This document shows positions 1-64,000 of a stretch of 64,000 nt of DNA, in pieces. Within the stretch, counting starts at the first letter, position 1; the number at the start of each line of letters is the position of its first letter. The notes under the pieces were generated by a model. It was not told the origin of the DNA, did not search any database, and saw only the letters and a list, made by a program, of their open reading frames with translations. Source of the stretch: Spirosoma sp. 48-14 (lineage in GTDB: Bacteria > Bacteroidota > Bacteroidia > Cytophagales > Spirosomataceae); contig NZ_MKUD01000010.1 of the NCBI RefSeq assembly GCF_001898575.1, positions 297,110-361,109 of the forward strand, read 5' to 3'. The position numbers were made by a program, and so were the translations under genes.

Positions 1-383
1 CGAATACTGTCGGCATAATCCCGGAAGTAGCACTCCGACTGCCAGAACCCTTCCATGATAACACACCCGGCATGGGCCTGTAAAATGGCTGGGTCGAAAT
101 GAAACTGCTTCTCTTTCAAAAACAGAAAAAAGGGGCGTAACGTACGGTTGGGGAACAGCTTCGTCGACTTCGATACATATTCGACGGGCGATTCCTGGAG
201 GATCCGATAGGGAACAGAAAAGAAACCCAGCTTGAACGACCGCGACGTATCGTCCGGGTACTCATACAAATAGTAGCTCAGGTCGACGTAAAACGACGTT
301 TTGTTTCTCAGTGAAAGGCTACGAGCAGCCGCATACTGAAAAAGCTGATTACCAAGGCCACTAGTTACTCTACTGATAACCAT
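1..383 (-). CDS. alpha-1,2-fucosyltransferase, GT11 family (5' part; runs off the window edge)
   Basis: Manual translation from ATG at 383: MVISRVTSGLGNQLFQYAAARSL...GFWQSECYF. The GLGNQLFQYA and GxWQSExYF motifs are GT11 hallmarks. Confidence 0.88.
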   Translation of the reverse strand, partial: MVISRVTSGLGNQLFQYAAARSLSLRNKTSFYVDLSYYLYEYPDDTSRSFKLGFFSVPYRILQESPVEYVSKSTKLFPNRTLRPFFLFLKEKQFHFDPAILQAHAGCVIMEGFWQSECYFRDYADSI

Positions 384-438
384 TGTTTTGCGTGCATTTA
401 GTTAAACGAAGGAACGGTGGTTAAACTCACGCATGTCA

Positions 439-475
439 TCTCACTCCTCTCAAAAAAAGTAGGAGAGGGGTGAGA
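439..475. repeat. intergenic hairpin related to the AGGAG(T/C)G heptamer repeat family
   Basis: Arms tctcactcctctc (439-451) and gagaggggtgaga (463-475), 13 bp with one G-T wobble. Confidence 0.55.
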
Positions 476-503
476 AGTAATGTGTGGTATGATGCCTAAA
501 AAA

Positions 504-1460
504 TCAGTAATGCGTGCTCAAATGGGTCAATAGTTCCTCCCGGTCGCGGGCGTGCAAAATTGTTGCGCCCGATAACTTCGGAAATAGTGTTTTGTATTCC
601 TGAAAAGCATGCTCATGACCCCAGTTCGGGTTCGACAGAATGATGTTGGTTCCGCCAAAACAACTGGCTAATGCGGCTGTACCCCCATGCATCGAAATGA
701 AGTGGTTACAGTTGGCATAGATCATGAGTTGCAGATGATTGTAATTGTTCACGACCGACGGGTGGTGTCTGGCAAACAAATCATCCATCAGCAGTACACT
801 CGGGTGGTTTTCCCGCAGCCAGCTATGTTCGTTGAGCGACATCGTTTCACTATTGTCGCCAACGATCTGGGTTGGAAGCGGTCGGTTGTAAATGATCTGG
901 TATTTCGACCCGTAGGCCTTGATGATCCGGTCGAGGGTGGGAATGTCCAGGTAGTTGATGGGAGGCTGGTCCCACTCGATATTGTATTTATTGGCAATAA
1001 CCAGAATCGGTTTGTCGAACACAAAAACGTCGTTTCGGTAATGCGTTTTGTACGGTACCTGCACCCACTTCCGAAAGCTGTAGGTATAGCTGTGCGTCAT
1101 ATTCGGAACGTCGTAATGGGCGTACGATTCCGTCCAGATTCGTTTCGTAAATCGTTCTTCGTGATCCGGGCTGAAAAAGTAAAACTCCTTCGTATTGCTG
1201 GCAGAAATGGTTTTTTTCAGGGTTCCGTTCAGGTGATGCCAGTAAGCGAAAGGCAGCACATAGCGGATTTCCTGATCGAATTCACCCTGATAGCTGATGA
1301 CTTTGTATTTCTTTTTGAAGGCGTAATCCTGGATGGCATAACGGCCCTGAACCAGTTTGCAGTAGTAATTATCCCGTACAAAATACCGCAGGTCTTTTCG
1401 GAGCTTCGGGTATCGCAGCCAGGCAACTACATACAACGATTTTAAAATAAGCCGTTCCAT
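504..1460 (-). CDS. uncharacterised EPS-locus protein, probable GT-B fold (GT9-like) glycosyltransferase
   Basis: 318-aa ORF between the flippase and GT11. C-terminal FISMHGGTAALASCFGGTNIIL resembles the GT9 F(I/V)GxDSGxxHLAAAxG motif. Confidence 0.55.
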   Translation of the reverse strand: MERLILKSLYVVAWLRYPKLRKDLRYFVRDNYYCKLVQGRYAIQDYAFKKKYKVISYQGEFDQEIRYVLPFAYWHHLNGTLKKTISASNTKEFYFFSPDHEERFTKRIWTESYAHYDVPNMTHSYTYSFRKWVQVPYKTHYRNDVFVFDKPILVIANKYNIEWDQPPINYLDIPTLDRIIKAYGSKYQIIYNRPLPTQIVGDNSETMSLNEHSWLRENHPSVLLMDDLFARHHPSVVNNYNHLQLMIYANCNHFISMHGGTAALASCFGGTNIILSNPNWGHEHAFQEYKTLFPKLSGATILHARDREELLTHLSTHY

Positions 1461-1482
1461 AGGGTTAGTATCAGGTTTCGGT

Positions 1483-2919
1483 TTACGCAGCTTTTCCCAG
1501 CGTTTTTAAGTCGGCAAGTGGGAATCGATAGCGTAGGGTAAGGCCAATATAAATCAGAGCACCTATCCCAATCTGGACGATGGTATTAGGCACGCTTACT
1601 GAGTCAAAAAATGATTTGTAAAGCGCAATGGCGCCTACCATCAGCAGGCAGAAGCCAACAGGCTTTGCAATTCCCTGTGCAAATTCTTTTAAGAATGGAC
1701 CAATCAGCGAATGCACAATCCGGAAATTAAGCAGCATGTTGGCCAGTGTGGCCAGCATAAAGGCAACTGCAATCCCCACAACGCCCCAGTATTGTGCGAG
1801 CACATACACGAGCGGAATTTTGATAAACAATGTGGCCACGTTGAGCTGGAAGAGCAGTTTGGGTTTTCCTTTTGAAAAGGCGAGGGTAAATAGCGGATTG
1901 CTCAGGAACGTGAAAATGCTGACAAAGACAAAAATGCGAATCAGTAGAATTGTAGGTTCCCAGCCCGGTCCGTAAAACAATGGAACCACACTGTCGGCGG
2001 TAATAAACAGACCGGCAAGCAAAGGCAGGTTTACGTAGCTGAGCAGATCCAGAATGGTGAGGTACGATTTTTTCAACTCATCGGTGTCGCCTTTTAACCG
2101 GGCCAGAATTGGGTATGCCACCTGAAGTACAATTGGATTGAGTCGGGCAATCGGGAAAACCGCCAGTTGAGAGGCCAGGGTATAATACCCAAGTGGCTTC
2201 ACGCCCAGCAATCCACCTACCAGGATATTATCCGAATTGGCCTGAATAAATCCAACGATGCCATCGCCCACATTATAGAGTCCGAACCGTAGATGGTCTT
2301 TGATGAGGGCCAGATTAAAGGTAAGCGTGGGCTTGAAATACTTGCTTCCAAAAATCATCTGAAGCACCGATTTGGCCGTTTGTTGAGCTAGTTGACCGAA
2401 GATAAGCGCCAGTTCTGCAAACCCGTTGTAGGCCAGTAATATGGTTGTGCCGGTGCCTACGATCGTGCCCGTCATGTCGATGGTGGCAACGGCCTTAAAT
2501 CGTAACTCTTTCTGAAGCAGAAACAGGTAAATCTGCCCTACGTACACGATAATAAAGTACAGCGACGATAGCTTGATGACGGCTTCCAGACGAGGCTCTT
2601 TGTAGTAAGCGGCTACCAGCGGCCAGCTAAAAAAAACGACAATGCCAATGACCAGTCCCAGAATTAGGTTCAGCAGGTAAATGGTGGACAGAACCTGCTG
2701 ATCATCTTCCTGTTTGTAAATGATGGAATTGGAAAAGCCCAGATTGGCAAAAATGTTAAAAAACGCAATCAGGAGGGTGCTGACGCTGACAATACCAAAT
2801 ACCGATGGTTCCAATAGTCGCGCCAGCACGGCCACCTGTCCAAACTGAAACAGAGTCGACAGAGCCGTGGAGATGCTCATCCACTTACCACCACTGATAG
2901 CCTGCTGCTTATGACTCAT
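1483..2919 (-). CDS. wzx: Wzx (MOP superfamily, WzxC-like) polysaccharide flippase
   Basis: 478 aa, many hydrophobic helices, N-terminal 'LARLLEPSVFGIVS...GFSNSIIYKQ' and 'GVKPLGYYTLA' typical of WzxC-like flippases. Confidence 0.9.
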   Translation of the reverse strand: MSHKQQAISGGKWMSISTALSTLFQFGQVAVLARLLEPSVFGIVSVSTLLIAFFNIFANLGFSNSIIYKQEDDQQVLSTIYLLNLILGLVIGIVVFFSWPLVAAYYKEPRLEAVIKLSSLYFIIVYVGQIYLFLLQKELRFKAVATIDMTGTIVGTGTTILLAYNGFAELALIFGQLAQQTAKSVLQMIFGSKYFKPTLTFNLALIKDHLRFGLYNVGDGIVGFIQANSDNILVGGLLGVKPLGYYTLASQLAVFPIARLNPIVLQVAYPILARLKGDTDELKKSYLTILDLLSYVNLPLLAGLFITADSVVPLFYGPGWEPTILLIRIFVFVSIFTFLSNPLFTLAFSKGKPKLLFQLNVATLFIKIPLVYVLAQYWGVVGIAVAFMLATLANMLLNFRIVHSLIGPFLKEFAQGIAKPVGFCLLMVGAIALYKSFFDSVSVPNTIVQIGIGALIYIGLTLRYRFPLADLKTLGKAA

Positions 2920-2924
2920 GTTGA

Positions 2925-5141
2925 CTATTGGTTAAGGAGCTTTGGGTTTTTAGAAGACGGTCCTGGAATTCCAGGACCGTTTTGCGTACGCGGTAACCCT
3001 TGTTTGATGTCGTTGAGACTTGGGGCATCCAGATTACTTTCCTCTACTTTATTCAGGGCTACCAGTACGGGTTGCCGGGCTGCTTTGAGGTAGAGTGCAA
3101 ATAGTTGCTTATCCCGACGGCCCCAAAGCGTATGGAGCGTTAGGATCATCAGCGAAACGGCACTTTTTCCGACCAGATGCAGGGGGATCGAACTACTAAC
3201 CAGTGGAGGTAGTTCCAGAATGATCTTATCGAAGCGGGTAACAATCATGGCATCATCGCCCGTCAGCAGATCTTCGGGCTCGCGGATGTTCATGAAGTTG
3301 GGGTGAAGTTCGTAGGGAAAGAAATGGATGCCTTCCTGTTCGAACTTCTGGTCTGTATTGGCCAATTGCGGATAATAGTAAGCAACCTGCTCACCCGATT
3401 CCGCATAGATACGGGCTAGCCCGTGGGCAAACCAGGTTTTCCCCTGCTTGCTGCGTGTGCTGAACAGGGTGATTATGGGTGGATACGATGGGTTGCTTCG
3501 CTGCTCAATGGTGATGTTGATGGCATTGGCCAGTTGTTCAAACATACTGGTAGCCGCCCGGCTTGCCTTTGAGTTGACCGCGAATTTTTTGACAGTTGGA
3601 AACAGGGCGATAATGGGACTGCCAAGGCGTTGTTCGGCCTGCGATAGTGAGTTGATCCGTTTATCGGCCCAGGCACGGAAAGCTGCCAACAGTAAGGCAA
3701 TGACCAGGCCCGCCCCAGCAGCAATAGCCATAAAGAGGAGCTTCTTGGGAGCCTGCGGAGTCATCGGGAAAACAGGTGGATCGAGTACCGATAAAGCCCC
3801 TTTCAGCGAAATGTCCTGGTTATGGGTTTGCGCTTCGTTCAGCGATTGAACCAGAGCAAGGTATTCTTTTTCCGCTACATCCAGATCTCGGGTTAGTTGC
3901 CGTTGTTCCGATTCCAGGGGGGGGTATGCCGACGATTCGGCCTGGTATTCATCCAGTCGTTTTTTAACGATATCCATCCGCGCAGACGCTCCTTCGTATT
4001 CCAGCACCTTGTCCAGCCATTCGTTCACCAGCTTTAGTTTAGGAACGGATTCGGTTGTATTATCAGCGGCAAAATAGTTCTGGGCAATCTGTTTCAATTC
4101 ATTCGAAAGCTGGTTGATTTTAGCCTGATGCGCGTCCAGTACGGATTGGGGCTGCCCATTGGTACGGGCGTTGATCAACTGCGATTCGGCGGCTGTTAGT
4201 TCGGCCTGTTTATCGGTCAGTTGGGTGTTTATCTTTAACAGATTACCTCCGCCCGACATCCGTTGGTTGATGGCGTCCATAGCAGCTTTGGCTGCTTTGG
4301 TCCCCATGACCTCTTTATTGTATTCATCGACCAGCGCTTCTCTAGTTGTGGAGCGAGTCTTTATTTCGTCTTCAAAATTGAGGACGTTATGGGCAACATT
4401 GAACGCTCTTAGCTTGGATTCGGCCTGATCAAGCTTTTGCTTAGCGGCTTTAACATTCGATTCATAGTAGCTCAATACAGGTGCTGTTTCGCCCCGTTTC
4501 AAGCTGGTGTATCGTTCGTTTAGTTCCGTTACGGCCATATCGAGGGTTTGCTGAGCAATGGCCGGATCATCGGCTTCGTACTCCATATCCAGCATGTCAC
4601 TGGCGGCCCGCCGGGATGCTTTGAGCTTTTTGCCAATGGTTTCGGCCGAGTAATCATTTCCTGATTTGGCGAGCAACGCTCGAACAGGGTTATCAGTTGA
4701 ACTCTGTGCGAGTCGGTCAAGCTGATTACGGGTTGAGTCCAGGTTCCCCGTTTTGGTCAGCGATTGGCGTAAACTGGCTGGGATCGTCTGCTGTAACTTC
4801 TGAAAGCTGGCTGCCGAAAGCTGGCGTTCTGTGGGTTTGGTAAGGTATAGGTGGTGAGTTAGCAGCCGAAGGCCAACCTGATACAGGGTCTGATTCGAAT
4901 TAAGCGTCGTTAGTACGTTGTCGAACGCATTGCTAATGCCTGAGTAATCGACCTGAAAACCTTCCCGCGCTGAATTCAATCGGTAGCCCGACGTAAATCC
5001 TGTATATAGCGTTGCCTTGGTTTTGTACGTTTTGACCTCATTCCGCATGAAGTAGTAAACGGCACCGGCTCCCAGGCAGGGAAATACAATAAACCAAATG
5101 AGATGCTGCTTCAAAAGCCGCCCAAGTTCCTGGAAAGTCAT
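2925..5141 (-). CDS. Wzc/GumC-like polysaccharide co-polymerase with a degenerate C-terminal BY-kinase-like domain
   Basis: N-terminal TM, long coiled-coil periplasmic region, second TM (LLFMAIAAGAGLVIALLL), P-loop-like STRSKQGKT, ELPP in place of Walker B DTPP. Confidence 0.85.
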   Translation of the reverse strand: MTFQELGRLLKQHLIWFIVFPCLGAGAVYYFMRNEVKTYKTKATLYTGFTSGYRLNSAREGFQVDYSGISNAFDNVLTTLNSNQTLYQVGLRLLTHHLYLTKPTERQLSAASFQKLQQTIPASLRQSLTKTGNLDSTRNQLDRLAQSSTDNPVRALLAKSGNDYSAETIGKKLKASRRAASDMLDMEYEADDPAIAQQTLDMAVTELNERYTSLKRGETAPVLSYYESNVKAAKQKLDQAESKLRAFNVAHNVLNFEDEIKTRSTTREALVDEYNKEVMGTKAAKAAMDAINQRMSGGGNLLKINTQLTDKQAELTAAESQLINARTNGQPQSVLDAHQAKINQLSNELKQIAQNYFAADNTTESVPKLKLVNEWLDKVLEYEGASARMDIVKKRLDEYQAESSAYPPLESEQRQLTRDLDVAEKEYLALVQSLNEAQTHNQDISLKGALSVLDPPVFPMTPQAPKKLLFMAIAAGAGLVIALLLAAFRAWADKRINSLSQAEQRLGSPIIALFPTVKKFAVNSKASRAATSMFEQLANAINITIEQRSNPSYPPIITLFSTRSKQGKTWFAHGLARIYAESGEQVAYYYPQLANTDQKFEQEGIHFFPYELHPNFMNIREPEDLLTGDDAMIVTRFDKIILELPPLVSSSIPLHLVGKSAVSLMILTLHTLWGRRDKQLFALYLKAARQPVLVALNKVEESNLDAPSLNDIKQGLPRTQNGPGIPGPSSKNPKLLNQ

Positions 5142-5144
5142 ATC

Positions 5145-5972
5145 TTACACACGTTTCAGTTGACGAATGGGCACTCCAACGAACAGTTCAAGTGCATAAA
5201 TAGCTTTGATGAACGAGGTCTTGGCCTGTTCGACCGTCGCTCGGGTTTCGGCATATCGGTTGCTGTTGAACGCGTGCGCTTCAGGTGCAATTTTTCCTTT
5301 CTGAAGCTCCACTTCGGCAATCCGGTAAGCCGCCAGCGATGCCTGATCGTCTCGCAGGCGAATCTGTAAAATCTTTTGTGCGAGGAGCAGATCCTGGTAG
5401 AGGTTAAACAGGTCGCGTCGTAACTGAATTTCGGCGAGCCGCTTTCGTTCGATCGTAGCGTCGTAGTTGGCTTTAGCTAATCGAATCTGCTGAGGGCGGC
5501 CGAAAAGCTCATGAATACTGAAGGCCACATTGACCCCGTACCGATAGCCATTCGAAATCTGCGCCAGTTGATCGTTTGCATTGGTGCCAGTCGAAAGGAT
5601 AGCCTGATTCCCTGATGAATAGTTGGCATACCCCGTCAGATTTTGTAGAATCTGTACTTTTGATAAATTGTAGGATGCCTGCGTTCCAGCTGCAACCGCG
5701 GCTTCAAATTTGATGGTGGGAGAATAGGCCAGCGCTAGCTTGAACATATCCTCAAATGGGATAAGCTGAACTGAAATGTCCTGGTTGAAATCGAAAGTCA
5801 GACTGTCGGCTGTAACCGCAGCTGATGGAGTAGGGGCGGGTTGTGTTCCTGAGGGCGTGGCTGCTGGATTCCCCTGACCATACCCGGCAGTATGTACAAG
5901 CACCCCCAAAATCACCGTACTGGCAAGGGAGAAGAGAGGCTGCTTTAATTGATATAATGTGCTTAATCTCAT
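5145..5972 (-). CDS. short TolC/OEP-family outer-membrane protein (single repeat)
   Basis: Signal peptide, then helical pattern 'LFKLALAYSP...LFNLYQDLLLAQKIL...ELQKGKI...LELFVG' typical of OEP proteins. Only 275 aa. Confidence 0.75.
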   Translation of the reverse strand: MRLSTLYQLKQPLFSLASTVILGVLVHTAGYGQGNPAATPSGTQPAPTPSAAVTADSLTFDFNQDISVQLIPFEDMFKLALAYSPTIKFEAAVAAGTQASYNLSKVQILQNLTGYANYSSGNQAILSTGTNANDQLAQISNGYRYGVNVAFSIHELFGRPQQIRLAKANYDATIERKRLAEIQLRRDLFNLYQDLLLAQKILQIRLRDDQASLAAYRIAEVELQKGKIAPEAHAFNSNRYAETRATVEQAKTSFIKAIYALELFVGVPIRQLKRV

Positions 5973-6018
5973 GCTGTTGACGAATCCTTGAAAATCTGTG
6001 GATAAAGTTGTTGGGTTA

Positions 6019-7218
6019 TCATGCCGGTTGTTCCTGTCGCCAGGCTTTGGGCATCTGACGGATCACCCCTTCAAATTCTCGCGCCCGCTCTGGCCAGGCG
6101 TTACGCTGAGCCATGGCTACCCGTTGCTGTACGCGTAAAGGATTGGTATCGGCCAGGGCATGTCGAATGGCCTGAGCAAACTGTTCGGGCGTTTCGGCTA
6201 GTTCGATTACCCCATCGAAATCGTCCAGAATTGAGAAGGGTGTCGACACAACCGACAAACCAGCTGCCAGGTATTCGTTGATTTTCAGCGGGTAAATGGT
6301 ATACGTGTGTCGATTGCAAACGAACGGGATGATGCCAACACTAAGCCGGGCCAGTAAAGGTGGCAGATCGACAGGTTGATGAGGGGGAATAAACGTTACG
6401 TTTGGGTAGTGCCCCAGTCGTTGGATTAACAGAGGCTCGTGTACTTCACCGATAAACTGAAAATCAATATCCGGCATGGTACGGGCGCAATAGTCCATGA
6501 TGTCGATATTGACCCGGTTATCAGCTGAACCCAGGTAGCCTACAACTGGCTTTTCGGGTGGTTGCTGCTGAGCCAGTAGCCTGGCCTGGTTGAACAGGTC
6601 GAAATTGGCACCGTTCTTTACACAAAACGTTTGTGGCTGAAGCGTCGACTTATCCTGACGCAGGGTCTCGGATGTAGTCACTACGGCATCCACCCGCCGG
6701 ATATAGGCCTCCTCATAGCGGGTGCCGTGCTTGCTCATCCACTCACCAGCCACCGAAATTTCATCAAAACAGTAATATAACGTAGCGCATTCATTGAGCT
6801 TTCCCAGCATCGGCAATCCAATAACCGGGTTATAGGCATTGATCACCAGTGGTCGATGCATGCCCAGTTTTTTCAGTACTGTTCGAAGCTGCCCCACCAG
6901 TCGATTGATATTCCATTGCAGGACCCGATCGTGGGCGCTATTATCCATCCAGTTGATTGGAAGGATGATTGGGGGCGACCAAACGTACAAATCTTCGCCA
7001 CCCTGATTATCAATTTTGTTCAGTGGGTTGCCAAACAACAGCTCCTTCGTCGATACTTCCTTACGACCCGTGACCACATCTTTAATCGTATACAGGTAGT
7101 CGACAAACAGCACCCGATGCCGGGCCGACAACTCCGTCATGAGCTGGACTACGGCCTTCTGAAAATCGCCTTTCCAGGAGGTTTGCGAAATACAGACAAT
7201 GCTATCAAACTGTTTCAT
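6019..7218 (-). CDS. glycosyltransferase, GT4-like (GT-B)
   Basis: YYCFDE, KNGANFDLF, VVGYLGS and PLKINEYLAAGLSVVST motifs. Confidence 0.88.
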   Translation of the reverse strand: MKQFDSIVCISQTSWKGDFQKAVVQLMTELSARHRVLFVDYLYTIKDVVTGRKEVSTKELLFGNPLNKIDNQGGEDLYVWSPPIILPINWMDNSAHDRVLQWNINRLVGQLRTVLKKLGMHRPLVINAYNPVIGLPMLGKLNECATLYYCFDEISVAGEWMSKHGTRYEEAYIRRVDAVVTTSETLRQDKSTLQPQTFCVKNGANFDLFNQARLLAQQQPPEKPVVGYLGSADNRVNIDIMDYCARTMPDIDFQFIGEVHEPLLIQRLGHYPNVTFIPPHQPVDLPPLLARLSVGIIPFVCNRHTYTIYPLKINEYLAAGLSVVSTPFSILDDFDGVIELAETPEQFAQAIRHALADTNPLRVQQRVAMAQRNAWPERAREFEGVIRQMPKAWRQEQPA

Positions 7219-8710
7219 AGGTGTCGGGCGTGGGGTTTGAATACAGTGTTGAATCGGGGTTAGGACTTGACTCGGAAGCCGGTGTATCCCATCGATAGCA
7301 GGTTGTAAACAGGATCGTCGTCATAAAAATCATGGTGTCGGTCGGGAACTGCCCCATTACAGGATTGGAGTATCCCATTACCGCAATGCCGACAAACTCC
7401 GCCAGGAAAGCATACATTACTTTCACCAGCCAGGGGTCTTTTAGTTGCCAGACTTGATAGACACCGATAAGCACTAAGCCAACAACCATCATCAGGTAGA
7501 TAGTAAGTCCAACCCGGCCGGTTTCGATCCAGAGTTCGACATACCAGCTATCTGGTGGTGTTTGGGCCGCCCAGTGCCAGGGAGAAAACCGTGCCCCCAT
7601 GTCGGTCGATGTGCCAATTCCAGCACCAAATGGATACTCGGCCAGGTATCGTTTGAGCTTTTCCTGATTTTGCAGACGAAGAATAAACGAAGGGTCGTTC
7701 ATGGGTGTCAGCGCGGAACGCATCCGTTGCACCTGATAATTCGAACTGCCAACACTAGTATAGAGCAGAAGCAGCACCAGAGGCACCGCCAGCGTGGCTC
7801 CAATAATCAGCTTGGGAAAATCTCGTTTGAGTAGCAGATAAAATGGAAACCCGGCCAGCATGACGAACAGTGCACTGCGTGTACCCGATACAGCATAGCC
7901 CCAGAAGTAGGTGAGCGCCAACGCCAAACATATCAGTTTGGGTATCAGCTTCTTCTCTTCGAAACTGTAGATCACCGCTACCAGTGTTGCTCCGGCCATT
8001 TCGCCCCCAAACTGAGCAGCATCGGAATAGAACGAAAAGCTACGAAGCTGTCCGAACAATACGTGAGTTAAGGCATTGTTCCCCTGACTAAGCCAGTTTT
8101 GCTCGGCTGGTTCCAGACCAAGATACTGTTGTTTAAAGCCCCAAAAGGCTGCCAGAAACGACCATCCTAGCCACGAATACACCAGAATTTTGATGTCGCG
8201 GATGGTAATGGGCAAAACCAGTACGGCCAGACCTGCCATGAACCAGTGCATCGAAAAAGGCCGGACATGAAAAAACCAGGCCGGACGGTACGGGGCTTCA
8301 GGATTGAGTAATTCAATGAGGGTGTAGGTAAACCAGATGGCAATTAGCGCGAATGTAGGGCTGCGTAAGCGGTGCCAGTCCATTCGCTGGCCGTTTATGA
8401 ATAAACTTAAGAGTGTCAGGGCCAGTACCCCGTCAATTAATAATCCAATAGGAATAGAAACATTAATGAACCGTGACCAGCCAATGAGAAAACTAAGTTG
8501 TAAATACAGAAATAGGCCGAATTTGGGCTCTTTGAACACCATAACAACCGTTAACAAGGCGATTGGTGCAATCAAGGCCATCACTCCGCCAACTGGGCCC
8601 ATCTTACTGATCAGATACCCCACACCAACCGTATATAGCCCGCCCAGGAGGCTATAAAGCCATACTTGGCCAGATGTAGGACTGTTCAGTGAAAATACCG
8701 ACTGCGCCAT
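7205..8710 (-). CDS. Wzy polymerase / O-antigen-ligase-like membrane protein
   Basis: About 11-12 hydrophobic helices, RSFSFYSDA, SGTRSA, PFGAGIG and DSWYVELWIETG motifs; located in the EPS operon. Confidence 0.85.
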   Translation of the reverse strand: MAQSVFSLNSPTSGQVWLYSLLGGLYTVGVGYLISKMGPVGGVMALIAPIALLTVVMVFKEPKFGLFLYLQLSFLIGWSRFINVSIPIGLLIDGVLALTLLSLFINGQRMDWHRLRSPTFALIAIWFTYTLIELLNPEAPYRPAWFFHVRPFSMHWFMAGLAVLVLPITIRDIKILVYSWLGWSFLAAFWGFKQQYLGLEPAEQNWLSQGNNALTHVLFGQLRSFSFYSDAAQFGGEMAGATLVAVIYSFEEKKLIPKLICLALALTYFWGYAVSGTRSALFVMLAGFPFYLLLKRDFPKLIIGATLAVPLVLLLLYTSVGSSNYQVQRMRSALTPMNDPSFILRLQNQEKLKRYLAEYPFGAGIGTSTDMGARFSPWHWAAQTPPDSWYVELWIETGRVGLTIYLMMVVGLVLIGVYQVWQLKDPWLVKVMYAFLAEFVGIAVMGYSNPVMGQFPTDTMIFMTTILFTTCYRWDTPASESSPNPDSTLYSNPTPDTYETV

Positions 8711-8735
8711 AATGAGTGAGTAACTACCAGATCAA

Positions 8736-9929
8736 TTATGTAAGTGCGTCTACGGCATTGGCCCTACGCACTTTCTCCCAGGTTCCAGATTGATTACCCC
8801 GCAAATAGCGAACCAAACCTGCAAGTGCACAGATATTCATAAACGTAAAATAGAAAGGAACGAAAGCAGCTTTTAAGCGTATTTGACGTTTTTCCAACGT
8901 ATAGCCTAGCCAGGCGGCACCGTAAAATAAAATCTGGCCGATAAATAGCCATCCCCATAAGGAGCTCCATCCGTCCTGAATGACCAGTCCGGCGTTCAGT
9001 AGAAAGATGAGGGGCAAGCAGAGGGGCGTAACGGCCCAACGCATCACCCGGTGGGAAACATACTCGAATGTGAGCACACCGTAGCGAAACGGATTGAGGA
9101 GATGTTTCAGCCACACAATTGATTGAAAGCCACCAGCAGCAATACGTATTTTTCGTTTCTGTTCGTCGATGATTGAGAAAGATGGCCGTTCGAGGGCATA
9201 CGCATCGGGCTCATAGGCAACCCGATAACCCCGCCCGGCGATAAGGAGCGAAATCATAAAATCGTCCAGAATGGTATTCGGCGATACGGGTTCGTAGAGC
9301 TCCGTACGAACGGCAAATAGCTCGCCCGCGGCCCCTACGATGGTGTGGAGTTCGGCATCCCAGCGTTTCAACTGCGACTCATATTTCCAGTAAATACCTT
9401 CGCCCGAACCCGCAGCCGATTCGCTATCAGTAGTCTGAATCCGTTTTTCACCCGCCACGGCGCCTACTTTCGGGTCTCGAAAATGCCGAACAATATTCTG
9501 AACCGCATCCAGATTCAACTGCGTGTTGGCGTCGGTGAAGATTACAATGGGCGTTTTTACCTGCTGCATGGCCATATTCATAGCTGCTACTTTACCCCGA
9601 CGTTCGGTGCCGCCCAAAATGCCTATGGTATCGCCGTACGTTGATCGCAGGTAGTCGTCCGAACCATCAGTTGAACCCTCAGTGACGAACAGAAATTGGA
9701 TATGCTCCCGTGGGTACGACTGCCCCAGCGAGTTGGCTACCTTGGCAGGCAGGCAATCGAGTTCATTGTAGGCGGGTACAATCAGCGTTACATCCGGCAT
9801 ATACTCTTCCGAAAGGCTGGCAACGGGTGGGCGTTGTGGGCGAAGCCGAATCAGTAGCCAGACCAGTAACCCATAACCCAGGTATGTATAGACCACGAGC
9901 CCGATACAAATCAATATCAATAGTTCCAT
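8736..9929 (-). CDS. GT2 family glycosyltransferase (IcaA/PgaC-like)
   Basis: IVPAYNE, FTDAN, TILDDF, QKRKIR motifs with N- and C-terminal TM helices. Confidence 0.9.
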   Translation of the reverse strand: MELLILICIGLVVYTYLGYGLLVWLLIRLRPQRPPVASLSEEYMPDVTLIVPAYNELDCLPAKVANSLGQSYPREHIQFLFVTEGSTDGSDDYLRSTYGDTIGILGGTERRGKVAAMNMAMQQVKTPIVIFTDANTQLNLDAVQNIVRHFRDPKVGAVAGEKRIQTTDSESAAGSGEGIYWKYESQLKRWDAELHTIVGAAGELFAVRTELYEPVSPNTILDDFMISLLIAGRGYRVAYEPDAYALERPSFSIIDEQKRKIRIAAGGFQSIVWLKHLLNPFRYGVLTFEYVSHRVMRWAVTPLCLPLIFLLNAGLVIQDGWSSLWGWLFIGQILFYGAAWLGYTLEKRQIRLKAAFVPFYFTFMNICALAGLVRYLRGNQSGTWEKVRRANAVDALT

Positions 9930-9942
9930 TCAAATATTATAA

Positions 9943-10893
9943 TTAGCCCGCAACGACGGCTGGCAACCGTGCGGGTGCAGTTGGACTTGGCGTATGTGTA
10001 AAATTCCAGAGAACGGCATCCTTTATCGCTTTGAGGTACGAAGGCTGCCATCGTAACGTATATTGGGCTAGGGCTTTAGGAAGGGCAATACAGAAAAAAT
10101 ACATATAGAACACCAGCAACGGAAACCCGTCGACGTTCCGGCGCATGAACCAAAGCCGATTTCGGGTATGGTAATACACCTTCATTGGATTCATCTTGCC
10201 GACACTCATCGACTCGCGATGGTAAATCAGGGCTTTAGGCTGATAGTAAATGGTAAAACCAGCCCGTCGGATACGTGCCGACCAGTCCAGTTCTTCATAA
10301 TACAGGAAAAAGCTGTCGTCGAGTGAGCCCGCTTGTTCCAGCACCGACCGACTGACGAGCATAGCGGCTCCATGAGCAAACCAGGTGGCGCCGGGCTTGT
10401 CGTGCTGCCCCTGATCGGGTTCCATAAGCCCTATAGCCCACGTACGTCCGGTATATTCATTCAATGGATGATAACCGGCATACTGGATGATGTTGGGCTG
10501 GTCGTAATAACGAATCTTTGGGCAGACAACCCCAACGGCTGGGTTCTCCGCAAAGGGCGCCAGTAGCTGTTCCAGTAAATCAGGTGTAACGATGGTATCG
10601 TTGTTGAGCAGGAAGTAATACTCGCCCTGAGCATATCGAATCCCCAGATTATTGCCACCCGAAAATCCAAGATTATCGGGACTGTCGATGTATGTTACAT
10701 GGGGATAGTTGCCCTGCGCAATCCGTTCGGCAAGATCATCCTTCGATCCATTATTGACGACAATGATTTCATAGCGCGGATAGGTCAGCGCCCGAGTCGA
10801 TTCCAACAGATCGCAGGTTACTGCCGCCTGATTGTAATTGATTGTTATCAGCGAAATCAGCGGCTTTACTTCTACACATTCTCCTTCTGCCAT
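9943..10893 (-). CDS. GT2 family glycosyltransferase
   Basis: ITINYN, NLGFSGGNN, LLNND, FFLYYEELDW, HRESMS motifs. Confidence 0.9.
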   Translation of the reverse strand: MAEGECVEVKPLISLITINYNQAAVTCDLLESTRALTYPRYEIIVVNNGSKDDLAERIAQGNYPHVTYIDSPDNLGFSGGNNLGIRYAQGEYYFLLNNDTIVTPDLLEQLLAPFAENPAVGVVCPKIRYYDQPNIIQYAGYHPLNEYTGRTWAIGLMEPDQGQHDKPGATWFAHGAAMLVSRSVLEQAGSLDDSFFLYYEELDWSARIRRAGFTIYYQPKALIYHRESMSVGKMNPMKVYYHTRNRLWFMRRNVDGFPLLVFYMYFFCIALPKALAQYTLRWQPSYLKAIKDAVLWNFTHTPSPTAPARLPAVVAG

Positions 10894-12038
10894 ACCGCTT
10901 TTAAGGTTCTCAGCAAAATAATTAAGTCTGTACGAAAGGAGTGTCGTTTGGCATACAGTACATCCAACTGGATACGTTCCAGATCCGATACCTTCGACTT
11001 TCCCCGTTTGGTCACCTGCCAGAGTCCCGTCAGTCCGGCTGGTGCCGCAAAGCGACGGGCATAGCCAATATTGGTCAGTTTTTCGGCTTCGTATAGCGGA
11101 AGGGGACGATTGCCAACAAAGGACATATCGCCCTTCAGGATATTAAACAACTGCGGTAACTCATCAATACTCGTGTTTCGAAGGATTTTACCCAGTTTGG
11201 TCACACGGGGGTCTTCCTTAAACTTGCTAAACATGGCTTTCGCCTTCTGTTCGCGATGGTACTGAAGTTCGCAAATCTGCTTTTGGTCCAGATAGAGCGG
11301 GCGCTGACAGGGGCTATTGGCGAGTTTGCATTCATCGCATAGTTCATCGGCTGGTTTTTCCTCCACCTTATTGTACATGTTCTGCGACGCCATGCCCGCC
11401 AGTAACTTATCTGCTCCCGTACTCATGGTGCGAAACTTGTACATATCAAATATCCTGAAACCCATACCTACCCGTTTCGAACTGTAAAAAACGGGGCCTT
11501 TGGAGTCAAGCTTGACGAGCAACGCTACAATAAGTAACAGCGGAGAAATTAGGGTTAGGATGGTAAACGAAAGCAAAATATCAAAAATGCGTTTGCCAAT
11601 TGGCATTCGCACCGATACCGGCTTATGCACAACCCTACCATTTCGCTGATAGTCCCTTTTTTGAATGAGGTAATTCAACCGAATTTTCAGAGCAGCCTCT
11701 GAATAGTTCTGCGGAAATGCATCAATCACAAACCCATGATAGGGAGCGGCAGTCAGGTCGATCTTTTCCTGATCGGTAAGTAAAATAATGGGAATTTTAG
11801 TCCGGCTTTGTTTCGCCTGATAGGCGTTCATGAAGCCGCGCGTATTTAAATCGTCGTTATAGAGAATCAGGTCAACGGGCGCTTTATCATCCAGATAAGA
11901 AATGGCTGACCAGCCATCGGCCACACCAATGACCTCAATAGGTGAAGGGAATGCTCGCTGAAACGATTTAATGCGTCGGTCATCGTTATCAACATAGAGC
12001 ACCCGGAAGGGTTGCGTATTGTCACTTACAGCCTTCAT
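10872..12038 (-). CDS. priming phosphoglycosyl transferase (Bac_transf/WcaJ-like) with N-terminal receiver-like domain
   Basis: KRIFDI, YKFRTM, DPRVTKLGKILRNTSIDELPQLFNILKGDMSFVGNRP and GLTGLWQV motifs; N-terminal VLYVDND...DLILY...PIILLT receiver pattern. Confidence 0.92.
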   Translation of the reverse strand: MKAVSDNTQPFRVLYVDNDDRRIKSFQRAFPSPIEVIGVADGWSAISYLDDKAPVDLILYNDDLNTRGFMNAYQAKQSRTKIPIILLTDQEKIDLTAAPYHGFVIDAFPQNYSEAALKIRLNYLIQKRDYQRNGRVVHKPVSVRMPIGKRIFDILLSFTILTLISPLLLIVALLVKLDSKGPVFYSSKRVGMGFRIFDMYKFRTMSTGADKLLAGMASQNMYNKVEEKPADELCDECKLANSPCQRPLYLDQKQICELQYHREQKAKAMFSKFKEDPRVTKLGKILRNTSIDELPQLFNILKGDMSFVGNRPLPLYEAEKLTNIGYARRFAAPAGLTGLWQVTKRGKSKVSDLERIQLDVLYAKRHSFRTDLIILLRTLKAVWQKENV

Positions 12039-12062
12039 GATTTGTTGTCAGACAGGTTTATA

Positions 12063-12473
12063 TCAATCGGCATTTGGTTGTCCTACATTGCTGGCTTCTG
12101 TCCGACGTAAGACCGTCATAATCTTGGTTTTTACCTCCATTGGATTGAAGGGCTTGATGATATAATCGTCAGCTCCTAATTTGAGGCAGGCAATTCGGGT
12201 ATCGCTGTCGGCGTAAGTTGAGAGAATAATGATGGGAAGCTTTCTAAAAACCGGGCTTGCCCTGAGCATGCTTATCAGGTTTTTGCCATCCATATGAGGC
12301 ATTTGTATATCCGACAGGATGATATCGACGGGGTGCCCTTCCTCCAGCCATGCCATACCTTCCATCCCATTTTCGGTAGTAGTTACTTCAAAATCATCTT
12401 TTAATGTTTGTCGCAGTACTTTCCGAATAAACGAGTCATCTTCGATCACTAAAACGTGGTATATTTTTTTCAT
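12063..12473 (-). CDS. single-domain response regulator (receiver)
   Basis: VLVIEDD, DIILSDIQMP, IIILST, DDYIIKPF: all canonical phospho-receiver residues are present. Confidence 0.92.
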   Translation of the reverse strand: MKKIYHVLVIEDDSFIRKVLRQTLKDDFEVTTTENGMEGMAWLEEGHPVDIILSDIQMPHMDGKNLISMLRASPVFRKLPIIILSTYADSDTRIACLKLGADDYIIKPFNPMEVKTKIMTVLRRTEASNVGQPNAD

Positions 12474-12923
12474 ATGAGCACAAGGCTTGCCAGTGGAATT
12501 AAAAGATAAGGATAGATTGGTTTGTAAAGATAATTGTTATGGTTATGAAATCTCGATATAGTAAACAAAAAGGAGGCTTAAGCTTTCTGTTTTTTGACAC
12601 AAAAAACAATAAATTAATTTTACGGTAGTTAATATTAATTATGGTCTAATGTCAATTGGTTAAATAATTCATGTGTAAGTGCGTAATCTTTCACTTTTAT
12701 ATACATTATATACATATAAAGTGATTCTATATAGTTAATATGTATAGATTGAAGGTAAAGTTTTTTTAATTCTTTACCTGATCTGTGCTGATACCGGCAA
12801 GTGGAATTATCTTTAGTATATGGGTAAGTTGCCTGAAAGGTCTAAAATTTGGAAAGACTGGAATAGGTTTTTGGGGCTATGCAGGCACGTTGAATCAGGC
12901 TCCGGTTTCAGGTTATGTATTAA

Positions 12924-14078
12924 TTACACATAAACTGCCGCGTACTTTTTGCCGGGGAGCGATCGGACAAACCCCCGAAATTCAAGGTTCAGGAGCAGGG
13001 AGGCCAATCGGCCCATCGGGAGTTGACTTTTCCAGCTTAGTTCATCAATGTGAATAGCCTGTGCCTGGCGCAACAGGGCAAGAATTTGACTCTCTTCGTC
13101 GGTAATATCCAGAGGTAATGATGAAACGCCTGCTTTAGTAAAGGACTGCTCAGAAAGAGAATTTTGGGGTTGATCCCAGTTGAGGGCTTCAATAAGGTCT
13201 TTGGGGTTGGTATAAATCTGGGCTTTATTTTCCCGGATCAGTTTATTACAACCTGCTGAAAAAGTCTGGTTCAGTTGACCCGGTACCGCAAATACCTCAC
13301 GGTGATAATTGTTTGCATACTCAGCCGTAATCAAAGCGCCACCTTTGGCAGCCGCTTCTACCACAACGACGGCGTCGCTCAGTCCGGCAATGATCCGGTT
13401 ACGGGCCGGGAATAGATGAGCATCGGGCTTTGTACCGGGCGGACTTTCCGTAAGCAAACCACCTTGTACCAGCATTTCCTGGGCGGTTTTCTGATGCACA
13501 TTCGGGTAAATGATGTCGATACCGCTGGCCACTACACCAATTGTTGGTAAGCCATGTAACAGGCTGGCGCGGTGAGCAGCAATATCGATTCCATACGCCA
13601 GGCCACTAATCACATTGATGCCGTAAGGGATCAGGGCTTCGATCATGTCGTTGGTAATCCGTCGACCGTATTCGGTAGCCTGCCGGGTTCCCACCAAACC
13701 GATGGTTCGGGGAGGGTTCAGATTACCATTCCCTTGCATATAAAGAAGAGCAGGGGCGTCGTAAAGCGTTTTGAGCCGGGCGGGATACGCTTTATCGGTA
13801 TAAAATAGGGCAGAAGCACCGAGCTTCTCGAGTCGGTTCATTACTCGTTCGGCTTCAGTAAGGGCATCCGGTTTGCGGATAGATCGGGCGGTTACCTCGC
13901 CAATGCCCGGTATTTTCAGCAATCGGGCGAGAGGAGCATGAAAAACGTCGCTGGCGGAACCACAGTAGCTGATCAGTTGTCGAATAATAATACTGCCAAC
14001 GCCAGGAACAAGGGTAAGGGCAATTTGATATTGGGTGTCGTTGGGCACAGATTCAAGGGCTTGTTTGGCCACAAACAT
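12924..14078 (-). CDS. dprA: DNA-processing protein DprA
   Basis: IGLVGTR, VISGLAYGIDIAAH, FPARNRIIAGLS, GALITA, VFAVPG motifs and a C-terminal winged helix. Confidence 0.96.
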   Translation of the reverse strand: MFVAKQALESVPNDTQYQIALTLVPGVGSIIIRQLISYCGSASDVFHAPLARLLKIPGIGEVTARSIRKPDALTEAERVMNRLEKLGASALFYTDKAYPARLKTLYDAPALLYMQGNGNLNPPRTIGLVGTRQATEYGRRITNDMIEALIPYGINVISGLAYGIDIAAHRASLLHGLPTIGVVASGIDIIYPNVHQKTAQEMLVQGGLLTESPPGTKPDAHLFPARNRIIAGLSDAVVVVEAAAKGGALITAEYANNYHREVFAVPGQLNQTFSAGCNKLIRENKAQIYTNPKDLIEALNWDQPQNSLSEQSFTKAGVSSLPLDITDEESQILALLRQAQAIHIDELSWKSQLPMGRLASLLLNLEFRGFVRSLPGKKYAAVYV

Positions 14079-14170
14079 CTGCTTTTTTACAGATTATTCC
14101 GATACTTGGTGACTTATTGTGCGTCTAATTGGTTGAAATCGTTGACTAATGCCCTGCTTACTGAACATTA

Positions 14171-14452
14171 ATGGATATTCCCCAATTTCATTTCGACTAC
14201 TCATTTTTGAACCTGGACGACCTCAGAAGCCAATGTATTACGACTGATGAGATTCAGCAGTTGTTTTATGATATGAAAAGTCGGTATGACGATTTTATGT
14301 CGACAGATGGCTTTGGATATATAATTGGCTATACATCGAAAAACAAGTTTATTTCATTTACTTTTGAGTTGCTAGGCGATGATAGTATACGACTCACTCA
14401 GGTTTATTTATCGTATGAACAAGAAATCCTCAACCGATACTTCTTTCGTTAA
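14171..14452 (+). CDS. small acidic protein, distant BrnT/RelE-like toxin candidate
   Basis: 93 aa. Pattern F-x-F-D...I-T-x-D-E-I-x-x-L-F...IIGYTSKNKFISFTF...IRLT resembles the BrnT layout. Confidence 0.5.
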   Translation: MDIPQFHFDYSFLNLDDLRSQCITTDEIQQLFYDMKSRYDDFMSTDGFGYIIGYTSKNKFISFTFELLGDDSIRLTQVYLSYEQEILNRYFFR

Positions 14453-14594
14453 TTTTAAAAAGCGTTTCCCAACGTCGAAAGACTTTGTAGATTGGTTATT
14501 AGCTAATCCTGATAAAGGGAAATCGGTCAGCTACGAAGAACGTATGCATAACTGGTCGGAACAATTGCGAAAAGCAGGTAGGAACATGAGATAA
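14415..14594 (+). CDS. small basic protein, candidate antitoxin
   Basis: ATG at 14415 overlaps the upstream ORF end; 59 aa, MNKKSSTDTSFVNFKKRFPTSKDFVDWLL... Confidence 0.4.
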   Translation: MNKKSSTDTSFVNFKKRFPTSKDFVDWLLANPDKGKSVSYEERMHNWSEQLRKAGRNMR

Positions 14595-14930
14595 TCACTC
14601 CTCACTAGCCAGTCCATCCCGCAATTTCTCCAGAAATGATTTGAGCTTTTTAAGCTTGACTACATAGCGGGCATTTTCCTGCTTGCGGCTTTCCCGCTCT
14701 TTCAGAAACTCACGGGCACCCGGTAAGGTATACTTTTGGTTGTTGATCAGATCCAGAATTTCTGTCAGGTGGTCGATGTCGGCCTGCGTATAGATGCGGT
14801 CGCCCGAGCGATTTTTCTTGGGTTGTAGGGTAGGGAACTCCTTTTCGTAATACCGCAACTTTGAGGCATTAATGCCAAATAGCTCGGCTACCTCTTTAAT
14901 ACCATAATAAAGCTTACCTGAACCTTCCAT
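14595..14930 (-). CDS. MerR-family transcriptional regulator
   Basis: KLYYGIKEVAELFGINASKLRYYEKEFP...GDRIYT HTH. Start taken at ATG 14930. Confidence 0.92.
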   Translation of the reverse strand: MEGSGKLYYGIKEVAELFGINASKLRYYEKEFPTLQPKKNRSGDRIYTQADIDHLTEILDLINNQKYTLPGAREFLKERESRKQENARYVVKLKKLKSFLEKLRDGLASEE

Positions 14931-14974
14931 TCGACAAACTTGCTGACGTTCCGTCAAACCTGCAACGTTTTCCG

Positions 14975-14982
14975 TAATTTTG
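14975..14982 (+). promoter_or_regulatory. Bacteroidota housekeeping -7 promoter box upstream of alaS
   Basis: TAATTTTG matches the TAnnTTTG consensus, about 115 nt before the alaS ATG. Confidence 0.6.
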
Positions 14983-15000
14983 CAAAAAAGTAGTTAGTAG

Positions 15001-15072
15001 TTAGGAGCGAGAAGTGAGGAGCCATTCGGTCATGCCTTATCCGCCGGATGGCTTCTCACTTCTCGCTCCTAA
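15001..15072. repeat. 29-bp inverted repeat built of AG(G/A)AG(C/T)G heptamers, in the alaS leader
   Basis: ttaggagcgagaagtgaggagccattcgg / ccggatggcttctcacttctcgctcctaa, two wobble positions. Confidence 0.85.
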
Positions 15073-15096
15073 TTGCTGAGCACATTAACTAATAAG

Positions 15097-17772
15097 ATGA
15101 CTTCCCACGAAATACGTCGGCATTTTCTCGACTTCTTCCATTCCAAAGGTCACCTGATTGTGTCTTCAGCTCCGCTCGTTGCCAAAAACGACCCGACGCT
15201 GATGTTCAACAACTCGGGGATGGCGCAGTTTAAAGATTTTTTCCTCGGCAATGGTACGCCCCCGTCGAAGCGAGTGGCCGATACGCAGAAGTGCCTCCGC
15301 GTGTCGGGTAAGCACAACGACCTCGAAGATGTTGGGTTCGATACCTATCACCACACCATGTTCGAGATGCTTGGTAACTGGTCATTTGGGGATTATTTCA
15401 AAAAAGAAGCGATTGAATGGGCGTGGGAACTGCTGACCGAAATCTACAAGCTTCCGAAAGATCGGCTGTACGTATCGGTATTTCAGGGCGATCAGAAAGA
15501 TAACGTTCCCTTCGACCAGGAAGCGTTCGACCTCTGGAAACCCATCGTGGGCGAAGACCGGATTATTTACGGAAACAAGAAGGACAACTTCTGGGAAATG
15601 GGCGATACGGGACCCTGTGGCCCCTGTTCAGAAATTCACGTTGACCTGCGTTCGGCGGAAGAAGTCGCCGAAAAGCCCGGTAAAGAACTGGTCAATGCCG
15701 ATCACCCACAGGTTGTTGAAATCTGGAACCTGGTATTCATGCAGTTCAACCGTAAGGCCGACGGTTCGCTGGAGCCGCTACCTGCCCGCCATGTTGATAC
15801 AGGGATGGGCTTCGAGCGGTTGTGTATGGCCATCCAGGGCAAAAAATCGAACTACGATACCGATGTGTTCTCAGGAACGATCCATGTGATCGAAGAACTG
15901 TCGGGCAAAAAATATGAGGCTGGTACGAGCATGGCCGACGTAGCGATGCGCGTCATAGCCGACCATATTCGGGCGGTGTCCTTTGCTATTGCCGATGGGC
16001 TGGTGCCGTCGAATGCCAAAGCGGGATACGTAATCCGTCGGATTCTGCGCCGGGCTATCCGATACGGGTATTCGTACCTGAGCCTGACCGAGCCTTTCAT
16101 GACCAAATTGGTGCCAACCCTGGCCATGCAGTTTGCTGATGTATTCCCCGAACTGAACGCTCAGCGTGATTTTGTCGCAACGGTAATTCGGGAAGAGGAG
16201 ATTGCATTCCTCCGGACGTTGGGATCTGGACTCGGCCGATTGGATCAGATCATTGGGCAACTGGCCACCGATGGTAAAACTGAAATTCCGGGTGAAACGG
16301 TTTTCGAACTGAACGACACCTTTGGCTTCCCAGCCGATTTAACGGCCCTGATTGCCCGTGAAAAAGGGTTGCAAATTGATCAGGCTGGTTTTGAGAAAGC
16401 ACTTCAGGAGCAGAAAGCCCGGTCGCGGAAAGACGCGGCTTCGTCGGCTGGGGACTGGATCGAACTGACCGAACTGGACAGCAAAGTCGAGTTTGTCGGT
16501 TACGACCAGCCCGATACCTATGCTCAGGTTGTGAAGTACCGCAAAATTCAGAACAAACAGGGAACCCAGGTGCAGGTTGTCCTGGACAAGACTCCCTTCT
16601 ATGCTGAATCGGGAGGGCAGATTGGCGATACGGGCGTGCTGGAACTGTTCAAGGATTCGGATCAGATTGGCACCCTGACAGTACTGGATACGAAGAAAGA
16701 GAACGATCTGGTTATTCACATCGTCCAGAATGTCGATGGCATTGACGACCTGCTGACCGAAGCTGATACGGTCTATGCCGTTATCAATACAGCGCGTCGT
16801 GGACTTATTGCCAGCAACCACTCGGCTACGCACCTGCTTCATTCGGCCTTACGGGAAGTGTTGGGGACGCACGTAGCCCAGAAAGGGTCGTACGTTGGCC
16901 CCGATGCGCTGCGGTTCGATTTCTCGCACTTTAGCAAAGTGACCGACGAGCAACTGGCCGAAGTGGAGCGAATTGTAAACGAGAAAATCCGGGAAGATAT
17001 TAAACTGGACGAGAAGCGGAACGTACCCATCGAGCAGGCAAAAGCACTGGGTGCAACCGCCCTGTTTGGGGAGAAGTACGGTGATTTCGTTCGGGTCATT
17101 ACCTTTGATCCGAGCTATTCAGTTGAACTTTGCGGTGGTACGCACGTTCCGGCTACGGGCCATATTGGTCTGTTCAAGTTTACGGGCGAGGGGTCTGTAT
17201 CGACGGGCGTTCGTCGGGTAGAAGCCAAAACGTCGGCTGGAGCCGAAGCGTTGATCAACGAGCAGATGGCTGTGGTGTCGGAGTTGAAAGAACTGCTTAA
17301 AGCCCCGAAAGATGTTGTAAAAGCCGTCCAGGCATTACTCGAAGAACGTAGCGCCTTACAAAAACAGGTCGAAGCCTTACAGAATGAGAAAGTGCAGCAG
17401 TTGAAGAATCAGTTGCTGGAAAAAGTGGAGGCTGTAAACGGGAACGCCGGACCGGGTCATTCGCGTCTTGTCGAGAAGGTAGACGTCCCATCGGCTGATG
17501 CGCTGAAACAACTGGCCTACGACCTGAAAGCCAAAGTTGATAATCTGGCAGTGGTGCTTGGTGCTGACATCAATGGAAAGCCCCAATTGGCAGTAATGCT
17601 GCCCGATTCGCTGATTCAGGGCAGAAACCTGAATGCAGGTCAGGTAGTGAAAGAACTGGCAAAGAACATCAAAGGCGGTGGGGGAGGTCAACCCTTCTTC
17701 GCAACAGCTGGTGGTTCTGATCTGTCGGGCCTTGATGCCGCATTGGCGCAGGGTAAGGCGTTGCTTGGGTAA
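15097..17772 (+). CDS. alaS: alanine--tRNA ligase
   Basis: [62 protein letters not shown] motifs. Start at ATG 15097. Confidence 0.99.
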
Positions 17773-17790
17773 ACTGATTTGTTATTACAT

Positions 17791-17880
17791 AGAGATGCAC
17801 AGAGAAAGTAGAGAGAGTCACAACGATTTTTCTCTTTTACTACTCTGTGCATCTCTGTTTTACGCCGTGGATCTCTGTGT
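17791..17880. repeat. CACAGAG-type inverted repeat / probable terminator after alaS
   Basis: Perfect 14-bp arms agagatgcacagag (17791-17804) / ctctgtgcatctct (17843-17856), plus an extra atctctgtg copy at 17871. Confidence 0.7.
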
Positions 17881-17915
17881 AATGATCGTTTGTGCTACAT
17901 TAATCTCTGCCCATT

Positions 17916-19343
17916 ATGCGATGCTTTTTTAGTAACCTTTTTGTTCTGATTATTGCCGCCCATACCGTCCAAGCCCAAAAACAGAACGTCGATGTGTTGA
18001 TCAAGTCGGGTTCTCTGATCGATGTGCGAACGGGGACTATCCTGACAAAGAAACTGATTGCCACCCGTGGTAAGACGATTGTTGGCGTGTTCGATGAATC
18101 GCAGCTCCGAAATTTCCAGGCGAAAACGGTGATTGATGCCAAGGGCAAATACATTATTCCAGGACTTTGGGATATGCATGTGCATTTTGGCGGGGGCGAT
18201 ACGCTGATTGACGAAAATAAGGCCCTGCTTCCGCTGTACATTGCTCACGGAATCACCGCCATACGCGATGCGGCTGCCGACCTGAGCCCGTCGGTACTGG
18301 CCTGGCGCGACCAAATCGCTAAAGGGACACTGGAAGGCCCGACCCTGTTCACATCGGGTCCCAAACTGGAAGGTTACAAATCGAGTTGGGTGGGCGATAT
18401 TGAAGTGAGCACACCTGCCGAGGTCGATAAAATGCTGGATTCGCTGCAAGGTCTGAAGGTCGATTTTGTGAAGATCACTGACAACGCCATCAAGCCCGAT
18501 ATTTACCTATACATTTTGCAGGAGGCTAGAAAGCGAGGGATGAAAACATCGGGTCACGTGCCATTTGCTCTGACGATGGATGAGGTGACGTTGGCTGGGC
18601 TAGGGTCTGTCGAGCACTTGAGTTACTTGCTCAAGGCTGGTTCGTCACGTGATAAAGAAGTGGCCGAAAAAGTACGGGCCGGTATGCTTACGGCCCGAGT
18701 GGCTTCGCCCATGGTTACGCAGAGTTTCGATGAAGCAACGGCGATGGCGGTTTATGGGAGGATGGCTAAAAACGGAACTTTTGTCGTTCCTACGCTGACC
18801 ATCAGCCGTACCATTGCCTTTCTGGATCAGGATAATCACCAACAGGACAAGTACCTGTCATACATTGGTCAGGGGCTGAAAAATACGTATGCCTGGCGGG
18901 TGAGTCGAGTAGCAAAGGATGGGCCTGATGCCATTGCTGAACGACACGCTCTTTATGAAAAAACGAGTTCGTTGTTGCCTTTGCTGCATAAAGCCGGAGT
19001 GACTATTATGGCCGGAACCGATGCTGGTTTTCTAAACTCGTACGTGTACCCTGGTTTGGGACTGCATCAGGAACTCGGCTATTTCGTAAAAGCAGGCCTA
19101 ACCCCGTTACAGGCTCTGCAATCGGCCATACTACCGGGGCCTGCATTTCTGGGGAAAACAGCGCTGTATGGTGATATTGCCGCTGGCAAAAGCGCGGATA
19201 TCGTACTGCTTGACCGTAATCCGCTAGAAACGATTGAGGCTACCCAAGCCATTAACACGGTTATTCTGCGCGGAACCGTGTATAGCCGAAAGGCGTTGGA
19301 TGGGTTACTGGCCGAAGCACAAAATAAAGCTAGTACAAAGTAA
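17916..19343 (+). CDS. secreted amidohydrolase-family metallohydrolase
   Basis: Signal peptide; PGLWDMHVH, GHV, EH and MAGTDAG metal-binding motifs. Confidence 0.92.
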   Translation: MRCFFSNLFVLIIAAHTVQAQKQNVDVLIKSGSLIDVRTGTILTKKLIATRGKTIVGVFDESQLRNFQAKTVIDAKGKYIIPGLWDMHVHFGGGDTLIDENKALLPLYIAHGITAIRDAAADLSPSVLAWRDQIAKGTLEGPTLFTSGPKLEGYKSSWVGDIEVSTPAEVDKMLDSLQGLKVDFVKITDNAIKPDIYLYILQEARKRGMKTSGHVPFALTMDEVTLAGLGSVEHLSYLLKAGSSRDKEVAEKVRAGMLTARVASPMVTQSFDEATAMAVYGRMAKNGTFVVPTLTISRTIAFLDQDNHQQDKYLSYIGQGLKNTYAWRVSRVAKDGPDAIAERHALYEKTSSLLPLLHKAGVTIMAGTDAGFLNSYVYPGLGLHQELGYFVKAGLTPLQALQSAILPGPAFLGKTALYGDIAAGKSADIVLLDRNPLETIEATQAINTVILRGTVYSRKALDGLLAEAQNKASTK

Positions 19344-20185
19344 TGACTCCATCGTCGCAACCGATTGGCGTGTTCGACTCCGGCTACGGTGGCCTGACCA
19401 TCTTACGCGAAATCGTTAAAACGCTTCCTCAGTACGATTACGTATACCTGGGCGATAATGCCCGAACCCCCTACGGTACCCGCTCGTTCGAAACCGTTTA
19501 TCACTACACGCTGGAGTGTGTTCAGCATCTGTTCGACAGGGGGTGCCGACTGGTCATTCTGGCCTGTAATACGGCGTCGGCCAAAGCGTTACGAAATATC
19601 CAGCAATTGGATTTGCCAACATTGGCACCCGGACCAGATGGCCCTTCACGACGAGTGCTGGGTGTGATTCGACCAACAACCGAAGTTATCGGGAACTACT
19701 CGAAAACGGGCAATGTCGGTATTCTGGCTACGCGCGGCACGGTTACCTCGGAATCGTACGTGGTCGAAATTGAAAAGGCGTTTCCAGCTGTAAAGGTGTT
19801 TCAGGAAGCCTGTCCCATGTGGGTGCCCCTGGTCGAAAATGGCGAGTACGACCATCCCGGAGCCGACTATTTTGTGAAACAACACCTTGATCGGTTGCTG
19901 CTACAATCAACAGACATCGATACAATCCTGCTGGCCTGTACCCATTATCCGCTGTTGCTGGAAAAAATCCGGCAGTATGCCCCGGCTCATGCTACTATTT
20001 TGAGCCAGGGTGGTATTGTAGCCGAAAGCCTGGCAAACTATCTGACACGCCACCCTGAAATTGAAGCACAATGTAGCAAACACGGTCAGCGTGCCTTCCT
20101 GACCACCGACTCAACTGAAGATTTTGACCGACAGGCCACCATTTTTTATGGAGAGCCCGTACAGTCAGCTCATCTGGTGCTTTAA
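19343..20185 (+). CDS. murI: glutamate racemase
   Basis: IGVFDSGYGGLT, PYG, LACNTAS, LACTHYP motifs; TAATG overlap with the upstream gene. Confidence 0.97.
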   Translation: MTPSSQPIGVFDSGYGGLTILREIVKTLPQYDYVYLGDNARTPYGTRSFETVYHYTLECVQHLFDRGCRLVILACNTASAKALRNIQQLDLPTLAPGPDGPSRRVLGVIRPTTEVIGNYSKTGNVGILATRGTVTSESYVVEIEKAFPAVKVFQEACPMWVPLVENGEYDHPGADYFVKQHLDRLLLQSTDIDTILLACTHYPLLLEKIRQYAPAHATILSQGGIVAESLANYLTRHPEIEAQCSKHGQRAFLTTDSTEDFDRQATIFYGEPVQSAHLVL

Positions 20186-20288
20186 ATCCGTATGCATTTT
20201 TGTGTAAGTGAGTTTTCTGGGTAATAATCAGTACATTAATGGCGTATTTGTTGCTTTTACCTAAACGAACCTCTTAACAAAAACCACC

Positions 20289-20489
20289 ATGAACAAACGT
20301 TTTACGTCCGTTTTTACAATACTTTTAGTAGCTGCAAATGGGTTTGCGCAAGTGAAAAATGGTGGAGGAGTCGGGAAGGATACCGGTAAAGAACATTGGT
20401 CGGGTGTCGATTTATACTCAATCCTGATCGGCATAGCGATTGGCTTGATTATTGGCTATTTTCTGGGTAAACGGTCGTCAAAGTCGTAG
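20289..20489 (+). CDS. small membrane protein (signal-like N-terminus, C-terminal TM helix, basic tail)
   Basis: 66 aa: MNKRFTSVFTILLVAANGFAQ...LYSILIGIAIGLIIGYFLGKRSSKS. Confidence 0.6.
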   Translation: MNKRFTSVFTILLVAANGFAQVKNGGGVGKDTGKEHWSGVDLYSILIGIAIGLIIGYFLGKRSSKS

Positions 20490-22835
20490 GTTGTTTACGT
20501 GGTTTATACGTATCAACACAGGAACGGTGTAGGCTTGTCCTTTCATGGAAGGGTCTGAATAGCAAAAGAAGCCCGTTTTCTTCGCTTTATAGACCAACCT
20601 ATTGCGTTGAATCAGTTGACTTGCCTTGTTAAAGACAGTGCCTACCCGTTCGGGAAACGTGCCTGGCTGCGTCTGGAGCTGATGGCGAATTGCGTCGAGG
20701 TTAGTTAGCCTTTCGTTGGAGAAAATAAACAACATGTACTCCGTTCCAGGATCACCGGAAAGGGTAAGCAATGAATCTTTCGTAACATCAATGAGCGTAT
20801 TGGCCGACACAAGTGGAGCGAATGTGCCTGATGGGAAGAGCGTTGTGATGACACTATCGGTTGAATTCGCTGCCAGTGCGTAGAGGTACGATTGAGTGGT
20901 TGTCTTGATCGCGAGTCTTAGCGATGTGCCGGTTGGAAGCGATTTTGCGAGCGTATAGCCTTTGACCGAACGACCGTATTGGGTGGTTGTTGCCGACAAG
21001 GGCGTAGAAGGCGATAAGGCGTGGTAAAGCGATACATCGGCCGACAAAACGACTGCACTAGTGTTGGCGGGTAAGTAGGCCTGATAACCATACTTGGCAA
21101 AGCGGGCAAAATTCTCATAGGTTATCCAGAAGAATCCACCATCTCCCCAGTTCTTGCCCCAACTATTAATTAATTTGAAAGCGCCCTGACCCAGCATGTT
21201 ATCATCATAGCCTACAACACACATGGCATGGCCAAAATCGAGCGTATTCGATAAATCAGGTTTCCATTGGATGGCTGGTGGGGCCGTATCCGACGAAACG
21301 AGCTGCATAACCGAGTTTTGGAGCTTGGTAAAAAAGAGCCGACTAAACGAAAGGTGTCCAATCGAAGGGGTTAATTCCATGCCAATCACCACCGGGGATC
21401 GTTCTGCCAAAGCCTGTTTCGTGGCCAGTACTTTGTCTGCTTTATCATCGGTAATGCTGAACAGCTTCACATAGTCCAGTATTTTTGAATTCGGTTCGGG
21501 TTTATTGGTAGGTACATCAGTGCATGCGTTAACATTTGGGTAACTCGAAAAGCTGGCCAGGCCATATTTTTGGCAAAAGTCGAGGGCGCTCTCGGCAAAA
21601 ATCCCAAATGAGCAATTAACGTCGCCGGCATCCTTTATGAAATTGTAGAGATACGACGGTGAAAAACTGTGTTTCTGTATCGCTGCTTTATCGGTGAGGT
21701 TTAGTTTTATCGCTTCCAGTGTTGAACGCATATAATAGCCAATAGCAACCGCCACACACATCCCTTCCTGACCCTGATTGACAACGGGTGGGGTGTACTT
21801 CGATAAGTCCACGGCCCTTGGAGTTTTTAGCTTGAGAATGGGCTTTTGCTGCAACTGATTGTACCTGTCGTCGTCTACTCGAAACCCCTGCCATTGGGCT
21901 CCTCGTGAACTTGCCCCCGACGGTTGTATAGCCACTGGGTTAGACGATATTTTTTGCTGAGCGCTACACGGATTTATGTCGAGAATCGTGCTCTGGTTGC
22001 TATCTGGTACGTAGATCTCGGTAATGGCCTGTACCCACTGAAACGAAACTGTCGAAAGGTCGGTGGGCCGTGTATTGTCCAGTATGGAAAGGAACGCTTT
22101 GTTGAAAGCATTCGTAAAGAGGGTACCCGCAGCCCCGTTGCCCATATACCTGGATTTTGGAGTCAACGAACTACCGAACTGAACAACCCCGCAATTTTGT
22201 ATAAAAAGCCGTTTGAGGATTTCCCGCTCCAGATTGATAGTATAGATAACCGTACCGGACACTGCTCCTTCTCGCTGAGTAGTTTCAGTCTTGTAATCGG
22301 CCAGAATCAGGCTAAGGTGTGCTTTTTGAGCATTCAGCCATGTTTCCAGTTCACTGACTGCCAGGCCGCGTTCGGTAACGTCGTCCAGTCGCCAGTTGGC
22401 CAGTTTAGCAGGGGCCGACGGACTAATGCCATAGCCTGAAAAATAGACGATGATGATATCCTTCGGGTTCGTTTGGAGAGACAAGACAGTTTCTTTGAGG
22501 GTCTGGCTGGTAAAATGGTCTTTGGGAATCCGCCAGTTCTGGATTTGATAGGATAATCCATTCGCAATTTTGTTGATCACCTGTGCTATCAGGCTGTCGT
22601 TTTCCATATTGACACGGGCAAACTCCAGCTCGTTCTGTTCTTCCACGTAAATGACATGTACGAGGGGCTGACTGACTAACGTTCGGGACGCTGTCGGCTG
22701 TTGCCTGGGCTGCAGATTGGACAGTAGGTCAGTTGAGTTGTTAAGGGCGGGTTTGCTGGGGGGCAGAAAATGGATCTGAGCAAAAACTGCGACCGTACAG
22801 CAGCAAAAGTAGAATACTAACGCAATACGTTTCAT
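20478..22835 (-). CDS. secreted multidomain protein: inactive caspase-like domain + papain-like C1 peptidase + DUF4384-like domain
   Basis: DIIIVYFSGYG / LILADYK (caspase fold, dyad altered); NQGQEGMC, GHAMCVVGYDD, INSWGKNWGDGG (C1 triad); C-terminal LRLAIKTTTQSYLYAL...LFP. Confidence 0.8.
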   Translation of the reverse strand: MKRIALVFYFCCCTVAVFAQIHFLPPSKPALNNSTDLLSNLQPRQQPTASRTLVSQPLVHVIYVEEQNELEFARVNMENDSLIAQVINKIANGLSYQIQNWRIPKDHFTSQTLKETVLSLQTNPKDIIIVYFSGYGISPSAPAKLANWRLDDVTERGLAVSELETWLNAQKAHLSLILADYKTETTQREGAVSGTVIYTINLEREILKRLFIQNCGVVQFGSSLTPKSRYMGNGAAGTLFTNAFNKAFLSILDNTRPTDLSTVSFQWVQAITEIYVPDSNQSTILDINPCSAQQKISSNPVAIQPSGASSRGAQWQGFRVDDDRYNQLQQKPILKLKTPRAVDLSKYTPPVVNQGQEGMCVAVAIGYYMRSTLEAIKLNLTDKAAIQKHSFSPSYLYNFIKDAGDVNCSFGIFAESALDFCQKYGLASFSSYPNVNACTDVPTNKPEPNSKILDYVKLFSITDDKADKVLATKQALAERSPVVIGMELTPSIGHLSFSRLFFTKLQNSVMQLVSSDTAPPAIQWKPDLSNTLDFGHAMCVVGYDDNMLGQGAFKLINSWGKNWGDGGFFWITYENFARFAKYGYQAYLPANTSAVVLSADVSLYHALSPSTPLSATTTQYGRSVKGYTLAKSLPTGTSLRLAIKTTTQSYLYALAANSTDSVITTLFPSGTFAPLVSANTLIDVTKDSLLTLSGDPGTEYMLFIFSNERLTNLDAIRHQLQTQPGTFPERVGTVFNKASQLIQRNRLVYKAKKTGFFCYSDPSMKGQAYTVPVLIRINHVNNLRL

Positions 22836-22931
22836 CGAGTAAGTTAAGGTAGGAGGATTGTCTGATTAGTCGTTCTGTCTGGTAATCAATGTGCAACGAA
22901 TATATATATTTGTTAGCCAACTCATATTTCT

Positions 22932-24920
22932 ATGAAGCCTCTTTTCCTGCTCATTGGCTTGTCAATTAGTTCGTGTCCAGCGCTTGCCCAGATAAACCTG
23001 GCCGATAGTCTACAAAACCTGTTGGCCAGGCCCATACCCGATACCAGTAAAGTGTTGGCTCTTGATCGGTTAAGTCGGGCCTGGATGTATGCAAAGCCGT
23101 TTGAAGCCATGCAATGTGCCAGAAAGGGCTTACAGATAGCACAACGTATAGGATATGCCCGAGGGGAGGCCCGTATTCAGAACCGGATTGGTACTATTTT
23201 TCGGCTTACCGGTAATTTCGATCAGGCACTAACTGCTCATCTGACGTCTATAAACATTGCAGAAGCCAATCAGGATAAGGATGCACTGGCTCGAACGTAT
23301 AACAATCTCGGTAACCTTTACATCGAGCAGAACAACTGGACGCAGGCAATTCGCTATTTGCAAAAAGCACTTGCACTGGCTGAAGAGTTGAAAGACAGTG
23401 ATTTAAAGCAAATTGTGCTGACTAACCTGGGGTATGATTACATTTCGCAGAGCCGTTTGGACTCTGCGCTGAAGTATACAACCATAGCGTATCAGGAAGC
23501 CGTAAACCTCAAAACGAGCGATCGACAGGCCGAACTGATGAATCTGGGAAATGTGTATGGCCAGTTAGGTAAATACAAAGAGGCCCTGCAATATTTCCGA
23601 TTCAGTGTCGAAAACGGAAAAACGTCAAAAAATGCCCGTGTATTAAGCCAGACCTATTATGAAATGGCCGATGTCTTTAACAAAATGGGCCAGAAGGACT
23701 CGACTATTTTCTATGCTAACCAATCGTTGACAGTCGCACAGCGGAGCGCATTGCAGCTTAATATCGTCAAAGCCAGTTCATTACTGACCGATATATACGA
23801 GTCAACGGATCCGCGACAGGCAATCGCTTATTTAAAAATTGCTACCGCTGCCAAAGACAGTCTGGTTAACACGGAAAAAATTAAAAACTTTCAGAACATC
23901 GAGTTTAATGAAAAAATGAGGCACGAGGATGAGCAGCGGCTGGAAGAAAAATATCGGACCCGGATTACCATTTACCTGCTCGTAGGGGCCATTGGAACTT
24001 TCATCGCTATTGCGTTTATACTCTACCGTAACAACCGAATCAAGCAAAAAGCCAATGTGATCCTTAAAAAGCAACGGGACGAAATCAGTGTGCAACGGCA
24101 AAAAGCAGAGTTGGCGCTGACCGAGTTGAAAGCTACACAGAATCAACTCATTCAGCGCGAGAAACTGGCCAGCTTAGGCGAACTGACAGCAGGTATAGCC
24201 CATGAAATTCAGAATCCGCTGAATTTTGTTACTAATTTCTCTGAGGTGAGTACAGAGCTTATTGATGAGTTGGGCCAAGGGCCGTTTCAGCAACTCAATG
24301 AAGTCGATAAGCAATACGTAGACGAAATTATAGGTGATTTACGGGTGAACCTCGAAAAAATCAATTACCATGGAAAGCGAGCCGATGCCATTGTTCGGGG
24401 GATGCTGGAACATTCCCGAACGTCGACGGGCGAGAAAGCACCTATTCAGCTGAATAAACTAACCGAAGAACACCTGAATCTGGCTTTTCAGGGGTATAGG
24501 AGCAAAGTCAAAGAGTTTACCTGTCAGCTCGAAAGGGATTTTGGCGATACTGTAGGGGGCATTACGATCGTTGCTCAGGATGTAGGTCGTGTACTATTGA
24601 ACTTGTTTAGCAATGCATTCTATGCCATGAATCAAAAGCGTACCCTTTCTACTGCCGAATACCAACCCGTATTATGGGTGAGTACTCGACGGCAAAATGG
24701 GTACGTTGAAATCCGGGTGAAGGACAATGGCGCGGGTATTCCAGAGGGGATAAAAGCGAAAATCTTTCATCCTTTTTTTACGTCCAAGCCTACAGGAGAA
24801 GGAACCGGACTGGGTTTGAGCCTAAGTTTCGATATAATTACCAAAGGGCATAGCGGTGAACTAACCGTTGATAGCCGGGAGGGAGAAGGGACGGAGTTTA
24901 TCATCAGGCTTCCCGGTTAG
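22932..24920 (+). CDS. TPR-repeat sensor histidine kinase
   Basis: Signal peptide, TPR repeats, one TM, GIAHEIQNPLNF H-box, N-box, DNGAGI, FFTSK, GTGLGLS. Confidence 0.93.
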   Translation: MKPLFLLIGLSISSCPALAQINLADSLQNLLARPIPDTSKVLALDRLSRAWMYAKPFEAMQCARKGLQIAQRIGYARGEARIQNRIGTIFRLTGNFDQALTAHLTSINIAEANQDKDALARTYNNLGNLYIEQNNWTQAIRYLQKALALAEELKDSDLKQIVLTNLGYDYISQSRLDSALKYTTIAYQEAVNLKTSDRQAELMNLGNVYGQLGKYKEALQYFRFSVENGKTSKNARVLSQTYYEMADVFNKMGQKDSTIFYANQSLTVAQRSALQLNIVKASSLLTDIYESTDPRQAIAYLKIATAAKDSLVNTEKIKNFQNIEFNEKMRHEDEQRLEEKYRTRITIYLLVGAIGTFIAIAFILYRNNRIKQKANVILKKQRDEISVQRQKAELALTELKATQNQLIQREKLASLGELTAGIAHEIQNPLNFVTNFSEVSTELIDELGQGPFQQLNEVDKQYVDEIIGDLRVNLEKINYHGKRADAIVRGMLEHSRTSTGEKAPIQLNKLTEEHLNLAFQGYRSKVKEFTCQLERDFGDTVGGITIVAQDVGRVLLNLFSNAFYAMNQKRTLSTAEYQPVLWVSTRRQNGYVEIRVKDNGAGIPEGIKAKIFHPFFTSKPTGEGTGLGLSLSFDIITKGHSGELTVDSREGEGTEFIIRLPG

Positions 24921-24933
24921 ATGGCCACATCAC

Positions 24934-27321
24934 TTAAAACACGACCCGATAGCTAAGAATAGGGATCAGACCACTGCCATAGCTGATTTTAAGTGTACCA
25001 CTGGCTGGGTCATAATAGCGTCCGTAAATGTTCTGTCGGTTTACAGCATTCTGTATGTCGAGTGAAAGGGTGCGTGTCGAATGGGGGCGGTTCTTCTTCC
25101 AGCTTAGCCGAAGGTCGGGCCGAAAATAAGCGGGTAGTTGTTCGGTAAAGGCCTGATTGTCGAAGTAAACCGTTTCGCCAAGCCGTTTCGATTCTGTCAG
25201 ATCGATAGGGGTGTCGCGGTAGCCGCCGTAGTAGCTTAGTTTTAGATTCAGCCCAAAGACATGGGAGCCTGATACCCATTCCTTTCCTGCCAGCAGGCTT
25301 TGGGCAAAACGACCATTCCAGCGTGTGCTGCGCCATACACCATCCGAACCCTGGTATTCCGAGTTATACAGCGATGACGATAGCAGGAAATAATAGCTGT
25401 TGCCGGAGGCTGCTTTAAGTAGAAATTGCTCCAGTGTCAGCTCCAGGCCATAGTTTCGTCCGAGGCCGGTGTTGGTCAGTAGTTGGTCCGTAAAGCCATC
25501 GAATCGGTTGATAATAGCGAATGCATTTTTTTCGGCAGCACTGACCGGAATGTTGACTAGATGCTGGTAGTACGTTTCCAGTTTCAGTCGTAGTGGTGAG
25601 CCGGTATTCCAACTGTTCAGCCGTCGGTCATATGCCAGCACGTACTGATGTGAGCGGGTAAAGCCCAATGCCCGGTTGGAAGCTCCGTTCCCATTTTCCG
25701 ATGGGTCGACTGGACGCATAAAATAAGTGGCTGGGTTCTGAATCTGGCTGTGCAGGCCGTAGCCCAGGCTAACAGATTGATCAGGCGAAAAGGCCCAGCG
25801 GATCGAACCCCGTGGTTCCAGCGCCGAAGAGCCGTTCAGGGCCAACCGGAGATAATGCATGCCAACATTGACAGTGAGTTGTTCCGAAATCCGGTAGTTC
25901 CACTGACCAAACGCCTGTAACGTCTGTGTCTGATCATTGACCTGCACCCGTGTCAGTAATTGGCGTTGTTCGGCTTCCCAGGATTTTTGGTACAGGTTAT
26001 ACAGCAGCTGGGTACCGATCAGCCCAGTCCGAAACGTGTGTTGAGCGTTGAGTTTATAGGTCAGCGTTGACGAGAGAATCCGCTTTTGAATGGTGTAGGC
26101 GGCATCGTTTCGTTCCGAAGCGGCATAGTCGTTGGCTGGTTCCAGAAGTGAGTTTTGGAAACTGTTTTTGTAGCCAGACACCAGGAAAACGGTTTTTAGC
26201 AAGGCCTTTCGCCCGATGGGTAGGGTATGCGTAACCCCGGCTGCCCCTGTATTGGAGCGGAAATCTTCGTTATATCGGTCGTAATCGTTCGCCCACTTTG
26301 ATGAATCGGCAGGGGCGTTGATTTTGCTGCTACTCAATCCACCAAAACCGAACAGGGTAAACGTTCCAGCCGTTCGGGTTGGCAGGTAGACATTGAACGA
26401 CAAATCCTGAAACACCCTGTCGCCAGTACCGATGTTAACGCCCAGTTTGGATAGCAAACCGAGAGTGGAATAGCGATAATTGACCAGAAATGAACCGTTG
26501 TACCCTTTCGCTATGGGGCCTTCGGCAGCCAGATCAATGCCCAGCAGTCCGGCTTGCAGCGTGTATTCGCGTTTGGTGCTATTTCCCCGGCGTAGGCGCA
26601 GATCAAATACGCCCGAAAGCGCATTGCCGTATTCGGCCGGAAAAGCGCCGGTCAGAAAATCCGAATTGGCCAGTAACTGGGCGCTGAGGATGGAAATGCC
26701 TCCACCAGCCGTACCCAGGTTGGAAAAATGATTCGGGTTTGGTATCTCGACACCTTCCATGCGCCATAGTAGCCCGTTTGGTGTATTGCCCCGGATAATG
26801 ATGTAATTACCGCCATCGTCGGCACCGACCACACCCGCGTAGGCTGTTGCCATACGGGCCGGGTCATTGACAGCAGCTGCAAATTTCTGCGTTTCTTCCA
26901 CCGAAAACGTTCGGGCCGATACGGTAGCCATTTCGTTGATCGGTTTGTCTTTTTCAGTGGTTGGTTTGACCGTTATTTCACCCAGTTGACTAACCGCTTC
27001 TTCGAGGGAAATACTCAGAACCAGTTCTTTCCCGGCGTCGACGACAATGTTTTGGAGGGTCGCCACCTTGTAGCCAACAACACTGATTTGCAGGCTCTGA
27101 CGACCGACCGGAACCTGTGTAAGCTGAAACTGACCTGTGGCATCGGTACTGGTTCCTTTAATGGGCGACGAATTGAGGATAATCACCGAAGCGCCGGGTA
27201 GAGGTGTTTGTAAACTTTGATCCACGACCGTACCCCGGATGGTCTGTGTTAATGATTGAGCCTGTAGAGAAAGCGAAAGCAGAAAAACGGCTAAAAACGT
27301 GAATGGTGAGCGGAGTTGCAT
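24934..27321 (-). CDS. TonB-dependent receptor with N-terminal CarboxypepD_reg-like domain (no STN domain)
   Basis: Signal peptide, IRGTVVD...LPGASV, plug motif IIRGN...EGVEIPNPNHF, AEYGNALSGVFDL, C-terminal SYRVVF. Confidence 0.92.
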   Translation of the reverse strand: MQLRSPFTFLAVFLLSLSLQAQSLTQTIRGTVVDQSLQTPLPGASVIILNSSPIKGTSTDATGQFQLTQVPVGRQSLQISVVGYKVATLQNIVVDAGKELVLSISLEEAVSQLGEITVKPTTEKDKPINEMATVSARTFSVEETQKFAAAVNDPARMATAYAGVVGADDGGNYIIIRGNTPNGLLWRMEGVEIPNPNHFSNLGTAGGGISILSAQLLANSDFLTGAFPAEYGNALSGVFDLRLRRGNSTKREYTLQAGLLGIDLAAEGPIAKGYNGSFLVNYRYSTLGLLSKLGVNIGTGDRVFQDLSFNVYLPTRTAGTFTLFGFGGLSSSKINAPADSSKWANDYDRYNEDFRSNTGAAGVTHTLPIGRKALLKTVFLVSGYKNSFQNSLLEPANDYAASERNDAAYTIQKRILSSTLTYKLNAQHTFRTGLIGTQLLYNLYQKSWEAEQRQLLTRVQVNDQTQTLQAFGQWNYRISEQLTVNVGMHYLRLALNGSSALEPRGSIRWAFSPDQSVSLGYGLHSQIQNPATYFMRPVDPSENGNGASNRALGFTRSHQYVLAYDRRLNSWNTGSPLRLKLETYYQHLVNIPVSAAEKNAFAIINRFDGFTDQLLTNTGLGRNYGLELTLEQFLLKAASGNSYYFLLSSSLYNSEYQGSDGVWRSTRWNGRFAQSLLAGKEWVSGSHVFGLNLKLSYYGGYRDTPIDLTESKRLGETVYFDNQAFTEQLPAYFRPDLRLSWKKNRPHSTRTLSLDIQNAVNRQNIYGRYYDPASGTLKISYGSGLIPILSYRVVF

Positions 27322-27351
27322 GATGGAACAGAAAACGATGATTCGCTTTCC

Positions 27352-27378
27352 TGACAGCCGACGTCAACAAGACCCCTA
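27352..27378 (-). promoter_or_regulatory. putative ECF-sigma promoter, copy 1 (TonB receptor)
   Basis: Minus strand TAGGGGT-cttgttgacgtcgg-CTGTCA, 30 nt before ATG 27321. Confidence 0.8.
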
Positions 27379-27597
27379 TGACCACTCGTCAAAAAGTTTC
27401 AGATTGCAGGCTATCGCCAACCGGGTCAGTTATGTAAAAACGAACTTCAGTGGAGATAACAGCTAGTAAGCAATCGGTAGACGTTGTATTAATCCTAGCA
27501 GAATAGATTAGTTTTTCGTGTAAATTAAATGGGATGGAAAACTGACACTAAACTTGGCATGAAAATAGTGATTAGGGACTTCTAAAATGCCGCGTTT

Positions 27598-28599
27598 ATG
27601 AAACGGTTACCCACCGCCTACTTGCTCTTTTTTGCTCTTGTGATGCCGATCTGGCTGGTTTACATGGTTACTCAAAACGGTTTTTCGTTTTATAACGACC
27701 ACTGGGCCGCGCCCATAACCATGTTTTTTGGATCATTTGTCGCTGGAGCGACATCGGAAGGGGGAGGAGCAGTAGCCTTCCCGGTGTTTACGCTGCTGCT
27801 CAAACTACCCCCGCCCGTAGCCCGCAACTTTTCATTTGCCATACAGAGTATTGGGATGACATCTGCCAGTCTGTTGATTATCAGCCTGAAAATTCCGGTC
27901 GACTGGCGGGCTATTCGTACGGTAGCCATTGGCGGTATTCCAGGGCTGTTGTTTGGCGCTTTCTTCATTGTACCGCTGATTAGCGGCCAAATGACAAAGA
28001 TTTTCTTTGTGTCGCTATGGCTAAGCTTTGCGTTTGCCCTGTATCTGGCGAACCGCAAAACAGATCGGGTTACGACCAGGGGATTAGGCCCGTTGAAGGC
28101 AGTCGATCTAGCCCGCATTCTGGTATTTGCGTTCATTGGCGGTATCATCACGGCCATTTTTGGTGATGGGATCAATATTTTCACCTTTTGCCTGTTTACC
28201 CTCTACTATTCAACCAGTGAGAAAATCGCTACCCCTACATCCATCATAATCATGACCATCCATACCATCATTGGCTTTTTGCTGCATGTGTTCGTATTGC
28301 AGGATTTTCAGCCGATGACTTTTCAGTATTGGATGTGTGCGATTCCGGTAGCGATTCTGATGGCACCGCTGGGTGCCTACATTATTAATTTTCTGACGCG
28401 GGAAGCCATCGCTAAATTCCTGTACATCACCACTGTGGTTCAATATATCGGTGCATTGATCGCCCTGCGTCCTCCAACGGTTGTGGTGTTGATCAGCTTC
28501 GGTACGGTTGTAGGTGGGTTTTTGTTTTTCTGGTGGCTATCAACGCTTCGGTCTGAGCAGTCGGCTAAACCCTCGTCTTATGCCTCGTTGAATTCCTAA
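27598..28599 (+). CDS. TauE/SafE (TSUP) family membrane transporter
   Basis: GSFVAGATSEGGGAVAFPVFT...NFSFAIQSIGMTSA; second repeat GGIITAIFGDG; about 9 TM helices. Confidence 0.85.
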   Translation: MKRLPTAYLLFFALVMPIWLVYMVTQNGFSFYNDHWAAPITMFFGSFVAGATSEGGGAVAFPVFTLLLKLPPPVARNFSFAIQSIGMTSASLLIISLKIPVDWRAIRTVAIGGIPGLLFGAFFIVPLISGQMTKIFFVSLWLSFAFALYLANRKTDRVTTRGLGPLKAVDLARILVFAFIGGIITAIFGDGINIFTFCLFTLYYSTSEKIATPTSIIIMTIHTIIGFLLHVFVLQDFQPMTFQYWMCAIPVAILMAPLGAYIINFLTREAIAKFLYITTVVQYIGALIALRPPTVVVLISFGTVVGGFLFFWWLSTLRSEQSAKPSSYASLNS

Positions 28600-28610
28600 A
28601 CGCCCTCATT

Positions 28611-29123
28611 ATGCAAACCGCTATTCGTTGGGCGTTATACATTCTGGGGATTGAAATTCTGTTTCTAGTCGCTTTAGCGGTGCACCATTTCTCATTGGTT
28701 CCCCCGCTGGCGGCTAGTTGTATGCTGTTGGCAGCCAATCCCAAGGGCGTTTTTGCACAGCCTCGTACGGTTTTGGTTGCTTATATACTGGTGGGACATC
28801 TGGGTTTATTCCACTACGTATTTCTGGGAAATAATCTATTCGGATTGATGGCCATGACAATACTGGCAGTTAGCCTGATGGCTGCCGTTTCATCGATTCA
28901 TCCACCTGCCATAGCGCTGTTATTTCTACTGGCGAAAGCCGCCCATCCGTTTCAGGAGTATTTGTTCATGGTTTTGTTTGTAGTGGCGATGGTCGGGTTT
29001 CACTATGCCGCTCAGTGGTGGCTAAGTCAACTATATCCATCTGTTCAAGCCAATCCAAGGGTCATAACGGAATCGAAGCCGACTGCTTATTCAACCTACC
29101 TGGCCACCGCCGAAAATCAATGA
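28611..29123 (+). CDS. HPP-family membrane protein
   Basis: VPPLAAS...AQPR...SIHPPAIA motifs, 4-5 TM helices. Confidence 0.8.
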   Translation: MQTAIRWALYILGIEILFLVALAVHHFSLVPPLAASCMLLAANPKGVFAQPRTVLVAYILVGHLGLFHYVFLGNNLFGLMAMTILAVSLMAAVSSIHPPAIALLFLLAKAAHPFQEYLFMVLFVVAMVGFHYAAQWWLSQLYPSVQANPRVITESKPTAYSTYLATAENQ

Positions 29124-29267
29124 TCAGCGGCAACCGTACTGGACTACGCTTATCCTGCCCCAGGCTACATATCCTGCTGGTGTTACCCTTTTTGTCAGTG
29201 TGATGGAGGGGTTATGACGGAAACTATGTCTATCGTGCTTTTGCAGAAAAATTATTTTTACATGGCG

Positions 29268-29294
29268 TAGGGGTCGACCGGCTACTAACTGTCA
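29268..29294 (+). promoter_or_regulatory. putative ECF-sigma promoter, copy 2 (autoregulatory)
   Basis: TAGGGGT-cgaccggctactaa-CTGTCA, 30 nt before ATG 29325. Confidence 0.82.
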
Positions 29295-29324
29295 TAGGGA
29301 GGAACAACCGGATGTTTGCCGAAA

Positions 29325-30038
29325 ATGATAGCTTTGCAGTCTCCTGTCATTTATTATACTACACCAGTGCCACCAACCGAACAGGATGTCATTACGGCTA
29401 TCCGGGCGGGTAGCGAACGCGACTTTGAAGCTGTTTTCAGGCAGTATTATGCGTCGCTATGCCGGTATGCCCGTCAGTTACTCCCCGATCCTGACGAAGC
29501 AGAAGAGGAAGTACAGGCTATGTTCCTGGCTATTTGGGAAAAACGCCAAGGACTGCTTATTAGTGTATCGCTCAAGTCGTACCTGTATCGATCGGTTCAT
29601 AATCGTTGCCTGAACCGACTCAAGCACGCATCCGTTCGCGATGAGCACCGGGACTATATCCAGCATATTGGGGAAGAGACGGCTGAATCGCCTGCTCAGC
29701 GGGTAATTGGTGAGGAATTGGCTCACCAGATTCAACGGGCAATTCAGAAATTACCCGAACAGTGCCGACTCGTGTTTACGCTAAGTCGGTACGAAGAGCT
29801 TCGGTACGGGGAAATTGCAGAGCAATTAGGGATATCAATTAAAACCGTTGAGAATCAGATTGGCAAAGCCCTACGTATCTTACGGGCAGAATTGAGTGAG
29901 TATTTACCCGTTGTTCTGGCGCTTGGAATGAATAATGGACAGTGGATGCTGAATCCTGGTAGCGAATTGAGCGAAGCGGATATAGTATCTATACTAACCA
30001 TGTTTCATTCTTCATTGTCAATTCTTCATTTTATCTAA
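29325..30038 (+). CDS. ECF RNA polymerase sigma-70 factor (Bacteroidota FecI-like) with extended C-tail
   Basis: FEAVFRQYY...AEEEVQAMFLAIWEKR...YLYRSVHNRCLN; region 4 LPEQCRLVFTLSRYEELRYGEIAEQLGISIKTVENQI. Start at ATG 29325 preferred over TTG 29316. Confidence 0.95.
   Translation: MIALQSPVIYYTTPVPPTEQDVITAIRAGSERDFEAVFRQYYASLCRYARQLLPDPDEAEEEVQAMFLAIWEKRQGLLISVSLKSYLYRSVHNRCLNRLKHASVRDEHRDYIQHIGEETAESPAQRVIGEELAHQIQRAIQKLPEQCRLVFTLSRYEELRYGEIAEQLGISIKTVENQIGKALRILRAELSEYLPVVLALGMNNGQWMLNPGSELSEADIVSILTMFHSSLSILHFI
29926..30035. repeat. AATGAA(T/G)-type heptamer inverted repeat read in frame within the sigma gene 3' end
   Basis: Left arm gaatgaataatggacagtgga, right arm tcattcttcattgtcaattcttcatt; pairs with G-U wobbles. 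Confidence 0.65.
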
Positions 30039-30041
30039 GCC

Positions 30042-31136
30042 ATGGCCGATCAACATCCTATTGACGATGCCCTATTGGGCAAGTTTCTGGCCGGTGAAAC
30101 GGATCCGGCTGAATCGGCGCGGGTACGGCAATGGCTTTTGAGTCGCAATGCAGGTATATCCGAACCTACGCACGACGATTTTGCCAAGTTTGAACGCATC
30201 TGGAATGCGGCTAAGCAAGGGCAGCGTGCATCGAAGAAAGGCAAAACATCGACAGACCTCGAGCAACCCGATGTGGATACCGACGCGGCCTGGAAATCGG
30301 TTCAACAGCGTATGAGGAGCATTGATGGGCGAGCCGAAAATGGGGCGGCTATCAAGCCGCTGCCCAGTCAGGTAACAGAGCCGGATAGCCTTTGGCGGCA
30401 GACTGGCTACCGGGTGGCGGCAGTGTTGGCATTGGTGGTGAGCCTGGGCTGGCTGGTTTATCAGTTTCGGTACATGGGTCACGACAATCCGGCTATTCAT
30501 ACGGTTACGCTGGTCACGGGCGACCGACAACTTCGAAAAACCCTGCCCGATGGTTCACGCATTGTGCTGAATCGACACTCCACACTGACTTATCCGGCCG
30601 CTTTTGCTGACGAACGACGCGATGTGACCCTGAATGGTGAAGCGTTTTTTGATGTAACCCCCGACCCAAATCGACCGTTCCGTATCCAGGCCCGGCCAAC
30701 CGTTGTGCAGGTGCTGGGTACATCGTTTACTGTTCGGGCTTATGATAACAATGTCAGTGTAGCCGTTCAAACGGGTAAAGTGCGGTTTTCGAGCGGCCGC
30801 AAAGCCGTCTTGCTGACAAAAGATCAACAGGCCACGTTTGACGAGCAGACCGATACCATTCGTCGGGCAGCGCAGCTAGCGCCTAACGCCTTTGCTTACA
30901 AGACTGGCTTGCTGGTGTTTGACAATGAGCCATTGGCCAGTGTAATACAGACCATTAACCAGTTCTATAATTCGGATGTGCAACTAGCTAATGCCCGGCT
31001 GGATAATTGTCGGTTGAAAACCCGTTTCGATAAAATGTCGCTGGATGAAGTGGTGGCTGTAACGGCCGAAACCCTTGGTTTACAGGTTCGCCACGAAGGG
31101 AAATCAATAATTTTAGACGGTGCCGGATGCCGATGA
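30042..31136 (+). CDS. FecR-family anti-sigma factor
   Basis: LLGKFLAGE...VRQWL, AAW, single TM, LPDGSRIVLN, LNGEAFFDV, VQVLGTSF, LVFDNEPL motifs. Confidence 0.94.
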   Translation: MADQHPIDDALLGKFLAGETDPAESARVRQWLLSRNAGISEPTHDDFAKFERIWNAAKQGQRASKKGKTSTDLEQPDVDTDAAWKSVQQRMRSIDGRAENGAAIKPLPSQVTEPDSLWRQTGYRVAAVLALVVSLGWLVYQFRYMGHDNPAIHTVTLVTGDRQLRKTLPDGSRIVLNRHSTLTYPAAFADERRDVTLNGEAFFDVTPDPNRPFRIQARPTVVQVLGTSFTVRAYDNNVSVAVQTGKVRFSSGRKAVLLTKDQQATFDEQTDTIRRAAQLAPNAFAYKTGLLVFDNEPLASVIQTINQFYNSDVQLANARLDNCRLKTRFDKMSLDEVVAVTAETLGLQVRHEGKSIILDGAGCR

Positions 31137-31137
31137 A

Positions 31138-31163
31138 TAGGGGTAAGCGACCAGATGGCTGTC
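31138..31163 (+). promoter_or_regulatory. putative ECF-sigma promoter, copy 3 (STN protein)
   Basis: TAGGGGT-aagcgaccagatgg-CTGTC(T), directly after the fecR stop and about 28 nt before ATG 31193. Confidence 0.75.
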
Positions 31164-31192
31164 TTGTCGTAAAACCACTGTTAGTAAATCCA

Positions 31193-33034
31193 ATGCGTTA
31201 TTTTCTCCTTTGCTTCTTTATTAGCCTCCGCCTGTCGGCTCAGTCGATACCTCCACTGGATCGGGTCATTTCGGTGGATATTCGCAATGCAACGCTCGAC
31301 AATGCTCTTCGTCAGATCAGCCGGGCTGGCCGGTTTGAGTTCTCGTACGACCCCACCCGTATCGATGGAACTACAACGATCACGCTGCGATTAACGAACA
31401 CACCCGTTCGGGAAGTGCTGAGCCGGGTATTTGTGAACCGGGTTGCGTTTAAATCCCGCGGGAACCACGTCATTCTGGTCCGTGCCGATCCGCCTGAGTC
31501 GACCCCGAAGAGTTTTCTGCTGGATGGCTATATTCTGGATGAGCAAACCGGCGAACGGATTGCCAAAGCCAGTATTTTCGAAAAAACCACGCTGGCATCT
31601 ACGGTCAGCAATCCCTTTGGGTATTATAAACTACAGCTACCGACGAGTCTGGCCAATGCGCGGCTGGACGTTCGTAAACAGGATTACCTGGGCGAAACGG
31701 TGCTGATCCGATCCCGGACTTCGCACGCGGTTAACATCCGCATGACCCCTTTGCCTCCTACTACCTCATCGTCGATCCAAACCTTACCAATTCGTGTGAT
31801 TGAGGATACGGTGCGCTCCGTTGAGCCACCCTTAGCTTCCGTAGCGGTCGAAGCACCTGCGCCAATGGTCGATTCAACGGCCCGCCAACCGCAGTCCGTT
31901 GTTGATAAAGGGTGGTCTGGAATTTCGAAGTTTTTTGTTTCGGCGCAACAGGCCATTCACGACATAAACCTGAGCCGTGATACGCTTTACCGGGACTGGC
32001 AGGTGTCGTTTGTTCCGTTTTTTGGCACCAACGGGCGTTTGAGCGGACGTATCAGCAACCGTTTTTCGGTCAACATGCTCATGGGCTATTCGTTTGGGGT
32101 TCGGGCGTTTGAGGTTGGAGGCTTGATGAACCTGGTTCGAACCGATGTCGATGGATTTCAGACCGCTGGTTTAGCCAATATCGTTGGTGGTCATGTCGCT
32201 GGGGTTCAGGCAGGTGGGCTTATCAACTATACGAATCACTATGTAAAAGGTGCCCAACTCGGTGGTCTGGTCAATACAGCCGGACGTTCGGTAACGGGAG
32301 CGCAGGTGGCCGGGTTGATCAACTATGCCAATCAGGAAGTTCAGGGTGCTCAGATTGCCGGATTGATTAATGTGGCTGGACGTTCGGTTAATGGTGTGCA
32401 ACTGGCTGGCATACTCAACGTAGCCCGTGGCGATGTGCGTGGTGCACAGATCAGTGGTATTGTGAACGTAGCTCGCCGGGTGACAAACGGCCCTCAGATT
32501 GGGTTGATCAATCTGGCCGATACAGCAGGCAGCGTACCTGTTGGTCTCCTGAGTTTTGTCCGAAAAGGAGGCTACAAACGTGTCGAACTAGCGGCTAATG
32601 AGGTCAATCTGTTGAATGTAACCTTACGAACGGGTGTGCAGCGATTATACAATATCCTGACCGCCGGGCACAGTTTCGATCGGATAGGTAGCCCCCGACT
32701 TAGTGCCGGTTATGGTTTAGGAACGGCCTTCCGACTGTCGAAAGCCACCTTATTCAACCTCGAACTCATCGATCAGCATTTGTTCTATTTCGACGGAACG
32801 TATCCACGCGGCTGGAACAACCAGATTCGCCTGAATACCCTGATTGAAGCCCGGTTGAGTAACCATATCGCACTAGCATTCGGGCCGTCGGCCAACTGGT
32901 ATTTCAGTACCGACGATCGGCCAATCCCGCTGTTGCAACCCGAAATCCTATTGGTTTCTAACCGGGCCGATGCATACAGTAATGCGCGTCACTGGGGGTG
33001 GCTTGGCCTTCAGGCTGGTTTACGGTTCTTTTAA
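31193..33034 (+). CDS. outer-membrane protein: STN + CarboxypepD_reg-like domain + about 8 x 16-aa GxQxxGxxN repeats + C-terminal beta-barrel-like domain
   Basis: ISVDIRNATLDNALRQIS...FEFSY (STN); LDGYILDEQTGERIAKASI; repeats such as GAQIAGLINVAGRSV; amphipathic strands ending GLQAGLRFF. Confidence 0.82.
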   Translation: MRYFLLCFFISLRLSAQSIPPLDRVISVDIRNATLDNALRQISRAGRFEFSYDPTRIDGTTTITLRLTNTPVREVLSRVFVNRVAFKSRGNHVILVRADPPESTPKSFLLDGYILDEQTGERIAKASIFEKTTLASTVSNPFGYYKLQLPTSLANARLDVRKQDYLGETVLIRSRTSHAVNIRMTPLPPTTSSSIQTLPIRVIEDTVRSVEPPLASVAVEAPAPMVDSTARQPQSVVDKGWSGISKFFVSAQQAIHDINLSRDTLYRDWQVSFVPFFGTNGRLSGRISNRFSVNMLMGYSFGVRAFEVGGLMNLVRTDVDGFQTAGLANIVGGHVAGVQAGGLINYTNHYVKGAQLGGLVNTAGRSVTGAQVAGLINYANQEVQGAQIAGLINVAGRSVNGVQLAGILNVARGDVRGAQISGIVNVARRVTNGPQIGLINLADTAGSVPVGLLSFVRKGGYKRVELAANEVNLLNVTLRTGVQRLYNILTAGHSFDRIGSPRLSAGYGLGTAFRLSKATLFNLELIDQHLFYFDGTYPRGWNNQIRLNTLIEARLSNHIALAFGPSANWYFSTDDRPIPLLQPEILLVSNRADAYSNARHWGWLGLQAGLRFF

Positions 33035-33119
33035 CTGCACTATAGGGGAAGAAACAATCCCGCCAGTAGCCATAATAGGAGAGGAGCTTGGTGTGAGGCA
33101 AATTTTTTTTGTCGGCGCG

Positions 33120-33146
33120 TAGGGGTAGAGGTATGTACGGCTGTCA
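33120..33146 (+). promoter_or_regulatory. putative ECF-sigma promoter, copy 4 (GIN lipoprotein)
   Basis: TAGGGGT-agaggtatgtacgg-CTGTCA, 65 nt before ATG 33212. Confidence 0.8.
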
Positions 33147-33211
33147 TGATGTCAAATGAGCTATGAATACAACCTGAATAGCTCCGAAATCTGTAAAACG
33201 ACAAGTAGATT

Positions 33212-33928
33212 ATGACAAGCACAAAATTCCTGGGCATTTCGCTCGTTGCCATCGCGCTTACTTTATCCGGCTGCTCCTTAATTCGGGAGGATGTAGGGCC
33301 TTACCAGATGGCTCAGCAAAGCTATGCACTCACCAATTTCGACCGACTGGATATGGGAAGTGCTTTTGTTATTACGGTTCAGCAGGGAACCTCTTATAGC
33401 ATTTCGGTGGAAGGCGACCGACGAAATCTGGATGACCTGGAGGTGTATACGCGAAATGGTACACTCAAAGCGCAGTACCGCGTAGCCCGGAACCGCCAGT
33501 ACGCTACCACGTTCCGAATTACGATGCCCAGTCTGCGCGGAGTAGATTTTTCGGGTGCGGTTCGATCAACGGTAACGGGTTTTACGAATCTGGATGGTTT
33601 CGACGTTACGTTGTCGGGCGCTTCTGAAGGCCAGTTTGATATACAGGCGGCCCGACCAACGATCAATCTATCCGGCGCTTCGGTATTGCGGATGACTGGC
33701 AAAGGGGCGTTCCTGACAGCCGATTTGTCCGGTGCTTCGAGCTTACAGGCGTTCGACTATCTCGTCGATAATGCGGGTCTGGAACTGTCGGGAGCCAGTA
33801 AAGCGAACGTTAGTGTAAACAGCAGTCTGGTAGTCGAGGCCAGTGGGGCCAGCGCCGTTCGTTATCGCGGCAAACCTGCTGTTGCTCAACGAGTAAGTGG
33901 AGCCAGTACGGTACAGAACGAATTGTAG
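33212..33928 (+). CDS. head GIN domain (DUF2807) lipoprotein
   Basis: Lipobox LSGC; repeated SGAS/SGAV units; ends VRYRGKP...VSGASTV. Confidence 0.88.
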   Translation: MTSTKFLGISLVAIALTLSGCSLIREDVGPYQMAQQSYALTNFDRLDMGSAFVITVQQGTSYSISVEGDRRNLDDLEVYTRNGTLKAQYRVARNRQYATTFRITMPSLRGVDFSGAVRSTVTGFTNLDGFDVTLSGASEGQFDIQAARPTINLSGASVLRMTGKGAFLTADLSGASSLQAFDYLVDNAGLELSGASKANVSVNSSLVVEASGASAVRYRGKPAVAQRVSGASTVQNEL

Positions 33929-33939
33929 TTTTATACGTC

Positions 33940-34010
33940 ACTCTTATCTCTAAAAATCCCGAAGGGGACTCAGATCCTGAGTCCCCTTCGGGATTTTTAG
34001 AGATAAGAGT
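33940..34010. repeat. perfect 34-bp inverted repeat with 3-nt loop between convergent genes (bidirectional terminator / REPIN-like)
   Basis: actcttatctctaaaaatcccgaaggggactcag-atc-ctgagtccccttcgggatttttagagataagagt. Confidence 0.9.
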
Positions 34011-34016
34011 ATGTTA

Positions 34017-35048
34017 TTATGGCTTCGGACTAGCAGCCGCTGTACTATCCGCTTTTTGTTTCGCTTCGGCTTTGGCTTTCTTCTTGAAGAAGCCACGCAA
34101 CAGGAAGTTACTCTGTGCAGCTTTCAGGTCTTCATTCAGTAGCTCCGTTCCTTTACTTAAGTTACGAAGCGTGACCTGTAGATTGGTTGCTGTTTCCTTG
34201 TCGGTCAGCAGGATACCAAGCGGGCTGTTGGTATTGTTCAGCTTATCCGATGCCCGGTTCAGGTTGATCGATGTTTGCCGTAAAGTAGCCACGCTTTGAT
34301 CGGCAGCAGTTACAGTCGATTCGAATCGGGTGGCGGCCCGGCTCAGGCGTCGAAATACCGTTGTATCGGTTACTAATTCGTTCGCCAGCGTTCCTTTCGT
34401 ATTCAGTTTGGCGGCAAACTGCGCCACTGAACCCGTCACCCGAACGGTATTGTCGGACGCTTTTTCCAGATTGACCATAGCCCGTTTGAAATTGTCGGCA
34501 ACGATCGAGTCGGTCAGAACTGCCCCTACGGTGCCTTTCCCACGTCTTAAATTGCCAACCAGTTCTTTAAAGTCATTGGTCACTTTCAGGAGGTTATTGT
34601 TGTTTTCCTGTAAAGTTGCCATGATTTGATCCGAACTTAATGCCTCGGTGGTTTTCAGTCGGTCACCATCTTCAACTTCGGGCTGGCTTGTGGTCCCGCC
34701 GGCAATCACAACGATTTTATTCCCGATCAGGCCATCGGAACTAATGGAGGCTGAAGCATCTTTCCGAATGAATTGCTTGGAGCTTTCCTCAATATTCATG
34801 TCAACTTCTACCTGTGAGTTGCTCACGAAGCTAATGCGCTTAACCGTACCGATTTTAACACCGGAAAACCAGACGTTGTTGCCGTTCTTCAAGCCACCAA
34901 CGTCTTTAAAGAGCGCAATAAGGCGAACAGTACTGGTGAAGCGCTTTTGCTGGCCACCCAGTACGAATATTCCCGCGATCAGGATAATAATGCCCAGTAG
35001 GACGAATATGCCTACGACCACGGAGCGTTTTGTCGATTCAGTACTCAT
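34017..35048 (-). CDS. mlaD: MlaD/MCE-family protein
   Basis: VVVGIFVLLG TM, FKDVGGLKNGNNVWFSGVKIGTV, ISSDGLIGNKIV, helical tail. Start at ATG 35048. Confidence 0.92.
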   Translation of the reverse strand: MSTESTKRSVVVGIFVLLGIIILIAGIFVLGGQQKRFTSTVRLIALFKDVGGLKNGNNVWFSGVKIGTVKRISFVSNSQVEVDMNIEESSKQFIRKDASASISSDGLIGNKIVVIAGGTTSQPEVEDGDRLKTTEALSSDQIMATLQENNNNLLKVTNDFKELVGNLRRGKGTVGAVLTDSIVADNFKRAMVNLEKASDNTVRVTGSVAQFAAKLNTKGTLANELVTDTTVFRRLSRAATRFESTVTAADQSVATLRQTSINLNRASDKLNNTNSPLGILLTDKETATNLQVTLRNLSKGTELLNEDLKAAQSNFLLRGFFKKKAKAEAKQKADSTAAASPKP

Positions 35049-35144
35049 TTCTAGTATAAGTGGAGTCAGTGAAAGTGGTGTAGTATATGCAGTTAGTGTA
35101 ATCAGTGAAGTCTGTAAAATGTTTAAATTCTTCACTCTTTACCC

Positions 35145-35903
35145 CTAATCCACAAATTTGTAATCATAAAATTGCTGTATACGTTCGTCTTTGTCGGCAA
35201 ATACCTCATCGAAGGTGCCCACCCGCGCAAATTTGCCATCCAGCAGCATGGCAATTCGGTCGCCGGTAGTTTTAGCGCAGGTCAGATCGTGGGTGATGAT
35301 AATCGAAGTGGCGCCGAGCCGCTCCTGCACGTCGTTGATCAGATTGTTGATTTCCACACTGGTAATGGGGTCCAGCCCAGCCGTTGGCTCATCATACAGC
35401 ATAATCTCCGGCTTCAGAATCAGCGTACGGGCAATACCAATCCGTTTCCGCTGCCCACCCGACAGTTCGGCAGGCATCTGGTCGATGGTTTGTGCCAGAC
35501 CAACATCGTCCAGCGCTTTTTTGACGGCCTTATCGATTTCGCCACGACTCAGGTTGCGAACGTTTCGCACCAGCGGGAATTCCAGATTTTCGCGGATGCT
35601 CATGCTGTCATAAAGGGCACTGCTCTGGAACGAAAACCCTACCTTCTGGCGAAACTCATCCAATTCTTTACCACCTAGTGTTTCCACATCCTCACCCAGA
35701 ATAATTACTTTCCCGGCATCCGGTTTGAGCAGACCGACCATGATTTTGATCAGAACCGATTTTCCTGTTCCCGACCGGCCCAGCACCACCACGTTTTCCC
35801 CTTTATTCACCTCTAAATCAACCCCACGCAGCACGTGCAAACTGCCAAAGGACTTTTTCAATCCTTTGATTATAATAACGGGTTCATTTTTCTTTTCGCT
35901 CAT
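35145..35903 (-). CDS. mlaF: MlaF-like ABC ATPase
   Basis: GRSGTGKS, FQSSALYDSMS, LSGGQRKR, LYDEPTAGLDP, ITHD. Confidence 0.93.
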   Translation of the reverse strand: MSEKKNEPVIIIKGLKKSFGSLHVLRGVDLEVNKGENVVVLGRSGTGKSVLIKIMVGLLKPDAGKVIILGEDVETLGGKELDEFRQKVGFSFQSSALYDSMSIRENLEFPLVRNVRNLSRGEIDKAVKKALDDVGLAQTIDQMPAELSGGQRKRIGIARTLILKPEIMLYDEPTAGLDPITSVEINNLINDVQERLGATSIIITHDLTCAKTTGDRIAMLLDGKFARVGTFDEVFADKDERIQQFYDYKFVD

Positions 35904-35908
35904 AGTTT

Positions 35909-35990
35909 AATGATTGAATGATTGAATGATAGAATGATTGAATAGCTGTCGCCCATTATTAATTCAATCATTCAATCATTCAATCATTCT
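35909..35990. repeat. tandem octamer (AATGATTG)x4 / (TTCAATCA)x3 inverted repeat within the mla operon
   Basis: aatgattg aatgattg aatgatag aatgattg ... ttcaatca ttcaatca ttcaatca. Confidence 0.88.
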
Positions 35991-35997
35991 AAATTGT

Positions 35998-36810
35998 TTA
36001 ACTGCCCCGAATGGCGGATACGATTTGTAGCGAGAGTAATTCTTCAATAAAAACCAGGAACATGGCGGTTACTACCGACGAGTTGGCCGCTTTACCGACT
36101 CCTTCGGTTCCTTTTGAGGAGTGATATCCTTTATAGCAACCAACCATGCCGATGGTGAAGCCAAACACAATGGATTTGATGACCGACGAAAAAATATCGA
36201 GGTAGGTGATGGCCCCAAAAACCTCCTGAATATAGGACGTAAAACTCGTTTGCTCGTTGGCATTTACATTTAGGAATGCCCCGATCAACGCCACAAAAAT
36301 GGTGTACATCGTTAGTAACGGAATGGTGAACGAGGTAGCCAGTACGCGGCTCACGACCAGAAACTTAAATGGATTCGTTCCCGACACTTCCATCGCGTCG
36401 ATCTGTTCGGTAACGTTCATGGAACCGATTTCGGCACCGATGCTGGACCCAACTTTACCAGCGGCAATCAAAGCGGTTACCAGTGGGCCCAGGGCCCGGA
36501 CAACGGCAATGGCTATGAGCGAAGGGAGCCAGGAGGTAGCGCCAAACTCCGACAGCGATGGTCGCGACTGATTGGTGAACACCATGCCGGTTATAAACCC
36601 GGTGGTTGAAATCAGCAGGAGCGATCGATAACCAACTTCGTAGCATTGGCGGATGATCTCCTTAAATTCGTAGGGGGGGACAAACACTTCCCGAAAGAAG
36701 CGCCCAATGAAAGCGGCCACATCGCCCAAATTCAAAAAAAACTGGTCTAACTTTCGTGTAGTGACAGGCCGGCCAGTAGCCTGTTGGGATTTATTGGCGT
36801 CCGATTGCAT
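35998..36810 (-). CDS. mlaE: MlaE-family ABC permease
   Basis: GKVGSSIGAEIGSMNVTEQIDAMEVSG, GVGKAANSSVV. Confidence 0.94.
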   Translation of the reverse strand: MQSDANKSQQATGRPVTTRKLDQFFLNLGDVAAFIGRFFREVFVPPYEFKEIIRQCYEVGYRSLLLISTTGFITGMVFTNQSRPSLSEFGATSWLPSLIAIAVVRALGPLVTALIAAGKVGSSIGAEIGSMNVTEQIDAMEVSGTNPFKFLVVSRVLATSFTIPLLTMYTIFVALIGAFLNVNANEQTSFTSYIQEVFGAITYLDIFSSVIKSIVFGFTIGMVGCYKGYHSSKGTEGVGKAANSSVVTAMFLVFIEELLSLQIVSAIRGS

Positions 36811-36919
36811 TCAACAGGTGGAAAAGTAGATTAATGCCAAAAACGGGCTTATCAGAAACATAGGATTACGTATACCCATATAACTGATTTGTTGAGCCGT
36901 GGTTTTATTTTGGCAAAAG

Positions 36920-36954
36920 TAGTCGAAGCGCAACAACCTGTTGCGCTTCGACTA
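36920..36954 (-). terminator. hairpin downstream of the transglycosylase gene
   Basis: Perfect 16-bp arms tagtcgaagcgcaaca / tgttgcgcttcgacta, with an A-tract just upstream on + (U-tract on -). Confidence 0.7.
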
Positions 36955-36983
36955 ATCAATTCCAGAAAGTTTATAGGAGCGAA

Positions 36984-37967
36984 TTAGGCTGCCTGTTGAA
37001 AGCCAATGGGTTGCCAGGCCCGGTAGGCTGTCTGGGGAGCAGGAGACAGAAACGAGGAGTAGTCATTGGGGCGCGACATGACTTCTTTATAAAGCAATAC
37101 TCGGTAGAGGTAGTAGCGAGTTTCGCGAGGCAGGTTCATTCGGTAATAATCCCGATGTGCATACCGTTTGAGCTGATTTTTGATTAGGCCCGGTCCCGCA
37201 TTATACGCAGCCGCTACCAGCGACCAGGAACCTAACTGCGAGTACAAGGCTCGTAAGTACCGACAGGCGGCATCGGTTGCTTTCTGGACATTGAATCGTT
37301 CATCGACCCGTTTGCCAACTTTCAGACCCAGGTCACGGGCAGTGCCCGGCATGAGTTGCCAGTAACCAGCCGCACCAACCCGTGATACTGCCCTGGGGCG
37401 GAGCGCACTTTCGGCCAGGGGGATATAACGAAAATCGTCAGGGATATCGTACTTAGCCAGAATTGGGTCGATGATCGGGAAGAACGAGTCGGCACGTTGT
37501 TGCAGGTTACCCAGATCGCTGGCGTGGGAACGGAACAGCGTAAAAACATGCTTCCACCGATCCACCACATCCGACTGGTCGAGTGGTAAGCATTCTCCGC
37601 AAAAATTTACATCAAGTAAGGGCAGGTCAGGGGCGGTAGCTAGTGCCGGTTTTAAGAACGTTTCTGCTGTCGGTCGAAAATGGTGCGATGCCGTTGCATC
37701 GGATTTAGCCACAACAGTAGCTTTGGACAGTAGCGAAACGGGGTTCGCATTCAGAGGAATGAATTTCGCGGCAATTGCGACAGCCGGACGGAACGCGGCC
37801 ATTAAAACTGAAAATCCAAGACGCTTTAACAAGACTAAATTCAGGATGGTAATGAGTGATAACGATTTTGGCCTTGATTTAGTGCTCTGATAATCAATCA
37901 TATATAAGAAATGACGTATTGGTAAAATAGGATTTTTCAAGGTGTTGCCAACGAAAGCTACTGGCAA
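36984..37967 (-). CDS. lytic transglycosylase (SLT domain, MltD-like)
   Basis: LAESAL...GAAGYWQLMPGTA...DERF...AAYNAG...ETRYY. True start is probably downstream of the listed one. Confidence 0.9.
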   Translation of the reverse strand: MPVAFVGNTLKNPILPIRHFLYMIDYQSTKSRPKSLSLITILNLVLLKRLGFSVLMAAFRPAVAIAAKFIPLNANPVSLLSKATVVAKSDATASHHFRPTAETFLKPALATAPDLPLLDVNFCGECLPLDQSDVVDRWKHVFTLFRSHASDLGNLQQRADSFFPIIDPILAKYDIPDDFRYIPLAESALRPRAVSRVGAAGYWQLMPGTARDLGLKVGKRVDERFNVQKATDAACRYLRALYSQLGSWSLVAAAYNAGPGLIKNQLKRYAHRDYYRMNLPRETRYYLYRVLLYKEVMSRPNDYSSFLSPAPQTAYRAWQPIGFQQAA

Positions 37968-38108
37968 TCAGTGGCTTTCCAATTAAATCGTGCTAACGTA
38001 TAAAGTTGAACCGTTTGACAGAAAAAAGGGTGATGGCCCTGTTAAAAATTCCTAACTTTCGGCTGCCTTATCCCGTTGCTCAATGAATGAGGAAGTAGGT
38101 AGCGACTT

Positions 38109-38960
38109 ATGATTGAAATCGGACGAATAAATACGTTGACGGCGCTTCGGCAAACCAGTGTCGGGTTTTTCCTTGGGGATCTGTCGGATCGAAAAACGCA
38201 GGATTTTAACAATGATATTCTCCTGCCCAATAAATATGTGCCCGAAACACTGGAAGTTGACGATGATATCGATGTATTTGTGTACACCGACTCCGAAGAT
38301 CGTCCCATTGCCACAACCTTAACCCCCGCCATCCAGCGTAATGAGTTTGCCACATTGCAGGTAGTTTCGATAACCAGTGCCGGGGCCTTTCTGGACTGGG
38401 GACTGGAAAAAGACCTGCTCGTGCCCCATCGCGAACAGGCCCGACCCATGCAGGTGGGGGAGTGGTATGTGGTGTTCATGTACCTGGACCGGCGCACCAA
38501 CCGGCTGGTAGCATCGAGCAAGGTAAGCCGGTTTCTGGACCCGGATGTCAGTGAATTACAGGAAGGTGACGAAGTGCAGCTACTAGCCTACGAAACCACG
38601 GATCTGGGTGTGAACGTTATCATTAACAACCGCTACAAGGGGCTGATTTACGCCAATGAAATTTTCCGAACCGTACAATCGGGAGATCCGCTTATTGGCT
38701 ACATCAAAAACATTCGCGACGATGGCCTGGTCGATGTAAGCTTACAAAAGGCTGGTTTCGAGAACGTAGAGCCCAATGCCCAGCGCATCCTGACGCTCCT
38801 GAAAGTCGAGAACGGGTTTCTGCCGCTGACCGATAATAGCCCACCCGAGGAGATTTATAAAGCGCTTGAAATGAGCAAAAAAACCTTCAAAAAAGCCATC
38901 GGAACCCTCTATCGCGAACGGAAAATTGTGCTCGAAGAGAAAGGAATACGTCTGGTTTAG
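38109..38960 (+). CDS. cvfB: CvfB-family S1 RNA-binding protein
   Basis: ILLPNKYVP, FVYTDSEDRPIAT, GAFLDWGLEKDLLVP, SKKTFKKAIGTLY. Confidence 0.92.
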   Translation: MIEIGRINTLTALRQTSVGFFLGDLSDRKTQDFNNDILLPNKYVPETLEVDDDIDVFVYTDSEDRPIATTLTPAIQRNEFATLQVVSITSAGAFLDWGLEKDLLVPHREQARPMQVGEWYVVFMYLDRRTNRLVASSKVSRFLDPDVSELQEGDEVQLLAYETTDLGVNVIINNRYKGLIYANEIFRTVQSGDPLIGYIKNIRDDGLVDVSLQKAGFENVEPNAQRILTLLKVENGFLPLTDNSPPEEIYKALEMSKKTFKKAIGTLYRERKIVLEEKGIRLV

Positions 38961-39044
38961 TAGGCTTATTGACGGTTTTTTTTGCTGGTTGGGAGTCATC
39001 GCCGTTTGCGTAACTACTTGTTGCTCAGGCGGTGGGTTATCGCT

Positions 39045-40598
39045 TTATTTTTCATTTAGAAGCTCATCAAGGACTTGTTTGAGTCGGTTGTTATCAGCAT
39101 TCAAACTCAGCGACTTTTGATACATAAGGATAGCTTCTGCTTTCTTGCCACTTTGTTGTAAAATTTCGGCGTAACTGTTATAAGGTTGCCATGCCTGAGG
39201 TTCGGCAAACGTTAGAAGTTTAAGCGTCTCCAAAGCCTGATTTGTATAGCCATGTAGCATAAATTGACGGCCAGCATAATCTAGCTCTGCCGGTGAAAAT
39301 GAATAGTTAGCTGTATCCGCTTTTACGACAAGAAAGCGTGCTGCTCCGTAGTCGGGGCCCCGTTCGAACAGAGCTTTGGCATAGTGTTTCGCCACCGATT
39401 TTTTTCCGGAAGCCAATGGCTGATTCATCAGGAGCCTGAGTGCATTTTCGCCTGATTCCTGTACGCCTTCGCATTCGGCATTGTTCAGAATCACCACGGT
39501 TTGCTGCCGGGTAAGATTTCGTAGGAAAAGTGTACTGCCACCTGGAATAAACCCTGAATGCCAGACCAGTTTGTTGGTGGTGGTATCCTGTCCCACAAAC
39601 CAGCCCAATCCGTAACTTACCTTGCCAGGTTCTACGTCTGCCAGATTTCCATTCGTTAATCGAGTTGCTGTATACGCCTTGCTAAGTGTTTGAGCTTTTA
39701 AAAGTCGTCCCTCATTCAGGGCCTTGTCAAATGCCAGCAAATCATTAGCCGTACTGGCTATAAAACCTAATCCCCGTAATCCCCCAAAATTGACCAGAAG
39801 TGGCTGATAACGTTTCATGGTATCCACCCATTGGAGTTGGGACGAGAAGAATACAGGCTGATAGTTTTCGGCTCGTTTAGTATCAGGTTTGGTTTTGGGA
39901 ATAGAAAAAGGGTACGTATTGGGCATTGAGGCCACCTTCCATATATGTTGAGCGACATACTCATCGAAAGGCATGGCGGTGAGTTTTTCGATGAGGATCG
40001 CTAACACACAATATCCCGGATTGGAATAACTCCAACGCTCACCCGGTTCGAATTGAAGTTTTCCAAATCGTTTAAGAGCGGGTATAACATCCACATTTGT
40101 CAGGATTCGCTTTGGGTCTTCGTGAATATAGGGGTCAAAAATTTGCAGGTCGGCTAACCCGGATGTGTGAGAGAGCAGTTGCCGAATGGTAATGGTGGCA
40201 AATGGAAAATCAGGAAGATAGTTGATCAGCGGATCATCAAGCTTGATCTTGCCTTGCTCGTAGAGTTGTAAAACAGCAACGGCTGTAAACGTTTTTCCGA
40301 TAGAAGCCAGTTGAAAACGGGTATCGTTCCGATTGAGTAATTTATCGTTCACTCGGGCAAGCCCAAACGATTTCTGGTAAACAATTTTGCCTTGTTCAGC
40401 AATCAAGACATTGCCATTCAGACGCTGTTCGTTCTGTAAGCTGGTAAAGAGGCTATCCAAACGCTGACTCGTCGGTTGAGCCACTGTAGGCAATTGATAG
40501 ATGAACAGTAAACTGATCAGAAGTGTAAAACATGCACTCCAGGACCTGTTTCGTTTAGTAAACGACCAGTAACTTGATTGTAATTGATGAGGTTGCAT
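39045..40598 (-). CDS. serine hydrolase (beta-lactamase class C-like) with C-terminal TPR
   Basis: ASIGK (SxxK), LLSHTSG, YSNPGY, WHSG, then a TPR helix pair. Confidence 0.9.
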   Translation of the reverse strand: MQPHQLQSSYWSFTKRNRSWSACFTLLISLLFIYQLPTVAQPTSQRLDSLFTSLQNEQRLNGNVLIAEQGKIVYQKSFGLARVNDKLLNRNDTRFQLASIGKTFTAVAVLQLYEQGKIKLDDPLINYLPDFPFATITIRQLLSHTSGLADLQIFDPYIHEDPKRILTNVDVIPALKRFGKLQFEPGERWSYSNPGYCVLAILIEKLTAMPFDEYVAQHIWKVASMPNTYPFSIPKTKPDTKRAENYQPVFFSSQLQWVDTMKRYQPLLVNFGGLRGLGFIASTANDLLAFDKALNEGRLLKAQTLSKAYTATRLTNGNLADVEPGKVSYGLGWFVGQDTTTNKLVWHSGFIPGGSTLFLRNLTRQQTVVILNNAECEGVQESGENALRLLMNQPLASGKKSVAKHYAKALFERGPDYGAARFLVVKADTANYSFSPAELDYAGRQFMLHGYTNQALETLKLLTFAEPQAWQPYNSYAEILQQSGKKAEAILMYQKSLSLNADNNRLKQVLDELLNEK

Positions 40599-40805
40599 AA
40601 GTTCAGTAAGGGTAAATTATTAATTCAACTTTTGTAGAACAAATGGCTTGCCAATAGCCTGTATGTAATGTTATGGGGTTTATTGTCAGGGTTTTAGGTC
40701 TTTTTGGCTTTTAGCCAAGCTGTCCAGTTCTGGACAGTATACGTTCGCTTACGGACATACCTGCCTCATGCTTAGCCTAATTTTAATGATCAGTAAGTAC
40801 CATTT

Positions 40806-40834
40806 TTAACCAAACATTAACCCTCGCTTTAAGC
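40806..40834 (+). promoter_or_regulatory. candidate OmpR/PmrA-type tandem binding site
   Basis: TTAACC-N5-TTAACC-N6-TTAAGC upstream of the DUF3300-like gene. Confidence 0.35.
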
Positions 40835-40975
40835 CTGCTTCAGGCTGCCTGACGTTTTTTGTATGGTCAGCAAGAGGTTCCATTGGCGGTTGGATTCCAA
40901 CAGAATTTTCGCCGGAATTGGAACGGATTGCTGGTCAAGAATACAACAAATCGTACTTGAAACAGAAGACAGTTA

Positions 40976-42370
40976 ATGCCTTCATTAGCAGTCATGAAAG
41001 CGTTCATTCAACTCCCCGCCAAAGCGCTGTTGCTTGCCATTGGATTAGCTGGGGCTGGTTTACATCCCTCCTTTGCGCAAGTAACCGAACCCGAACAGCA
41101 ATCGGCTCCCGTAACCGATCAAGCGATTATATCGGCCATTGCCCCGTACCGCGACGATGTTCGTCGATCTATTCTACTGGCCAGCCAGCAACCTCAGGTA
41201 TTGACGGCGCTGGCTCAGCAACGTGCCAACAGTGAGCAGGCCTTTGTGAATCTAATTCAAACCTATGGACAGAAGAAACAGGCCTGGTTTTATGACATCG
41301 CCCGGTTTCCGGATGTGATGCACGCGCTGGCAACCCTGCCTGCCGGAACCAGCGAATCGTCGGTGAAAGACCTGACGAAAAACCTGCCTGCCGATTTGCA
41401 GGAAACCGCCTGGAAACTGTATCGCCATCATCACGATGATCTGGTGCAGGTCGATAACCTGAATCAACAGGCCGACCTGGCGTTCGATAACCTGATCGAC
41501 CCACTGGATATTCCAACGCAGAATGCCTTTCGACAATTGATTAACATGCCGGACGTGCTGACTCAACTGACCGATCAGATCGATAAAACGACCCGGCTGG
41601 GCGAAGCCTACCGTGCGAACCCAGATCAGGTTACCAAAGATTTGACAGCTTTGCATGATAGCCTGGCCGTACAGAACCAGCAGGAACTGGCCACCTATCA
41701 GAATGAACTGAATAACGATCCGCAGGCCAAACAGGAATTGCAACAGGCTGGGCAGGCCTATGCACAGGCCAATGGGTACAATACGGGCATCAACCCGAAC
41801 CCGGCCTGGGTGAATAGTTCGTATTATTATCAGAACCCGTATCCATTCTGGTTTGGGTATCCGTACTGGTACGCATCGCCACTCTGGTATCCATCGGCCT
41901 GGTGGTATGGAACGGGCTTCTATTTTGGACTTGGTGGCAACATGGTCATGTTCGGTTTGCCGTCGCTGGGCTTCTCGAACTGGTTCTTCACCACAGGCCG
42001 CTACGCTTACCCGCATCTGTATAACCGTTTCAACAATTACTATGTCCGCACCATTGGTGAACGACATGTTTGGGCACCAGCCAATGCCGGGTTTATGTCA
42101 GCTGCTCATCGCGCCTTTGGTTCAGGTATACCCAACGCCCGTGCCAACTGGCTGACTAATCCAGGTCAATACAGCCGATCGGGTAATTGGAACAATGCAG
42201 GTTCTGCGCGGGTAGCATCGCCTGGCCGTTATCAGGGCGCTAACGCCAATACATACCACTCACAGGCCTGGGGAGGTGCATCCCGGTCATTTGGGGGGGG
42301 CGGATTTAGTGGTGGAGGCTTCCATGGTGGTTTTGGTGGTGGCGGTGGTTTCCACGGTGGCCGTCGTTAA
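40976..42370 (+). CDS. DUF3300-like secreted protein with aromatic/Gly-rich low-complexity C-terminus
   Basis: Signal peptide; IISAIAPYRDDVRRSILLASQQP resembles the DUF3300 APIALYPD...ILxAS motif; tail GGGGFSGGGFHGGFGGGGGFHGGRR. Confidence 0.65.
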   Translation: MPSLAVMKAFIQLPAKALLLAIGLAGAGLHPSFAQVTEPEQQSAPVTDQAIISAIAPYRDDVRRSILLASQQPQVLTALAQQRANSEQAFVNLIQTYGQKKQAWFYDIARFPDVMHALATLPAGTSESSVKDLTKNLPADLQETAWKLYRHHHDDLVQVDNLNQQADLAFDNLIDPLDIPTQNAFRQLINMPDVLTQLTDQIDKTTRLGEAYRANPDQVTKDLTALHDSLAVQNQQELATYQNELNNDPQAKQELQQAGQAYAQANGYNTGINPNPAWVNSSYYYQNPYPFWFGYPYWYASPLWYPSAWWYGTGFYFGLGGNMVMFGLPSLGFSNWFFTTGRYAYPHLYNRFNNYYVRTIGERHVWAPANAGFMSAAHRAFGSGIPNARANWLTNPGQYSRSGNWNNAGSARVASPGRYQGANANTYHSQAWGGASRSFGGGGFSGGGFHGGFGGGGGFHGGRR

Positions 42371-42371
42371 T

Positions 42372-42420
42372 AAAGCGGTGGATTGATGCAAACTTACTGT
42401 TTGCATCAATCCACCGCTTT
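42372..42420 (+). terminator. perfect 22-bp hairpin after the DUF3300-like gene
   Basis: aaagcggtggattgatgcaaac-ttact-gtttgcatcaatccaccgcttt. Confidence 0.8.
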
Positions 42421-42493
42421 CTGTAATTGAATACTACCCTTTCTGGTAAGTTGGTGGAGAAGTTTTTCTAATTTCGCGCCAATAATTACCACT

Positions 42494-43171
42494 ATGCATA
42501 TACTCATCGTTGAAGATGAAGCGTCGATAGCCGGTTTTCTTCGGAAGGGACTGGAAGCGAATGGCTTTCATGTTCAGATTGCCTCCGACGGACTTATGGG
42601 GCAAAAAATGGCCCTCGATTATCCCTACGATCTGATTATTGCTGATGTCAATCTACCCCGGCAAAATGGCCGGGACATGGTAGAAATTCTTCGTAGACAG
42701 AAGGTCGATACCCCGATTCTGATGCTCAGCGCACTGGGGACTTCCAACGATATTATTACCGGACTGGATGTAGGGGCCGACGATTATCTGGTAAAGCCTG
42801 TCCAGTTCGATATCCTGATGGCTCGCGTGCGGGCGTTGACACGGCGTCATACCGGACGCCTGAATTCGGAACCAACGCTGGTGGTTGGGGATCTGGTACT
42901 CAATCAGGACGAGCGTACCGCCAAACGGGGCAGCCGGCCCATCAATCTGACCGCCAAAGAGTTTCAATTGCTCGAGTACCTGATGCAGAACCAGGGCCGC
43001 GTCGTGTCCCGCGCTTCCATTGCCGAACAGGTTTGGGATATGCAATACACCATGAGCAGTAATTCGATTGAAGTATATGTGGGGATTCTGCGCAAAAAAA
43101 TTGACCAGCCCGGCTCCCCCCAACTGATCCATACCGTTATTGGCGAAGGCTATGTACTGCGGGCACCGTAA
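42494..43171 (+). CDS. OmpR-family response regulator (no adjacent kinase)
   Basis: ILIVEDE, DLIIADVNLP, GADDYLVKP, LTAKEFQLLEYL, IHTVIGEGY. Confidence 0.95.
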   Translation: MHILIVEDEASIAGFLRKGLEANGFHVQIASDGLMGQKMALDYPYDLIIADVNLPRQNGRDMVEILRRQKVDTPILMLSALGTSNDIITGLDVGADDYLVKPVQFDILMARVRALTRRHTGRLNSEPTLVVGDLVLNQDERTAKRGSRPINLTAKEFQLLEYLMQNQGRVVSRASIAEQVWDMQYTMSSNSIEVYVGILRKKIDQPGSPQLIHTVIGEGYVLRAP

Positions 43172-43207
43172 ACAGTGTCTCTAATGTTAGTAAGTAGTCA
43201 TTTGATT

Positions 43208-43291
43208 GTCATTAAGTGGTCATTGATCATTATTCGTCGTACGGCAAATTTTTCATTTACAATAAACGCCAATCAATGACCACTTAATGAC
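43208..43291. repeat. 20-bp perfect inverted repeat (GTCATT-type units) between convergent genes
   Basis: gtcattaagtggtcattgat / atcaatgaccacttaatgac with a 44-nt spacer. Confidence 0.85.
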
Positions 43292-43297
43292 TCTTAC

Positions 43298-44803
43298 TTA
43301 TCGTTCCAGTTTGAATCCCTTATCTACCCTTACGCGCTGCGGTCGGTTGGCCACATCCCAGCCCGTGAGATAAATCCACCGGGCAATACGCGTCACCTTT
43401 GCCGTATTGATGCGGTCGGGCTCGTCTTTTGGGGTATGGTAGTCGGTATGCAGAAGCGTTGTGAAGGCAATGGCTGGCACATTCGCACGGGCGTAGGGGA
43501 GGTGGTCGGAACGGAAATACCAGCCTTCGGGATGATCGGGTTTATCCCACAGCGTGTCGAGTTTAAAATGCGCTTCCGACTGATTGACTGCCAGCGCTGC
43601 ATTGACCAGATCCGTTGAATTGCGATGCGGAGGCTGCTGACCCAGGATGCAGGCACTGTCAGGCGCGTTTCGGCCAATCATTTCCGCATTCAAAACGGCC
43701 ACGATGGATTCTTTGGGTACGGTCGGTTTGTCGACATAATACCGGGAGCCCAGCAAACCGCGCTCTTCGGCACCGTGAAAAACAAACAAGGCCGAACGTT
43801 TGCCGGGCTTCTGGGCGAATGCCCGCCCAATAGCCATGGTCGCTACACATCCACTGGCATTATCGTCGGCCCCGTTCCAGATCGAATCCCCGGCAACGGC
43901 CCGCCGAACACCATCATGGTCCTGGTGTGTGCTGAACAACACATACTCATTCTTAAGCGTGGGGTCCGTGCCCGGAACCTTGGCAACAATATTGACCGAT
44001 GGATAACTGAAACTTTCTACGTTAACGACATTGGTAAATTGTTGCCCCGGCTGTTTGATCCAGGAAAGCGCACTACTTGGGAGCCAAACGGTGGGCGCCT
44101 GCGAAAATACGCGGGTATTGGCTCCACCGGGTAAATCGTATCGGCCCCGTTCCAGACCCGTAGTCCAGCGGTCGAAATAGAATTGGGCATCGGCATTGGA
44201 AATCCAGACAACGGCGAGTGCCCCGGCTTTGACGAGTTCGGCAGCCCGTCGGTTCATCGTGCCCGTCAGGAACCGACGGTAACTCAGTTCGGCCGGGGGC
44301 GTTCCCGAAAATTCCAGGGCTACCGCTTTCCCTTTAATATCTACGTTGGCGAGTTCTTGGGGTGTACCTTTCCCAACAAAGACCAGTGGGGCATCGACCG
44401 ATGCAATGGCAGGAGCCAGAATAAACGCATCCTGCCCATGCGTAAGAGTATGATTACCAATGTTGAGTCGGCTGGTTTCGGTGATGCGGGTACGTTGAAT
44501 ATGAAAAAACTGGAAAAAAGTGCCGTCGTCACCGGCAGGTTGGAGGCCCATTGCCCGAAGCTGGTCAGCAATCCAGACCGAGGCTTTGAGCTCATCGAGA
44601 GACCCCGCTTCCCGGCCCCGAAAGTGATCACCCGCCAGGGCAAACAGATCCCGTTTAATGTCGCTTTCTTTAATAGCCGATACCGCGTTGCCCGTCTGCG
44701 TGGCTTTTGATTGGGCCTGGCTTGCGATCGAAGGGCCTACTGCCAGGAGGGCCAACGCGAGGGAAAGCCGCTTCAGCCCTGTTTGTTTGTTGAGAAGAAT
44801 CAT
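43298..44803 (-). CDS. M28 family aminopeptidase with PA domain
   Basis: STHQDH, GADDNASG, GAEERGLLGS, RSDHLPY, DYHTPKD. Confidence 0.93.
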   Translation of the reverse strand: MILLNKQTGLKRLSLALALLAVGPSIASQAQSKATQTGNAVSAIKESDIKRDLFALAGDHFRGREAGSLDELKASVWIADQLRAMGLQPAGDDGTFFQFFHIQRTRITETSRLNIGNHTLTHGQDAFILAPAIASVDAPLVFVGKGTPQELANVDIKGKAVALEFSGTPPAELSYRRFLTGTMNRRAAELVKAGALAVVWISNADAQFYFDRWTTGLERGRYDLPGGANTRVFSQAPTVWLPSSALSWIKQPGQQFTNVVNVESFSYPSVNIVAKVPGTDPTLKNEYVLFSTHQDHDGVRRAVAGDSIWNGADDNASGCVATMAIGRAFAQKPGKRSALFVFHGAEERGLLGSRYYVDKPTVPKESIVAVLNAEMIGRNAPDSACILGQQPPHRNSTDLVNAALAVNQSEAHFKLDTLWDKPDHPEGWYFRSDHLPYARANVPAIAFTTLLHTDYHTPKDEPDRINTAKVTRIARWIYLTGWDVANRPQRVRVDKGFKLER

Positions 44804-44913
44804 GGTTGTATTGTCTGACTACGTTTTGGAGGAGAGCAAATCTACATAGCACAGCGATTCCCTGGGTCAGTTCGCAGCGATAAAACCTTATATTAGGGGA
44901 CAAACAACCGACT

Positions 44914-46479
44914 ATGAAACGAACTCTCCTCTTAGTACAAGCACTCGCTGTTTTGTGCCTACTCTCCCTTAGTGAGCAAACAGCCCCGGCCCAATCCAGA
45001 AAAGCACCTATTGACCCAGTGAGCCGTTATGATGCCTACATCCAACAGGCCGTTAAAGACTGGAATGTGCCGGGCCTGACGGTTACGGTCGTAAAAAATG
45101 GAAAAACCCTGCTCAAGAAAGGCTACGGCGTCCGGGAGCTAGGCAAACCGGGCGCTGTGGATACGCAGACGCTCTTTGCCATGGCCTCGACTACCAAAGC
45201 CATGACAGCCGCCTGCCTGGGTATGCTTGTCGATGAAGGTAAACTGCACTGGGATGACCTAGTTGTAAACTACCTGCCCGATTTTCAGTTCTATGACCCG
45301 GCCGTTACCCGTGAAGTTCGGGTGCGTGACCTGCTCATTCATAACACGGGTGTAGGGAACGCCGATGTGCTTTGGGCAGCCATGGAGATCCCATCGGATG
45401 AAATTCTGCGGAGAGTTCGGCTGATTAAGCCGTCGTATTCGCTGCGGTCCAGTTTTATTTATCAGAATATCATGTATCTGGCGGCTGGGAAAGTCATCGA
45501 AAAAGTGAGTGGAGTGCCCTGGGCAACGTTCATTCGCACCCGACTTTTCGAACCGCTGGGCATGAGCCGAACAAAGGCCCATTTCAAAGAGGTATCGGAT
45601 GCTAACCGGGCCAAACCGCATATGGAGATTAACGATACCATTCGGTTAGTCAATAGCCTGAAAGAAGAGGGGTTGGTGGATGCGGTTGGCCCGGCGGGTT
45701 CCGTCTGGACTTGCCCCGATGATGTGACGGCCTGGATGCAGTGTATGCTCGATAGTGGCCGATATGCAGGTAAAACGTTGCTCAAACCAGCTACCTGGGC
45801 CGAGTTGTTCAAACCACAGACGCTGGTAACCGATAGTCAGTTCTACCCCACGCAGCTATTAACCAAACCGGTCTGGAAAACGTACGGCCTGGGTTGGTTT
45901 CAGCAAGACTATCGCGGCCATCGGGTTAATTTTCATACCGGGAGCCTGACAGGTATGGTAGCCATTCACGGTCAGTTGCCCGATCAGAAACTGGCTGTTT
46001 ATATTCAGGGGAATCTCGATCATGCCGAATTGCGTCATGCACTCATGTACCGGGCTTTCGACGAGTTTGGGCTGGGCGTTGACCAGGACTGGAGCCAAGC
46101 GTTTCGGCAGTTGTATGGCGGATTCAAACAGCAAGCCAAACAGGCTGACCGTAAGGCCGATAGCTCCCGTGTTCTGAATACAAAACCGTCGTTGCCCCTG
46201 ACGGCTTATACAGGTTCGTATACCGATCCCTTGTATGGGACAATTGATGTTACTTTAAAAAATGGCCGATTATATGCGTCCATGAATAACATACTGACTG
46301 GCTACCTCGATCATTGGCATTTCGACACGTTTCGACTTACATACGATCAATTCTGGAACGGCAAAGACGCCATCAGCTTCATCCTCGATCAACAGGGGAA
46401 AGTTGCTAAATTAACAGGAGGAGGGATGGAGCTAACGAAAGCCCCTGAACCATCCGATAAACCTGTTTCGACACGATAA
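44914..46479 (+). CDS. serine hydrolase (beta-lactamase-like) with DUF3471-like C-terminus
   Basis: ASTTK, YQNIMY, HTGS; C-terminal AYTGSYTDPLYGTIDV...LDHWHFDTF. Confidence 0.9.
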   Translation: MKRTLLLVQALAVLCLLSLSEQTAPAQSRKAPIDPVSRYDAYIQQAVKDWNVPGLTVTVVKNGKTLLKKGYGVRELGKPGAVDTQTLFAMASTTKAMTAACLGMLVDEGKLHWDDLVVNYLPDFQFYDPAVTREVRVRDLLIHNTGVGNADVLWAAMEIPSDEILRRVRLIKPSYSLRSSFIYQNIMYLAAGKVIEKVSGVPWATFIRTRLFEPLGMSRTKAHFKEVSDANRAKPHMEINDTIRLVNSLKEEGLVDAVGPAGSVWTCPDDVTAWMQCMLDSGRYAGKTLLKPATWAELFKPQTLVTDSQFYPTQLLTKPVWKTYGLGWFQQDYRGHRVNFHTGSLTGMVAIHGQLPDQKLAVYIQGNLDHAELRHALMYRAFDEFGLGVDQDWSQAFRQLYGGFKQQAKQADRKADSSRVLNTKPSLPLTAYTGSYTDPLYGTIDVTLKNGRLYASMNNILTGYLDHWHFDTFRLTYDQFWNGKDAISFILDQQGKVAKLTGGGMELTKAPEPSDKPVSTR

Positions 46480-46492
46480 GCGGTCAATTATG

Positions 46493-46556
46493 GTCAGGTC
46501 TTGTCAAGAATTATTAGAATGGTGAGCATCTCGAGCGACTCTTGACAAGACCTGAC
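46493..46556. repeat. 17-bp perfect inverted repeat downstream of the serine hydrolase
   Basis: gtcaggtcttgtcaaga / tcttgacaagacctgac. Confidence 0.8.
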
Positions 46557-46681
46557 TACCCCTTTTACCTCATTAAAAAATAGGCTACTAAAAGAATTTT
46601 TAAAATCCGTGAACATTTTTGAAAAATTAAATGTATATACATCAAATACCTTAACACATAATTTTCAAAATACTTACAACT

Positions 46682-47230
46682 ATGGCAACGGAAACCGCCA
46701 CTACGACAACCTGGGCAATCGATCCTTCACACTCTGAAGTACAATTTAAAGTAAAACACCTCGTAATTTCGACCGTTACGGGTTCATTTGGAACCTTTGA
46801 AGGAACGGTAGAAAGCGAAGGAGATGATTTCAACAACGCAAAAGTTTCATTTTCGGCCGATATCGATAGCATCAGCACGGGGCATGAGCAACGGGATGGG
46901 CACCTGAAATCAGCTGATTTCTTTGATGCCGAAAACCACCCAAAACTGACGTTCGTATCGACCAGCATGACGAAAGTTGACGACGATACCTACAAAGTAG
47001 CTGGTGATCTGACCATTCGGGGCACTACGAAACCTGTAACACTGAAAGCCGAATACGGCGGTCAGATGGGCGATTTCTACGGTCAGACCAAAGCCGGTTT
47101 TGAACTGTCGGGTATCATCAAACGGAAAGAATTTGGCCTGTCGTGGGATGCCGTTACTGAAGCGGGTGGTGTCGTTGTGAGCGACGATGTGAAACTCGTC
47201 CTGAACATCCAATTGACGAAACAGAGCTAA
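46682..47230 (+). CDS. yceI: YceI-family protein
   Basis: WAIDPSHSEVQFKVKHLVIS, RDGHLKSADFFD, GDLTIRGTTKPV, RKEFGL. Confidence 0.95.
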   Translation: MATETATTTTWAIDPSHSEVQFKVKHLVISTVTGSFGTFEGTVESEGDDFNNAKVSFSADIDSISTGHEQRDGHLKSADFFDAENHPKLTFVSTSMTKVDDDTYKVAGDLTIRGTTKPVTLKAEYGGQMGDFYGQTKAGFELSGIIKRKEFGLSWDAVTEAGGVVVSDDVKLVLNIQLTKQS

Positions 47231-47394
47231 TCGGCTCAGAAATACATACAACCTGATTAATATAAATTCCGGTAAAGATGGGCAACTGTCTTTCCGGAAT
47301 TTTTTATTTCATTCATAACGTACAACAAAACGATTTCAATGATTTGACCGAGTTTTCGGGGGAATTCGTATTTTGGGCTACCAATCAACCTACT

Positions 47395-49095
47395 ATGCGT
47401 GTTACACTTCTCCTGCTGATTTTCATCGCCAGTGTCTGTACGCTGGCCGCTCAACCAACCAAGTCTACCAGTCGCCATTTTGATATCCTTATTCGCAACG
47501 GCCTGATTTATGATGGATCGGGGCAGCCCCCTAAACCGGGAGACATCGGAATACGGGGTGATCGGGTGGTGGCTATCGGGAAATTAACTGGAGCAACGGC
47601 AACAACTGTCATCGATGCAAAAGGCAAAGCTGTGGCACCGGGCTTTATCAATGTGCTGTCGCATACAGGTATCGAGCTGTTGCGTGATGGCCGTTCGATG
47701 AGCGACACCAAACAGGGGATAACGACCGAAGTGTTTGGCGAAGACTCCTGGGGGCCTATTGCTACGCAGGATATGCGGGATCAGGTCAACCTATTCCTGA
47801 AGCCCTATAACCAAACCTGCGACTGGAATACCCTCGCCGACTTTCTGACAAAGCTTCAGAAAAAAGGGATTACTCCCAATATTGCTTCGTATCTGGGAGC
47901 GGGTCAGGTGCGTCAGGCAATTCTGGGGGAGGCCGATGTAAAACCTACTCCCGACCAATTGAACCAGATGCGGGCTATTGTTCGGAAAGGGATGGAAGAG
48001 GGGGCTTTGGGCATGACCACTGCGCTGATTTATCCACCGAATTCGTTTGCCAATACGGATGAGCTGATTGCGCTTTGTAAAGAAGCTGGCCGTTACGGTG
48101 GGCGTTATATTGCGCACATTCGGAGTGAGGGTGACCGGCTGGAAGAGGCTGTTGGTGAGTTGATTAAGATTGGGAAGGAGGCCAATCTGCCCGTCGAACT
48201 GTATCACTTTAAAGCGTCGGGGCAACGGAACTGGCCCCGGATGCAATCGACGATCGACCTAATTAACCGGGTTCGTCAGCAGGGGCAGAACGTAACGGCG
48301 AATATGTACACCTACACAGCCGGAGCTACCGGACTTACGTCATGTCTGCCGCCTTATCTGTTCAATGGTGGATTTATGGCAGGCTGGAAACGTTTGCAGG
48401 ACCCCGCTACCCGCCAGAAGTTAAAGGCCGAGGTACAGCAGAAGGGCAAGGATTGGGAAAATATGTTCGACCTGGCGGGTTCGCCAGAAAATATCCTTCT
48501 GACGGCATTTGAAGTAGATTCGCTGAAAAAATACAATGGTATGACGCTGGGCCAAATCGCTAAAATCTGGCATAAAGACCCGATTGAAACGGTCATGGAT
48601 TTGATTGTGGCTGATAAAACGCGGGTCGAAACCACTTACTTTCTAATGTCGGAAGAGAATGTAAAAAAAGGTATCCAACAACCCTGGGTATCGTTTGGGT
48701 CGGATGCTGGGTCACTGGCCGAGGACCGGAAGGAAGTGGGTGTGGTACATCCCCGCACTTTCGGAAACTTCGCTCGTTTACTAGGTAAATACGTCCGTGA
48801 TGAACACGTTATTTCGCTGGAAGAAGCTATTCGACGGTTAACCAGTCTGCCAGCAACCAATCATAAATTACCCAATCGGGGGTTGCTTCGCCCCGGCTAC
48901 TATGCCGATGTTGTTATTTTCGATCCCAAAACTATTGTCGACAAGGCCACTTTTGCCGAACCATTTCACTATTCGGTCGGTGTTCAGCACGTACTGGTCA
49001 ACGGAAAAGTTGTCCTGAAAGATGGTGAACACACAGGCGCTTTCCCCGGTCGTGCTATCTGGGGTCCTGGTCGAAAGAGTAAGAAGCAAGTTTAA
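47395..49095 (+). CDS. N-acyl-D-amino-acid deacylase (amidohydrolase family)
   Basis: FDILIRNGLIYDGSG, APGFINVLSH, HIRSEG, HPRTFGNFAR, PGYYADVVIFDP. Start at ATG 47395. Confidence 0.92.
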   Translation: MRVTLLLLIFIASVCTLAAQPTKSTSRHFDILIRNGLIYDGSGQPPKPGDIGIRGDRVVAIGKLTGATATTVIDAKGKAVAPGFINVLSHTGIELLRDGRSMSDTKQGITTEVFGEDSWGPIATQDMRDQVNLFLKPYNQTCDWNTLADFLTKLQKKGITPNIASYLGAGQVRQAILGEADVKPTPDQLNQMRAIVRKGMEEGALGMTTALIYPPNSFANTDELIALCKEAGRYGGRYIAHIRSEGDRLEEAVGELIKIGKEANLPVELYHFKASGQRNWPRMQSTIDLINRVRQQGQNVTANMYTYTAGATGLTSCLPPYLFNGGFMAGWKRLQDPATRQKLKAEVQQKGKDWENMFDLAGSPENILLTAFEVDSLKKYNGMTLGQIAKIWHKDPIETVMDLIVADKTRVETTYFLMSEENVKKGIQQPWVSFGSDAGSLAEDRKEVGVVHPRTFGNFARLLGKYVRDEHVISLEEAIRRLTSLPATNHKLPNRGLLRPGYYADVVIFDPKTIVDKATFAEPFHYSVGVQHVLVNGKVVLKDGEHTGAFPGRAIWGPGRKSKKQV

Positions 49096-49181
49096 AAAGA
49101 ACTAAACCCGGAGCCGTAGCGAGTACAAAGTTCAACTACTTTTTCTGTCCGCTGCGGTTCTGTGTTGATGTTGATAATAGC

Positions 49182-51554
49182 CTACCGCACCAGCATTAAA
49201 CTACCTCGAATGATAGGCTTTTCCGGAACTGTTCGGACAGTATAGGCGTACAGACCGGCTGGAAGTGAATAGCCGTTCAGAGTGCCGTCGAACGGTTTGG
49301 TGTAGCCCTTGCCCGACGAATAGATGATTTCGCCCCAGCGGTTGAAAATGGTGACGATAGCATCGGGGAAAGCCTCAATGCCAAACAGCTCCCAGGTATC
49401 ATTCTTGCCATCGCCATCAGGCGAAAACGCATCTGGTATCCAGACACGGGCATATACCGTAATGTGGATGGTATCTTTCGCTTCGCAACCCGTTTTATTT
49501 TTTACATCGATCGTATAGGTAATATCCTCTTCAATCGACATAACGGTTGGATTAGCCGTGTTGGGGTTGTCCAGATAGGTTGACGTAGCCCACTGAAACT
49601 GATTAGGGTTGCCCGTATACACCGGGTTCATCGTGAAGGTATTACCTTTGTAGGTGACTATCGAATCGGCAAGCTGAATAGTCGGAATGGGGGCTACAAC
49701 CGCCAGTCGCGTTGCTACCGTTCCCTTGCATTCGGGGGCCGCTTTAACCGTGTAAGTCATCTGGTGTTCACCGATTCCGGCCGCTTTAGGGTCAAATTTA
49801 TTTCCACTTACACCCGGTCCTGCATACTCACCATCGGCTGGGCTACCAACGAGTGTGTAAACGGGTGAATTGTCGCCACAAACCTCTGGAATCGTATCGA
49901 GCCGAACATCGATTGGGTCGAGTTGAATGATCGTTACGGGTTTGGAGGTGCCTGTACAGCCGTAGGTATCCGTTGCAATCAAAACAAAGGTGCCGGGCTG
50001 GCTCGTAGTGTATTGTGCTTCGCTGCTCCCCACCGTCGTCCCATCTTTCTGCCAGCTGTAACTGATTCCACCACTACCAGTTAATTGCAAGGACGCTTGC
50101 GGACAGATTCGATTCTGTCCCGATGCTGATTGGATCACGGCCTGTACGGCTGCCGACCGCTGGAGAAGGGCCACATCACTTTGCGCTTTACACCCATATA
50201 TCAGATCGGTCGTAACGGCCCAGTAATTTCCCGGCTGATCAACCACAATGGAATCGGTCGTTTGCCCTGCCAGTGCCTGCCCATTGCGGTACCACTGGTA
50301 CGTGACATTGCTATCGCCTACGGCCGTCAGGTGAATGGTTCCGGTTGTAGCGCATAAATGCCCCCTTTCAAAAACCTTCGCCTGTGTCCCGACAACCTTT
50401 ACGACCATATCGTCGGAGTTCCCGGTTTTACTACAGGTTGTTTTCTGCGAAACGACGACCATATAGGTACCCGCTTCCCGAACGGCTAATGATGAATTGG
50501 TAGCCCCTGTAATATTAATACCGTCTTTGCGCCACTGATAATTCCAGTTGGCATTGAAAGCGGCCTGTATCACGGCCGAATCGCCAAGGCAAATGGTTCG
50601 TGAGCGCATGGTCGGAAAGTTGCGAAATTGAACCGCTGGATCCGGTGTCGTTTGGGGAGGGCAGTCGATGACCAGAAACTGAAAATCACGACGTACCTCT
50701 CCTATTTTTACCCCATTTCTGTATTCTTCCACTTTTACGGCAAAAACATATAACCCTAATTCAGTACCTGTTACCGATAACTGCCCCGATTGGGGGTTGA
50801 CCTGTAATGTGGGACTTCCTGGAATTGCATTAGTGGCACTAAAACCAGGCCGCCAGCTAATGTCGGGGTAGGGGCCTGCTGAAATGGCATTCTGGGCCGT
50901 TCCTTTCTGATTCAATGGGGTTACCATCGAATACCGGAGTTCATCACCATCAGGGTCGTTTCCGCCAAAGGCAAAGGTAAATGCGTCGCCCAGGCAGACG
51001 TATTCACCGTTTATTTTATTGAATTGAGGAGATGAGTTCTGGACGTATTGACCATTTTGCTGTAGGGCAGGAAATTCCAGATAGAAGGTAAACCCAGTTT
51101 GATCAGGATTGACGATATTGTTGATGCCGGCATTCCGATTCCGGGTCTGATACGACATGTAGTAGCCTTGTGGATCACTATACGTGCCGGGGTTGAGCTG
51201 AATGGTGGCTTCGTAAACCCAGATAACAAAGTTTAGATTCCGCTGTGATGCGCAAAAGGCATTGGCATAGACAACAGGCGATTTAGCACCCGTTTGGGTG
51301 ACAGTAAAGGCAGTCATTTGGGCGTTGTCGCGCAGCCGAAAGATACCAACGTTACCTATTGCCGCCTGTCGGGTTATTCCCTGTGTACCATCTTCCAGAT
51401 AATTGGTCACGATGATTTTAAAGTGGCCGGGAATATCGCCAATTGCCTGCATTTCTATCTGACCACCTACCTGGTGGGTCGCCAATGACAATAGCGGCAT
51501 ACCCAGCATCAAGAGCCAGCACAGAAATCCATAAGTAAATGTTCGCATAAACAA
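49182..51554 (-). CDS. T9SS type-B CTD (gliding motility-associated C-terminal domain) protein with Ig-like domains
   Basis: C-terminal WIPDAFSPDGDGKNDTW...IFNRWGEIIY...GLYAY; NSSPQF, DPDGDELRYS and YQWRKDG Ig repeats. Confidence 0.92.
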   Translation of the reverse strand: MFMRTFTYGFLCWLLMLGMPLLSLATHQVGGQIEMQAIGDIPGHFKIIVTNYLEDGTQGITRQAAIGNVGIFRLRDNAQMTAFTVTQTGAKSPVVYANAFCASQRNLNFVIWVYEATIQLNPGTYSDPQGYYMSYQTRNRNAGINNIVNPDQTGFTFYLEFPALQQNGQYVQNSSPQFNKINGEYVCLGDAFTFAFGGNDPDGDELRYSMVTPLNQKGTAQNAISAGPYPDISWRPGFSATNAIPGSPTLQVNPQSGQLSVTGTELGLYVFAVKVEEYRNGVKIGEVRRDFQFLVIDCPPQTTPDPAVQFRNFPTMRSRTICLGDSAVIQAAFNANWNYQWRKDGINITGATNSSLAVREAGTYMVVVSQKTTCSKTGNSDDMVVKVVGTQAKVFERGHLCATTGTIHLTAVGDSNVTYQWYRNGQALAGQTTDSIVVDQPGNYWAVTTDLIYGCKAQSDVALLQRSAAVQAVIQSASGQNRICPQASLQLTGSGGISYSWQKDGTTVGSSEAQYTTSQPGTFVLIATDTYGCTGTSKPVTIIQLDPIDVRLDTIPEVCGDNSPVYTLVGSPADGEYAGPGVSGNKFDPKAAGIGEHQMTYTVKAAPECKGTVATRLAVVAPIPTIQLADSIVTYKGNTFTMNPVYTGNPNQFQWATSTYLDNPNTANPTVMSIEEDITYTIDVKNKTGCEAKDTIHITVYARVWIPDAFSPDGDGKNDTWELFGIEAFPDAIVTIFNRWGEIIYSSGKGYTKPFDGTLNGYSLPAGLYAYTVRTVPEKPIIRGSLMLVR

Positions 51555-51756
51555 GCCGTTCTAAAACTTCGGTCACTCACACACTTTACGACTTCACAGG
51601 TTGTATTCGCTATGCTCACTAACTTGCTTTTGGCGGGATAGACTACCAAGTTACATCTTAAATGCATAGCCATAAATGGCTAAACATTGCTTTTTTATGA
51701 AAAGGAAAAGATTTTCCTTGTTGTACTCTCTTTATATATTGTATGAACTAAATGTG

Positions 51757-51827
51757 CCGCAAAGGCACGCTGGTGCAGCTAATTATTCCGCGTATGTTTA
51801 TTCACTGCAACAGTGTGCCTTTTGCGG
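51757..51827. terminator. long imperfect hairpin after the DUF3570 gene
   Basis: ccgcaaaggcacgctggtgcag / ctgcaacagtgtgccttttgcgg. Confidence 0.55.
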
Positions 51828-51841
51828 TTTACCAGAACCAT

Positions 51842-53047
51842 TTACTTTATCTTGGCCAGTAAGGTTACACTATTGGCTACCATACCTGTTGTTCGGGTAT
51901 AGTGTCCAAATCGCAATTCCACACTCTGCCAGTGGCCGATACCAAACAAACCGCCGGGCGGGGCCGTACGGAAGCCTATCCCTACGAATTGACTGTTGAA
52001 CCCTGAGATGTCGTAATCGCTCGTGTAGTATTTTTCAGTCTGTTTATGTTGCTCATAAGGGGCAAAATACCGGACAGCCGTTTGATGACTAAAGCGGTAA
52101 AAAGGACTAACTGAAATAAACGAGGTGAGTTTGACAGGTACTTCCAGATTAGCCGTATGGGCCTGCATGCCCCAGTCGTCGATATAATAGCGATAGAATG
52201 TTCGAACCACAACCCGGTCGCCCATGAAGTAATGCAGCCGGAAAGAAACGGGAAGTTTAAGGCGCGTGCCGGGTAATTTTTCAACAGTCTCACCGCCGTC
52301 CTGAAAGTAAATTCGGTGAAATGGCGTACTTAACAATCCCTGCTGAAACGATGGCTCTACCGTAAACAGAAGCTGCATCCGTTTATTGATCACCTGCGAT
52401 AATGAAACACTCAGGTTGTACGAATTACGGGGCTTGTAATCAATAGGGTCTCTATCGCCATGGGCACCCGAGCCATAACCATCGGGCCGAAGTTCGGGTG
52501 GGAGAATGGCTTTCCAGGTATCGAAGAAGGCCCCCGCTTTCAGACTAACTTCACGGTTGTTATCCGCAGAAGCTTTAGCGAAATTCAGATTGAAACCGTA
52601 CGACTTGTAGTCGTACTCCGTTGAGTACGAGAAGGCAAGCCCTTTGGTTGTGCGATTGTTGTCGTTATGTACGCTCCAGGAAAGCGACGGATAAATATGG
52701 GTGTCGCTGCGGGAGGCCGATGACACTGTCAGTGGGTCGATGTTATCAGATGATGCCGAGGTATAATGGTCGATGTTGAAGTCGAACGCAATGGTGTGCT
52801 GACGGTTTCGCTGGTCTGTCGTTTTCAGCACAAGGTCGAATGACTGGGCAAAATCAGTCAGTTTTTCCGTGCCAATTCCCCCCGTTACGGCCGAGTTATT
52901 ACCATCCTGCTGATAATAGGAGGATACCAGGTTGATTTCCTCGACTTTGAGTTTACGTTTTTCATAGGCAGGCTGTGTGGTCGATTGACCGTACCCCGCC
53001 CGGAATAGACTAAGCAAAACGCCAACAGAAATACAGATTTTTTTCAT
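51842..53047 (-). CDS. DUF3570 outer-membrane beta-barrel protein
   Basis: Signal peptide; SYYQQDGNNSAVTGGIGTEKL, YTSASS, STEYDY, YYIDDWG, YTSDYDISGF; next to DUF4266 and apbE. Confidence 0.85.
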   Translation of the reverse strand: MKKICISVGVLLSLFRAGYGQSTTQPAYEKRKLKVEEINLVSSYYQQDGNNSAVTGGIGTEKLTDFAQSFDLVLKTTDQRNRQHTIAFDFNIDHYTSASSDNIDPLTVSSASRSDTHIYPSLSWSVHNDNNRTTKGLAFSYSTEYDYKSYGFNLNFAKASADNNREVSLKAGAFFDTWKAILPPELRPDGYGSGAHGDRDPIDYKPRNSYNLSVSLSQVINKRMQLLFTVEPSFQQGLLSTPFHRIYFQDGGETVEKLPGTRLKLPVSFRLHYFMGDRVVVRTFYRYYIDDWGMQAHTANLEVPVKLTSFISVSPFYRFSHQTAVRYFAPYEQHKQTEKYYTSDYDISGFNSQFVGIGFRTAPPGGLFGIGHWQSVELRFGHYTRTTGMVANSVTLLAKIK

Positions 53048-53059
53048 GGTTTGCGTTTG

Positions 53060-53290
53060 TTAGTTACAGCCACAGCCACCACCACTTTTGCCGCCATTCG
53101 CGCCGGCGGCTCCTTCACGATAGAGGTAAAAATTTTGTTCGAACTTCTCCGACTTACGAGCCGATAATTCCATTTCGGCATCGTTGATCCGGCTTTTCTG
53201 ATATTCTTTGACTGTCGTGCACCCTGTTAGACTGAGAAGGCTTATACACACCGTCAGTCCTAGAGTTTTGAGAAACGGGTTCTTATTCAT
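53060..53290 (-). CDS. DUF4266 small lipoprotein
   Basis: Lipobox LTGC, VKEYQK, YREGAAG, C-terminal GGGCGCN. Confidence 0.88.
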   Translation of the reverse strand: MNKNPFLKTLGLTVCISLLSLTGCTTVKEYQKSRINDAEMELSARKSEKFEQNFYLYREGAAGANGGKSGGGCGCN

Positions 53291-53308
53291 TTCGTAGGTT
53301 TATGCAAG

Positions 53309-54265
53309 TTAAGATGTTACGGTAGGTGCCATAAGCCGGATATTGGCCGATGTATAGAGCCTATCGGAATCGTCGATAATAATACAGGCAATGTGCTTCA
53401 TCTGATTGATCAGGTCCAGACCGACCCGAACGCCCATAACCATAACCGGGGTGGCTAAGGCATCGGCTAGCTCGGCATTCGGCGCAATGATGGTAACGCT
53501 TTTAATACCAGCTACTGGGTAGCCCGTTTTGGGGTCTATGGTATGGGCGTATCGTTTTCCGTTGATCAGGGCATACTTTTCATAGTTGCCCGATGTAGCC
53601 ACGGCCATGTTGCTAATAGCCAGGTATGAAAATGCTTCGTGGGACGATAGATTGGGGTCGGCTATGCCAATAGTCCAGGGCTTACCCGTAGGCTGCATGC
53701 CCCAGGTAGTCAGGTCTCCAGCTGCATTGACAATGCCACTCTCTACCCCCCGTTCCCGCAAAATCCGTTTGGCCTGTTCGGCGGCATAGCCTTTGCCGAT
53801 ACCGCCGAATCCAATGCGCATTCCTTTTTCCTTGAGAAATACGGTTTGCTGGGTAGGGTCGAGCTGAACATTTCGATAGTCGATTAATCGAACCATGCGC
53901 CGGGCCGTTTTAGGGTCGGGCAGGGCTGTCATGGTGGTATCGAAATTCCAGAATCGCTTATCCAGTGACCCGTACGTAATGTCAAACGCCCCCTGTGTCA
54001 GCGCTGATAACCGCAGCGATCGTTCGATTAAGGCAAACACCTCGGCATCTACCTGAACGGGTCGTACTCCCGCATTGGCATTGATCTGGTTCGTCTGGCT
54101 ATCGTCACGAAAGGTGGTTAGCAGCCGTTCGATTCGACTGATTTCGTCAATGGCGGCATCCAGACAATCGTTGGCCCAGGTTGCATCTGCGCTGACAACG
54201 CTCAACTCAAAGCGATTACCCATGAGTCGTTGTACGCGTTTATGAATGCCGGGGATATCACTCAT
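53309..54265 (-). CDS. apbE: FAD:protein FMN transferase ApbE
   Basis: LMGNRFEL, GAFDITYG, GFGGIGKGY, NAAGD, ATSGNYE, HTIDPKTG, ADALAT. Confidence 0.95.
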   Translation of the reverse strand: MSDIPGIHKRVQRLMGNRFELSVVSADATWANDCLDAAIDEISRIERLLTTFRDDSQTNQINANAGVRPVQVDAEVFALIERSLRLSALTQGAFDITYGSLDKRFWNFDTTMTALPDPKTARRMVRLIDYRNVQLDPTQQTVFLKEKGMRIGFGGIGKGYAAEQAKRILRERGVESGIVNAAGDLTTWGMQPTGKPWTIGIADPNLSSHEAFSYLAISNMAVATSGNYEKYALINGKRYAHTIDPKTGYPVAGIKSVTIIAPNAELADALATPVMVMGVRVGLDLINQMKHIACIIIDDSDRLYTSANIRLMAPTVTS

Positions 54266-54705
54266 TTCGTGGCTAAACGCACTGCCTGAATGGATTCAAT
54301 AAACGACGAGATCGTCATGGATTGCGGGTAGCCATCCCATTCTTTCAGAACCTTGCCCTCGGAATTGAGCAATACCGTAAACGGAAACTTACCCTGCCGG
54401 TTGTATTTTTCAGCTAAAGACTCATTGTGAGCGGTTTGTTTGGCATCGAGCTGATTTTTCGATAACCGAGGGAAGTCGGCACGAACCAGAATTAAATTAT
54501 CGGTTGCAAACTGGCTAAACTCCTCCGATTCGAAGATTGTCTTTTTAAGTTTTATACAGGGACCACACCAGTCGGAACCCGAAAAATTTAGCAGGATAAG
54601 TTTGTGGGCCTGCGTGGCTTCCGTTTTAGCCTGATCAAAATTTAATTGCCAGGTTAAGGTACTGGATAGCAAGCTGAAGAAAATAGCGGTTACTAGGAAT
54701 TTCAT
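54262..54705 (-). CDS. exported thioredoxin-family protein
   Basis: Signal peptide; FSGSDWCGPCIKL; ATGA overlap with apbE. Confidence 0.92.
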   Translation of the reverse strand: MKFLVTAIFFSLLSSTLTWQLNFDQAKTEATQAHKLILLNFSGSDWCGPCIKLKKTIFESEEFSQFATDNLILVRADFPRLSKNQLDAKQTAHNESLAEKYNRQGKFPFTVLLNSEGKVLKEWDGYPQSMTISSFIESIQAVRLATK

Positions 54706-54739
54706 CGTGGTTGGCTTGTTTATTTATTGGATAAATGCA

Positions 54740-55273
54740 TTAGCTGTAAACGACCAGCGTTTTTCCGTCAGTGGCTGTTTTATAAACCGTTAACCCTCGA
54801 CTACCGAAGCTATTTTTTCCTTGGCCGGTCAGGTCGAAACGGGCACCGTGCTGTGTACAGTAGTATTCTGTCTTGTTGAACATGATGGCCTTTTTGGGCT
54901 CATGGCTACAGGTCTGGGTAGCTGCCACGTAAACACCTGCCGTTGACTGAGCCACTACAATACCACTCTGGGTAATATAGCCACCAACCGTTTTTAAGGC
55001 TGAAGCAGCCGACGAAGTCAGGTCAATTGTAAGTAGTCGATTTTTTATGCTACTCAGGTCGGTGCCGTTTGTTGTAGTTCCACTGGTAGTCGTGCTGCTG
55101 GTAGCGGTACTACTCGATGTAGCTGTTGTAGTCGTTGATGGGGTTGTTGTGGTTGTACCAGATAAGGAAAGCGCATTGACTACCGTATCCTCTTCATGCA
55201 CACAGGAAGTCAGTAACGCCATCAGGGCCGAACCTGTAAAGCCCATTGATTTTAAAAATTCCAAGCGAGTCAT
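54740..55273 (-). CDS. Rieske [2Fe-2S] lipoprotein
   Basis: MTRLEFLK...LLTSC lipoprotein signal, Thr/Ser-rich linker, CSH...CTQHGARFD. Confidence 0.85.
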   Translation of the reverse strand: MTRLEFLKSMGFTGSALMALLTSCVHEEDTVVNALSLSGTTTTTPSTTTTATSSSTATSSTTTSGTTTNGTDLSSIKNRLLTIDLTSSAASALKTVGGYITQSGIVVAQSTAGVYVAATQTCSHEPKKAIMFNKTEYYCTQHGARFDLTGQGKNSFGSRGLTVYKTATDGKTLVVYS

Positions 55274-55684
55274 ACAAGCGAGTGGGTTTGTGTACGTTAA
55301 ACGTTGTTTTCGTAATTAGTATTAGTTGTTTTTACGGGTATTCTGAAAATGATCTACCGATGACTCAGTGATTGGTAATCAGGTAGGTAAAATCATTTCC
55401 AGCGGTTGAGCCTATAATCTGGTGTCAGTGTTAAATTTCTGATTTTTAGGATTTTGCACTTTTATTCAATAGGTCATATACCAATTTATGTTTGCCATAA
55501 ATCCAACAGCATTGACTTCTTGTATAGTAATACGTGTATTGATAATAAAACGTGGCAGTGAGTCAAATACTTTATGTATTGGTTAGATTTACTTAATTTT
55601 AAATTGTAAGTATTTGGCAATTAGTGTGTTATGCTAATTGTCAAATACTCATGTATTCATTGTTTTCAAAGACCATTGGGATAA

Positions 55685-57094
55685 TTATTTTAGAAACATA
55701 TTAACAGCCTGAATACGAGTGGTCACGTGGTTTTTCAACGCCATGACCCCGGTAATGAAATCGGTTGTGCTGGTTAGGTAGGAGTAAGGTTTTTGCTCCG
55801 GTTCTGTGCCTGTCACGTAAGGGGCAATTAAATAATAGTTCTGGTCGATGATGGCGTTTATGTTGCTTGCCGTAAACACATTGTCCCTAAAGTCTTTGAC
55901 ATACTGTTTATATCGGGCATAGTAAACTGCGTCATGGGCTATGGCATAGATAAGCGGCCAACTGTTGCTTACTTCAGTCATTTCGAGCGAAACGGCTTTG
56001 CCGCCACCGGCTCCGTTGCCCGATGTGGTAGTCATGGCCATGTTATGATCCCAGGGAATCCAGGTGAGGTGATTTGTGGGGGCGTTGTAGAGGTAGTAGT
56101 TGTGGGCCATAGCCCCGTAGCTGTCCCAATTCACAATGGTATTATTAACGGCCAGATACTTAAGAAAGAGGTCCATATTGAACGTCTTCTCCAGATTTGT
56201 GCGCCAGGTTGCAGGGTCTGTAGTTCGGTTGGTTGCATTGAGGGCCGCTACAAACGCCTGAACATCAGAATAGTCAGCTTTATCTTCATTGTTTTTCTTT
56301 TCAAACTGGCTTTGTACAAACGTTTGTAATGTTGATTCTGGCTTATAGATGTTTCCTTTTTTCTCGCCATACTGGGTTTTGACCATCGTATCGTCGATCA
56401 CTTCGACCATCGTATACACACCACAGTATTTTTTACCTGATCCAAAATCAATATACACCCGATAAAAAGCAGTTTGAGCGGCTGGTACGCCAGACAGTCG
56501 AAAAATATCAGCTACTATTTTTTCTCTTAACAACGAATTATCGCTAAAACCTGGCGACATACTTAACTCTTTGAAGCCATAATACCGTTGGTCTTTGATG
56601 TCGGGATAAGTGTCCTCGAATTCATCCATTTTGAGCCGGAAAGGCAGTTTGTAGATGCCCGATCGCCAGGCTGAAGAGAGGCTTGAATTTCCTTTGAGAC
56701 GGAAGCCCACATGGTCCCAGAGTTTACCATTAATGTAAACGGGCAGGGCTACATAGGCTGGATCATCGCCAAAGGTACCTCCTCCTGGATTGCCCCCTGG
56801 CATTCCACCTCCGCCCGCATTTCCGGTGCCAAACGTTCCCCAGGATTTAGCCGACATATCGGTCTGGATCGACTTCCACTGATCGGCAGTCATTGTTATC
56901 TCCATCGTTTTCACGTCAGTTTGCGAGAACGCGACGGAATAACTGGGGGGAGCATCGCCACTATGTGATTCGGTGGTCCAGTCGGGATTGGTCGTACTGC
57001 CTGTATTGGGGGCTACCTCCGAGTATTTAGGCTGGCAGGCCAGCCCGATCCAGATTAATGATCCAATAAAAAAGAGTAATGTATTGGCTTTCAT
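55685..57094 (-). CDS. CotH-kinase family lipoprotein
   Basis: Lipobox GLAC; GFRLKGNSS, KLPFRLKMD, GVYTMVEVID, NWDSY, WIPWDHN. Start at ATG 57094 preferred. Confidence 0.88.
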   Translation of the reverse strand: MKANTLLFFIGSLIWIGLACQPKYSEVAPNTGSTTNPDWTTESHSGDAPPSYSVAFSQTDVKTMEITMTADQWKSIQTDMSAKSWGTFGTGNAGGGGMPGGNPGGGTFGDDPAYVALPVYINGKLWDHVGFRLKGNSSLSSAWRSGIYKLPFRLKMDEFEDTYPDIKDQRYYGFKELSMSPGFSDNSLLREKIVADIFRLSGVPAAQTAFYRVYIDFGSGKKYCGVYTMVEVIDDTMVKTQYGEKKGNIYKPESTLQTFVQSQFEKKNNEDKADYSDVQAFVAALNATNRTTDPATWRTNLEKTFNMDLFLKYLAVNNTIVNWDSYGAMAHNYYLYNAPTNHLTWIPWDHNMAMTTTSGNGAGGGKAVSLEMTEVSNSWPLIYAIAHDAVYYARYKQYVKDFRDNVFTASNINAIIDQNYYLIAPYVTGTEPEQKPYSYLTSTTDFITGVMALKNHVTTRIQAVNMFLK

Positions 57095-57200
57095 GTAGTG
57101 TACACCGTTCGGCTTTATACCGCTTGTACGCATACAAAATAGCCTCCGTTGCAATAGGGCTTTATTGGGGGGAAAAATAGGTTAAAAAGCAGACGGAAAA

Positions 57201-57614
57201 TTAACTGTCAAGAAGCCACTGGTGGTAATCTTCGGTGTCAACAAAATAGCGACTGGATAGTGATTCATTAAGTCGGCCAGAAGCCCTTAGAATTAAGTCG
57301 GCCCCCAACTTACCAAACTGATTGGGGTCATGTAATACAACCGCAATTCGCGCCTGTTGGGTTAAACCCGCACCTGAATCCGCCTGTGGAAGCCAGTGCT
57401 CAATAAACCAGTGCAGGTCGACCGGGTTAAACAGCCGGAGTTGCCGTAGGTCTATCAGCCACCGTTTCACTCGATGTCGTTTCGCCAGCGCCAGGATGGC
57501 CAGTGATCCGTCGCGGAAATGGTGGCTGGCAGGCACGCCAAACCAGGTTTGCTGTAGCATATGAATACTGCAGTCGACTTCCACCCAGACGTGTTCGTTC
57601 CGGTAGGTTTTCAT
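57201..57614 (-). CDS. STAS/SEC14 (SpoIIAA-like) small protein
   Basis: QTWFG...FRDGS...WLIDLRQLR...WFIEHWLP...RIAVVL, a pattern typical of Cytophagales SpoIIAA-like proteins. Start at ATG 57614. Confidence 0.6.
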   Translation of the reverse strand: MKTYRNEHVWVEVDCSIHMLQQTWFGVPASHHFRDGSLAILALAKRHRVKRWLIDLRQLRLFNPVDLHWFIEHWLPQADSGAGLTQQARIAVVLHDPNQFGKLGADLILRASGRLNESLSSRYFVDTEDYHQWLLDS

Positions 57615-57710
57615 ACACAATTTATTCCAGGTTGTAAGTAATCGCGTTCGAAACGGGTCTATCCAACGAGAGGATGTGCCGGTTTCGAACGCTAAACGCA
57701 AGATTTCCGA

Positions 57711-57959
57711 CTACAATAAAGGGGACTGATGAGACAGGGGAGGGGTTGAATACGCACGTTGTAGTTCGGCTTCTGCAAATCGATACGCATACACAAACTT
57801 ATCGTTTTCCTGACGAATCAGGCCCATATCCTCCAGTTGCAGTACGTGATTCCATATTCGCTGAAGGCTGCCGTAAAACCCATCTTCAGATTGGGATAAG
57901 AACGCCTGTAGGCTAGGAGTGTTGTTTTCGGCAGAAGTGTTGACGGGTGTACGTTGCAT
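57711..57959 (-). CDS. hypothetical protein
   Basis: 82-aa ORF with ATG start, co-oriented with its neighbours, helical-looking core. Confidence 0.5.
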   Translation of the reverse strand: MQRTPVNTSAENNTPSLQAFLSQSEDGFYGSLQRIWNHVLQLEDMGLIRQENDKFVYAYRFAEAELQRAYSTPPLSHQSPLL

Positions 57960-58432
57960 GAGTTGAGCTATTCAGATTATCCGCTGTCTCTCGGTTTAAA
58001 CAGGTAACGTACAGGTTTGTCAATCGCTTATGCTATTAGGAGGATATGAGCGTCAATTCTATTGTTTTTAGGCATTTTTAACATCATGCCGAATGTCTTT
58101 ATGAAGTTGGCAGGCACATCGGCCATTGCTCATGCGGTGAGTATGGTGGTGCTGTTGCTTACTACTCTCAATACGGGAAGGGAAGGGTTTTCGTGGCGAC
58201 CATCTTCGGTTGATTCAAGGATTTAAGCTTTTTTAAACCATTTGTTGTGGAGTTCTCTGGCTATTCGTGATAAAAATGCCGGTTGCTATAGTTAACCGAG
58301 TTATCTTAGAGAAGCATAAAATCAGATACAGGAGCTGGCATACCCAAAAGCCGATCGATGTTGTACGGTCTCTATCTATTACTTTTAAATAAGCTAAGGT
58401 ATATGAGGCTGGGTCCGTAAATTTTTCTATGC

Positions 58433-58476
58433 AATTAAAAACCCCTGTTAAGCCAGCTTAACAGGGGTTTTTAATT
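58433..58476. terminator. intrinsic terminator after DUF4270
   Basis: aattaaaaacccctgttaagc-ca-gcttaacaggggtttttaatt, with A/T tracts on both sides. Confidence 0.8.
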
Positions 58477-58492
58477 GAGAGTATTATCGGGG

Positions 58493-59800
58493 CTAAGACC
58501 CAGATGTCATGAATAACTGCAACTGAAGCTTATCGTTGACATTTTGCTGGTTACCCAGGGTTACGCGTTGAACCCATTCTTTGAGTGTATAAGAGCTTGT
58601 AGGTGCTCCCAGCAAAAGTGGCTGAATCCGGGCTTTTCGTTTGATAACTTCGCCAATGTAGTAAGTCAGATCAAACTTATAGGCATCTTCCAGAGTTATT
58701 GCCGTCGGGTCGTAGGTGTAGGTCGTCAGGGGCGATGTGGTGCCTCCAATACCCGTTGGAACAGCCGTCGACAGAATGTCATTCTGATTGTTTGTGAAAT
58801 ACAGAGCCAGTTGTGTTGGCGGGGTTGCATTATCGTTCAGGTTTTTCCGAACAGGTTTAAGAACCAATATCGCTTTATTCAGGTCGGCATATTGCTCTGG
58901 GCGAATAAAGTCGTTGAGGTACGGAAACTCAATGCGCGTGAACAGTTGAGCACCTGGTACCACAAAGCTCGTATTATTGGTCGATCGGCTACTAAGTATA
59001 TCCGCTTTGCTTTTCAAGGCACTCAACGGCGTTCCCGTCCGGTCATTTATCAATTGAGAGAAATAAATAGACGAGAATGGAAACAGCAGGTTCGATGACG
59101 TACGATCCAGATCAGTGGTGTGGTAATAGAGACGTAACCCACTTGTGGCGGCTGTAAATCCGACAAATGTATTGGCGGTCGAATTGCAGTTTAACGCAAA
59201 ACCCGGCAGGAATCCGGAGAGGGTCGTTGCATCGGTAATCTGGCCCGAACTTAACTTGTCGAAGAAAGACTGAGCCAGATCGTCGGGCACACGAAACTGG
59301 ATTTGTTTCGTCCGGCTTTTCGGCTGAGGCTGCACACTTCTCCGCAAATACGGCTTTGAGTCATAACCAACAGTACTGGTATTATAGTAGGCCTGGATCA
59401 GCAGTTCCTTACTCAATTTATGAACGCTTAAATCAAACAACGAAGTACTGTCGCCATGAACAAAGGCATAGTTGAGTTCTACCACCATTGAGTCGAGCCG
59501 CAGATTCGTTTGCGTTGAAAAGTTGTTGGACGCATAGTTAACGGCTGCGAAGCATCGGGCAGTCATTGTGCCGGTCTGAGAATCGGACCAGCGCCCCACC
59601 AGCAGATTGACATCGCCGGAGGTAACGAAGGAGTCGGGTCGCATAACCGTAGATGTCTGAACCGTCACCGTATCGACCGACTGGATCACCAATTCCTGTG
59701 GATTGATGATCGACTGTCCGACAAGGAGATCGCCCGACTGACAAGCAAATAGCACCATACCGGTCAGCAAGAGCAAACCGGCGTACCAGAAAGTACGCAT
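58493..59800 (-). CDS. DUF4270-family lipoprotein
   Basis: Lipobox LFAC; DTVTVQTSTV, LLVGRWSD...G, LRLDSMVVEL, GDST, LRLYYH. Confidence 0.8.
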   Translation of the reverse strand: MRTFWYAGLLLLTGMVLFACQSGDLLVGQSIINPQELVIQSVDTVTVQTSTVMRPDSFVTSGDVNLLVGRWSDSQTGTMTARCFAAVNYASNNFSTQTNLRLDSMVVELNYAFVHGDSTSLFDLSVHKLSKELLIQAYYNTSTVGYDSKPYLRRSVQPQPKSRTKQIQFRVPDDLAQSFFDKLSSGQITDATTLSGFLPGFALNCNSTANTFVGFTAATSGLRLYYHTTDLDRTSSNLLFPFSSIYFSQLINDRTGTPLSALKSKADILSSRSTNNTSFVVPGAQLFTRIEFPYLNDFIRPEQYADLNKAILVLKPVRKNLNDNATPPTQLALYFTNNQNDILSTAVPTGIGGTTSPLTTYTYDPTAITLEDAYKFDLTYYIGEVIKRKARIQPLLLGAPTSSYTLKEWVQRVTLGNQQNVNDKLQLQLFMTSGS

Positions 59801-59811
59801 ATGTAAATAAT

Positions 59812-60171
59812 TCAGGGAATTTTTACGCCTAACTGGCGTAATTCTTCGTTAGTCAGCGTCGGCAAAGCCTTCGTCTGCTTAATTTTTTCAACCACCCGTT
59901 CACCAACCCGCTGGGCCTGTTCCTGGCTGGTAAAGCCTACCATACCAGGTTGCCCCGGAATGGTAGGCTGATGAATAACCAATGTATTATTCTTCAAAAT
60001 ATCGTAGCCCCAGCCTCCCGGTGTTTTGATCACCTCAACCCGAAGGCCCGATTCACGCTGTGTATACCATTGGTAGACGGTCAAACAGGCCAGACCAACC
60101 AGTATCAACAACAATCCCTGCTGGATTTGACGTGCTCGTGACCGTTTGGGTTGCGTAGGGGCAACTGGCAT
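59812..60171 (-). CDS. DUF4907-family protein
   Basis: One TM, then GGWGYDI...IHQPTIPG...GFTSQEQAQRVG...PTLT. Confidence 0.85.
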   Translation of the reverse strand: MPVAPTQPKRSRARQIQQGLLLILVGLACLTVYQWYTQRESGLRVEVIKTPGGWGYDILKNNTLVIHQPTIPGQPGMVGFTSQEQAQRVGERVVEKIKQTKALPTLTNEELRQLGVKIP

Positions 60172-61238
60172 TACTGTACCTGAGCGACAGTTGGATCAAA
60201 ATCCCACAGATCATCAAGGGGAGAGGTGCCATTACGACCTGTTGTGACATACCCCTTGTTGCCGATTGCAAAACCTACACCATACTGGCGCGAAGCCCCT
60301 TCAAACACTCCTCTGGTTGCCCAGGTATCGGTAGAAGGATTGTATTCCCAGATATCTTTCGTTGTGCCATCGCCGGTAGCAATATAGCCCAACCCATTGA
60401 TCGAGAATCCTACAGCATAACTACGGGCAATAGTCGACTGATCGGTGATGAAATCGGCTTTTTGCGTCCACAGATCCTGTGCCGGATCATATTCATACCA
60501 GTCTTTCTGTACGATAGCATTGTTGTTGCCCGTACCCACATACGCCTTATTATTGATAACAAAGGCAACAGCACCAATGCGCTTGGAGCCACCATAGCTG
60601 GCTACTTTCGTCCAGGCATTGGCCGTTGGATCGTACGACCAGATGTCTTTCAGGTAGTTGCCGTCGAAGCCAGTGCCAACATACCCTTTCGTACCGATGG
60701 CAAACGCAATAGCACCCTGACGGGCGGTGCCGCCGAAATCGGTTACCTGCTTCCAGGTGTTGGTCGCTGTATTGTATTCCCAGAAATCTTTCAGACGATC
60801 GCCATTCGCGTTGATACCAGTGCCGATATAGCCTTTTGTACCAACGGCAAAGCCGACACCAATGTTACGGGCTGCCCCGCCGAAATCTGCTTTCTGAGTC
60901 CAGGCATTTCGCGAAGGATCATACGCCCAGAAGTCTTTCAGGCGGTTGTTACTGGCATCAGCACCTGTGCCCATGTAGGCAATGTTGCCGGATACGAAAC
61001 TGGCGGCACCAAAGCGAGCCACACCTTCTAATTCGGATTTAACCGTCCAGTCGCCCAGCGTTGATACGGTATCCGATGTGGAACAGCTAATGAGCGTTCC
61101 TGCCCAGCCTGCACAGAGCAAGCCTAATATCCAGTTGACACGTGAGGTCTTCTTGTTGGTAGAGAAAGGAGTCTCAGATGATACAGATTCCGACTGGGAG
61201 CTTTGAGCCGAAAGAAATCGAAATGGTAAATGAATCAT
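60171..61238 (-). CDS. Kelch-repeat (six-blade) lipoprotein
   Basis: Lipobox TLISC; six repeats of R..a.gF.ig.kgY.GtG...lkD.W.YdP..n.W. Confidence 0.9.
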   Translation of the reverse strand: MIHLPFRFLSAQSSQSESVSSETPFSTNKKTSRVNWILGLLCAGWAGTLISCSTSDTVSTLGDWTVKSELEGVARFGAASFVSGNIAYMGTGADASNNRLKDFWAYDPSRNAWTQKADFGGAARNIGVGFAVGTKGYIGTGINANGDRLKDFWEYNTATNTWKQVTDFGGTARQGAIAFAIGTKGYVGTGFDGNYLKDIWSYDPTANAWTKVASYGGSKRIGAVAFVINNKAYVGTGNNNAIVQKDWYEYDPAQDLWTQKADFITDQSTIARSYAVGFSINGLGYIATGDGTTKDIWEYNPSTDTWATRGVFEGASRQYGVGFAIGNKGYVTTGRNGTSPLDDLWDFDPTVAQVQ

Positions 61239-61472
61239 GAAAAACGAGCGTGATCAAACGAACGAAAACGTAAAGGTACACCTATTTGCGTTAAAAACGA
61301 CGGTATCGACAGCCTCATTGTCCTGAACAAACGAATTGGCTGGCCGATTCAGGAAGCAAAGCGTATCAACTAATTCCTGCAAAATTACAGTAAACTGGGT
61401 TTACTAACCAATGAGTCTCTTTCATAAAAATTCTTAATTATACGGAGCTAGGTTAACAACAGATTAAAAAAG

Positions 61473-61519
61473 CCCAACGGCTCTGACATAAAGACCCGCT
61501 TCATGTCAGGGCCGTTGGG
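61473..61519 (-). terminator. terminator for the S41 peptidase gene
   Basis: cccaacggctctgacat / atgtcagggccgttggg, with an A-tract on + (U-tract on -). Confidence 0.7.
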
Positions 61520-61582
61520 AATAGCGCCTGTTAAAAAATGTTAAGCTGCTATGCGTGATCTCATGAAATCGGTGCTATCTTT

Positions 61583-63052
61583 TTATAGATTCAGATTTTT
61601 GATGGGGCGAATCATTGACTTACCGCCAGCTTTCCGCTGAATGGATGAGCCCATCTGTAACAACGGATTACGCTCGCTGGCTGCCTGACGGCCATTGGCT
61701 GTACTGCCTGAAATCTGGCTCAAAGCGGCTTTAAGCATAACTTCGTTGGTGTCGCCTAAGGGCAGCAGATTGATCGGCTCTTCTACTTCTACATTCGGTG
61801 TAAAACCCGTTGAGTAGTCCGATGTACCGGCACTGTTGTACGATTTGAACACAATCGGCTGCATGCCCCACTTGATTTTGCCACTGTCGTCGGTGATTGT
61901 TATGGAGCCAACATTTTTGCCATACGTCGTCGTGCCAATCGTTGTTACGGTCATGTAAGGGCGCAAACCGTTGATGATTAGTTCGCTGGCCGAAGCTGTG
62001 TGGTCGGTAGTCAGTACGATCACCCGCGATAAGTTGGAACCGATATTCTGGGGTTTATCGAGAAAGTTCTGGATGAAAAAACTGGAGCCGTATTGTTTTT
62101 GAAGTTCGGGTGTAATCGAACTATTCCATTCTTCGCGAAAGTACAACTTGCTGGAGCTAACGCCCTTGCCAATCAGACTGGCCAGATTGGCCGATGAAGA
62201 TGTGTAGCCACCTGGGTTGTAGCGTAAATCAAGAACAAGTTCGTTGACCCCCTGGGTCTTGAACTTGCTAAAGATGGCATCGACCTGACTATCATATTCG
62301 CCTGCGTCACTGCCATTAGCCCCCGGTACAAATTGGTTGTAGACCAGATAGCCCACTTTTTTGCTGCCAACCGTATAAACCGAATCCAGAAAGACAGGGT
62401 TTTCCTGGAATGTCGTAGCCGTTACGCTGACTGTTTTGTCTGTATCAACCAGTGATGAACCGCTGACCGATGCAAAACCAAACGTAAAGTTGGTTCCCGA
62501 AAACAGCAGATCAGAATAATTGGAGGTTGTGATCGACTGGCCATTTACTTTCGAGATAATATCGCCCCGTTTAATGCCGGCCAGCGCGGCTGGCGAACCG
62601 GGTAGCACATACAATACCTGAGCAATGACGCTGGTAGAACCCGACGATCGTAAGTATAGATTATACTCCATACCTGTTGTGGTGGTTTGCCCACTAAGTT
62701 CAGCCGTCAGGGTGTTGGCATCCTGCTCAATCCACGAAAAGCGGTCGCCGGTCGGGTTGGTTGTGGCATCGTATTTATTCAGAAGCGAGTCGAAAAATAG
62801 ATCGGGCGAAAGTGTCTTGTCTGGATTCGCTGGAATCTTGTCGTTCCAGTAATACACTTCCTGCATATTCTGCAAAATCCAGTCGTTAATGGTCGTATTT
62901 TCACTGGTCGAAGCGGACGCTTGCGGGGTAACATCCTCTGATTTTTGCTGGCAGCCAGAGAGCGATACAATAAATCCGGCTACAAATAACCACCGAAACA
63001 AAGATGTACGGGTGTCGAGTAGATGTTTTTTTACGCTATGTACGTAATTCAT
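61583..63052 (-). CDS. S41 family (tail-specific) peptidase lipoprotein with PDZ domain
   Basis: Lipobox LSGC; GSPAALAGIKRGD (PDZ), LDLRYNPGG, TASASELIINGL. Confidence 0.93.
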   Translation of the reverse strand: MNYVHSVKKHLLDTRTSLFRWLFVAGFIVSLSGCQQKSEDVTPQASASTSENTTINDWILQNMQEVYYWNDKIPANPDKTLSPDLFFDSLLNKYDATTNPTGDRFSWIEQDANTLTAELSGQTTTTGMEYNLYLRSSGSTSVIAQVLYVLPGSPAALAGIKRGDIISKVNGQSITTSNYSDLLFSGTNFTFGFASVSGSSLVDTDKTVSVTATTFQENPVFLDSVYTVGSKKVGYLVYNQFVPGANGSDAGEYDSQVDAIFSKFKTQGVNELVLDLRYNPGGYTSSSANLASLIGKGVSSSKLYFREEWNSSITPELQKQYGSSFFIQNFLDKPQNIGSNLSRVIVLTTDHTASASELIINGLRPYMTVTTIGTTTYGKNVGSITITDDSGKIKWGMQPIVFKSYNSAGTSDYSTGFTPNVEVEEPINLLPLGDTNEVMLKAALSQISGSTANGRQAASERNPLLQMGSSIQRKAGGKSMIRPIKNLNL

Positions 63053-63189
63053 AACTTGTTGTTCTACAGATTAAGTCGGATAAGTTAAACTGCTTATCTA
63101 ACTATGCTTACGTTATAACAACAAATAATGTTGCAGTACATGTTCGTTTGTATGGGATTTAATCAATGTTTAATAGAGTCATTTAACAT

Positions 63190-63233
63190 GGGTGGAAACC
63201 CGAAATTCGGGTTAATGGTGCGGGTTTCCACCC
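63190..63233. repeat. 13-bp inverted repeat with a nested alternative hairpin in a divergent intergenic region
   Basis: gggtggaaacccg ... cgggtttccaccc; internal aacccgaa-a-ttcgggtt. Confidence 0.6.
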
Positions 63234-63328
63234 GCATTACAATGGCAACCGCATAGAGTAATTGTATTTACGTTGTATCTTTACAAGAATAGATAGTACC
63301 AACTTAACCAGTAGCGTAATCAAAATCT

Positions 63329-63853
63329 GTGGAAAGACGCAATGCATTAAAAACAATGGCGGGAGCCGTTGGTGGACTGATCAGTCTGCCTGCCTGGGCT
63401 AATGGCTGGACGGCCGAATCGATTCCTTCATCACAACCGTTTATCTCCACCGGACAAACGGAATTGCTGGCCGAAATGGTCGAAACGATTATTCCGGCAA
63501 CCGACACGCCAGGGGCTAAAGCTTTGAATGTTCACCAGTTTGTGCAAAAAATGGTAGCTGACTGTTACGACAAAACGGCCCAGGATCGATTCAAAAACGG
63601 CCTTGAATCACTCGATGGATGGGCGCAGAAATCATTCGGAAAGCCATTCAACCAGGGTGATGTAGCACAACGGACTGGCCTGATGACCCAACTGTCGAAA
63701 TCAGATGATTCGGCCCAGAAAGATTTTTATGGCCTTGTGAAAGGACTGACCATCCGGGGTTATATGACATCGGAGTATGTCATGACGAATCTGACCCATT
63801 ACCAGTTTATCCCCGGCCACTACTACGGCTGTGTTCCTGTATCTAAAAAGTAA
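63329..63853 (+). CDS. gluconate 2-dehydrogenase subunit 3 family protein (Tat signal)
   Basis: MERRNALK twin-Arg signal; ETIIPATDTPGA, LTIRGYMTSE, IPGHYYGC. Confidence 0.9.
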   Translation: MERRNALKTMAGAVGGLISLPAWANGWTAESIPSSQPFISTGQTELLAEMVETIIPATDTPGAKALNVHQFVQKMVADCYDKTAQDRFKNGLESLDGWAQKSFGKPFNQGDVAQRTGLMTQLSKSDDSAQKDFYGLVKGLTIRGYMTSEYVMTNLTHYQFIPGHYYGCVPVSKK

Positions 63854-63942
63854 TTAGGAGCGAGGAGTTAGGAGTGAGAATGGCTGATAAATTTTCGTGC
63901 GCCAGCCGTTCTCACTTCTAACTCCTCGCTCCTCACTCCTAA
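63854..63942. repeat. AGGAG(T/C)(G/T) heptamer inverted repeat inside the operon
   Basis: ttaggagcgaggagttaggagtgagaatggctg / cagccgttctcacttctaactcctcgctcctcactcctaa. Confidence 0.85.
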
Positions 63943-63947
63943 AAACT

Positions 63948-64000
63948 ATGTCTTATTTCAATATTGACGCCCAGGCTCAGAATACCTACGATGCTATTGT
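63948..64000 (+). CDS. probable GMC-family oxidoreductase (N-terminus only)
   Basis: MSYFNIDAQAQNTYDAIV leads into a Rossmann YDAIV(V)G start; context after subunit 3. Confidence 0.6.
   Translation, partial: MSYFNIDAQAQNTYDAI

Follow-up and report, generated by a model that had tools for sequence, protein, structure and literature searches.

INTRODUCTION

The closest described relatives of the enzyme analyzed here are the priming phosphoglycosyl transferases (PGTs) WbaP and PglC (PDB 8t53, 8g1n, and 8e37), with which it shares a catalytic fold that includes a re-entrant Ser-Pro helix, a strand with KFR(S/T)M, an Asp-Glu dyad, and a DPRxT-bearing helix. In proteins of this fold, the catalytic domain faces the cytoplasm (PMC10186338, PMC10312794). 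Recognition of the nucleotide sugar and closure of the active site in monotopic PGTs are currently attributed mainly to a mobile loop or lid, a region that has been hard to define structurally. In PglC, smFRET has shown that the loop formed by residues 61 to 81 closes on ligand binding, and the conserved Met with which this mobile loop starts contacts uracil (bioRxiv 10.1101/2025.06.05.658054). In WbaP, Dodge et al. described a helix-turn-helix at residues 337 to 369 that is disordered in the cryo-EM map and adjoins the active site, and they proposed that it opens and closes over that site (PMC10312794); this element corresponds to the mobile loop of PglC, in which the GLLLP specificity motif is located (PMC10312794, PMC10186338).

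Here, we describe a PGT encoded in a 64,000-nucleotide stretch of Spirosoma DNA (the window; all positions given below are those of this whole stretch). An earlier note on this DNA had drawn attention to a cluster of four cysteines in the catalytic domain of the protein. The cluster falls in residues 206 to 275, at the same lid position as PglC loop 61-81 and the WbaP helix-turn-helix 337-369, and belongs to a predicted four-cysteine knuckle-hairpin module that is missing from all solved PGT members. The enzyme departs from its described relatives in two further respects: its N terminus is receiver-like, whereas large PGTs carry a four-helix bundle plus DUF, and the PRP motif of WbaP/PglC-type PGTs reads NRP.

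RESULTS

A priming transferase of the monotopic superfamily

The gene and the elements by which its product can be placed are as follows.

10872..12038, minus strand: priming phosphoglycosyl transferase gene, 388 aa (ORF list and translation)
11505..11600, minus strand: predicted re-entrant membrane helix, residues 147-178, with the Ser-Pro break S165-P166 (AF2 helix and PglC-fold homology)
11424..11438, minus strand: KFRTM motif, residues 201-205 (K201, F202, R203, and M205 invariant in a 46-sequence alignment)
11160..11165, minus strand: Asp-Glu catalytic dyad D292-E293 in SIDELPQ (invariant in the 46-sequence alignment)

The 388-aa protein consists of a REC-like N-terminal domain, the re-entrant membrane helix, and a Bac_transf catalytic domain with an enlarged lid. 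Pfam PF02397 (Bac_transf) matches residues 149 to 383 with 195.9 bits against a cut-off of 27; this match spreads 235 residues over 178 profile positions and so leaves about 56 extra residues in the protein. A phmmer search against solved structures returned WbaP and PglC with E values of 1e-29 to 1e-34, and the alignments always came in two stretches, the break between them being the insert. The AF2 model of the full protein (mean pLDDT, 76) was matched by Foldseek to PglC 8e37_A (E value, 1.4e-13; TMt, 0.83) and also to WbaP 8t53. None of the curated NCBIfam PGT equivalogs (WcaJ, WbaP, EpsZ, HfsE, etc.) was reached; the best NCBIfam score was that of TIGR03025, 243 bits against a cut-off of 295.6, and all others were far under their cut-offs. 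The best homologue, from Spirosoma aerolatum, is 97% identical.

In the same 46-sequence alignment, S165 is nearly invariant, and P166 and the KR.FD start are invariant. The position of M205 in the alignment makes it the counterpart of the uracil-contacting Met that anchors the PglC mobile loop, and D292-E293 takes the place of the PglC dyad Asp93-Glu94 (PMC10186338). By profile, predicted fold, and catalytic residues, the 388-aa protein belongs to the monotopic PGT superfamily; with its Asp-Glu dyad intact, it is probably a priming transferase of the ordinary kind, predicted to transfer a phospho-sugar to polyprenol phosphate. The nucleotide-binding motif that is PRP elsewhere reads N310-R311-P312 (window positions 11103-11111, minus strand), with Arg-Pro retained and the first Pro replaced. 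GNRP was found in 95 of the 97 clade members examined, in proteins with four lid cysteines (C4), with a long lid free of cysteine (C0), and with a short lid alike; to judge from the sequences, NRP is a clade marker and the sole departure of this PGT from the superfamily.

The enlarged lid and its four cysteines

Two features define the insert.

11214..11423, minus strand: enlarged lid segment, residues 206-275, from KFRTM to DPRVT, 70 residues (the phmmer alignment to WbaP splits exactly there)
11271..11339, minus strand: four-cysteine core C234-x2-C237-x6-C244-x11-C256, a candidate tetrahedral metal site (sequence, invariance, and all-or-none pattern)

Between KFRTM and DPRVT (residues 276 to 280), the protein reads ...ELCDECKLANSPCQRPLYLDQKQICE..., and its cysteine core is C234-D-E-C237-KLANSP-C244-QRPLYLDQKQI-C256-E. 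The codons lie at 11337-11339 (C234), 11328-11330 (C237), 11307-11309 (C244), and 11271-11273 (C256) and read gca, gca, aca, and gca, respectively, on the plus strand; the earlier note, which had placed a C-x2-C-x6-C-x11-C insert at 11271-11339, was thus exact, as that interval spans C256 to C234. These are the only cysteines in the 388 residues. The note had also described this loop as normally short in WcaJ/PglC-type enzymes, which is right in degree: the interval from KFRTM to DPRVT has 70 residues here versus about 15 in PglC, 32 in WbaP, and 14 to 17, without Cys, in the three other Bac_transf paralogues of the genome. WbaP chain residues 335 to 371, MVVNSKEVLERLLENDPKAKAEWDATFKLKDDPRIT, fill the aligned interval between KFRSM and DPRIT. 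Since the position of the insert is that of the PglC mobile loop and the WbaP helix-turn-helix, the four cysteines sit in an enlarged substrate lid and not in a random surface loop.

AF2 predicts the same lid secondary structure in the full-length model and in an isolated 83-aa segment: a helix (residues 209-217), a low-confidence acidic linker (218-230), a short helix (235-240), a hairpin (247-250/253-256), and the second lid helix (257-268). C234-x2-C237 leads into helix 235-240, C244 precedes the hairpin, and C256 ends it at the N terminus of the second lid helix. Confidence within the insert is moderate (pLDDT, approximately 62 to 68).

The tetrad is kept or lost as a unit

The pattern goes beyond chance: all four cysteines were present in each of the 117 top homologues that were parsed. 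They are invariant in the 46-sequence alignment, which reaches down to 47% identity, and in an alignment of 32 lids drawn from family- and phylum-level genomes at 35 to 65% identity; mean column identity in the latter is 44%, and in residues 23 to 69 of the lid segment no columns other than the four cysteines are invariant. The 275 distinct long lids divide into 240 with four cysteines, 34 with none, and one with a single nonhomologous Cys; none has two or three. The alignment check of Cys conservation that the earlier note had suggested comes out in favor of an invariant tetrad, present with all four residues or with none. Spacing across the 240 inserts is C-x2(-4)-C-x3-8-C-x10-13-C, with 2/6/11 in 189 of them, and 119 of 220 full-length C4 proteins lack any further Cys. 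Four residues that are kept together or dropped together behave as one functional unit, as would be expected for ligands of one cofactor.

The lids of C4 and C0 relatives are similar in length (59 to 82 residues) and have their flanks (..AD..L..L.HLNQY ... AF.KF.NDPRIT) and hairpin signature in common. A mixed C4 and C0 profile gave full-length matches in 29 of 401 genomes of the phylum; these 31 matches comprised 16 C4 and 15 C0 lids, and a search seeded with a Cys-free lid retrieved 74 C4 lids, 37 C0 lids, and 1 with a single nonhomologous Cys. A maximum-likelihood (ML) tree of 103 catalytic domains, built with no insert columns, requires 9 changes of the C0 label (5-95% bootstrap range, 9-9), and a single origin was seen in no bootstrap tree; C4 versus C0 alone needs 7 changes, and the well-supported branches force at least 3. 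A quick tree agrees with the careful ML tree on C4/C0 switching. On the insert-free tree, the four-or-none state therefore switches about 7 to 9 times. The residues that replace the four cysteines differ from one C0 clade to the next; one such clade, with the Emticicia-type lid, has a conserved Trp in the hairpin, GNLIDDSGWKNE.

Distribution and lid variants

Enlarged lids of 59 to 89 residues occur in a Bacteroidota clade that takes in Cytophagales, Chitinophagales, and Flavobacteriales. An exhaustive HMMER search with the 83-aa segment against 1.84 billion 50%-identity cluster representatives returned 65 clusters, all of them four-Cys PGTs except for one odd repeat protein and two fragments. 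In the genome sample, the segment was found in 136 of the 201 genomes of the family, covering 32 of 51 genera. Carriers of the tetrad include Spirosoma, Larkinella, Runella, Flectobacillus, Emticicia, Rhabdobacter, Telluribacter, and Persicobacter in the Cytophagales; Panacibacter, Ferruginibacter, and Parasediminibacterium in the Chitinophagales; and Lutibacter and a Schleiferiaceae MAG in the Flavobacteriales.

Some members of the clade have short lids. In L029-L032 and in P0265, P0291, and P0309, the first lid helix (AD..L..L.HLNQY) is kept, 29 to 37 residues separate KFRTM from DPRxT, and the hairpin module is missing; these proteins indicate that the module is an insertion or a deletion within an otherwise conserved helix-turn-helix lid. 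P0163, a metagenomic protein of 191 aa that is not a PGT, contains about four tandem copies of a motif like the hairpin half of the lid, ..NPLY[LF]DGSQVVVQELFEQTGIICE.. (E value, 5.7e-5); this match may be due to chance, or the repeat may be derived from the lid element.

The genome has five Bac_transf genes, two with a long four-Cys lid and three with the loops of 14 to 17 residues mentioned above. The second four-Cys enzyme (G000:C10:267196-267918, minus strand) is encoded by an open frame of 441 aa with a receiver-like domain and the lid CSACRAQGLSCQRLLFDEDKPICE; it lies on the same contig, approximately 30 to 40 kb away and approximately 29 kb upstream of the window, and is followed by a family-2 glycosyltransferase (GT2) gene. 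As each of the two four-Cys PGTs is accompanied by a GT2, the genome has two EPS-type loci headed by this type of enzyme.

Searches for a known finger, fold, or description

When the insert was scanned by itself against Pfam (as 70 aa and as 41 aa; E value of ≤10), only zf-primase came up, with E values of 0.013 to 0.038; the best score, 15.7 bits, is under the cut-off of 28.8 and gives no ground for placing the insert in that family. A profile of 32 inserts run against all PDB sequences recovered only the flanking WbaP motif and TFIIS at an E value of 1.8. The AF2 model of the isolated insert, which is small and of low confidence (pLDDT, 62), had no Foldseek match in the PDB, and VIA-align wide gave only unrelated chains for it, with Z scores of ≤2.2. 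An ESM Atlas feature search with residues 205 to 275 returned generic Bac_transf clusters only (0.80 to 0.84). These searches assigned the four-Cys module to no known zinc-finger family; given the small size of the insert and the modest confidence of the model, the missed matches do not make it a new fold.

The earlier note knew of no such module characterized in this family, and our reading agrees: in the literature searched, coverage of which was not exhaustive, we found no mention of zinc, of Cys clusters, or of receiver-domain features in monotopic PGTs. We regard the four-Cys lid as a small departure within a familiar family of enzymes, for which we found no earlier description, and not as a new kind of system.

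Receiver-like domain and operon

Three features link the PGT to a regulatory and biosynthetic context.

11640..12011, minus strand: N-terminal receiver-like domain of the PGT, residues 10-133 (AF2 pLDDT of approximately 90, beta-alpha pattern; Foldseek)
12063..12473, minus strand: stand-alone single-domain response regulator, directly upstream of the PGT gene (Pfam PF00072, 100.3 bits)
9943..10893, minus strand: family-2 glycosyltransferase, downstream (Pfam PF00535; ORF list)

Foldseek matched the first 130 residues of the PGT to many REC domains, with E values of approximately 1e-4 to 1e-5; PF00072 gave no Pfam match in this domain, and Asn occupies the aligned phospho-Asp position. The stop codon of the stand-alone regulator is 24 nt ahead of the PGT start, and the GT2 gene starts within the PGT gene, 22 nt before the end of the latter (window positions 10872-10893). 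By this 22-nt overlap, the PGT and the downstream GT2 are part of one operon, and the tight packing suggests that the first three genes are cotranslated. The neighbors on the same strand are the response regulator, two GT2 genes, Wzy_C, a GT1-type gene, OEP, GNVR (Wzc-like), and a Polysacc_synt_3 flippase; the locus is a Wzx/Wzy exopolysaccharide (EPS) operon, and the PGT is its priming enzyme.

In tblastn searches with the stand-alone regulator, receiver-type sequence adjoined or was fused to the PGT in 29 of 40 related loci, with C4 and C0 lids alike. Among spot-checked loci, L002 and L013 have a separate upstream regulator gene, and the receiver of L034 is fused; Cys-free PGT paralogues in Emticicia and Leadbetterella have a canonical fused receiver instead (L034; PF00072). 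The response regulator upstream of the PGT is a probable regulatory input. A link between C4 status and receiver fusion was considered and rejected: the C4 or C0 state does not track the fused receiver-like domain, and both lid types occur in short (approximately 250 to 290 aa) and in long (approximately 380 to 440 aa) proteins.

DISCUSSION

We propose that the four cysteines bind one metal ion, most likely zinc as Zn(Cys)4, in a tetrahedral site of structural function that staples a knuckle-plus-hairpin module at the tip of the lid, and we would give this reading a probability of roughly 0.6. The lid begins directly after the Met of KFRTM and would open and close over the UDP-sugar site as in PglC and WbaP, and in this clade it is enlarged from approximately 15 to 32 residues to 59 to 89. 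The CxxC turn of C234 and C237 would gather with C244 and C256 round one ion; the metal would tie the CxxC knuckle to the base and end of the beta-hairpin and to the N terminus of the second lid helix, and so would rigidify a small element that has no core of its own. We infer metal binding, the identity of the metal, and the geometry of the site alike. The domain is expected to be cytoplasmic: the fold is monotopic, with a re-entrant helix; the receiver-like domain lies on the same side of that helix; and the substrates are nucleotide sugars. A cytoplasmic location makes disulfides unlikely, which leaves a metal site as the natural reading of the tetrad. The arrangement is unlike a classic zinc ribbon, in which a CxxC knuckle would take the place of C-x11-C as the second ligand pair. 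We further infer that the module is no sensor but helps to close the lid or to recognize the substrate or a partner; beyond stabilizing itself, it could shape the sugar pocket, control closure, or contact a partner.

The alternative that fares best is a regulatory switch, in which a zinc-thiolate or free-thiol cluster senses oxidants or metal availability, the tip of the lid unfolds on oxidation or loss of the metal, and the first step of EPS synthesis is turned up or down. The cluster does sit on an element that closes as ligand binds, the linker between it and the first lid helix is of low confidence and probably flexible, so that the cluster is probably exposed, and the cysteines are strictly conserved in the Spirosoma/Larkinella/Runella group; Zn-Cys4 redox switches occur in other proteins. 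Cys-free lids of the same length and with the hairpin, however, are found in several clades, including paralogues in the same genera (Emticicia), so the function of the lid does not need thiols, and the earlier note's proposal, a gate on the first committed step of EPS synthesis that depends on metal or redox state, is left unsupported. The locus also already has a more obvious input in the stand-alone response regulator and the receiver-like domain, and its neighborhood contains no pointer to redox control. We therefore regard a switch as unlikely, and distinctly unlikely the fuller proposition that oxidative stress or zinc status tunes EPS initiation in Spirosoma and its relatives via such a switch, in parallel to the response-regulator input. 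The repeated, wholesale replacement of the cysteines with the lid retained is the behavior of structural zinc sites and not that of an indispensable sensor. The staple and switch readings are not mutually exclusive, and a structural site may double as a redox switch; were the switch reading true, stress sensing would be linked directly to the first step of EPS synthesis, which would be a new form of posttranslational control of a PGT.

Iron in place of zinc, as a rubredoxin-like Fe(Cys)4 site or as a [2Fe-2S] or [4Fe-4S] cluster, would make the tetrad a redox-active or O2-labile cofactor of the lid. Four conserved cysteines within 23 residues could in principle ligate iron or a cluster, the all-or-none pattern suits any tetradentate cofactor, and some sites annotated as zinc have later proved to be Fe-S. 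The spacing, however (2/6/11, range 2-4/3-8/10-13), fits no canonical Fe-S motif (CX3CX2C or CX2CX2CX3C), and the paired CxxC knuckles of rubredoxin are missing. The named carriers are mostly aerobic Bacteroidota of soil and water, where a cluster exposed on so mobile an element would presumably be fragile, and repeated replacement by ordinary residues suits a structural role better; an iron cofactor is, on these grounds, very unlikely. A cofactor-free lid, held by one or two disulfides or by a small hydrophobic or hydrogen-bonded packing core, is extremely improbable: C0 lids do show that the hairpin can exist without Cys, but the domain is on the cytoplasmic, reducing side, and packing leaves unexplained the absolute fourfold co-conservation, with no two- or three-Cys intermediates in 275 distinct lids.

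In this clade, a lid that is enlarged and probably rigidified by a metal staple could prove better ordered for structural work, and the matched Cys-free relatives are a ready comparison for how rigidity of the lid relates to specificity and turnover.

Three known systems bear comparison with this locus. Zinc ribbons, knuckles, and treble-clef elements resemble the predicted module in being small, in lacking a hydrophobic core, and in using four cysteines, with a CxxC turn, then a beta-hairpin, and then a helix; they differ in that the second ligand pair of the PGT lid is not a knuckle, and no significant sequence or structure match links them to it. EpsW-EpsZ (PMC12802240) is alike in placing a stand-alone receiver beside the priming PGT of a Wzx/Wzy EPS pathway, and posttranslational control of the first step is likely in both; unlike the PGT described here, EpsZ, which is a large PGT, has neither a fused receiver-like domain nor a four-Cys lid. 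The third parallel, and the closest precedent for the four-Cys lid, is the LID of adenylate kinase, in which C,C,C,C and H,S,D,T tetrads are mutually exclusive (PMC4545158). Many Gram-positive bacteria have the Zn-Cys4 form of this LID, whereas E. coli has H,S,D,T. Both lids are mobile and lie over a nucleotide site, and in both the four cysteines are replaced en bloc by lineage, in an all-or-none manner. The two are not homologous, and adenylate kinase uses two CxxC-type pairs, in contrast to the C-x2-C-x6-C-x11-C of the PGT lid; zinc binding is proven for the former and proposed for the latter. Alongside adenylate kinase, the PGT lid would be a second nucleotide-site lid that alternates between four-Cys and Cys-free forms.

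Follow-up and report, generated by a model that had tools for sequence, protein, structure and literature searches.

A conserved receiver–phosphoglycosyl transferase gene pair with an aspartate-less receiver domain at the head of an EPS operon in Spirosoma sp. 48-14

We analysed a 64,000-nucleotide stretch of the genome of Spirosoma sp. 48-14 (hereafter, the window). A co-directional Wzx/Wzy-type EPS operon on its minus strand begins with a gene for a stand-alone receiver (REC) and a gene for a phosphoglycosyl transferase (PGT) (Table 1). Both ORFs were found where the first-pass annotation had placed them, at the head of the operon; the span that it had marked (11640-12473) comprises REC and PGT residues 1-133. 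The two ORFs share one frame and are parted by TGA-YKPV-TGA-QQI, and no terminator-like site was present in the spacer between them. In loci of the same family, the distance from the REC stop codon (counted) to the PGT start was 21-52 nt, and some of the genes overlapped. The AT-rich, non-coding stretch that separates dprA from REC is presumed to be the promoter/regulatory region of the operon; scans for the sigma-70 and Bacteroidetes -7 box consensus upstream of REC were uninformative.

Table 1. Positions in the window of the gene pair, its domains and key residues, and the surrounding features.
Feature	Position	Strand	Basis or description
REC gene, stand-alone canonical receiver, single-domain response regulator, 136 aa	12063..12473	(-)	PF00072, E 9e-29
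REC D12/D13	12435-12440		codons checked
REC acceptor Asp55	12309-12311		codons checked
REC S85	12219-12221		codons checked
REC K107	12153-12155		codons checked
REC/PGT spacer, 24 nt	12039..12062	(-)	sequence read
PGT gene, 388 aa	10872-12038	(-)	PglC-type small monotopic phosphoglycosyl transferase
Pseudo-receiver (aspartate-less receiver) domain, PGT residues 1-148	11595..12038	(-)	alignments, AlphaFold, Foldseek
Receiver fold, PGT residues 11-132	11643-12008		
PGT Asn61, acceptor position	11856-11858		
PGT Q110-N111-Y112, in place of K-P-F	11703-11711		HMM alignment
PglC-type small monotopic phosphoglycosyl transferase catalytic domain, PGT residues 149-388	10872..11594	(-)	PF02397, E 5.5e-58
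PGT Asp292-Glu293 dyad	11160-11165		
Four invariant Cys in ~55-aa insert of the catalytic domain	11271-11339		
Rest of co-directional Wzx/Wzy-type EPS operon	1483..10893	(-)	gene content
GT2	9943-10893	(-)	EPS operon
GT2	8736-9929	(-)	EPS operon
Wzy-like	7205-8710	(-)	EPS operon
GT1	6019-7218	(-)	EPS operon
OEP-like	5145-5972	(-)	EPS operon
Wzc-like with GNVR domain	2925-5141	(-)	EPS operon
Wzx flippase	1483-2919	(-)	EPS operon
AT-rich non-coding region between dprA and REC, 450 bp	12474..12923	(-)	sequence read
Nearest histidine kinase in the window, TPR-HisKA-HATPase_c, 662 aa	22932..24920	(+)	domain content

The REC product scored 100.3 bits against PF00072 (curated cut-off, 30.2 bits) and possesses the complete catalytic quintet of a receiver (D12, D13, D55, S85, and K107) as well as the K107-P108-F109 motif, confirming that all canonical residues are present, as had been claimed. 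These residues were kept in 42-45 of the 45 family orthologues. Among 26 order-level orthologues, D12, D55, S85, and K107-P108-F109 were kept throughout, and position 13 was variable (Glu in 13, Asp in 6, Asn in 5, and Tyr and Val in one each). By sequence, gene 1 was shown to encode a fully canonical single-domain response regulator, predicted to be phosphorylatable. Glu replaced Asp55 of the receiver in three lineages of the family, which suggested that phosphorylation is not always needed.

The PGT product scored 195.9 bits against PF02397. Foldseek matched its catalytic domain to PglC (8e37; TMt 0.80), and the alignment to WbaP/PglC spanned the SxDELPQL motif, the WbaP match being restricted to the catalytic part. 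The residues of the S165-P166 break in the re-entrant helix and those of the D292-E293 dyad were invariant or nearly so in orthologues. The four-helix membrane bundle and the DUF of large monotopic PGTs (monoPGTs) were absent from the protein, in which a soluble receiver fold occupies residues 1-148 and K149 is the first residue of the catalytic domain. Gene 2 was shown to encode the priming enzyme of the pathway, which adds the first sugar-phosphate to undecaprenyl phosphate.

As a single sequence, the N-terminal domain of PGT was only marginally REC-like (PF00072, E 0.021, 15 bits; E 0.06 in BLASTP with the adjacent REC). Solved receiver domains were matched at E 4e-7 by a profile built from 10 orthologues, and the AlphaFold model of the domain exhibited a (beta-alpha)5-type fold (pLDDT ~90), ~120 residues of which were aligned by Foldseek to many receivers (TM 0.73-0.79, rmsd ~3 Å). 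The likeness of this domain to receivers is well above chance. In the model, residues 88-103 formed a coil instead of helix 4, and the linker at residues 133-146 was of low confidence. Strand beta3 ended in Asn61 exactly as beta3 of REC ended in Asp55, and both HMMER and MAFFT aligned Asn61 to the acceptor Asp; alignment and structure prediction were thus consistent with the earlier reading of a receiver fold with Asn at the phospho-Asp position. The QNY reported in place of KPF was recovered by the HMM alignment, and the active-site Lys was absent from the domain in every alignment register. Two of the five catalytic positions were retained, DD2 (D19) and T (T88), and the three-residue 'xMP' loop that follows the acceptor was deleted.

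The domain was compared across 112 PGT orthologues from 23 genera, reaching down to 47% identity. Position 61 was Asn in 96 of them, Ser in 11, and Asp in none; the Lys site was occupied by Gln or a variable hydrophobic residue, and DD1 was Asn or variable. In addition, D56, D106, F108, R120, and Y123 were invariant or nearly so, and the beta5-alpha5 segment was the most conserved surface of the domain. The distribution at position 61 and these (nearly) invariant residues suggested that the pseudo-receiver state has been selected and is not a product of decay. The sequences showed the N-terminus of PGT to be a receiver fold that is predicted to be no longer phosphorylatable: Asn takes the acceptor position, Lys and helix 4 are lacking, and half of the metal pocket remains.

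An origin of the pseudo-receiver as a duplicate of its partner receiver was not supported, the two resembling each other no more than they resemble unrelated receivers. In a first paired MAFFT alignment, which was discarded, unpaired pseudo-receiver rows fell on the canonical receiver half, a placement that itself showed homology. P0255 is a receiver-PGT whose acceptor residue is Glu; a search from its N-terminal domain matched only a small unnamed family.

Next, we consider the conservation of the pair. The receiver gene was located directly upstream of the PGT gene in the same direction in all 48 family loci first examined and in 20 representative genera, and directly upstream of it in 24 of 25 loci from other Cytophagales families and in the 10 best-scoring loci elsewhere in Bacteroidota (10/10; receiver scores of at least 92 bits). 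The pair was constant across the family, order, and phylum; the remainder of the locus varied, and the genes downstream of the pair differed between genera. Outside the family, about a third of the PGTs had no pseudo-receiver (8 of 24 Cytophagales loci and 3 of 10 elsewhere) and carried an N-terminal extension of 9-72 aa before the catalytic domain. The coupling of receiver and enzyme therefore appears independent of the pseudo-receiver, and the docking site of the receiver may include, or be, the catalytic domain. Sequence constraint is tighter on the receiver than on the pseudo-receiver (mean pairwise distance, 0.66 vs 1.76), the latter evolving ~4 times faster than the PGT catalytic domain. 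In a mirror-tree/partial Mantel analysis, whose signal was weak and confounded by shared phylogeny, receiver distances correlated with those of the catalytic domain at a partial r of 0.68 vs 0.30 with those of the pseudo-receiver.

The absence of a kinase from this part of the operon, as first described, held within the window, where the gene upstream of REC is dprA. The nearest histidine kinase lies 10.5 kb from the pair on the opposite strand, and no link between it and the pair was found. The description applied in cis only. In relatives, an Hpt or REC-HK gene was located directly upstream of the receiver: the gene order in Larkinella was FIST - hybrid HK - Hpt - REC - PGT, and that in four loci from three genera was CHASE3/GAF hybrid HK - CheR - CheB - REC-HK - REC - PGT. 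Unambiguous orthologues of the FIST, HK, and Hpt genes of this Larkinella cassette (541, 783, and 85 bits, respectively) were found in Spirosoma sp. 48-14 at G000:C10:272544-275636, on the same contig and 33 kb upstream, beside a second, paralogous pair. The REC-HK encoded upstream of the REC-PGT pair of S. arboris had no orthologue in Spirosoma sp. 48-14 (best match, 34% identical).

Docking of the two receiver folds was examined in one AlphaFold run with a covalently linked construct, in which REC, 9 aa, and the pseudo-receiver were read through as one chain and the alignment combined 16 in-frame read-through pairs with receiver-only rows. The predicted docked model was confident (pTM 0.82; mean pLDDT 85.6), and its 23-residue linker was disordered. 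The two domains of PGT itself, predicted by the same pipeline, remained undocked (pTM 0.48). AlphaFold may favour receiver-receiver dimers in general. In a Foldseek search with the fused model, OmpR/PhoB-type receiver domains were the nearest structures (TM ~0.92), and PleD was the top match covering both domains in order (TMq 0.41, rmsd 14-17 Å); the predicted receiver/pseudo-receiver arrangement did not match the packing of PleD D1 and D2.

To our knowledge, post-transcriptional control of bacterial Wzx/Wzy-dependent polysaccharide synthesis is for the most part poorly understood. Direct action of a response regulator on a priming enzyme was first published in late 2025, by authors who asked whether receiver-fused small monoPGTs behave similarly: in Myxococcus xanthus, phosphorylated EpsW binds to the PGT EpsZ and activates it (Schwabe et al., mBio 2025, PMC12802240). 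EpsZ is a large monoPGT with a four-helix membrane bundle and a cytoplasmic DUF and without a receiver-like domain; it lacks the dimerisation beta-hairpin, EpsW is proposed to promote its dimerisation, and the kinase is the CheA-type DifE (PMC12802240). The Spirosoma pair resembles EpsW/EpsZ in coupling a phosphorylatable single-domain response regulator with the monotopic PGT that initiates a Wzx/Wzy-dependent EPS pathway, the genetic coupling here taking the form of an adjacent, phylum-wide pair; control would likewise be exerted at the first committed step without DNA-binding output. Unlike EpsZ, the Spirosoma enzyme is not a large monoPGT devoid of the beta-hairpin but a small PGT of the PglC type that bears a pseudo-receiver at its N-terminus, and the genes are adjacent and syntenic across Bacteroidota, with hybrid-kinase/Hpt relays as the linked inputs of relatives. 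A sequence-similarity-network survey of monoPGTs (O'Toole, Imperiali and Allen, PNAS 2021) notes, as cited in PMC12802240, receiver-fused small monoPGTs, which share the combination of a receiver-like domain and Bac_transf with the Spirosoma PGT; that citation records the fusion only, and neither the aspartate-less state nor an adjoining canonical receiver gene figures in it.

Aspartate-less receivers have been described (PMC4395418), and in PleD of Caulobacter (D1 - D2 - GGDEF; PDB IDs: 1w25 and 2v0n) a receiver acts via a neighbouring pseudo-receiver that also has Asn at its acceptor position (PMC12632262). PleD D2 (VDLVIVN) ranked with the top sequence matches to the pseudo-receiver profile (E 6e-7), and both systems comprise a receiver and an aspartate-less receiver fused to an enzyme. 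The PleD domains, however, belong to one chain with a dimerisation-activated diguanylate cyclase as its output, whereas the Spirosoma receiver is a separate protein, and the two domains are predicted to be arranged differently relative to each other (TM 0.41, rmsd ~16 Å). Receiver/pseudo-receiver heteromers include BldM-WhiI and the proposed CmrR-CmrT (reviewed in PMC12632262), in which, as here, a non-phosphorylatable receiver-fold protein is paired with a receiver that is canonical or nearly so and whose gene lies close by; those partners are DNA-binding regulators, whereas the Spirosoma output is a membrane enzyme.

On balance, we lean towards the reading that a conserved two-gene signalling-enzyme module heads the operon and that the phosphorylated regulator docks on PGT, gating the priming step post-translationally. 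The regulator would be phosphorylated by an unlinked phosphorelay, for which the FIST-hybrid kinase-Hpt cassette is the best candidate; it would then dock on PGT with the pseudo-receiver as adaptor, possibly also touching the catalytic domain, and this docking would gate the committed first step of repeat-unit synthesis. The strict adjacency of the pair, the relays ending in Hpt upstream of it, the docked model, and the EpsW~P/EpsZ precedent together support such a regulator-enzyme logic. By analogy with EpsW/EpsZ, post-translational gating would be the best reading, and activation more likely than inhibition as the sign of the effect. Of the original proposal that the regulator acts on the non-phosphorylatable domain, the anatomy was right and the logic of a regulator acting on the enzyme fits everything computed, but that domain cannot be the basis of the coupling throughout, since it is missing in about a third of the related pairs outside the family. 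Extended to the phylum, the proposal is more tentative, and we place it just short of an even chance: the receiver and small monoPGT would form an ancient Bacteroidota post-translational switch, in which the terminal regulator of a relay docks on the priming enzyme, in many lineages via an aspartate-less receiver adaptor.

An unlikely alternative, though the likeliest of those considered, is that the receiver controls PGT directly by way of the catalytic domain or the membrane-proximal face of that domain and that the pseudo-receiver has another role, such as homodimerisation, scaffolding for downstream glycosyltransferases, or binding of another ligand. It would account for the orthologous receivers that precede PGTs with only a short N-terminal extension and for receiver distances that follow the catalytic domain more than the pseudo-receiver, and EpsW contacts the catalytic domain of EpsZ as well as its DUF (PMC12802240); the linked model and the conservation of the beta5-alpha5 surface argue against it. 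We regard as improbable that adjacency reflects co-expression only, with the receiver acting elsewhere, either as the phosphate sink of a hybrid kinase or on some other target, for example a transcription factor or the Wzc-like protein, and the pseudo-receiver working independently. Single-domain receivers often serve as sinks or connectors, and no kinase is encoded in cis in Spirosoma sp. 48-14, but the pair is the sole invariant part of otherwise variable loci across the phylum, its genes are 0-50 nt apart or overlapping, and linked relays show the order Hpt - REC - PGT.

Two further readings concern the fused domain itself. Rapid evolution and loss in several lineages would suit a decaying relic of a once-functional receiver fusion with no present role; set against its confidently predicted fold, the surface-exposed, invariant R120, Y123, D106, and F108, and an Asn61 fixed across the orthologues, this explanation is very improbable. 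We give still less credence to a working receiver that is phosphorylated at Asp62 or Asp56, perhaps through the relay of the stand-alone receiver, even though Asp or Glu occupies position 62 in 105 and Asp position 56 in 110 of the 112 orthologues and the N-terminal domain of the paralogous PGT2 of the same genome keeps an aligned Asp. The missing Lys, the Asn or variable residue at DD1, and the deleted 'xMP' loop speak against phosphorylation, as does the situation in other families, where the acceptor position of the fused domain is Asp, Glu, Ala, Asn, or His and the pocket is not conserved.

The locus and its relatives represent a compact system, consisting of a 136-aa regulator and a 388-aa enzyme with a built-in dead receiver. 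Defined candidate kinases include the complete FIST-hybrid kinase-Hpt relay of Larkinella and its orthologues in Spirosoma sp. 48-14, and natural variants are at hand in the pairs without a pseudo-receiver and the receivers with a Glu acceptor. If regulator docking on PGT holds true, the PleD-like receiver/pseudo-receiver stem would in effect be split over two proteins, and a mechanism described for one large monoPGT in Myxococcus would be widened to monomeric small monoPGTs. It would also assign pseudo-receivers a definite function, that of docking modules on enzymes, among the few mechanistic roles known for bacterial ones. In Bacteroidota, biofilm formation, gliding, and association with hosts or plants are shaped by polysaccharides of the cell surface.

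The EPS operon opens with a stand-alone receiver gene and a sugar transferase gene, followed in the same direction by genes for two GT2 proteins, Wzy-like, GT1, OEP-like and Wzc-like proteins, and a Wzx flippase. The transferase shares 97% identity with its S. aerolatum counterpart and 94% with the one in S. panaciterrae. The two leading ORFs are separated by a 24-nt gap and share one frame with two TGA codons between them; no terminator-like site was found in the intergenic sequence. The region upstream of the operon contains TATA-rich near-palindromes tatatagaatcactttatatgtatataatgtatata, and a consensus scan of it showed no exact Bacteroidetes TAnnTTTG box. In the Wzc-like protein, Pfam identified only a GNVR domain and a weak CbiA/ParA-type match (E 0.0096), and no convincing tyrosine-kinase domain was seen. 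The adjoining gene, at the place expected for the OPX/Wza exporter, encodes a protein of 275 aa with just one OEP repeat (PF02321), and the OEP-Wzc order also occurs downstream of the receiver-transferase pair in other genera (loci L062 and L065).

Features of the EPS operon and its upstream region (window positions)
Feature	Position	Strand	Remark
dprA	12924-14078	-	precedes the operon
AT-rich gap, 450 bp	12474-12923		between dprA and the operon
Receiver, 136 aa	12063-12473	-	operon gene 1
Sugar transferase, 388 aa	10872-12038	-	operon gene 2
Four-Cys motif of the transferase	11271-11339		residues 234-256
Single-OEP-repeat protein	5145-5972		adjoins the Wzc-like gene
Wzc-like protein	2925-5141

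Gene 1 encodes a canonical receiver (PF00072, E 9e-29), as the first-pass annotation had proposed, with D12, D13, D55, S85, and K107-P-F all present. These catalytic residues are retained in 42-45 of the 45 family orthologues, and D12, D55, S85, and K107-P-F in all 26 orthologues from other Cytophagales families, where position 13 is variable. The acceptor is Glu in the receiver of three family lineages, which suggests that the partnership no longer depends on phosphorylation in some lineages; such receivers may represent a phosphorylation-independent, "locked" variant. S85 and K107 are kept alongside the Glu in the orthologues at L036:1950-2333, L043:2073-2456, and L047:2060-2440, which belong to two other genera.

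Taken alone, the N-terminal 148 residues of the transferase showed only marginal receiver likeness (PF00072, E 0.021), but a profile of ten orthologues matched solved receivers at E 4e-7. AlphaFold predicted a beta1-alpha1-beta2-alpha2-beta3-alpha3-beta4-coil-beta5-alpha5 fold for residues 11-132 (pLDDT about 90), of which about 120 residues overlaid many receivers in Foldseek (TM 0.73-0.79). Helix 4 and the three-residue loop following the acceptor are missing. The first-pass annotation had placed Asn at the phospho-Asp position and QNY in place of KPF, and the alignment and structure prediction that it called for bore out both assignments: HMMER and MAFFT each paired Asn61 with Asp55 of the adjoining receiver, the predicted structures put both residues at the same place at the end of beta3, and Q110-N111-Y112 lies opposite K-P-F. 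Two of the five catalytic positions, D19 and T88, are kept. The domain is a pseudo-receiver as defined previously (PMC12632262; PMC4395418). Across 112 full-length orthologues, with identities as low as 47%, Asn occupies position 61 in 96 and Ser in 11, and Asp never occurs there; D56, D/E62, D106, F108, R120, and Y123 vary little or not at all. These alignments indicate that the pseudo-receiver state is selected rather than decayed. The domain as a whole is nevertheless fast-evolving (mean pairwise distance 1.76, compared with 0.66 in the stand-alone receiver and 0.44 in the catalytic domain), and its best conserved stretch is beta5-alpha5.

The C-terminal 240 residues form a PglC-type small monotopic phosphoglycosyl transferase (monoPGT; PF02397, E 5.5e-58) that aligns with WbaP/PglC, contains the invariant Asp292-Glu293 dyad and the Ser-Pro re-entrant helix, and superposes on PglC in Foldseek (TM 0.80). 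An insert of about 55 aa in this domain carries four Cys residues (C-x2-C-x6-C-x11-C) that are invariant across the 112 orthologues, and Cys-rich inserts also occur in relatives with short N-termini from other families. The transferase gene is broken into two ORFs at L003:1501-2669 and in L009/L019 (Spirosoma sp. KNUC1025, L019:6001-7169). The break looks like a frameshift in the region of residues 134-190 and reflects a pseudogene or else an error in sequencing.

The pseudo-receiver transferase was found in 74 of 151 sampled Spirosomataceae genomes, representing 23 of 51 genera, and the receiver, searched for on its own, was present in 89 of the 151 family genomes and 41 of 201 order genomes. 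Adjacency was read in 48 family loci and then in 20 representative genera with 16-kb context; an orthologous receiver gene (90-295 bits, whereas unrelated receivers in these loci reach at most about 50 bits) lay directly upstream on the same strand in every family locus read. The distance from the receiver stop codon, counted inclusively, to the transferase start was 21-52 nt in the measured family loci, with some genes overlapping, and the genes downstream of the pair differ from genus to genus. A small monoPGT gene directly follows the receiver in 24 of 25 loci of other Cytophagales families and in all ten other Bacteroidota loci with a receiver of at least 92 bits; none adjoins the four weaker matches (80-89 bits) elsewhere in the phylum. 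The receiver-transferase module is real and widespread. Outside the family, the N-terminal extension takes two forms, either 129-178 aa and receiver-derived, with D, E, A, N, or H at the acceptor position and neither the Lys nor an intact acidic pair, or 9-72 aa without a receiver fold.

The pair is best interpreted as a signalling-enzyme module, in which the pseudo-receiver would provide the contact for the receiver. Since the two ORFs are in frame, the natural read-through chain (receiver, nine residues, and pseudo-receiver, with stops as Gly) could be folded, using an alignment of 16 paired in-frame read-throughs of other loci and 29 receiver-only rows. AlphaFold gave a pTM of 0.82 and a mean pLDDT of 85.6 (83.9-85.6 over five models), with residues 130-152 disordered, vs. 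a pTM of 0.48 from the same pipeline for the complete enzyme, in which a shorter flexible linker connects two well-folded domains. This difference argues for a specific receiver/pseudo-receiver complex, as predicted in a single run on a covalent construct. The top Foldseek match covering the two domains in the right order was PleD, though with a different geometry (TM 0.41). In the main rival explanation, the receiver touches the catalytic domain and the pseudo-receiver has another job. This explanation is kept alive by the short-form transferases that are paired with a receiver in 8 of 24 loci of other Cytophagales families and 3 of 10 elsewhere in Bacteroidota, which also indicate that the receiver-enzyme pairing predates the pseudo-receiver or extends beyond it.

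Consistent with the first-pass annotation, the window operon contains no kinase; the nearest in the window, a TPR kinase on the opposite strand at a distance of 10.5 kb, is unrelated. Larkinella has genes for a FIST protein, a hybrid kinase (HisKA-HATPase-REC), and Hpt, in this order, ahead of the receiver and the transferase, a gene set for a complete His-Asp-His-Asp relay ending at the receiver, and the same 507-aa hybrid kinase, the only gene compared there, lies directly upstream in a second genus. The only FIST gene of the window's genome is likewise followed by a hybrid kinase and Hpt (G000:C10:272544-275636, on the window's own contig; L084 covers part). The cassette lies outside the window, some 33 kb upstream of the receiver, and its three genes are clearly orthologous to those of Larkinella (541, 783, and 85 bits; next-best kinase, 332). 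Because the Larkinella cassette directly precedes the receiver-transferase pair, this cassette is a candidate cognate phosphorelay. Between it and the contig start, 40 kb upstream of the window pair, lies a paralogous pair (G000:C10:267175-269088; L077:2576-4489, minus strand) consisting of a 169-aa receiver ORF (PF00072, 72 bits) and a 408-aa transferase. No Pfam domain was recognised in the N-domain of the latter, which keeps the aligned Asp ("LIIAD") and the DD pair and has Asn instead of Lys. In S. arboris, S. flavum, and two other genera, a CHASE3/GAF hybrid kinase, CheR, CheB, and a REC-kinase directly precede the pair (four loci, three genera). This cassette, whose last gene encodes a REC-HisKA-HATPase protein, recurs at L014:53-5339 and L055:3328-9321; it includes no chemoreceptor gene, and its REC-kinase has no orthologue in the window's genome.

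The closest experimental precedent for a receiver acting on a priming enzyme is Myxococcus EpsW, which when phosphorylated binds and activates the large monoPGT EpsZ; its authors drew attention to small monoPGTs with a fused receiver as an unsettled case (PMC12802240). The closest structural logic is that of PleD, in which a receiver works through an Asn-bearing pseudo-receiver fused to the enzyme (PMC12632262), as proposed here. Literature searches turned up no account of the pair, nor of a pseudo-receiver attached to a phosphoglycosyl transferase. A plausible and directly testable mechanism is that the terminal single-domain regulator of a phosphorelay would act directly on the priming enzyme, with the pseudo-receiver serving as its adaptor in the Spirosoma lineage.

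Follow-up and report, generated by a model that had tools for sequence, protein, structure and literature searches.

A conserved bipartite motif before an ECF sigma gene and its neighbours marks a candidate autoregulated regulon in Bacteroidota

Genes and motif copies in the window

The window analyzed in this study, a 64-kb stretch of Spirosoma DNA, carries a gene for an ECF sigma factor of the Bacteroidota type TIGR02985 (29367-30038, plus strand), which is followed on the same strand by genes for a FecR-type transmembrane anti-sigma factor (30042-31136), an STN-solenoid outer-membrane protein of 613 aa (31193-33034) and a DUF2807 (GIN-domain) lipoprotein (33212-33928). A TonB-dependent receptor of 795 aa is encoded divergently (24934-27321, minus strand). 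An earlier note on this DNA had named the receptor, ECF sigma, STN-solenoid and GIN-lipoprotein genes, and all of these identities were matched by Pfam domains. The sigma factor contains Sigma70_r2, Sigma70_r4_2 and Sigma70_ECF domains and scored 179.1 bits against TIGR02985 Sig70_bacteroi1 (cut-off 126.4) and 91.7 bits against TIGR02937 (cut-off 42.9). With regions 2 and 4 alone and a score above the family cut-off, it is an ECF (group 4) member of the sigma-70 family, and no further ECF sigma genes were found in the window. The anti-sigma factor has both FecR (PF04773, E = 4e-19) and FecR_C (PF16344, E = 2e-11) domains, so that the two adjacent genes form a sigma/FecR-type anti-sigma pair. 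The lipoprotein matched PF10988 (E = 5e-29). Inspection of the sequence shows a hydrophobic stretch in FecR (about residues 125-145) and a lipobox, LSGC, in the DUF2807 protein. At its N-terminus the receptor carries a CarboxypepD_reg domain; its Plug match is weak, scoring below the curated cut-off, and Pfam detected no STN domain in it. Sequence searches against solved structures, in which the query was either the receptor by itself or a 16-sequence profile, matched just the N-terminal transthyretin-like domain; its orthologues are named TonB-dependent receptors, some of them matching PF00593 and PF07715.

A pattern scan of the whole window for TAGGGGT-N14-CTGTC identified exactly four exact matches, as the earlier note had claimed (four copies and no other full copy), and 100 dinucleotide-preserving shuffles of the window gave none. 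These copies lie before the receptor gene (27353-27378, minus strand), the sigma-fecR pair (29268-29293, plus), the STN-solenoid gene (31138-31163, plus) and the DUF2807 gene (33120-33145, plus), with TAGGGGT as the candidate -35 and CTGTC as the candidate -10 element. The positions given previously were correct except for three end coordinates, each off by one base. The copy before the STN-solenoid gene starts 2 nt past the fecR stop codon and would act as an internal promoter. A position weight matrix (PWM) derived from orthologous sites recovered the same four sites and no others in the 64 kb, scoring 25.1 bits (sigma), 28.4 bits (STN-solenoid), 23.5 bits (DUF2807) and just 14.0 bits (receptor), against 12.3 bits for the best of 20 shuffles. 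When up to two mismatches were allowed, three further weak matches appeared in the window, and the resulting total of seven is at chance level (3.4 expected).

The last C of CTGTC is separated by 31 nt from the receptor ATG (27321), by 29 nt from the STN-solenoid ATG (31193) and by 66 nt from the DUF2807 ATG (33212); for the sigma gene the gap is 31 nt to ATG 29325 or 73 nt to GTG 29367, the likelier start. A distance of 28-30 nt, noted before for three of the copies, is thus about right (31, 29 and, counted to ATG 29325, 31). An upstream A/T tract, also attributed to every copy, is clear at the sigma site (29248-29258) and just upstream of the DUF2807 site, and weaker at the receptor and STN-solenoid sites. 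The 14-nt spacers of the four copies are mutually unrelated in sequence, and the copies are therefore not copies of a repeat element.

Motif conservation and specificity in relatives

The general form conserved in relatives is TAGGGG(T/G)-N15-TGTC, and the GGGG-N16-TGTC spacing is fixed from Spirosoma to Arcicella. Within the CTGTC element as first described, TGTC is conserved, while the leading C occurs in 23% of sites. In 76 of 81 loci, across at least ten genera, the sigma orthologue is preceded by a co-oriented PWM site, which provides the upstream conservation in orthologues that the earlier note had proposed to look for and supports its view of the motif as the sigma's promoter. fecR adjoins the sigma gene in 80 of the 81 loci and is preceded by a motif of its own in none. 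In 1.02 Mb of scanned sequence, 158 of 163 PWM matches were co-oriented with, and at most 330 nt upstream of, a sigma, STN-solenoid, DUF2807 or receptor gene; over this sequence, the motif is thus not scattered irrespective of gene starts. Over the same 1.02 Mb, no PWM sites were found upstream of FecR, TauE, HPP, histidine kinase or MlaD genes.

The motif precedes the STN-solenoid gene in 32 of 76 loci (in Spirosoma, Larkinella, Fibrisoma, Nibrella and Arsenicibacter) and is absent from this position in Dyadobacter and Arcicella among those loci. Of 42 loci, 36 have it before the DUF2807 gene; among them are Dyadobacter loci where DUF2807 is divergent from sigma. Receptor orthologues could be tested in 78 loci: a co-oriented site was present no more than 250 nt upstream in 48 and at 250-1400 nt upstream in 17 more, whereas 13 had no site at the threshold. 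Where a gene has been rearranged or moved to another contig, the motif goes along with it. In other Spirosoma the receptor directly adjoins sigma; Larkinella, Fibrisoma and Nibrella have it downstream and in the same orientation; and S. profusum, S. soli and Arsenicibacter rosenii carry it on a different contig, the motif being present in every case. All four sites recur in exact form in S. panaciterrae DSM 21099. The suggestion that the divergent receptor belongs to the system is borne out by this persistence, as were the earlier note's other predictions wherever they could be checked computationally. TauE and HPP, which lie between receptor and sigma in the window, are a lineage-specific insertion outside the regulon.

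Position-specific conservation of the motif extends to more than 150 loci in many genera. Together with the empty shuffles and the unrelated spacers and flanks, this makes it vanishingly improbable that the four copies arose by chance or are left over from a mobile-element repeat.

An unbiased all-genome scan with a 16-base version of the motif gave Bacteroidota in 65 of the first 80 titles, and 61 of 122 matches were upstream of a module gene. Other Bacteroidota matches lie before genes for small outer-membrane barrels, DUF4833 proteins and FAD monooxygenases; either the regulon is larger or the motif is common to related sigmas. In Fluviicola, the gene order is STN-solenoid, motif, DUF2807, receptor. 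The module reaches well past the family Spirosomataceae, and its conservation spans several orders of Bacteroidota; of the 'local' ECF-sigma regulon proposed earlier, the regulon stands, and 'local' has to give way to a phylum-wide module. No Rfam family overlapped any of the four sites in the window; a single weak ssnA match (E = 0.27) fell inside fecR.

Predicted promoters and their probable reader

Flank columns, which were excluded from motif scoring, were compiled for 228 unique sites. Columns -20 to -14 are 47-71% A and columns -13 to -10 are T-rich, an A-then-T tract that resembles an UP element. Downstream, column +34, 9 nt past TGTC, is a purine (A 78%, G 20%, C 0%) and is likely the transcription start. 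On this basis the -35 element would be TAGGGG(T/G)A at about -34 to -27 and the -10 element TGTC at about -12 to -9, with predicted starts at G 27344 (minus strand), G 29302, A 31172 and A 33154. The canonical ECF promoter combines a -35 of the GGAAC type with a -10 of the CGTC/GTC type at a distance of about 16-17 nt. The sites described here are likewise bipartite and rigidly spaced, with GTC in the -10 element, short leaders and a copy upstream of the sigma gene, whereas their -35, TAGGGG(T/G)A, does not contain AAC. Because this G-run differs from the common GGAAC type, the -35/-10 assignment rests on the geometry and the conserved purine.

One may ask if the motif is instead an operator bound by a conventional repressor or activator, given that initiation at these sites is predicted from sequence. 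The motif, however, is bipartite and non-palindromic, with rigid spacing, an unconserved spacer and an orientation that always follows the downstream gene, and the fixed purine 9 nt downstream and the upstream A/T tract have the geometry of a promoter. The loci contain no conserved candidate regulator gene besides sigma and FecR either, and we regard an operator as very improbable.

Transcript data were also searched. Four sequencing runs of possible RNA origin that cover the window showed flat, DNA-like coverage of approximately 3-10x over genes and intergenic DNA alike, and are therefore uninformative on transcription starts. Metatranscriptome contigs on the Dyadobacter fermentans locus were sparse read-length fragments at a depth of 2-8 without 5' ends; provided that they are RNA, they would fit a low level of transcription. 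A scan for sigma-70 promoters and terminators returned nothing useful, its model being ill-suited to Bacteroidota, and a full-text literature search for the TAGGGGT motif with sigma retrieved unrelated papers alone.

The housekeeping sigma factor of Bacteroidota recognizes a -7 box with the consensus TAnnTTTG. Downstream of the ECF motif, the sequence TAGCTTTG at 29329-29336 (plus strand) fits this box. In 71 of 76 loci, the interval from the ECF motif to the start of the sigma gene contains a single TAnnTTTG, compared with a background of 0.0005 per nt. The box at 29329-29336 is probably part of a second, basal promoter of sigma-fecR, in keeping with the -7/-33 promoter architecture of Bacteroidota (PMC13472631). 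GTG 29367 is the likely start codon of the sigma gene; in the reading from ATG 29325, sigma matches from non-Spirosoma genera start near residue 15. That ATG was rejected as the start, as it falls within the conserved stretch of the TAnnTTTG box and does not occur in genera other than Spirosoma.

Building on the motif as observed, on how specific and conserved it is, and on its association with the module genes, we propose with a rough probability of 0.85 that the local ECF sigma (approximately 29367-30038), together with RNA polymerase, reads the four motif promoters as an autoregulated ECF regulon. The adjacent FecR-type membrane anti-sigma would keep the sigma inactive; once released, the sigma would boost its own operon, adding positive autoregulation to the basal housekeeping promoter at 29329-29336, and would activate the genes for the STN-solenoid protein, the DUF2807 lipoprotein and the STN-less TonB-dependent receptor. 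A conserved motif upstream of the sigma gene, repeated before neighbouring targets, is the pattern expected of an autoregulated ECF promoter. A 2021 survey describes ECF autoregulation as common and as the standard basis for ECF promoter prediction (PMC7826278).

The reader could also be one or more FecI-like paralogues, with the local sigma as a target. These genomes hold many ECF/FecR pairs, any of which might recognize the same motif (a Bacteroidota genome has, on average, about 22 ECF sigmas; PMC7826278), and in other Bacteroidota the motif also precedes genes outside the five-gene module. Against this, the motif accompanies the local sigma orthologue in the classic autoregulatory position in the great majority of loci, the remaining targets are the conserved neighbours of that sigma, and the window has no other ECF sigma. 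We consider a paralogous reader unlikely and take the local sigma as the predicted one. For an unstudied ECF sigma, the result is a precise, testable candidate promoter, TAGGGG(T/G)-N15-TGTC, whose starts are predicted, and a regulon of four units; according to the 2021 survey, no member of ECF240, the main FecI-like group of Bacteroidota, had been studied experimentally by then (PMC7826278).

The STN-solenoid protein and known signalling systems

The STN-solenoid protein matched STN and CarbopepD_reg_2 in Pfam, and its AlphaFold2 model has a mean pLDDT of 85.7. It consists, in order, of a signal peptide, the STN domain, a transthyretin-like domain, a disordered linker, a beta-solenoid and C-terminal beta-strands, the last of which resemble a small barrel in the model. 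With this model as query, Foldseek matched transthyretin domains, weakly matched small barrels of 8-10 strands, and returned nothing else. Neither a TonB-receptor plug nor a large barrel was found in the protein by Pfam, AlphaFold2 or Foldseek. The family is very common: at least 1190 homologues were identified, annotated as 'STN and carboxypeptidase regulatory-like domain-containing protein', and no paper was found on this family or on DUF2807 in such a regulatory context.

The arrangement was compared with known systems. As in FecI/FecR/FecA of E. coli and the siderophore systems of Pseudomonas, an ECF sigma adjoins a transmembrane FecR-type anti-sigma with a periplasmic C-terminal domain, and there is likewise an outer-membrane STN protein and a TonB-dependent receptor among the targets. 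A classical TonB-dependent transducer has STN fused to the N-terminus of a plug and a 22-strand barrel; here, in contrast, STN resides on a separate beta-solenoid/small-barrel-like protein and the regulated receptor has none. The sigma operon also differs from these systems in having its own motif, with predicted autoregulation, and a -35 with the G-run TAGGGGT. The ECF/anti-sigma/SusC-like systems of polysaccharide utilization loci (PULs; original group ECF10; groups ECF239 and ECF240, PMC7826278) belong to the same phylum and share TIGR02985 and FecR plus FecR_C; our sigma fits ECF239/ECF240 by the main-text clade description alone (PMC7826278). Unlike those loci, this one has no SusC/SusD pair (no SusD-like gene among the ten genes scanned around it) and no carbohydrate-active enzymes nearby; its receptor, at 795 aa, lacks STN, and the third gene encodes a non-transporter STN protein.

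The periplasmic STN of the solenoid protein (residues 25-97) may contact the FecR C-terminal domain (about residues 291-358), and proteins of this family are likely a transporter-independent periplasmic partner of FecR-type anti-sigmas. If confirmed, such a partnership would widen the model of cell-surface signalling; otherwise, the regulation is what specialists expect of an ECF sigma, an ordinary type of bacterial circuit. Tentatively, and with considerable doubt, we raise the idea of a phylum-wide 'split' signalling system, in which STN has moved from the transporter to a non-transporting outer-membrane protein that addresses FecR in place of the receptor. That protein might be a sensor, or a feedback element shielding FecR from proteolysis, and the signal might be an envelope or nutrient cue new to Bacteroidota. 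In the PUMA3 system of Pseudomonas aeruginosa (VreA/VreI/VreR; PMC2729926), the STN 'receptor' is likewise without a 22-strand TonB-receptor barrel. VreA is a 23-kDa protein with a TolA/TonB-like C-terminal domain, whereas the protein described here, 613 aa long, has a predicted outer-membrane anchor; the sequence relationship is limited to the STN domain, and phylum and target genes differ.

Motif copies and their predicted target genes

The pattern TAGGGGT-N14-CTGTC has exactly four matches in the 64-kb window, at 27353-27378 (minus strand) and at 29268-29293, 31138-31163 and 33120-33145 (plus strand), and none in 100 dinucleotide-preserving shuffles. When two mismatches were allowed, just three further weak matches appeared, which corresponds to chance level. 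Repeated DNA was ruled out as the origin of the four copies because their spacer sequences are unrelated. The accompanying genes encode a receptor of 795 aa that carries CarboxypepD_reg and matches Plug weakly (24934-27321, minus strand) and, all on the plus strand, an ECF sigma factor (about 29367-30038), an anti-sigma factor with FecR and FecR_C domains (30042-31136), an STN and carboxypeptidase-regulatory-like domain protein (the STN-solenoid protein, 31193-33034) and a DUF2807 (GIN-domain) protein with a lipoprotein signal (33212-33928). Both the four-copy count and this domain content agree with the earlier note, which had read the motif as the sigma's own promoter defining a local regulon. 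That interpretation is supported by conservation, specificity and co-movement of the motif with its genes: the sequence data point to an ECF sigma that drives its own promoter and a compact regulon of outer-membrane proteins, an arrangement kept throughout Bacteroidota. ECF sigmas often autoregulate, and this is the standard basis of their promoter prediction (PMC7826278). Beyond the routine are the breadth of conservation, a G-run -35 element and an STN domain that stands apart from the transporter.

Specificity was assessed with a position weight matrix derived from 70 unique sites upstream of sigma. It returned only the four sites in the window (14.0 to 28.4 bits; best of 20 shuffles, 12.3 bits). 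Across the window and 80 further loci (1.02 Mb, both strands, threshold ≥13 bits), 163 sites were found, 158 of which lie on the coding strand no more than 330 nt upstream of four gene families; scattering irrespective of gene starts, named by the earlier note as refuting, was not seen in these loci. A site is present upstream of sigma in 76 of the 81 loci having the gene, and upstream of the DUF2807, receptor and STN-solenoid genes in 36/42, 14/16 and 32/76 loci, respectively. The same survey placed no site upstream of FecR, TauE, HPP, histidine kinase or MlaD genes. Since the sites of the STN-solenoid, DUF2807 and receptor genes were absent from the training set, this result is not circular.

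Predicted promoter anatomy and the probable start of the sigma gene

In a profile of 228 unique sites, whose flanks had no part in scoring, positions -20 to -14 (numbered from the T of TAGGGG) form an A-run and positions -13 to -10 a T-run. The core is (C/A)(A/G)TAGGGG(T/G)AA ... (A/G)G(T/C)TGTC(A/T)T, and the ninth nucleotide past TGTC is a purine (A 78%, G 20%, C 0%), after which A stays frequent. This looks like a promoter: an UP-like tract comes first, the -35 element spans about -34 to -27 and the -10 element about -12 to -9, and transcription is predicted to start at the purine. The predicted starts are 27344 for the receptor (minus strand, leader of 23 nt) and, on the plus strand, 29302 for sigma (65 nt to GTG 29367), 31172 for the STN-solenoid gene (leader of 21 nt) and 33154 for DUF2807 (leader of 58 nt). 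The rigid spacing and the GTC of the -10 element agree with ECF promoters in general. The usual -35 element of such promoters is of the GGAAC type, unlike the G-run seen here. The sequencing runs containing the window sequence show DNA-like behaviour, and metatranscriptome contigs on a Dyadobacter orthologue are too sparse to be informative.

In 71 of 76 loci, the stretch from the ECF motif to the sigma start contains exactly one TAnnTTTG box, whose background frequency is 0.0005 per nt. In the window it reads TAGCTTTG (29329-29336, plus strand), and it has the same position in the loci fetched with the sigma protein (L001-L080). PMC13472631 cites a -7/-33 architecture for promoters of the Bacteroidota housekeeping sigma. 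The box found here matches the generally known -7 consensus of that sigma. The location of the box between motif and gene points to likely tandem promoters at sigma, with a basal housekeeping promoter nearest the gene and an inducible ECF promoter upstream. Sigma matches outside Spirosoma start at about residue 15 of the reading from ATG 29325, that is, at GTG 29367, which is probably the start codon; given the box and these alignment starts, ATG 29325 and TTG 29316 are probably not. The sigma protein exceeds the cut-off for TIGR02985, a Bacteroidota ECF subfamily, by a wide margin. Its C-terminal tail, about 35-45 aa past region 4 (about 29900-30038), aligns only within Spirosoma, and matches from other genera stop at about residue 200.

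Conservation, rearrangement and spread of the motif

The 80 loci fetched by the sigma-protein search belong to Spirosoma, Larkinella, Fibrisoma, Nibrella, Siphonobacter, Arsenicibacter, Dyadobacter, Arcicella, Flectobacillus and Pseudarcicella. In nearly all of them, TAGGGG(T/G)-N15-TGTC, preceded by an A/T-rich stretch, is found upstream of the sigma orthologue. Spirosoma panaciterrae (L001; sigma identity 88%) carries exact copies of all four sites. The base before TGTC across all sites is T in 54% and C in only 23%; the exact string of the earlier note is therefore a local version of this wider consensus. Some Spirosoma lineages (loci L099, L114, L089, L102 and L103) have a GGTC -10 element instead of TGTC; in S. 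sordidisoli and S. lacussanchae, both locus sites are of this kind and the -35 element reads TGGGGG. These variants may reflect specificity drift of one factor shared within a genome.

The motif follows its genes through rearrangements. The receptor is divergent from and directly adjoins sigma in several Spirosoma; in Larkinella, Fibrisoma and Nibrella it follows the STN-solenoid gene on the same strand, and it is on a contig other than sigma's in S. profusum, S. soli and Arsenicibacter rosenii; a co-oriented site is present in all three arrangements, which confirms the divergent receptor as a member of the system, as had been proposed. The membrane protein genes of the TauE (27598-28599) and HPP (28611-29123) families separate the divergent promoters in the window and S. 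panaciterrae alone. They appear to have been inserted between these promoters in this one lineage and, having no site of their own, were rejected as regulon members. The DUF2807 gene of Dyadobacter points away from sigma and has a minus-strand site ahead of it. Two motif copies stand there back to back, ~20 nt apart (L034-L079, about 5815-5905), one for DUF2807 and one for sigma. No internal promoter was found ahead of the STN-solenoid gene in these loci, so it probably shares a transcript with sigma-fecR.

Orthologues of the receptor at 50-55% identity were found in Flavobacteriales, Fluviicola, Cyclobacteriaceae, Chryseotalea and many uncultured Bacteroidia. Among 78 testable receptor loci, a co-oriented site lies within 250 nt upstream in 48 and at 250-1400 nt in 17, and 13 have no upstream site at threshold. 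The gene order on a Fluviicola contig (STN-solenoid, site, DUF2807, receptor) would explain why some sites lie farther from the receptor. An unbiased search across all genomes for ATAGGGGTAA-N13-TGTCAT returned at least 120 loci. Among the matches listed, 65 of 80 first record titles were Bacteroidota, and 61 of 122 occurrences had a same-strand downstream homologue of a module gene (sigma, FecR, STN-solenoid, DUF2807 or receptor). Some other Bacteroidota matches lie upstream of genes for an FAD monooxygenase, a DUF4833 protein or small proteins that resemble outer-membrane beta-barrels, and would reflect either a larger regulon in some lineages or a motif common to related sigmas. The small barrel-like proteins behind the 16-base motif occur at loci L178, L179, L254, L204, L232, L255 and L200; a Pfam search of five of them gave OMP_b-brl_2 in L178 only and weak matches in L204 (PagL, OmpW). 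The FAD-dependent monooxygenase follows the motif in two Chryseolinea genomes (L165, L198). In three Siphonobacter loci (L028, L029, L037), an STN-solenoid homologue was not detected downstream of fecR, and a strong site with the GGTC -10 variant lies near the FecR end (about 8330-8460, minus strand). In L029, the sole locus of the three examined here, this site precedes a DUF4833 protein gene (L029:7692-8255, minus strand).

The STN-solenoid protein and the surroundings of the module

The AlphaFold2 model of the STN-solenoid protein (mean pLDDT 85.7) comprises an STN domain (residues 25-97), a transthyretin-like domain (107-184), a disordered linker (193-232), two helices (236-259), a beta-solenoid (265-445) and antiparallel strands (453-612), and the protein ends in ...GLRFF. 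Foldseek matched the model to transthyretin domains and weakly to 8-10-strand outer-membrane barrels (NspA, Opa60, OmpA), and to nothing else; neither a plug nor a large barrel was found by model or search. The family has at least 1190 members under the NCBI name 'STN and carboxypeptidase regulatory-like domain-containing protein', with no recorded function. The regulated receptor has no STN domain according to Pfam; its orthologues carry the name TonB-dependent receptor, and the Pfam models for barrel and plug match some of them. Signalling domain and transporter are thus separate proteins, and the receptor lacks the STN domain that defines a classical TonB-dependent transducer. The closest known parallel is VreA of Pseudomonas PUMA3, an STN protein without a barrel (PMC2729926).

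Judging from the protein families involved, FecR would keep sigma at the inner membrane, and sigma, once freed, would drive all four promoters. The periplasmic STN domain of the solenoid protein would touch the FecR C-terminal domain, and a putative signal would lead to sigma release. PMC11637429 reports that transducers can keep the anti-sigma factor from being proteolysed, so the STN protein, itself induced by sigma, might just as well provide negative feedback.

A histidine kinase gene with TPR repeats (22932-24920) adjoins the receptor gene convergently; it was detected next to the module in the window and S. panaciterrae alone. Beyond it lies the gene of a 785-aa protein that combines DUF4384 with a papain-like C1 peptidase region (20478-22835, minus strand). 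Searches of sequencing runs with window positions 24500-34500 (runs X1-X13) gave near-identical sequence in bioreactor and wastewater metagenomes. The same region is covered at low, even depth in runs labelled as a single organism, which also has very large Hi-C libraries; this suggests that the window's bacterium accompanies or contaminates the samples of a eukaryotic host.

Follow-up and report, generated by a model that had tools for sequence, protein, structure and literature searches.

A gene module best explained as a type of cell-surface signaling, in which the STN partner of the anti-sigma factor is an accessory outer-membrane protein and not a TonB-dependent transducer, was found in the 64-kb window (the whole stretch of DNA analyzed) of Spirosoma sp. 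48-14. Nearly all understanding of cell-surface signaling comes from TonB-dependent transducers with an STN domain of their own. In this module, a FecI-like ECF sigma factor was encoded together with its regulator, a FecR-type anti-sigma factor, and the STN domain resided on the product of the gene directly after fecR, which continues into a predicted solenoid and a small predicted barrel. All elements named in the first-pass annotation were recovered at the positions given there. The features of the module are listed in Table 1.

Table 1. Features of the proposed signaling module, with positions in the window.
Feature	Position	Strand	Basis or remark
TonB-dependent receptor without STN, 795 aa	24934..27321	-	CarboxypepD_reg 1.6e-17, weak Plug (Pfam)
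Putative promoter motif TAGGGGT-N14-CTGTC, receptor	27353..27378	-	exact match; 30 nt upstream of ATG
Putative promoter motif, sigma-fecR operon	29268..29293	+	exact match
ECF sigma factor, Bacteroidota FecI-like	29316..30038	+	Sigma70_r2, r4_2, Sigma70_ECF (Pfam)
FecR-type anti-sigma factor	30042..31136	+	FecR (PF04773) 4e-19, FecR_C (PF16344) 2e-11 (Pfam)
Putative promoter motif, STN gene	31138..31163	+	right after fecR stop, about 29 nt before ATG 31193
STN-NTE-linker-solenoid-barrel protein, predicted in outer membrane	31193..33034	+	613 aa from M23
STN domain	31265..31483	+	ORF residues 47-119; PF07660
NTE / CarboxypepD_reg Ig-like domain	31511..31744	+	residues 129-206; PF13715
Pro/Thr-rich disordered linker	31745..31891	+	residues 207-255
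Predicted beta-solenoid, about 12 rungs of 16 residues	31985..32560	+	repeats and AlphaFold2
Predicted C-terminal 8-stranded outer-membrane beta-barrel	32573..33031	+	residues 483-635, ends GLRFF
Putative promoter motif, DUF2807 gene	33120..33145	+	exact match; 65 nt upstream
DUF2807 (GIN / Toastrack beta-helix) lipoprotein	33212..33928	+	PF10988 5e-29

The ORF of the sigma factor opened at a TTG codon (29316), with ATG 29325 as the probable start, and its product scored 179 bits against TIGR02985 (cut-off, 126). FecR consisted of a cytoplasmic N-terminus, one transmembrane helix (about residues 123-142, read from the sequence), and periplasmic FecR and FecR_C domains. The ORF of the STN protein (31127-33034; 635 codons) directly followed fecR. 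The start at ATG 31193 (M23) that had been chosen in the first-pass annotation is the likely one, since it is shared by most homologues and followed by a signal peptide (MRYFLLCFFISLRLSA/QS), and since the conserved promoter motif lies inside the longer ORF.

The STN protein matched PF07660 with 38.6 bits over residues 72-119 (gathering score, 28.4), and in the AlphaFold2 model (59 homologues; pLDDT 89.2, pTM 0.77) residues 47-119 formed five strands and two helices with pLDDT >92. The following Ig-like domain (residues 129-206) was identified by Pfam as CarbopepD_reg_2 (PF13715; 1e-5, residues 133-204). Its best PDB match by Foldseek was 9hfj, the NTE of SusC BT3090 (TM 0.85), which was also found by a profile search of PDB sequences (2.4e-6). 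The Pro/Thr-rich linker differed in length and sequence between homologues, and its pLDDT was <50 over most of residues 215-251 (four short segments). The Pfam matches and the model thus agreed with the STN domain, CarboxypepD_reg-like domain, and Pro/Thr linker that the first-pass annotation had read in the gene after fecR. Neither Plug nor TonB_dep_Rec was matched by Pfam in the STN protein, and the C-terminal 381 residues matched no Pfam family even at E<=10. This part of the model comprised a solenoid and eight strands, in line with the earlier statement that the STN carrier has neither a plug nor a 22-strand barrel.

The 16-residue-repeat part is predicted to be a beta-solenoid. GxQxxGxxN was present in seven copies at a spacing of exactly 16 residues (residues 343-439), with 4-5 degenerate rungs on either side, which substantiated the repeats noticed before; the consensus was V-[RK]-G-[VA]-Q-h-A-G-[LIF]-h-N-h-a-G-x-x. 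Among the 59 homologues, the repeat period was 16 in 339 of about 400 spacings, and rung number differed between homologues by whole repeats. Each modeled rung contained a 7-residue and a 4-residue strand, from residue ~287 to 478, with pLDDT 96-98. The repeat existed at the protein level only; Tandem Repeats Finder detected no repeat in the DNA. Foldseek and a profile search of PDB sequences gave no match to the solenoid among solved structures. In the family logo, repeat positions 4, 6, 10, and 12 were hydrophobic, though the neighboring position 2 was charged, which suggests that the solenoid may carry an exposed hydrophobic outer stripe. The stripe and the relative orientation of solenoid and barrel were read from sequence periodicity, not from model coordinates.

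The strand-rich domain ending in Phe that had been noted at the C-terminus was modeled by AlphaFold2 as eight strands within residues 483-634 (483-491, 496-504, 507-515, 525-536, 541-553, 564-576, 581-594, and 621-634), in whose sequence hydrophobic and polar residues alternated. Nearly all Foldseek matches of this domain were outer-membrane barrels, none with E<1e-3; the best (TM 0.5-0.62; E>1e-3) were the 8-stranded NspA, OprF-N, OmpX, and Opa60 together with designed barrels. Turns on the solenoid side had 2, 4, and 4 residues, and the opposite loops had 4, 9, 10, and 26. On this model, the solenoid is almost certainly periplasmic, because STN must meet the periplasmic FecR_C and the chain could not pass through an 8-stranded barrel, which lacks a pore. 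With the solenoid in the periplasm and only short loops at the surface, sensing of the exterior is unlikely, and the STN protein is predicted to lie in the periplasm, anchored in the outer membrane, and is no obvious candidate for a sensor of the outside. The structure prediction proposed in the first-pass annotation for 31193-33034 yielded both an STN fold and a barrel, with eight strands and the solenoid on the periplasmic side; of the non-TonB outer-membrane sensor postulated there, the barrel anchor was retained as a prediction, but exterior sensing was not.

At the N-terminus of the receptor was an NTE/CarboxypepD_reg domain; the protein further had the TonB-box-like sequence GEITVKP, a plug, and a barrel, and its last residue was F. 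Pfam detected no STN in the receptor, and PF07660 was absent from its relatives among the 120 matches listed. These relatives were named TonB-dependent receptor, and some of them matched PF00593/PF07715. Receptor orthologues adjoined the sigma-FecR-STN triad in 15 loci, among which three arrangements of the genes occurred. The DUF2807 lipoprotein had the lipobox LSGC, as read from the sequence, and its gene was a recurrent neighbor of solenoid-barrel genes. The putative role as a surface adhesin corresponds to a Pfam label only. One DUF2807 protein of P. gingivalis showed an adhesion phenotype and was reported as an adhesin (PMC10949514), and the DUF2807 fold has been placed in a unified domain, Toastrack, that scaffolds signaling complexes of envelope stress (PMC11237479).

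The two-block motif TAGGGG-N16-TGTC occurred exactly four times in the window, versus 0.12 matches expected, and all four matches lay 20-65 nt upstream of four transcription units on the correct strand. The STN-less receptor and the DUF2807 (GIN) lipoprotein, already described as belonging with the sigma operon, thus have a conserved promoter motif in common with it. In addition to what had been described, the STN gene carried a motif of its own and is thereby a predicted member of the same regulon. With up to 3 mismatches, the motif preceded the sigma gene in 26/27 loci, including members at 31-35% identity, and the DUF2807 gene in each of the 17 loci scanned for it (Spirosoma, Runella, and Emticicia) as well as in L033. 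The motif of the STN gene was conserved in the corresponding position in Spirosoma, Fibrisoma, and Emticicia loci, and that of the receptor before orthologues in Spirosoma, Fibrisoma, and Hymenobacter and before an unlinked Runella gene. This Runella orthologue was located about 2 Mb from the sigma operon, and the motif upstream of it was the only match in 10.4 kb. In L034-36, the STN gene overlapped fecR and had no promoter of its own. Genes for Mla, fatty-acid desaturase, Psd, CdsA, and heptosyltransferase near the module were not preceded by the motif. We infer from motif sequence and placement that the four motifs are sigma-type promoters of one regulon, including autoregulation of the sigma factor. 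Putative RNA runs containing this genome showed flat, DNA-like coverage.

A synteny survey extended the gene order beyond this genome: fecR was directly upstream of the STN gene, in the order sigma-FecR-STN, in all 36 loci with upstream sequence (Spirosoma, Fibrisoma, Runella, Emticicia, Hymenobacter, Paraflavitalea, and metagenomic members at 31-35% identity), and FecR and the barrel protein were encoded by separate genes in 36/36. Full-length relatives of the STN protein comprised 335 cluster representatives at E<=1e-3, down to 30% identity over >90% of the length, and had the same domain order. The solenoid-barrel part alone was found in 5319 representatives at E<=1e-3 and 1497 at E<=1e-30 (50% identity clusters), and the STN/NTE extension was present in most of the best 150 of the 5319. 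Further, STN-less solenoid-barrel paralogues, in which the signal peptide was followed directly by the solenoid, neighbored a DUF2807 or a receptor gene in three lineages. In L005-7, the paralogue lay behind a motif and directly upstream of a receptor gene on the same strand, and the two likely form an operon. In L037, whose cluster also contained a sigma factor, FecR, and an STN protein, the paralogue lay behind a motif with DUF2807 directly downstream, again a likely operon; in L039, it was 26 nt downstream of a DUF2807 gene. Neither receptor nor DUF2807 was found within 7 kb in L001 and L034-36, so a complex with these proteins may not be universal. Genes for PspC and LiaF-TM were located three genes from the module in L033.

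With a probability of roughly 0.55, the STN-tagged solenoid-barrel protein acts as a subunit that reports the state of an outer-membrane assembly with the DUF2807 lipoprotein and the receptor. The 8-stranded barrel would anchor the STN protein in the outer membrane, and the rigid 16-residue-repeat solenoid would hang under it in the periplasm. STN and FecR would bind each other, as judged from domain identity and gene adjacency only. By analogy with FoxA/FoxR, bound STN would keep FecR intact and the sigma factor silent; protection of an anti-sigma factor by STN has a precedent (PMC11637429). A change in the outer-membrane partner may then release FecR to proteolysis and free the sigma factor, which would act at the four TAGGGG-N16-TGTC promoters and so drive its own operon together with the genes for the STN protein, the STN-less receptor, and the DUF2807 lipoprotein. 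Expression of the STN gene by the sigma factor would be predicted to provide negative feedback. The transducer would be divided among two or three proteins that cooperate at the outer membrane: the solenoid-barrel protein, the DUF2807 lipoprotein, and the receptor in loci that have one. The analysis shows domain content, predicted fold, gene order, and the placement and conservation of the motif; that a complex forms, what sets off the response, and in which direction regulation runs are inferred. To our knowledge, no TonB receptor has been described that signals via a separate outer-membrane protein.

A less probable explanation is an autonomous envelope-state sensor, in which the barrel-anchored solenoid, with or without the DUF2807/Toastrack lipoprotein, would monitor the outer membrane or periplasm. 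Candidate cues are mislocalized lipid, unassembled outer-membrane proteins or lipoproteins, peptidoglycan, and inter-membrane distance; FecR-STN would form a two-protein trans-envelope tether, functionally like Dma1, and the receptor would be output only. The solenoid predicted in the periplasm, the minimal surface loops, the hydrophobic stripe suggested by repeat positions 4, 6, 10, and 12, and the family members without a receptor nearby are consistent with such a sensor. So are the position of DUF2807 in Toastrack, which is tied to envelope-stress systems (PMC11237479), the PspC/LiaF-TM genes near the L033 module, and the existence of Dma1, in which Bacteroidota tether an outer-membrane barrel of 8 strands to an anti-sigma factor (PMC10927553). 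However, a TonB receptor belonged to the predicted regulon across genera, even where unlinked, which is a hallmark of nutrient-type cell-surface signaling; in addition, lipid/LPS genes near the module lacked the motif, and the stripe was read from periodicity, not from coordinates. A related proposal, slightly more doubtful still, is that FecR and the STN-solenoid-barrel protein form a two-protein envelope bridge, in which the periplasmic, partly hydrophobic solenoid and the DUF2807 lipoprotein would sense the outer membrane for its physical or lipid state. If true, this would give the Bacteroidota an outer-membrane stress pathway of their own, assembled from components of cell-surface signaling, occurring in thousands of lineages, and similar in function to RcsF or sigma-E sensing.

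It is improbable that the STN protein senses nothing and serves only as a feedback damper, whose sigma-induced STN domains would re-stabilize FecR and end a response to a signal entering elsewhere, e.g., directly through the periplasmic domain of FecR. The separate copy of the sigma-type promoter before the STN gene in many genera would fit such a role, as would the inhibition of signaling and stabilization of the anti-sigma factor by overproduced STN domains in P. aeruginosa (PMC11637429), but the damper leaves unexplained both the large, conserved solenoid-barrel part and the STN-less paralogues linked to DUF2807 and receptor, and in L034-36 the STN gene overlapped fecR and lacked its own promoter. 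Very improbable is a miniature autotransporter-like surface protein with the solenoid exported as a passenger or adhesin sensing an external cue: a beta-helix that precedes a C-terminal barrel is superficially reminiscent of type V secretion, and NCBIfam LA_2272 "surface repeat" was weakly matched (1.5e-4, below cut-off), but the modeled barrel has 8 strands instead of 12 (or 16), without a pore or a linker helix next to it, its short turns on the solenoid side and longer variable loops opposite are those of outer-membrane proteins with periplasmic termini, and with STN, N-terminal to the solenoid, held in the periplasm to meet FecR_C, a surface solenoid would need a chain crossing the outer membrane twice.

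Under the preferred reading, in which the STN partner is an accessory outer-membrane protein, STN is carried by a different and widespread protein of a large, unstudied Bacteroidota family, and a sizeable share of the FecR-type systems of this phylum may be wired unlike the textbook model. FecR control could extend to TonB receptors that lack STN. Further, a large family named only by its domains gains a concrete function that can be tested and a predicted regulon marked by a defined motif, and it offers a natural system to study STN-FecR contact uncoupled from TonB-driven plug movements. No experimental literature on the STN-solenoid-barrel arrangement was found.

The module shares with FecIRA-type systems, including those with Bacteroidota SusC-like transducers, the FecI-like ECF sigma factor, a FecR with periplasmic FecR and FecR_C domains, STN on an outer-membrane partner encoded next to fecR, and a TonB-dependent receptor gene behind a putative sigma-type promoter. 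In contrast to FecIRA, the STN carrier lacks a TonB box, plug, and 22-strand barrel, the receptor of the regulon lacks STN, and the STN gene has its own putative promoter. The N-terminal pair of STN and NTE domains is also found in SusC-type transducers, where NTE precedes STN (PMC7782687), whereas STN comes first here. Like the OmpA N-domain, OmpX, NspA, Opa60, and OprF-N, the barrel is predicted to have 8 strands, short periplasmic turns, alternating strands, and a C-terminal aromatic residue; similarity to small 8-stranded barrels was not detected at the sequence level in Pfam or PDB. Unlike in OmpA-type proteins, the periplasmic domain is an N-terminal solenoid and not a C-terminal OmpA-like peptidoglycan-binding domain. 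As with Toastrack/DUF2807 envelope-stress partners, a beta-helix lipoprotein is recurrently encoded beside a signaling module with a sigma factor. The Toastrack domains of Psp/Lia systems are predicted to be intracellular and sub-membrane (PMC11237479), whereas the DUF2807 protein here is placed outside the cytoplasm by its lipoprotein signal peptide.

The closest precedents for the STN protein are, on our best reading, VreA and Dma1. VreA of the P. aeruginosa PUMA3 system (VreA-VreI-VreR) gives the idea of a split-off STN domain a precedent: it is an STN component without a TonB-receptor barrel, clustered with sigma and anti-sigma genes, of about 23 kDa and mostly soluble in the periplasm, with a TonB/TolA-like C-terminal domain (PMC2729926). 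The protein described here has about 610 aa, with an NTE domain, a solenoid, and a predicted outer-membrane barrel anchor, and its gene carries the sigma-type motif, whereas VreA is not induced by VreI in PUMA3 (PMC2729926). The two also differ in phylum, regulon, and C-terminal part, and homology beyond STN was not apparent, as judged from domain content. Dma1 is likewise Bacteroidota-specific; in it, a long disordered stretch in the periplasm joins an 8-stranded outer-membrane barrel to an ECF anti-sigma function, a physical link from outer membrane to sigma factor that is predicted here as well. In contrast to the module of Spirosoma sp. 48-14, Dma1 pairs with an ECF21-family sigma factor and lacks STN, FecR, and a solenoid; its anti-sigma domain, transmembrane helix, disordered region, and barrel form a single polypeptide, whereas here two proteins would make the connection through a presumed STN-FecR_C contact.

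The protein encoded by the gene after fecR was found to carry an STN domain outside the context of a TonB-dependent receptor, as the first-pass annotation had claimed. In its 635-codon ORF, Pfam identified STN above the gathering score and, more weakly, CarbopepD_reg_2, with no match to Plug or TonB barrel; the domain content of the AlphaFold2 model was consistent with this. The C-terminal 381 residues, which form the solenoid-barrel part, matched no Pfam family even at E ≤ 10, nor did the barrel alone or one STN-less paralogue at the same threshold. Translation likely starts at ATG 31193 (M23 in the ORF numbering used here), followed by a type-I signal peptide.

The AlphaFold2 model, based on 59 homologues, was confident (pLDDT 89, pTM 0.77). 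It began with a five-stranded STN fold that includes two helices, followed by an Ig-like domain whose best solved match was the NTE domain of a SusC (9hfj, TM 0.85; Foldseek), a disordered Pro/Thr linker spanning about 45 residues, and two short helices. The solenoid consisted of about twelve rungs, each with one 7-residue and one 4-residue strand, and the C-terminal end of eight long strands terminating in GLRFF. A profile search of PDB sequences with the STN protein recovered the NTE alone, and pairwise comparison detected no similarity between this NTE and that of the receptor. When residues 255-635 were modelled separately, the secondary structure was the same. Foldseek matches of this second model were nearly all outer-membrane barrels, the top ones (TM 0.5-0.62) being the 8-stranded NspA, OprF-N, OmpX, Opa60, and designed barrels, none at E < 1e-3; no solved counterpart of the solenoid was found.

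Barrel strands were assigned to residues 483-491, 496-504, 507-515, 525-536, 541-553, 564-576, 581-594, and 621-634. Residues 595-620 were treated as one loop because they were poorly conserved and modelled with low confidence; with this region as a single 26-residue loop, the barrel has eight strands in canonical topology. A nine-strand count with inverted loops was rejected, as it needed a short low-confidence strand (607-614) within the variable region. The connections opposite the solenoid side are 4, 9, 10, and 26 residues long, and in the model the layout of strands and loops is the usual pattern of outer-membrane proteins. Since the STN domain must reach the periplasmic FecR_C and no pore runs through an 8-strand barrel, the solenoid was placed in the periplasm, directly beneath the barrel. 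The side of the solenoid had initially been left open; the topology indicates the periplasmic one, which weakens the picture of an outward-looking sensor.

In the STN protein of the window, GxQxxGxxN occurred seven times at a spacing of exactly 16 residues. Across the family, this period was found in 339 of about 400 spacings, homologues differed in length by whole rungs, and the repeat consensus was V-[RK]-G-[VA]-Q-h-A-G-[LIF]-h-N-h-a-G-x-x. The repeat was seen at the protein level only, Tandem Repeats Finder detecting none in the DNA. Positions 4, 6, 10, and 12 were hydrophobic and the flanking positions 2 and 14-16 polar, a periodicity that suggests a hydrophobic stripe along the solenoid exterior, which would have to be buried, whether by a partner, a second copy, or the membrane.

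Of 1.84 billion cluster representatives searched with the solenoid-barrel part as query, 5319 matched at E ≤ 1e-3, and 1497 of these reached E ≤ 1e-30. Approximately 129 of the best 150 matches were 570-790 aa long, a length that implies an N-terminal extension. Another 20 or so of these 150 were 350-510 aa long, and in eight of nine inspected the signal peptide was followed directly by the solenoid. These short versions indicate that the solenoid-barrel is an autonomous module to which STN, NTE, and linker were added; the STN-NTE part alone retrieved only three homologues and gave no information on the origin of the extension. The family is widespread and unstudied, with a defined motif, and full-text searches turned up no paper on it.

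Positions of the features in the window and in homologous loci on other contigs (L handles)
Feature	Sequence	Position	Remark
Peptidase_C1/DUF4384 protein and TPR histidine kinase	window	20478-24920	adjoining the receptor gene
TonB-dependent receptor, 795 aa	window	24934-27321	minus strand
TauE and HPP membrane-protein genes	window	27598-29123	
ECF sigma factor	window	29316/29325-30038	extension beyond region 4, 29901-30038
FecR-type anti-sigma factor	window	30042-31136	
635-codon ORF (STN protein)	window	31127-33034	
Fourth motif copy	window	31138-31163	just past fecR stop, ~29 nt before ATG 31193
DUF2807 lipoprotein	window	33212-33928	
MlaD/MlaF/MlaE-like phospholipid-transport operon	window	34017-36810	convergent with DUF2807 gene
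STN-less paralogue	L005 (as in L005-L007)	10392-11750	preceded by a motif copy; receptor gene follows directly in the same orientation, apparently co-operonic
STN-less paralogue	L037	6001-7269	behind a motif copy, DUF2807 gene directly downstream
STN-less paralogue	L039	558-1868	26 nt downstream of DUF2807 gene
Split fecR and STN gene (Spirosoma telluris)	L028	6956-9902	
PspC and LiaF-TM/LiaI-LiaF-like genes	L033	1783-3686	
Conserved ~200-aa protein	L034	4764-5351	just upstream of motif and sigma gene
Conserved ~200-aa protein	L035	4688-5296	as above
Conserved ~200-aa protein	L036	4694-5302	as above

Genome contigs were searched for homologous loci with a six-sequence alignment, as diverse alignments lacked a sufficiently conserved stretch; the loci compared came from Spirosoma, Fibrisoma, Runella, Emticicia, Hymenobacter, Paraflavitalea, and metagenomic relatives at 31-35% identity. 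The closest one, from S. panaciterrae (L008), had an identical gene order and protein identities of 78-99%. fecR lay directly upstream of the STN gene in all 36 loci with upstream sequence, and the sigma gene preceded fecR wherever the contig extended far enough. In 15 loci a receptor orthologue adjoined this triad, either divergent and upstream (Spirosoma), directly downstream (Hymenobacter and Fibrisoma), or downstream behind a paralogue (L005-L007). DUF2807 genes adjoined it in about 20 loci, on either side. In the STN-less paralogues of L005, L037, and L039 the signal peptide runs straight into the solenoid. Their contexts, one of them a cluster that also contains sigma, fecR, and an STN-bearing copy (L037), link the solenoid-barrel module in function with both the DUF2807 lipoprotein and the receptor.

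TAGGGGT-N14-CTGTCA was common to the sequences preceding the sigma gene, the receptor gene, and the DUF2807 gene. In the 64 kb window, 0.12 matches to the relaxed form TAGGGG-N16-TGTC were expected and exactly four occurred. The position of the motif was conserved among orthologues: of 27 loci, 26 had it before the sigma gene at up to three mismatches, members at 31-35% identity included. In Spirosoma and Fibrisoma it also preceded both the STN gene and the receptor orthologues; it further occurred before the STN gene in Emticicia, before receptor orthologues in Hymenobacter, and before DUF2807 genes in Spirosoma, Runella, Emticicia, and a distant locus (L033). In a Runella genome, the receptor orthologue lies about 2 Mb away from the sigma operon, and the sole motif match in 10.4 kb was in its upstream region. 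The motif keeps a fixed geometry of two blocks, has GTC in the downstream one, and lies ahead of the sigma gene, all of which fits a putative autoregulated ECF promoter. Neither Rfam nor generic scans for promoters and terminators contributed anything further.

Other neighbors were considered as regulon members. The Mla-like operon, whose position was kept in most Spirosoma loci and not in other genera, had no TAGGGG-N16-TGTC and therefore probably lies outside the regulon. Genes for fatty-acid desaturase, Psd, CdsA, and heptosyltransferase (L003, L034-L036) were likewise rejected for want of the motif; L034-L036 sit among these lipid/LPS genes and DUF4254, none with the motif, and the L034 copy of their conserved ~200-aa protein had no Pfam match. 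The TauE/SafE-family and HPP-family genes separate receptor and sigma gene only in the window and L008, the two being directly divergent in other Spirosoma loci; the pair, which contains no motif copy, appears to have been inserted into the divergent promoter region. The 785-aa papain-family protein and the 662-aa TPR-containing histidine kinase showed no link to the module. The sigma ORF extends about 45 residues beyond region 4 (240 aa vs. 169-213 aa in other-genus relatives), and alignment lengths suggest that close Spirosoma relatives share this extension. In S. telluris, fecR is split over two frames and the STN gene into four segments in three frames, with a 201-aa STN/NTE fragment (P0381) annotated in the record, reflecting either long-read assembly indels or a decaying module. 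In L033, two genes (about 1.6 kb) separate the PspC and LiaF-TM genes from a divergent DUF2807 gene, which fits the reported association of Toastrack with Psp/Lia.

The sequence of 24800-36900 was present in several bioreactor and wastewater metagenomes (86-100% of sampled words; runs X1-X13). It also occurred in four libraries whose labels describe RNA from another organism, at a flat low depth (approximately 5-10x, genes and spacers alike) that looks like carried-over bacterial DNA or background.

With moderate confidence, we propose a split transducer, in which the STN-tagged protein serves as reporter subunit within an assembly that also contains the DUF2807 lipoprotein and, in loci that have one, the STN-less receptor. 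By analogy with FoxA/FoxR, its STN domain may keep FecR protected; FecR would be released when the outer-membrane assembly containing the solenoid changes, and the freed sigma factor would drive the four promoters. The STN gene's own promoter could replenish STN and damp the response. The original interpretation, a non-TonB outer-membrane STN sensor that signals to FecR and switches on a separate receptor and adhesin, is partly supported. The chief alternative, a sensor of envelope state that acts autonomously and would be analogous to Dma1 (PMC10927553), is favored by the periplasmic location of the solenoid, by what appears to be a hydrophobic stripe on it, and by the connection to Toastrack (PMC11237479); the consistent inclusion of a TonB receptor in the predicted regulon counts against it. 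A pure feedback damper or a surface-exposed, autotransporter-like protein is less likely.

In Parabacteroides merdae RNA-seq (PMC12893687, Table 2), NQ542_RS07340 and RS07355 were both about 4-fold down with Neu5Ac. This pair, a gene with the family's database name and a CarboxypepD_reg protein three locus tags away, possibly represents co-regulation of the same module in Bacteroidales. Compared with known cell-surface signalling, sigma, FecR, and STN are likewise present here, but the defining TonB-dependent transducer is absent as STN carrier. In SusC transducers, the NTE is reported to be N-terminal to STN (PMC7782687), whereas in the Spirosoma protein STN precedes the NTE. Dma1 similarly combines an 8-strand anchor with a disordered tether, but as one polypeptide chain that has neither STN nor FecR. 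The closest precedent is VreA (PUMA3), an STN protein that has no barrel; unlike the STN protein described here, VreA is small and soluble, with a TonB/TolA-like C-terminal domain (PMC2729926).
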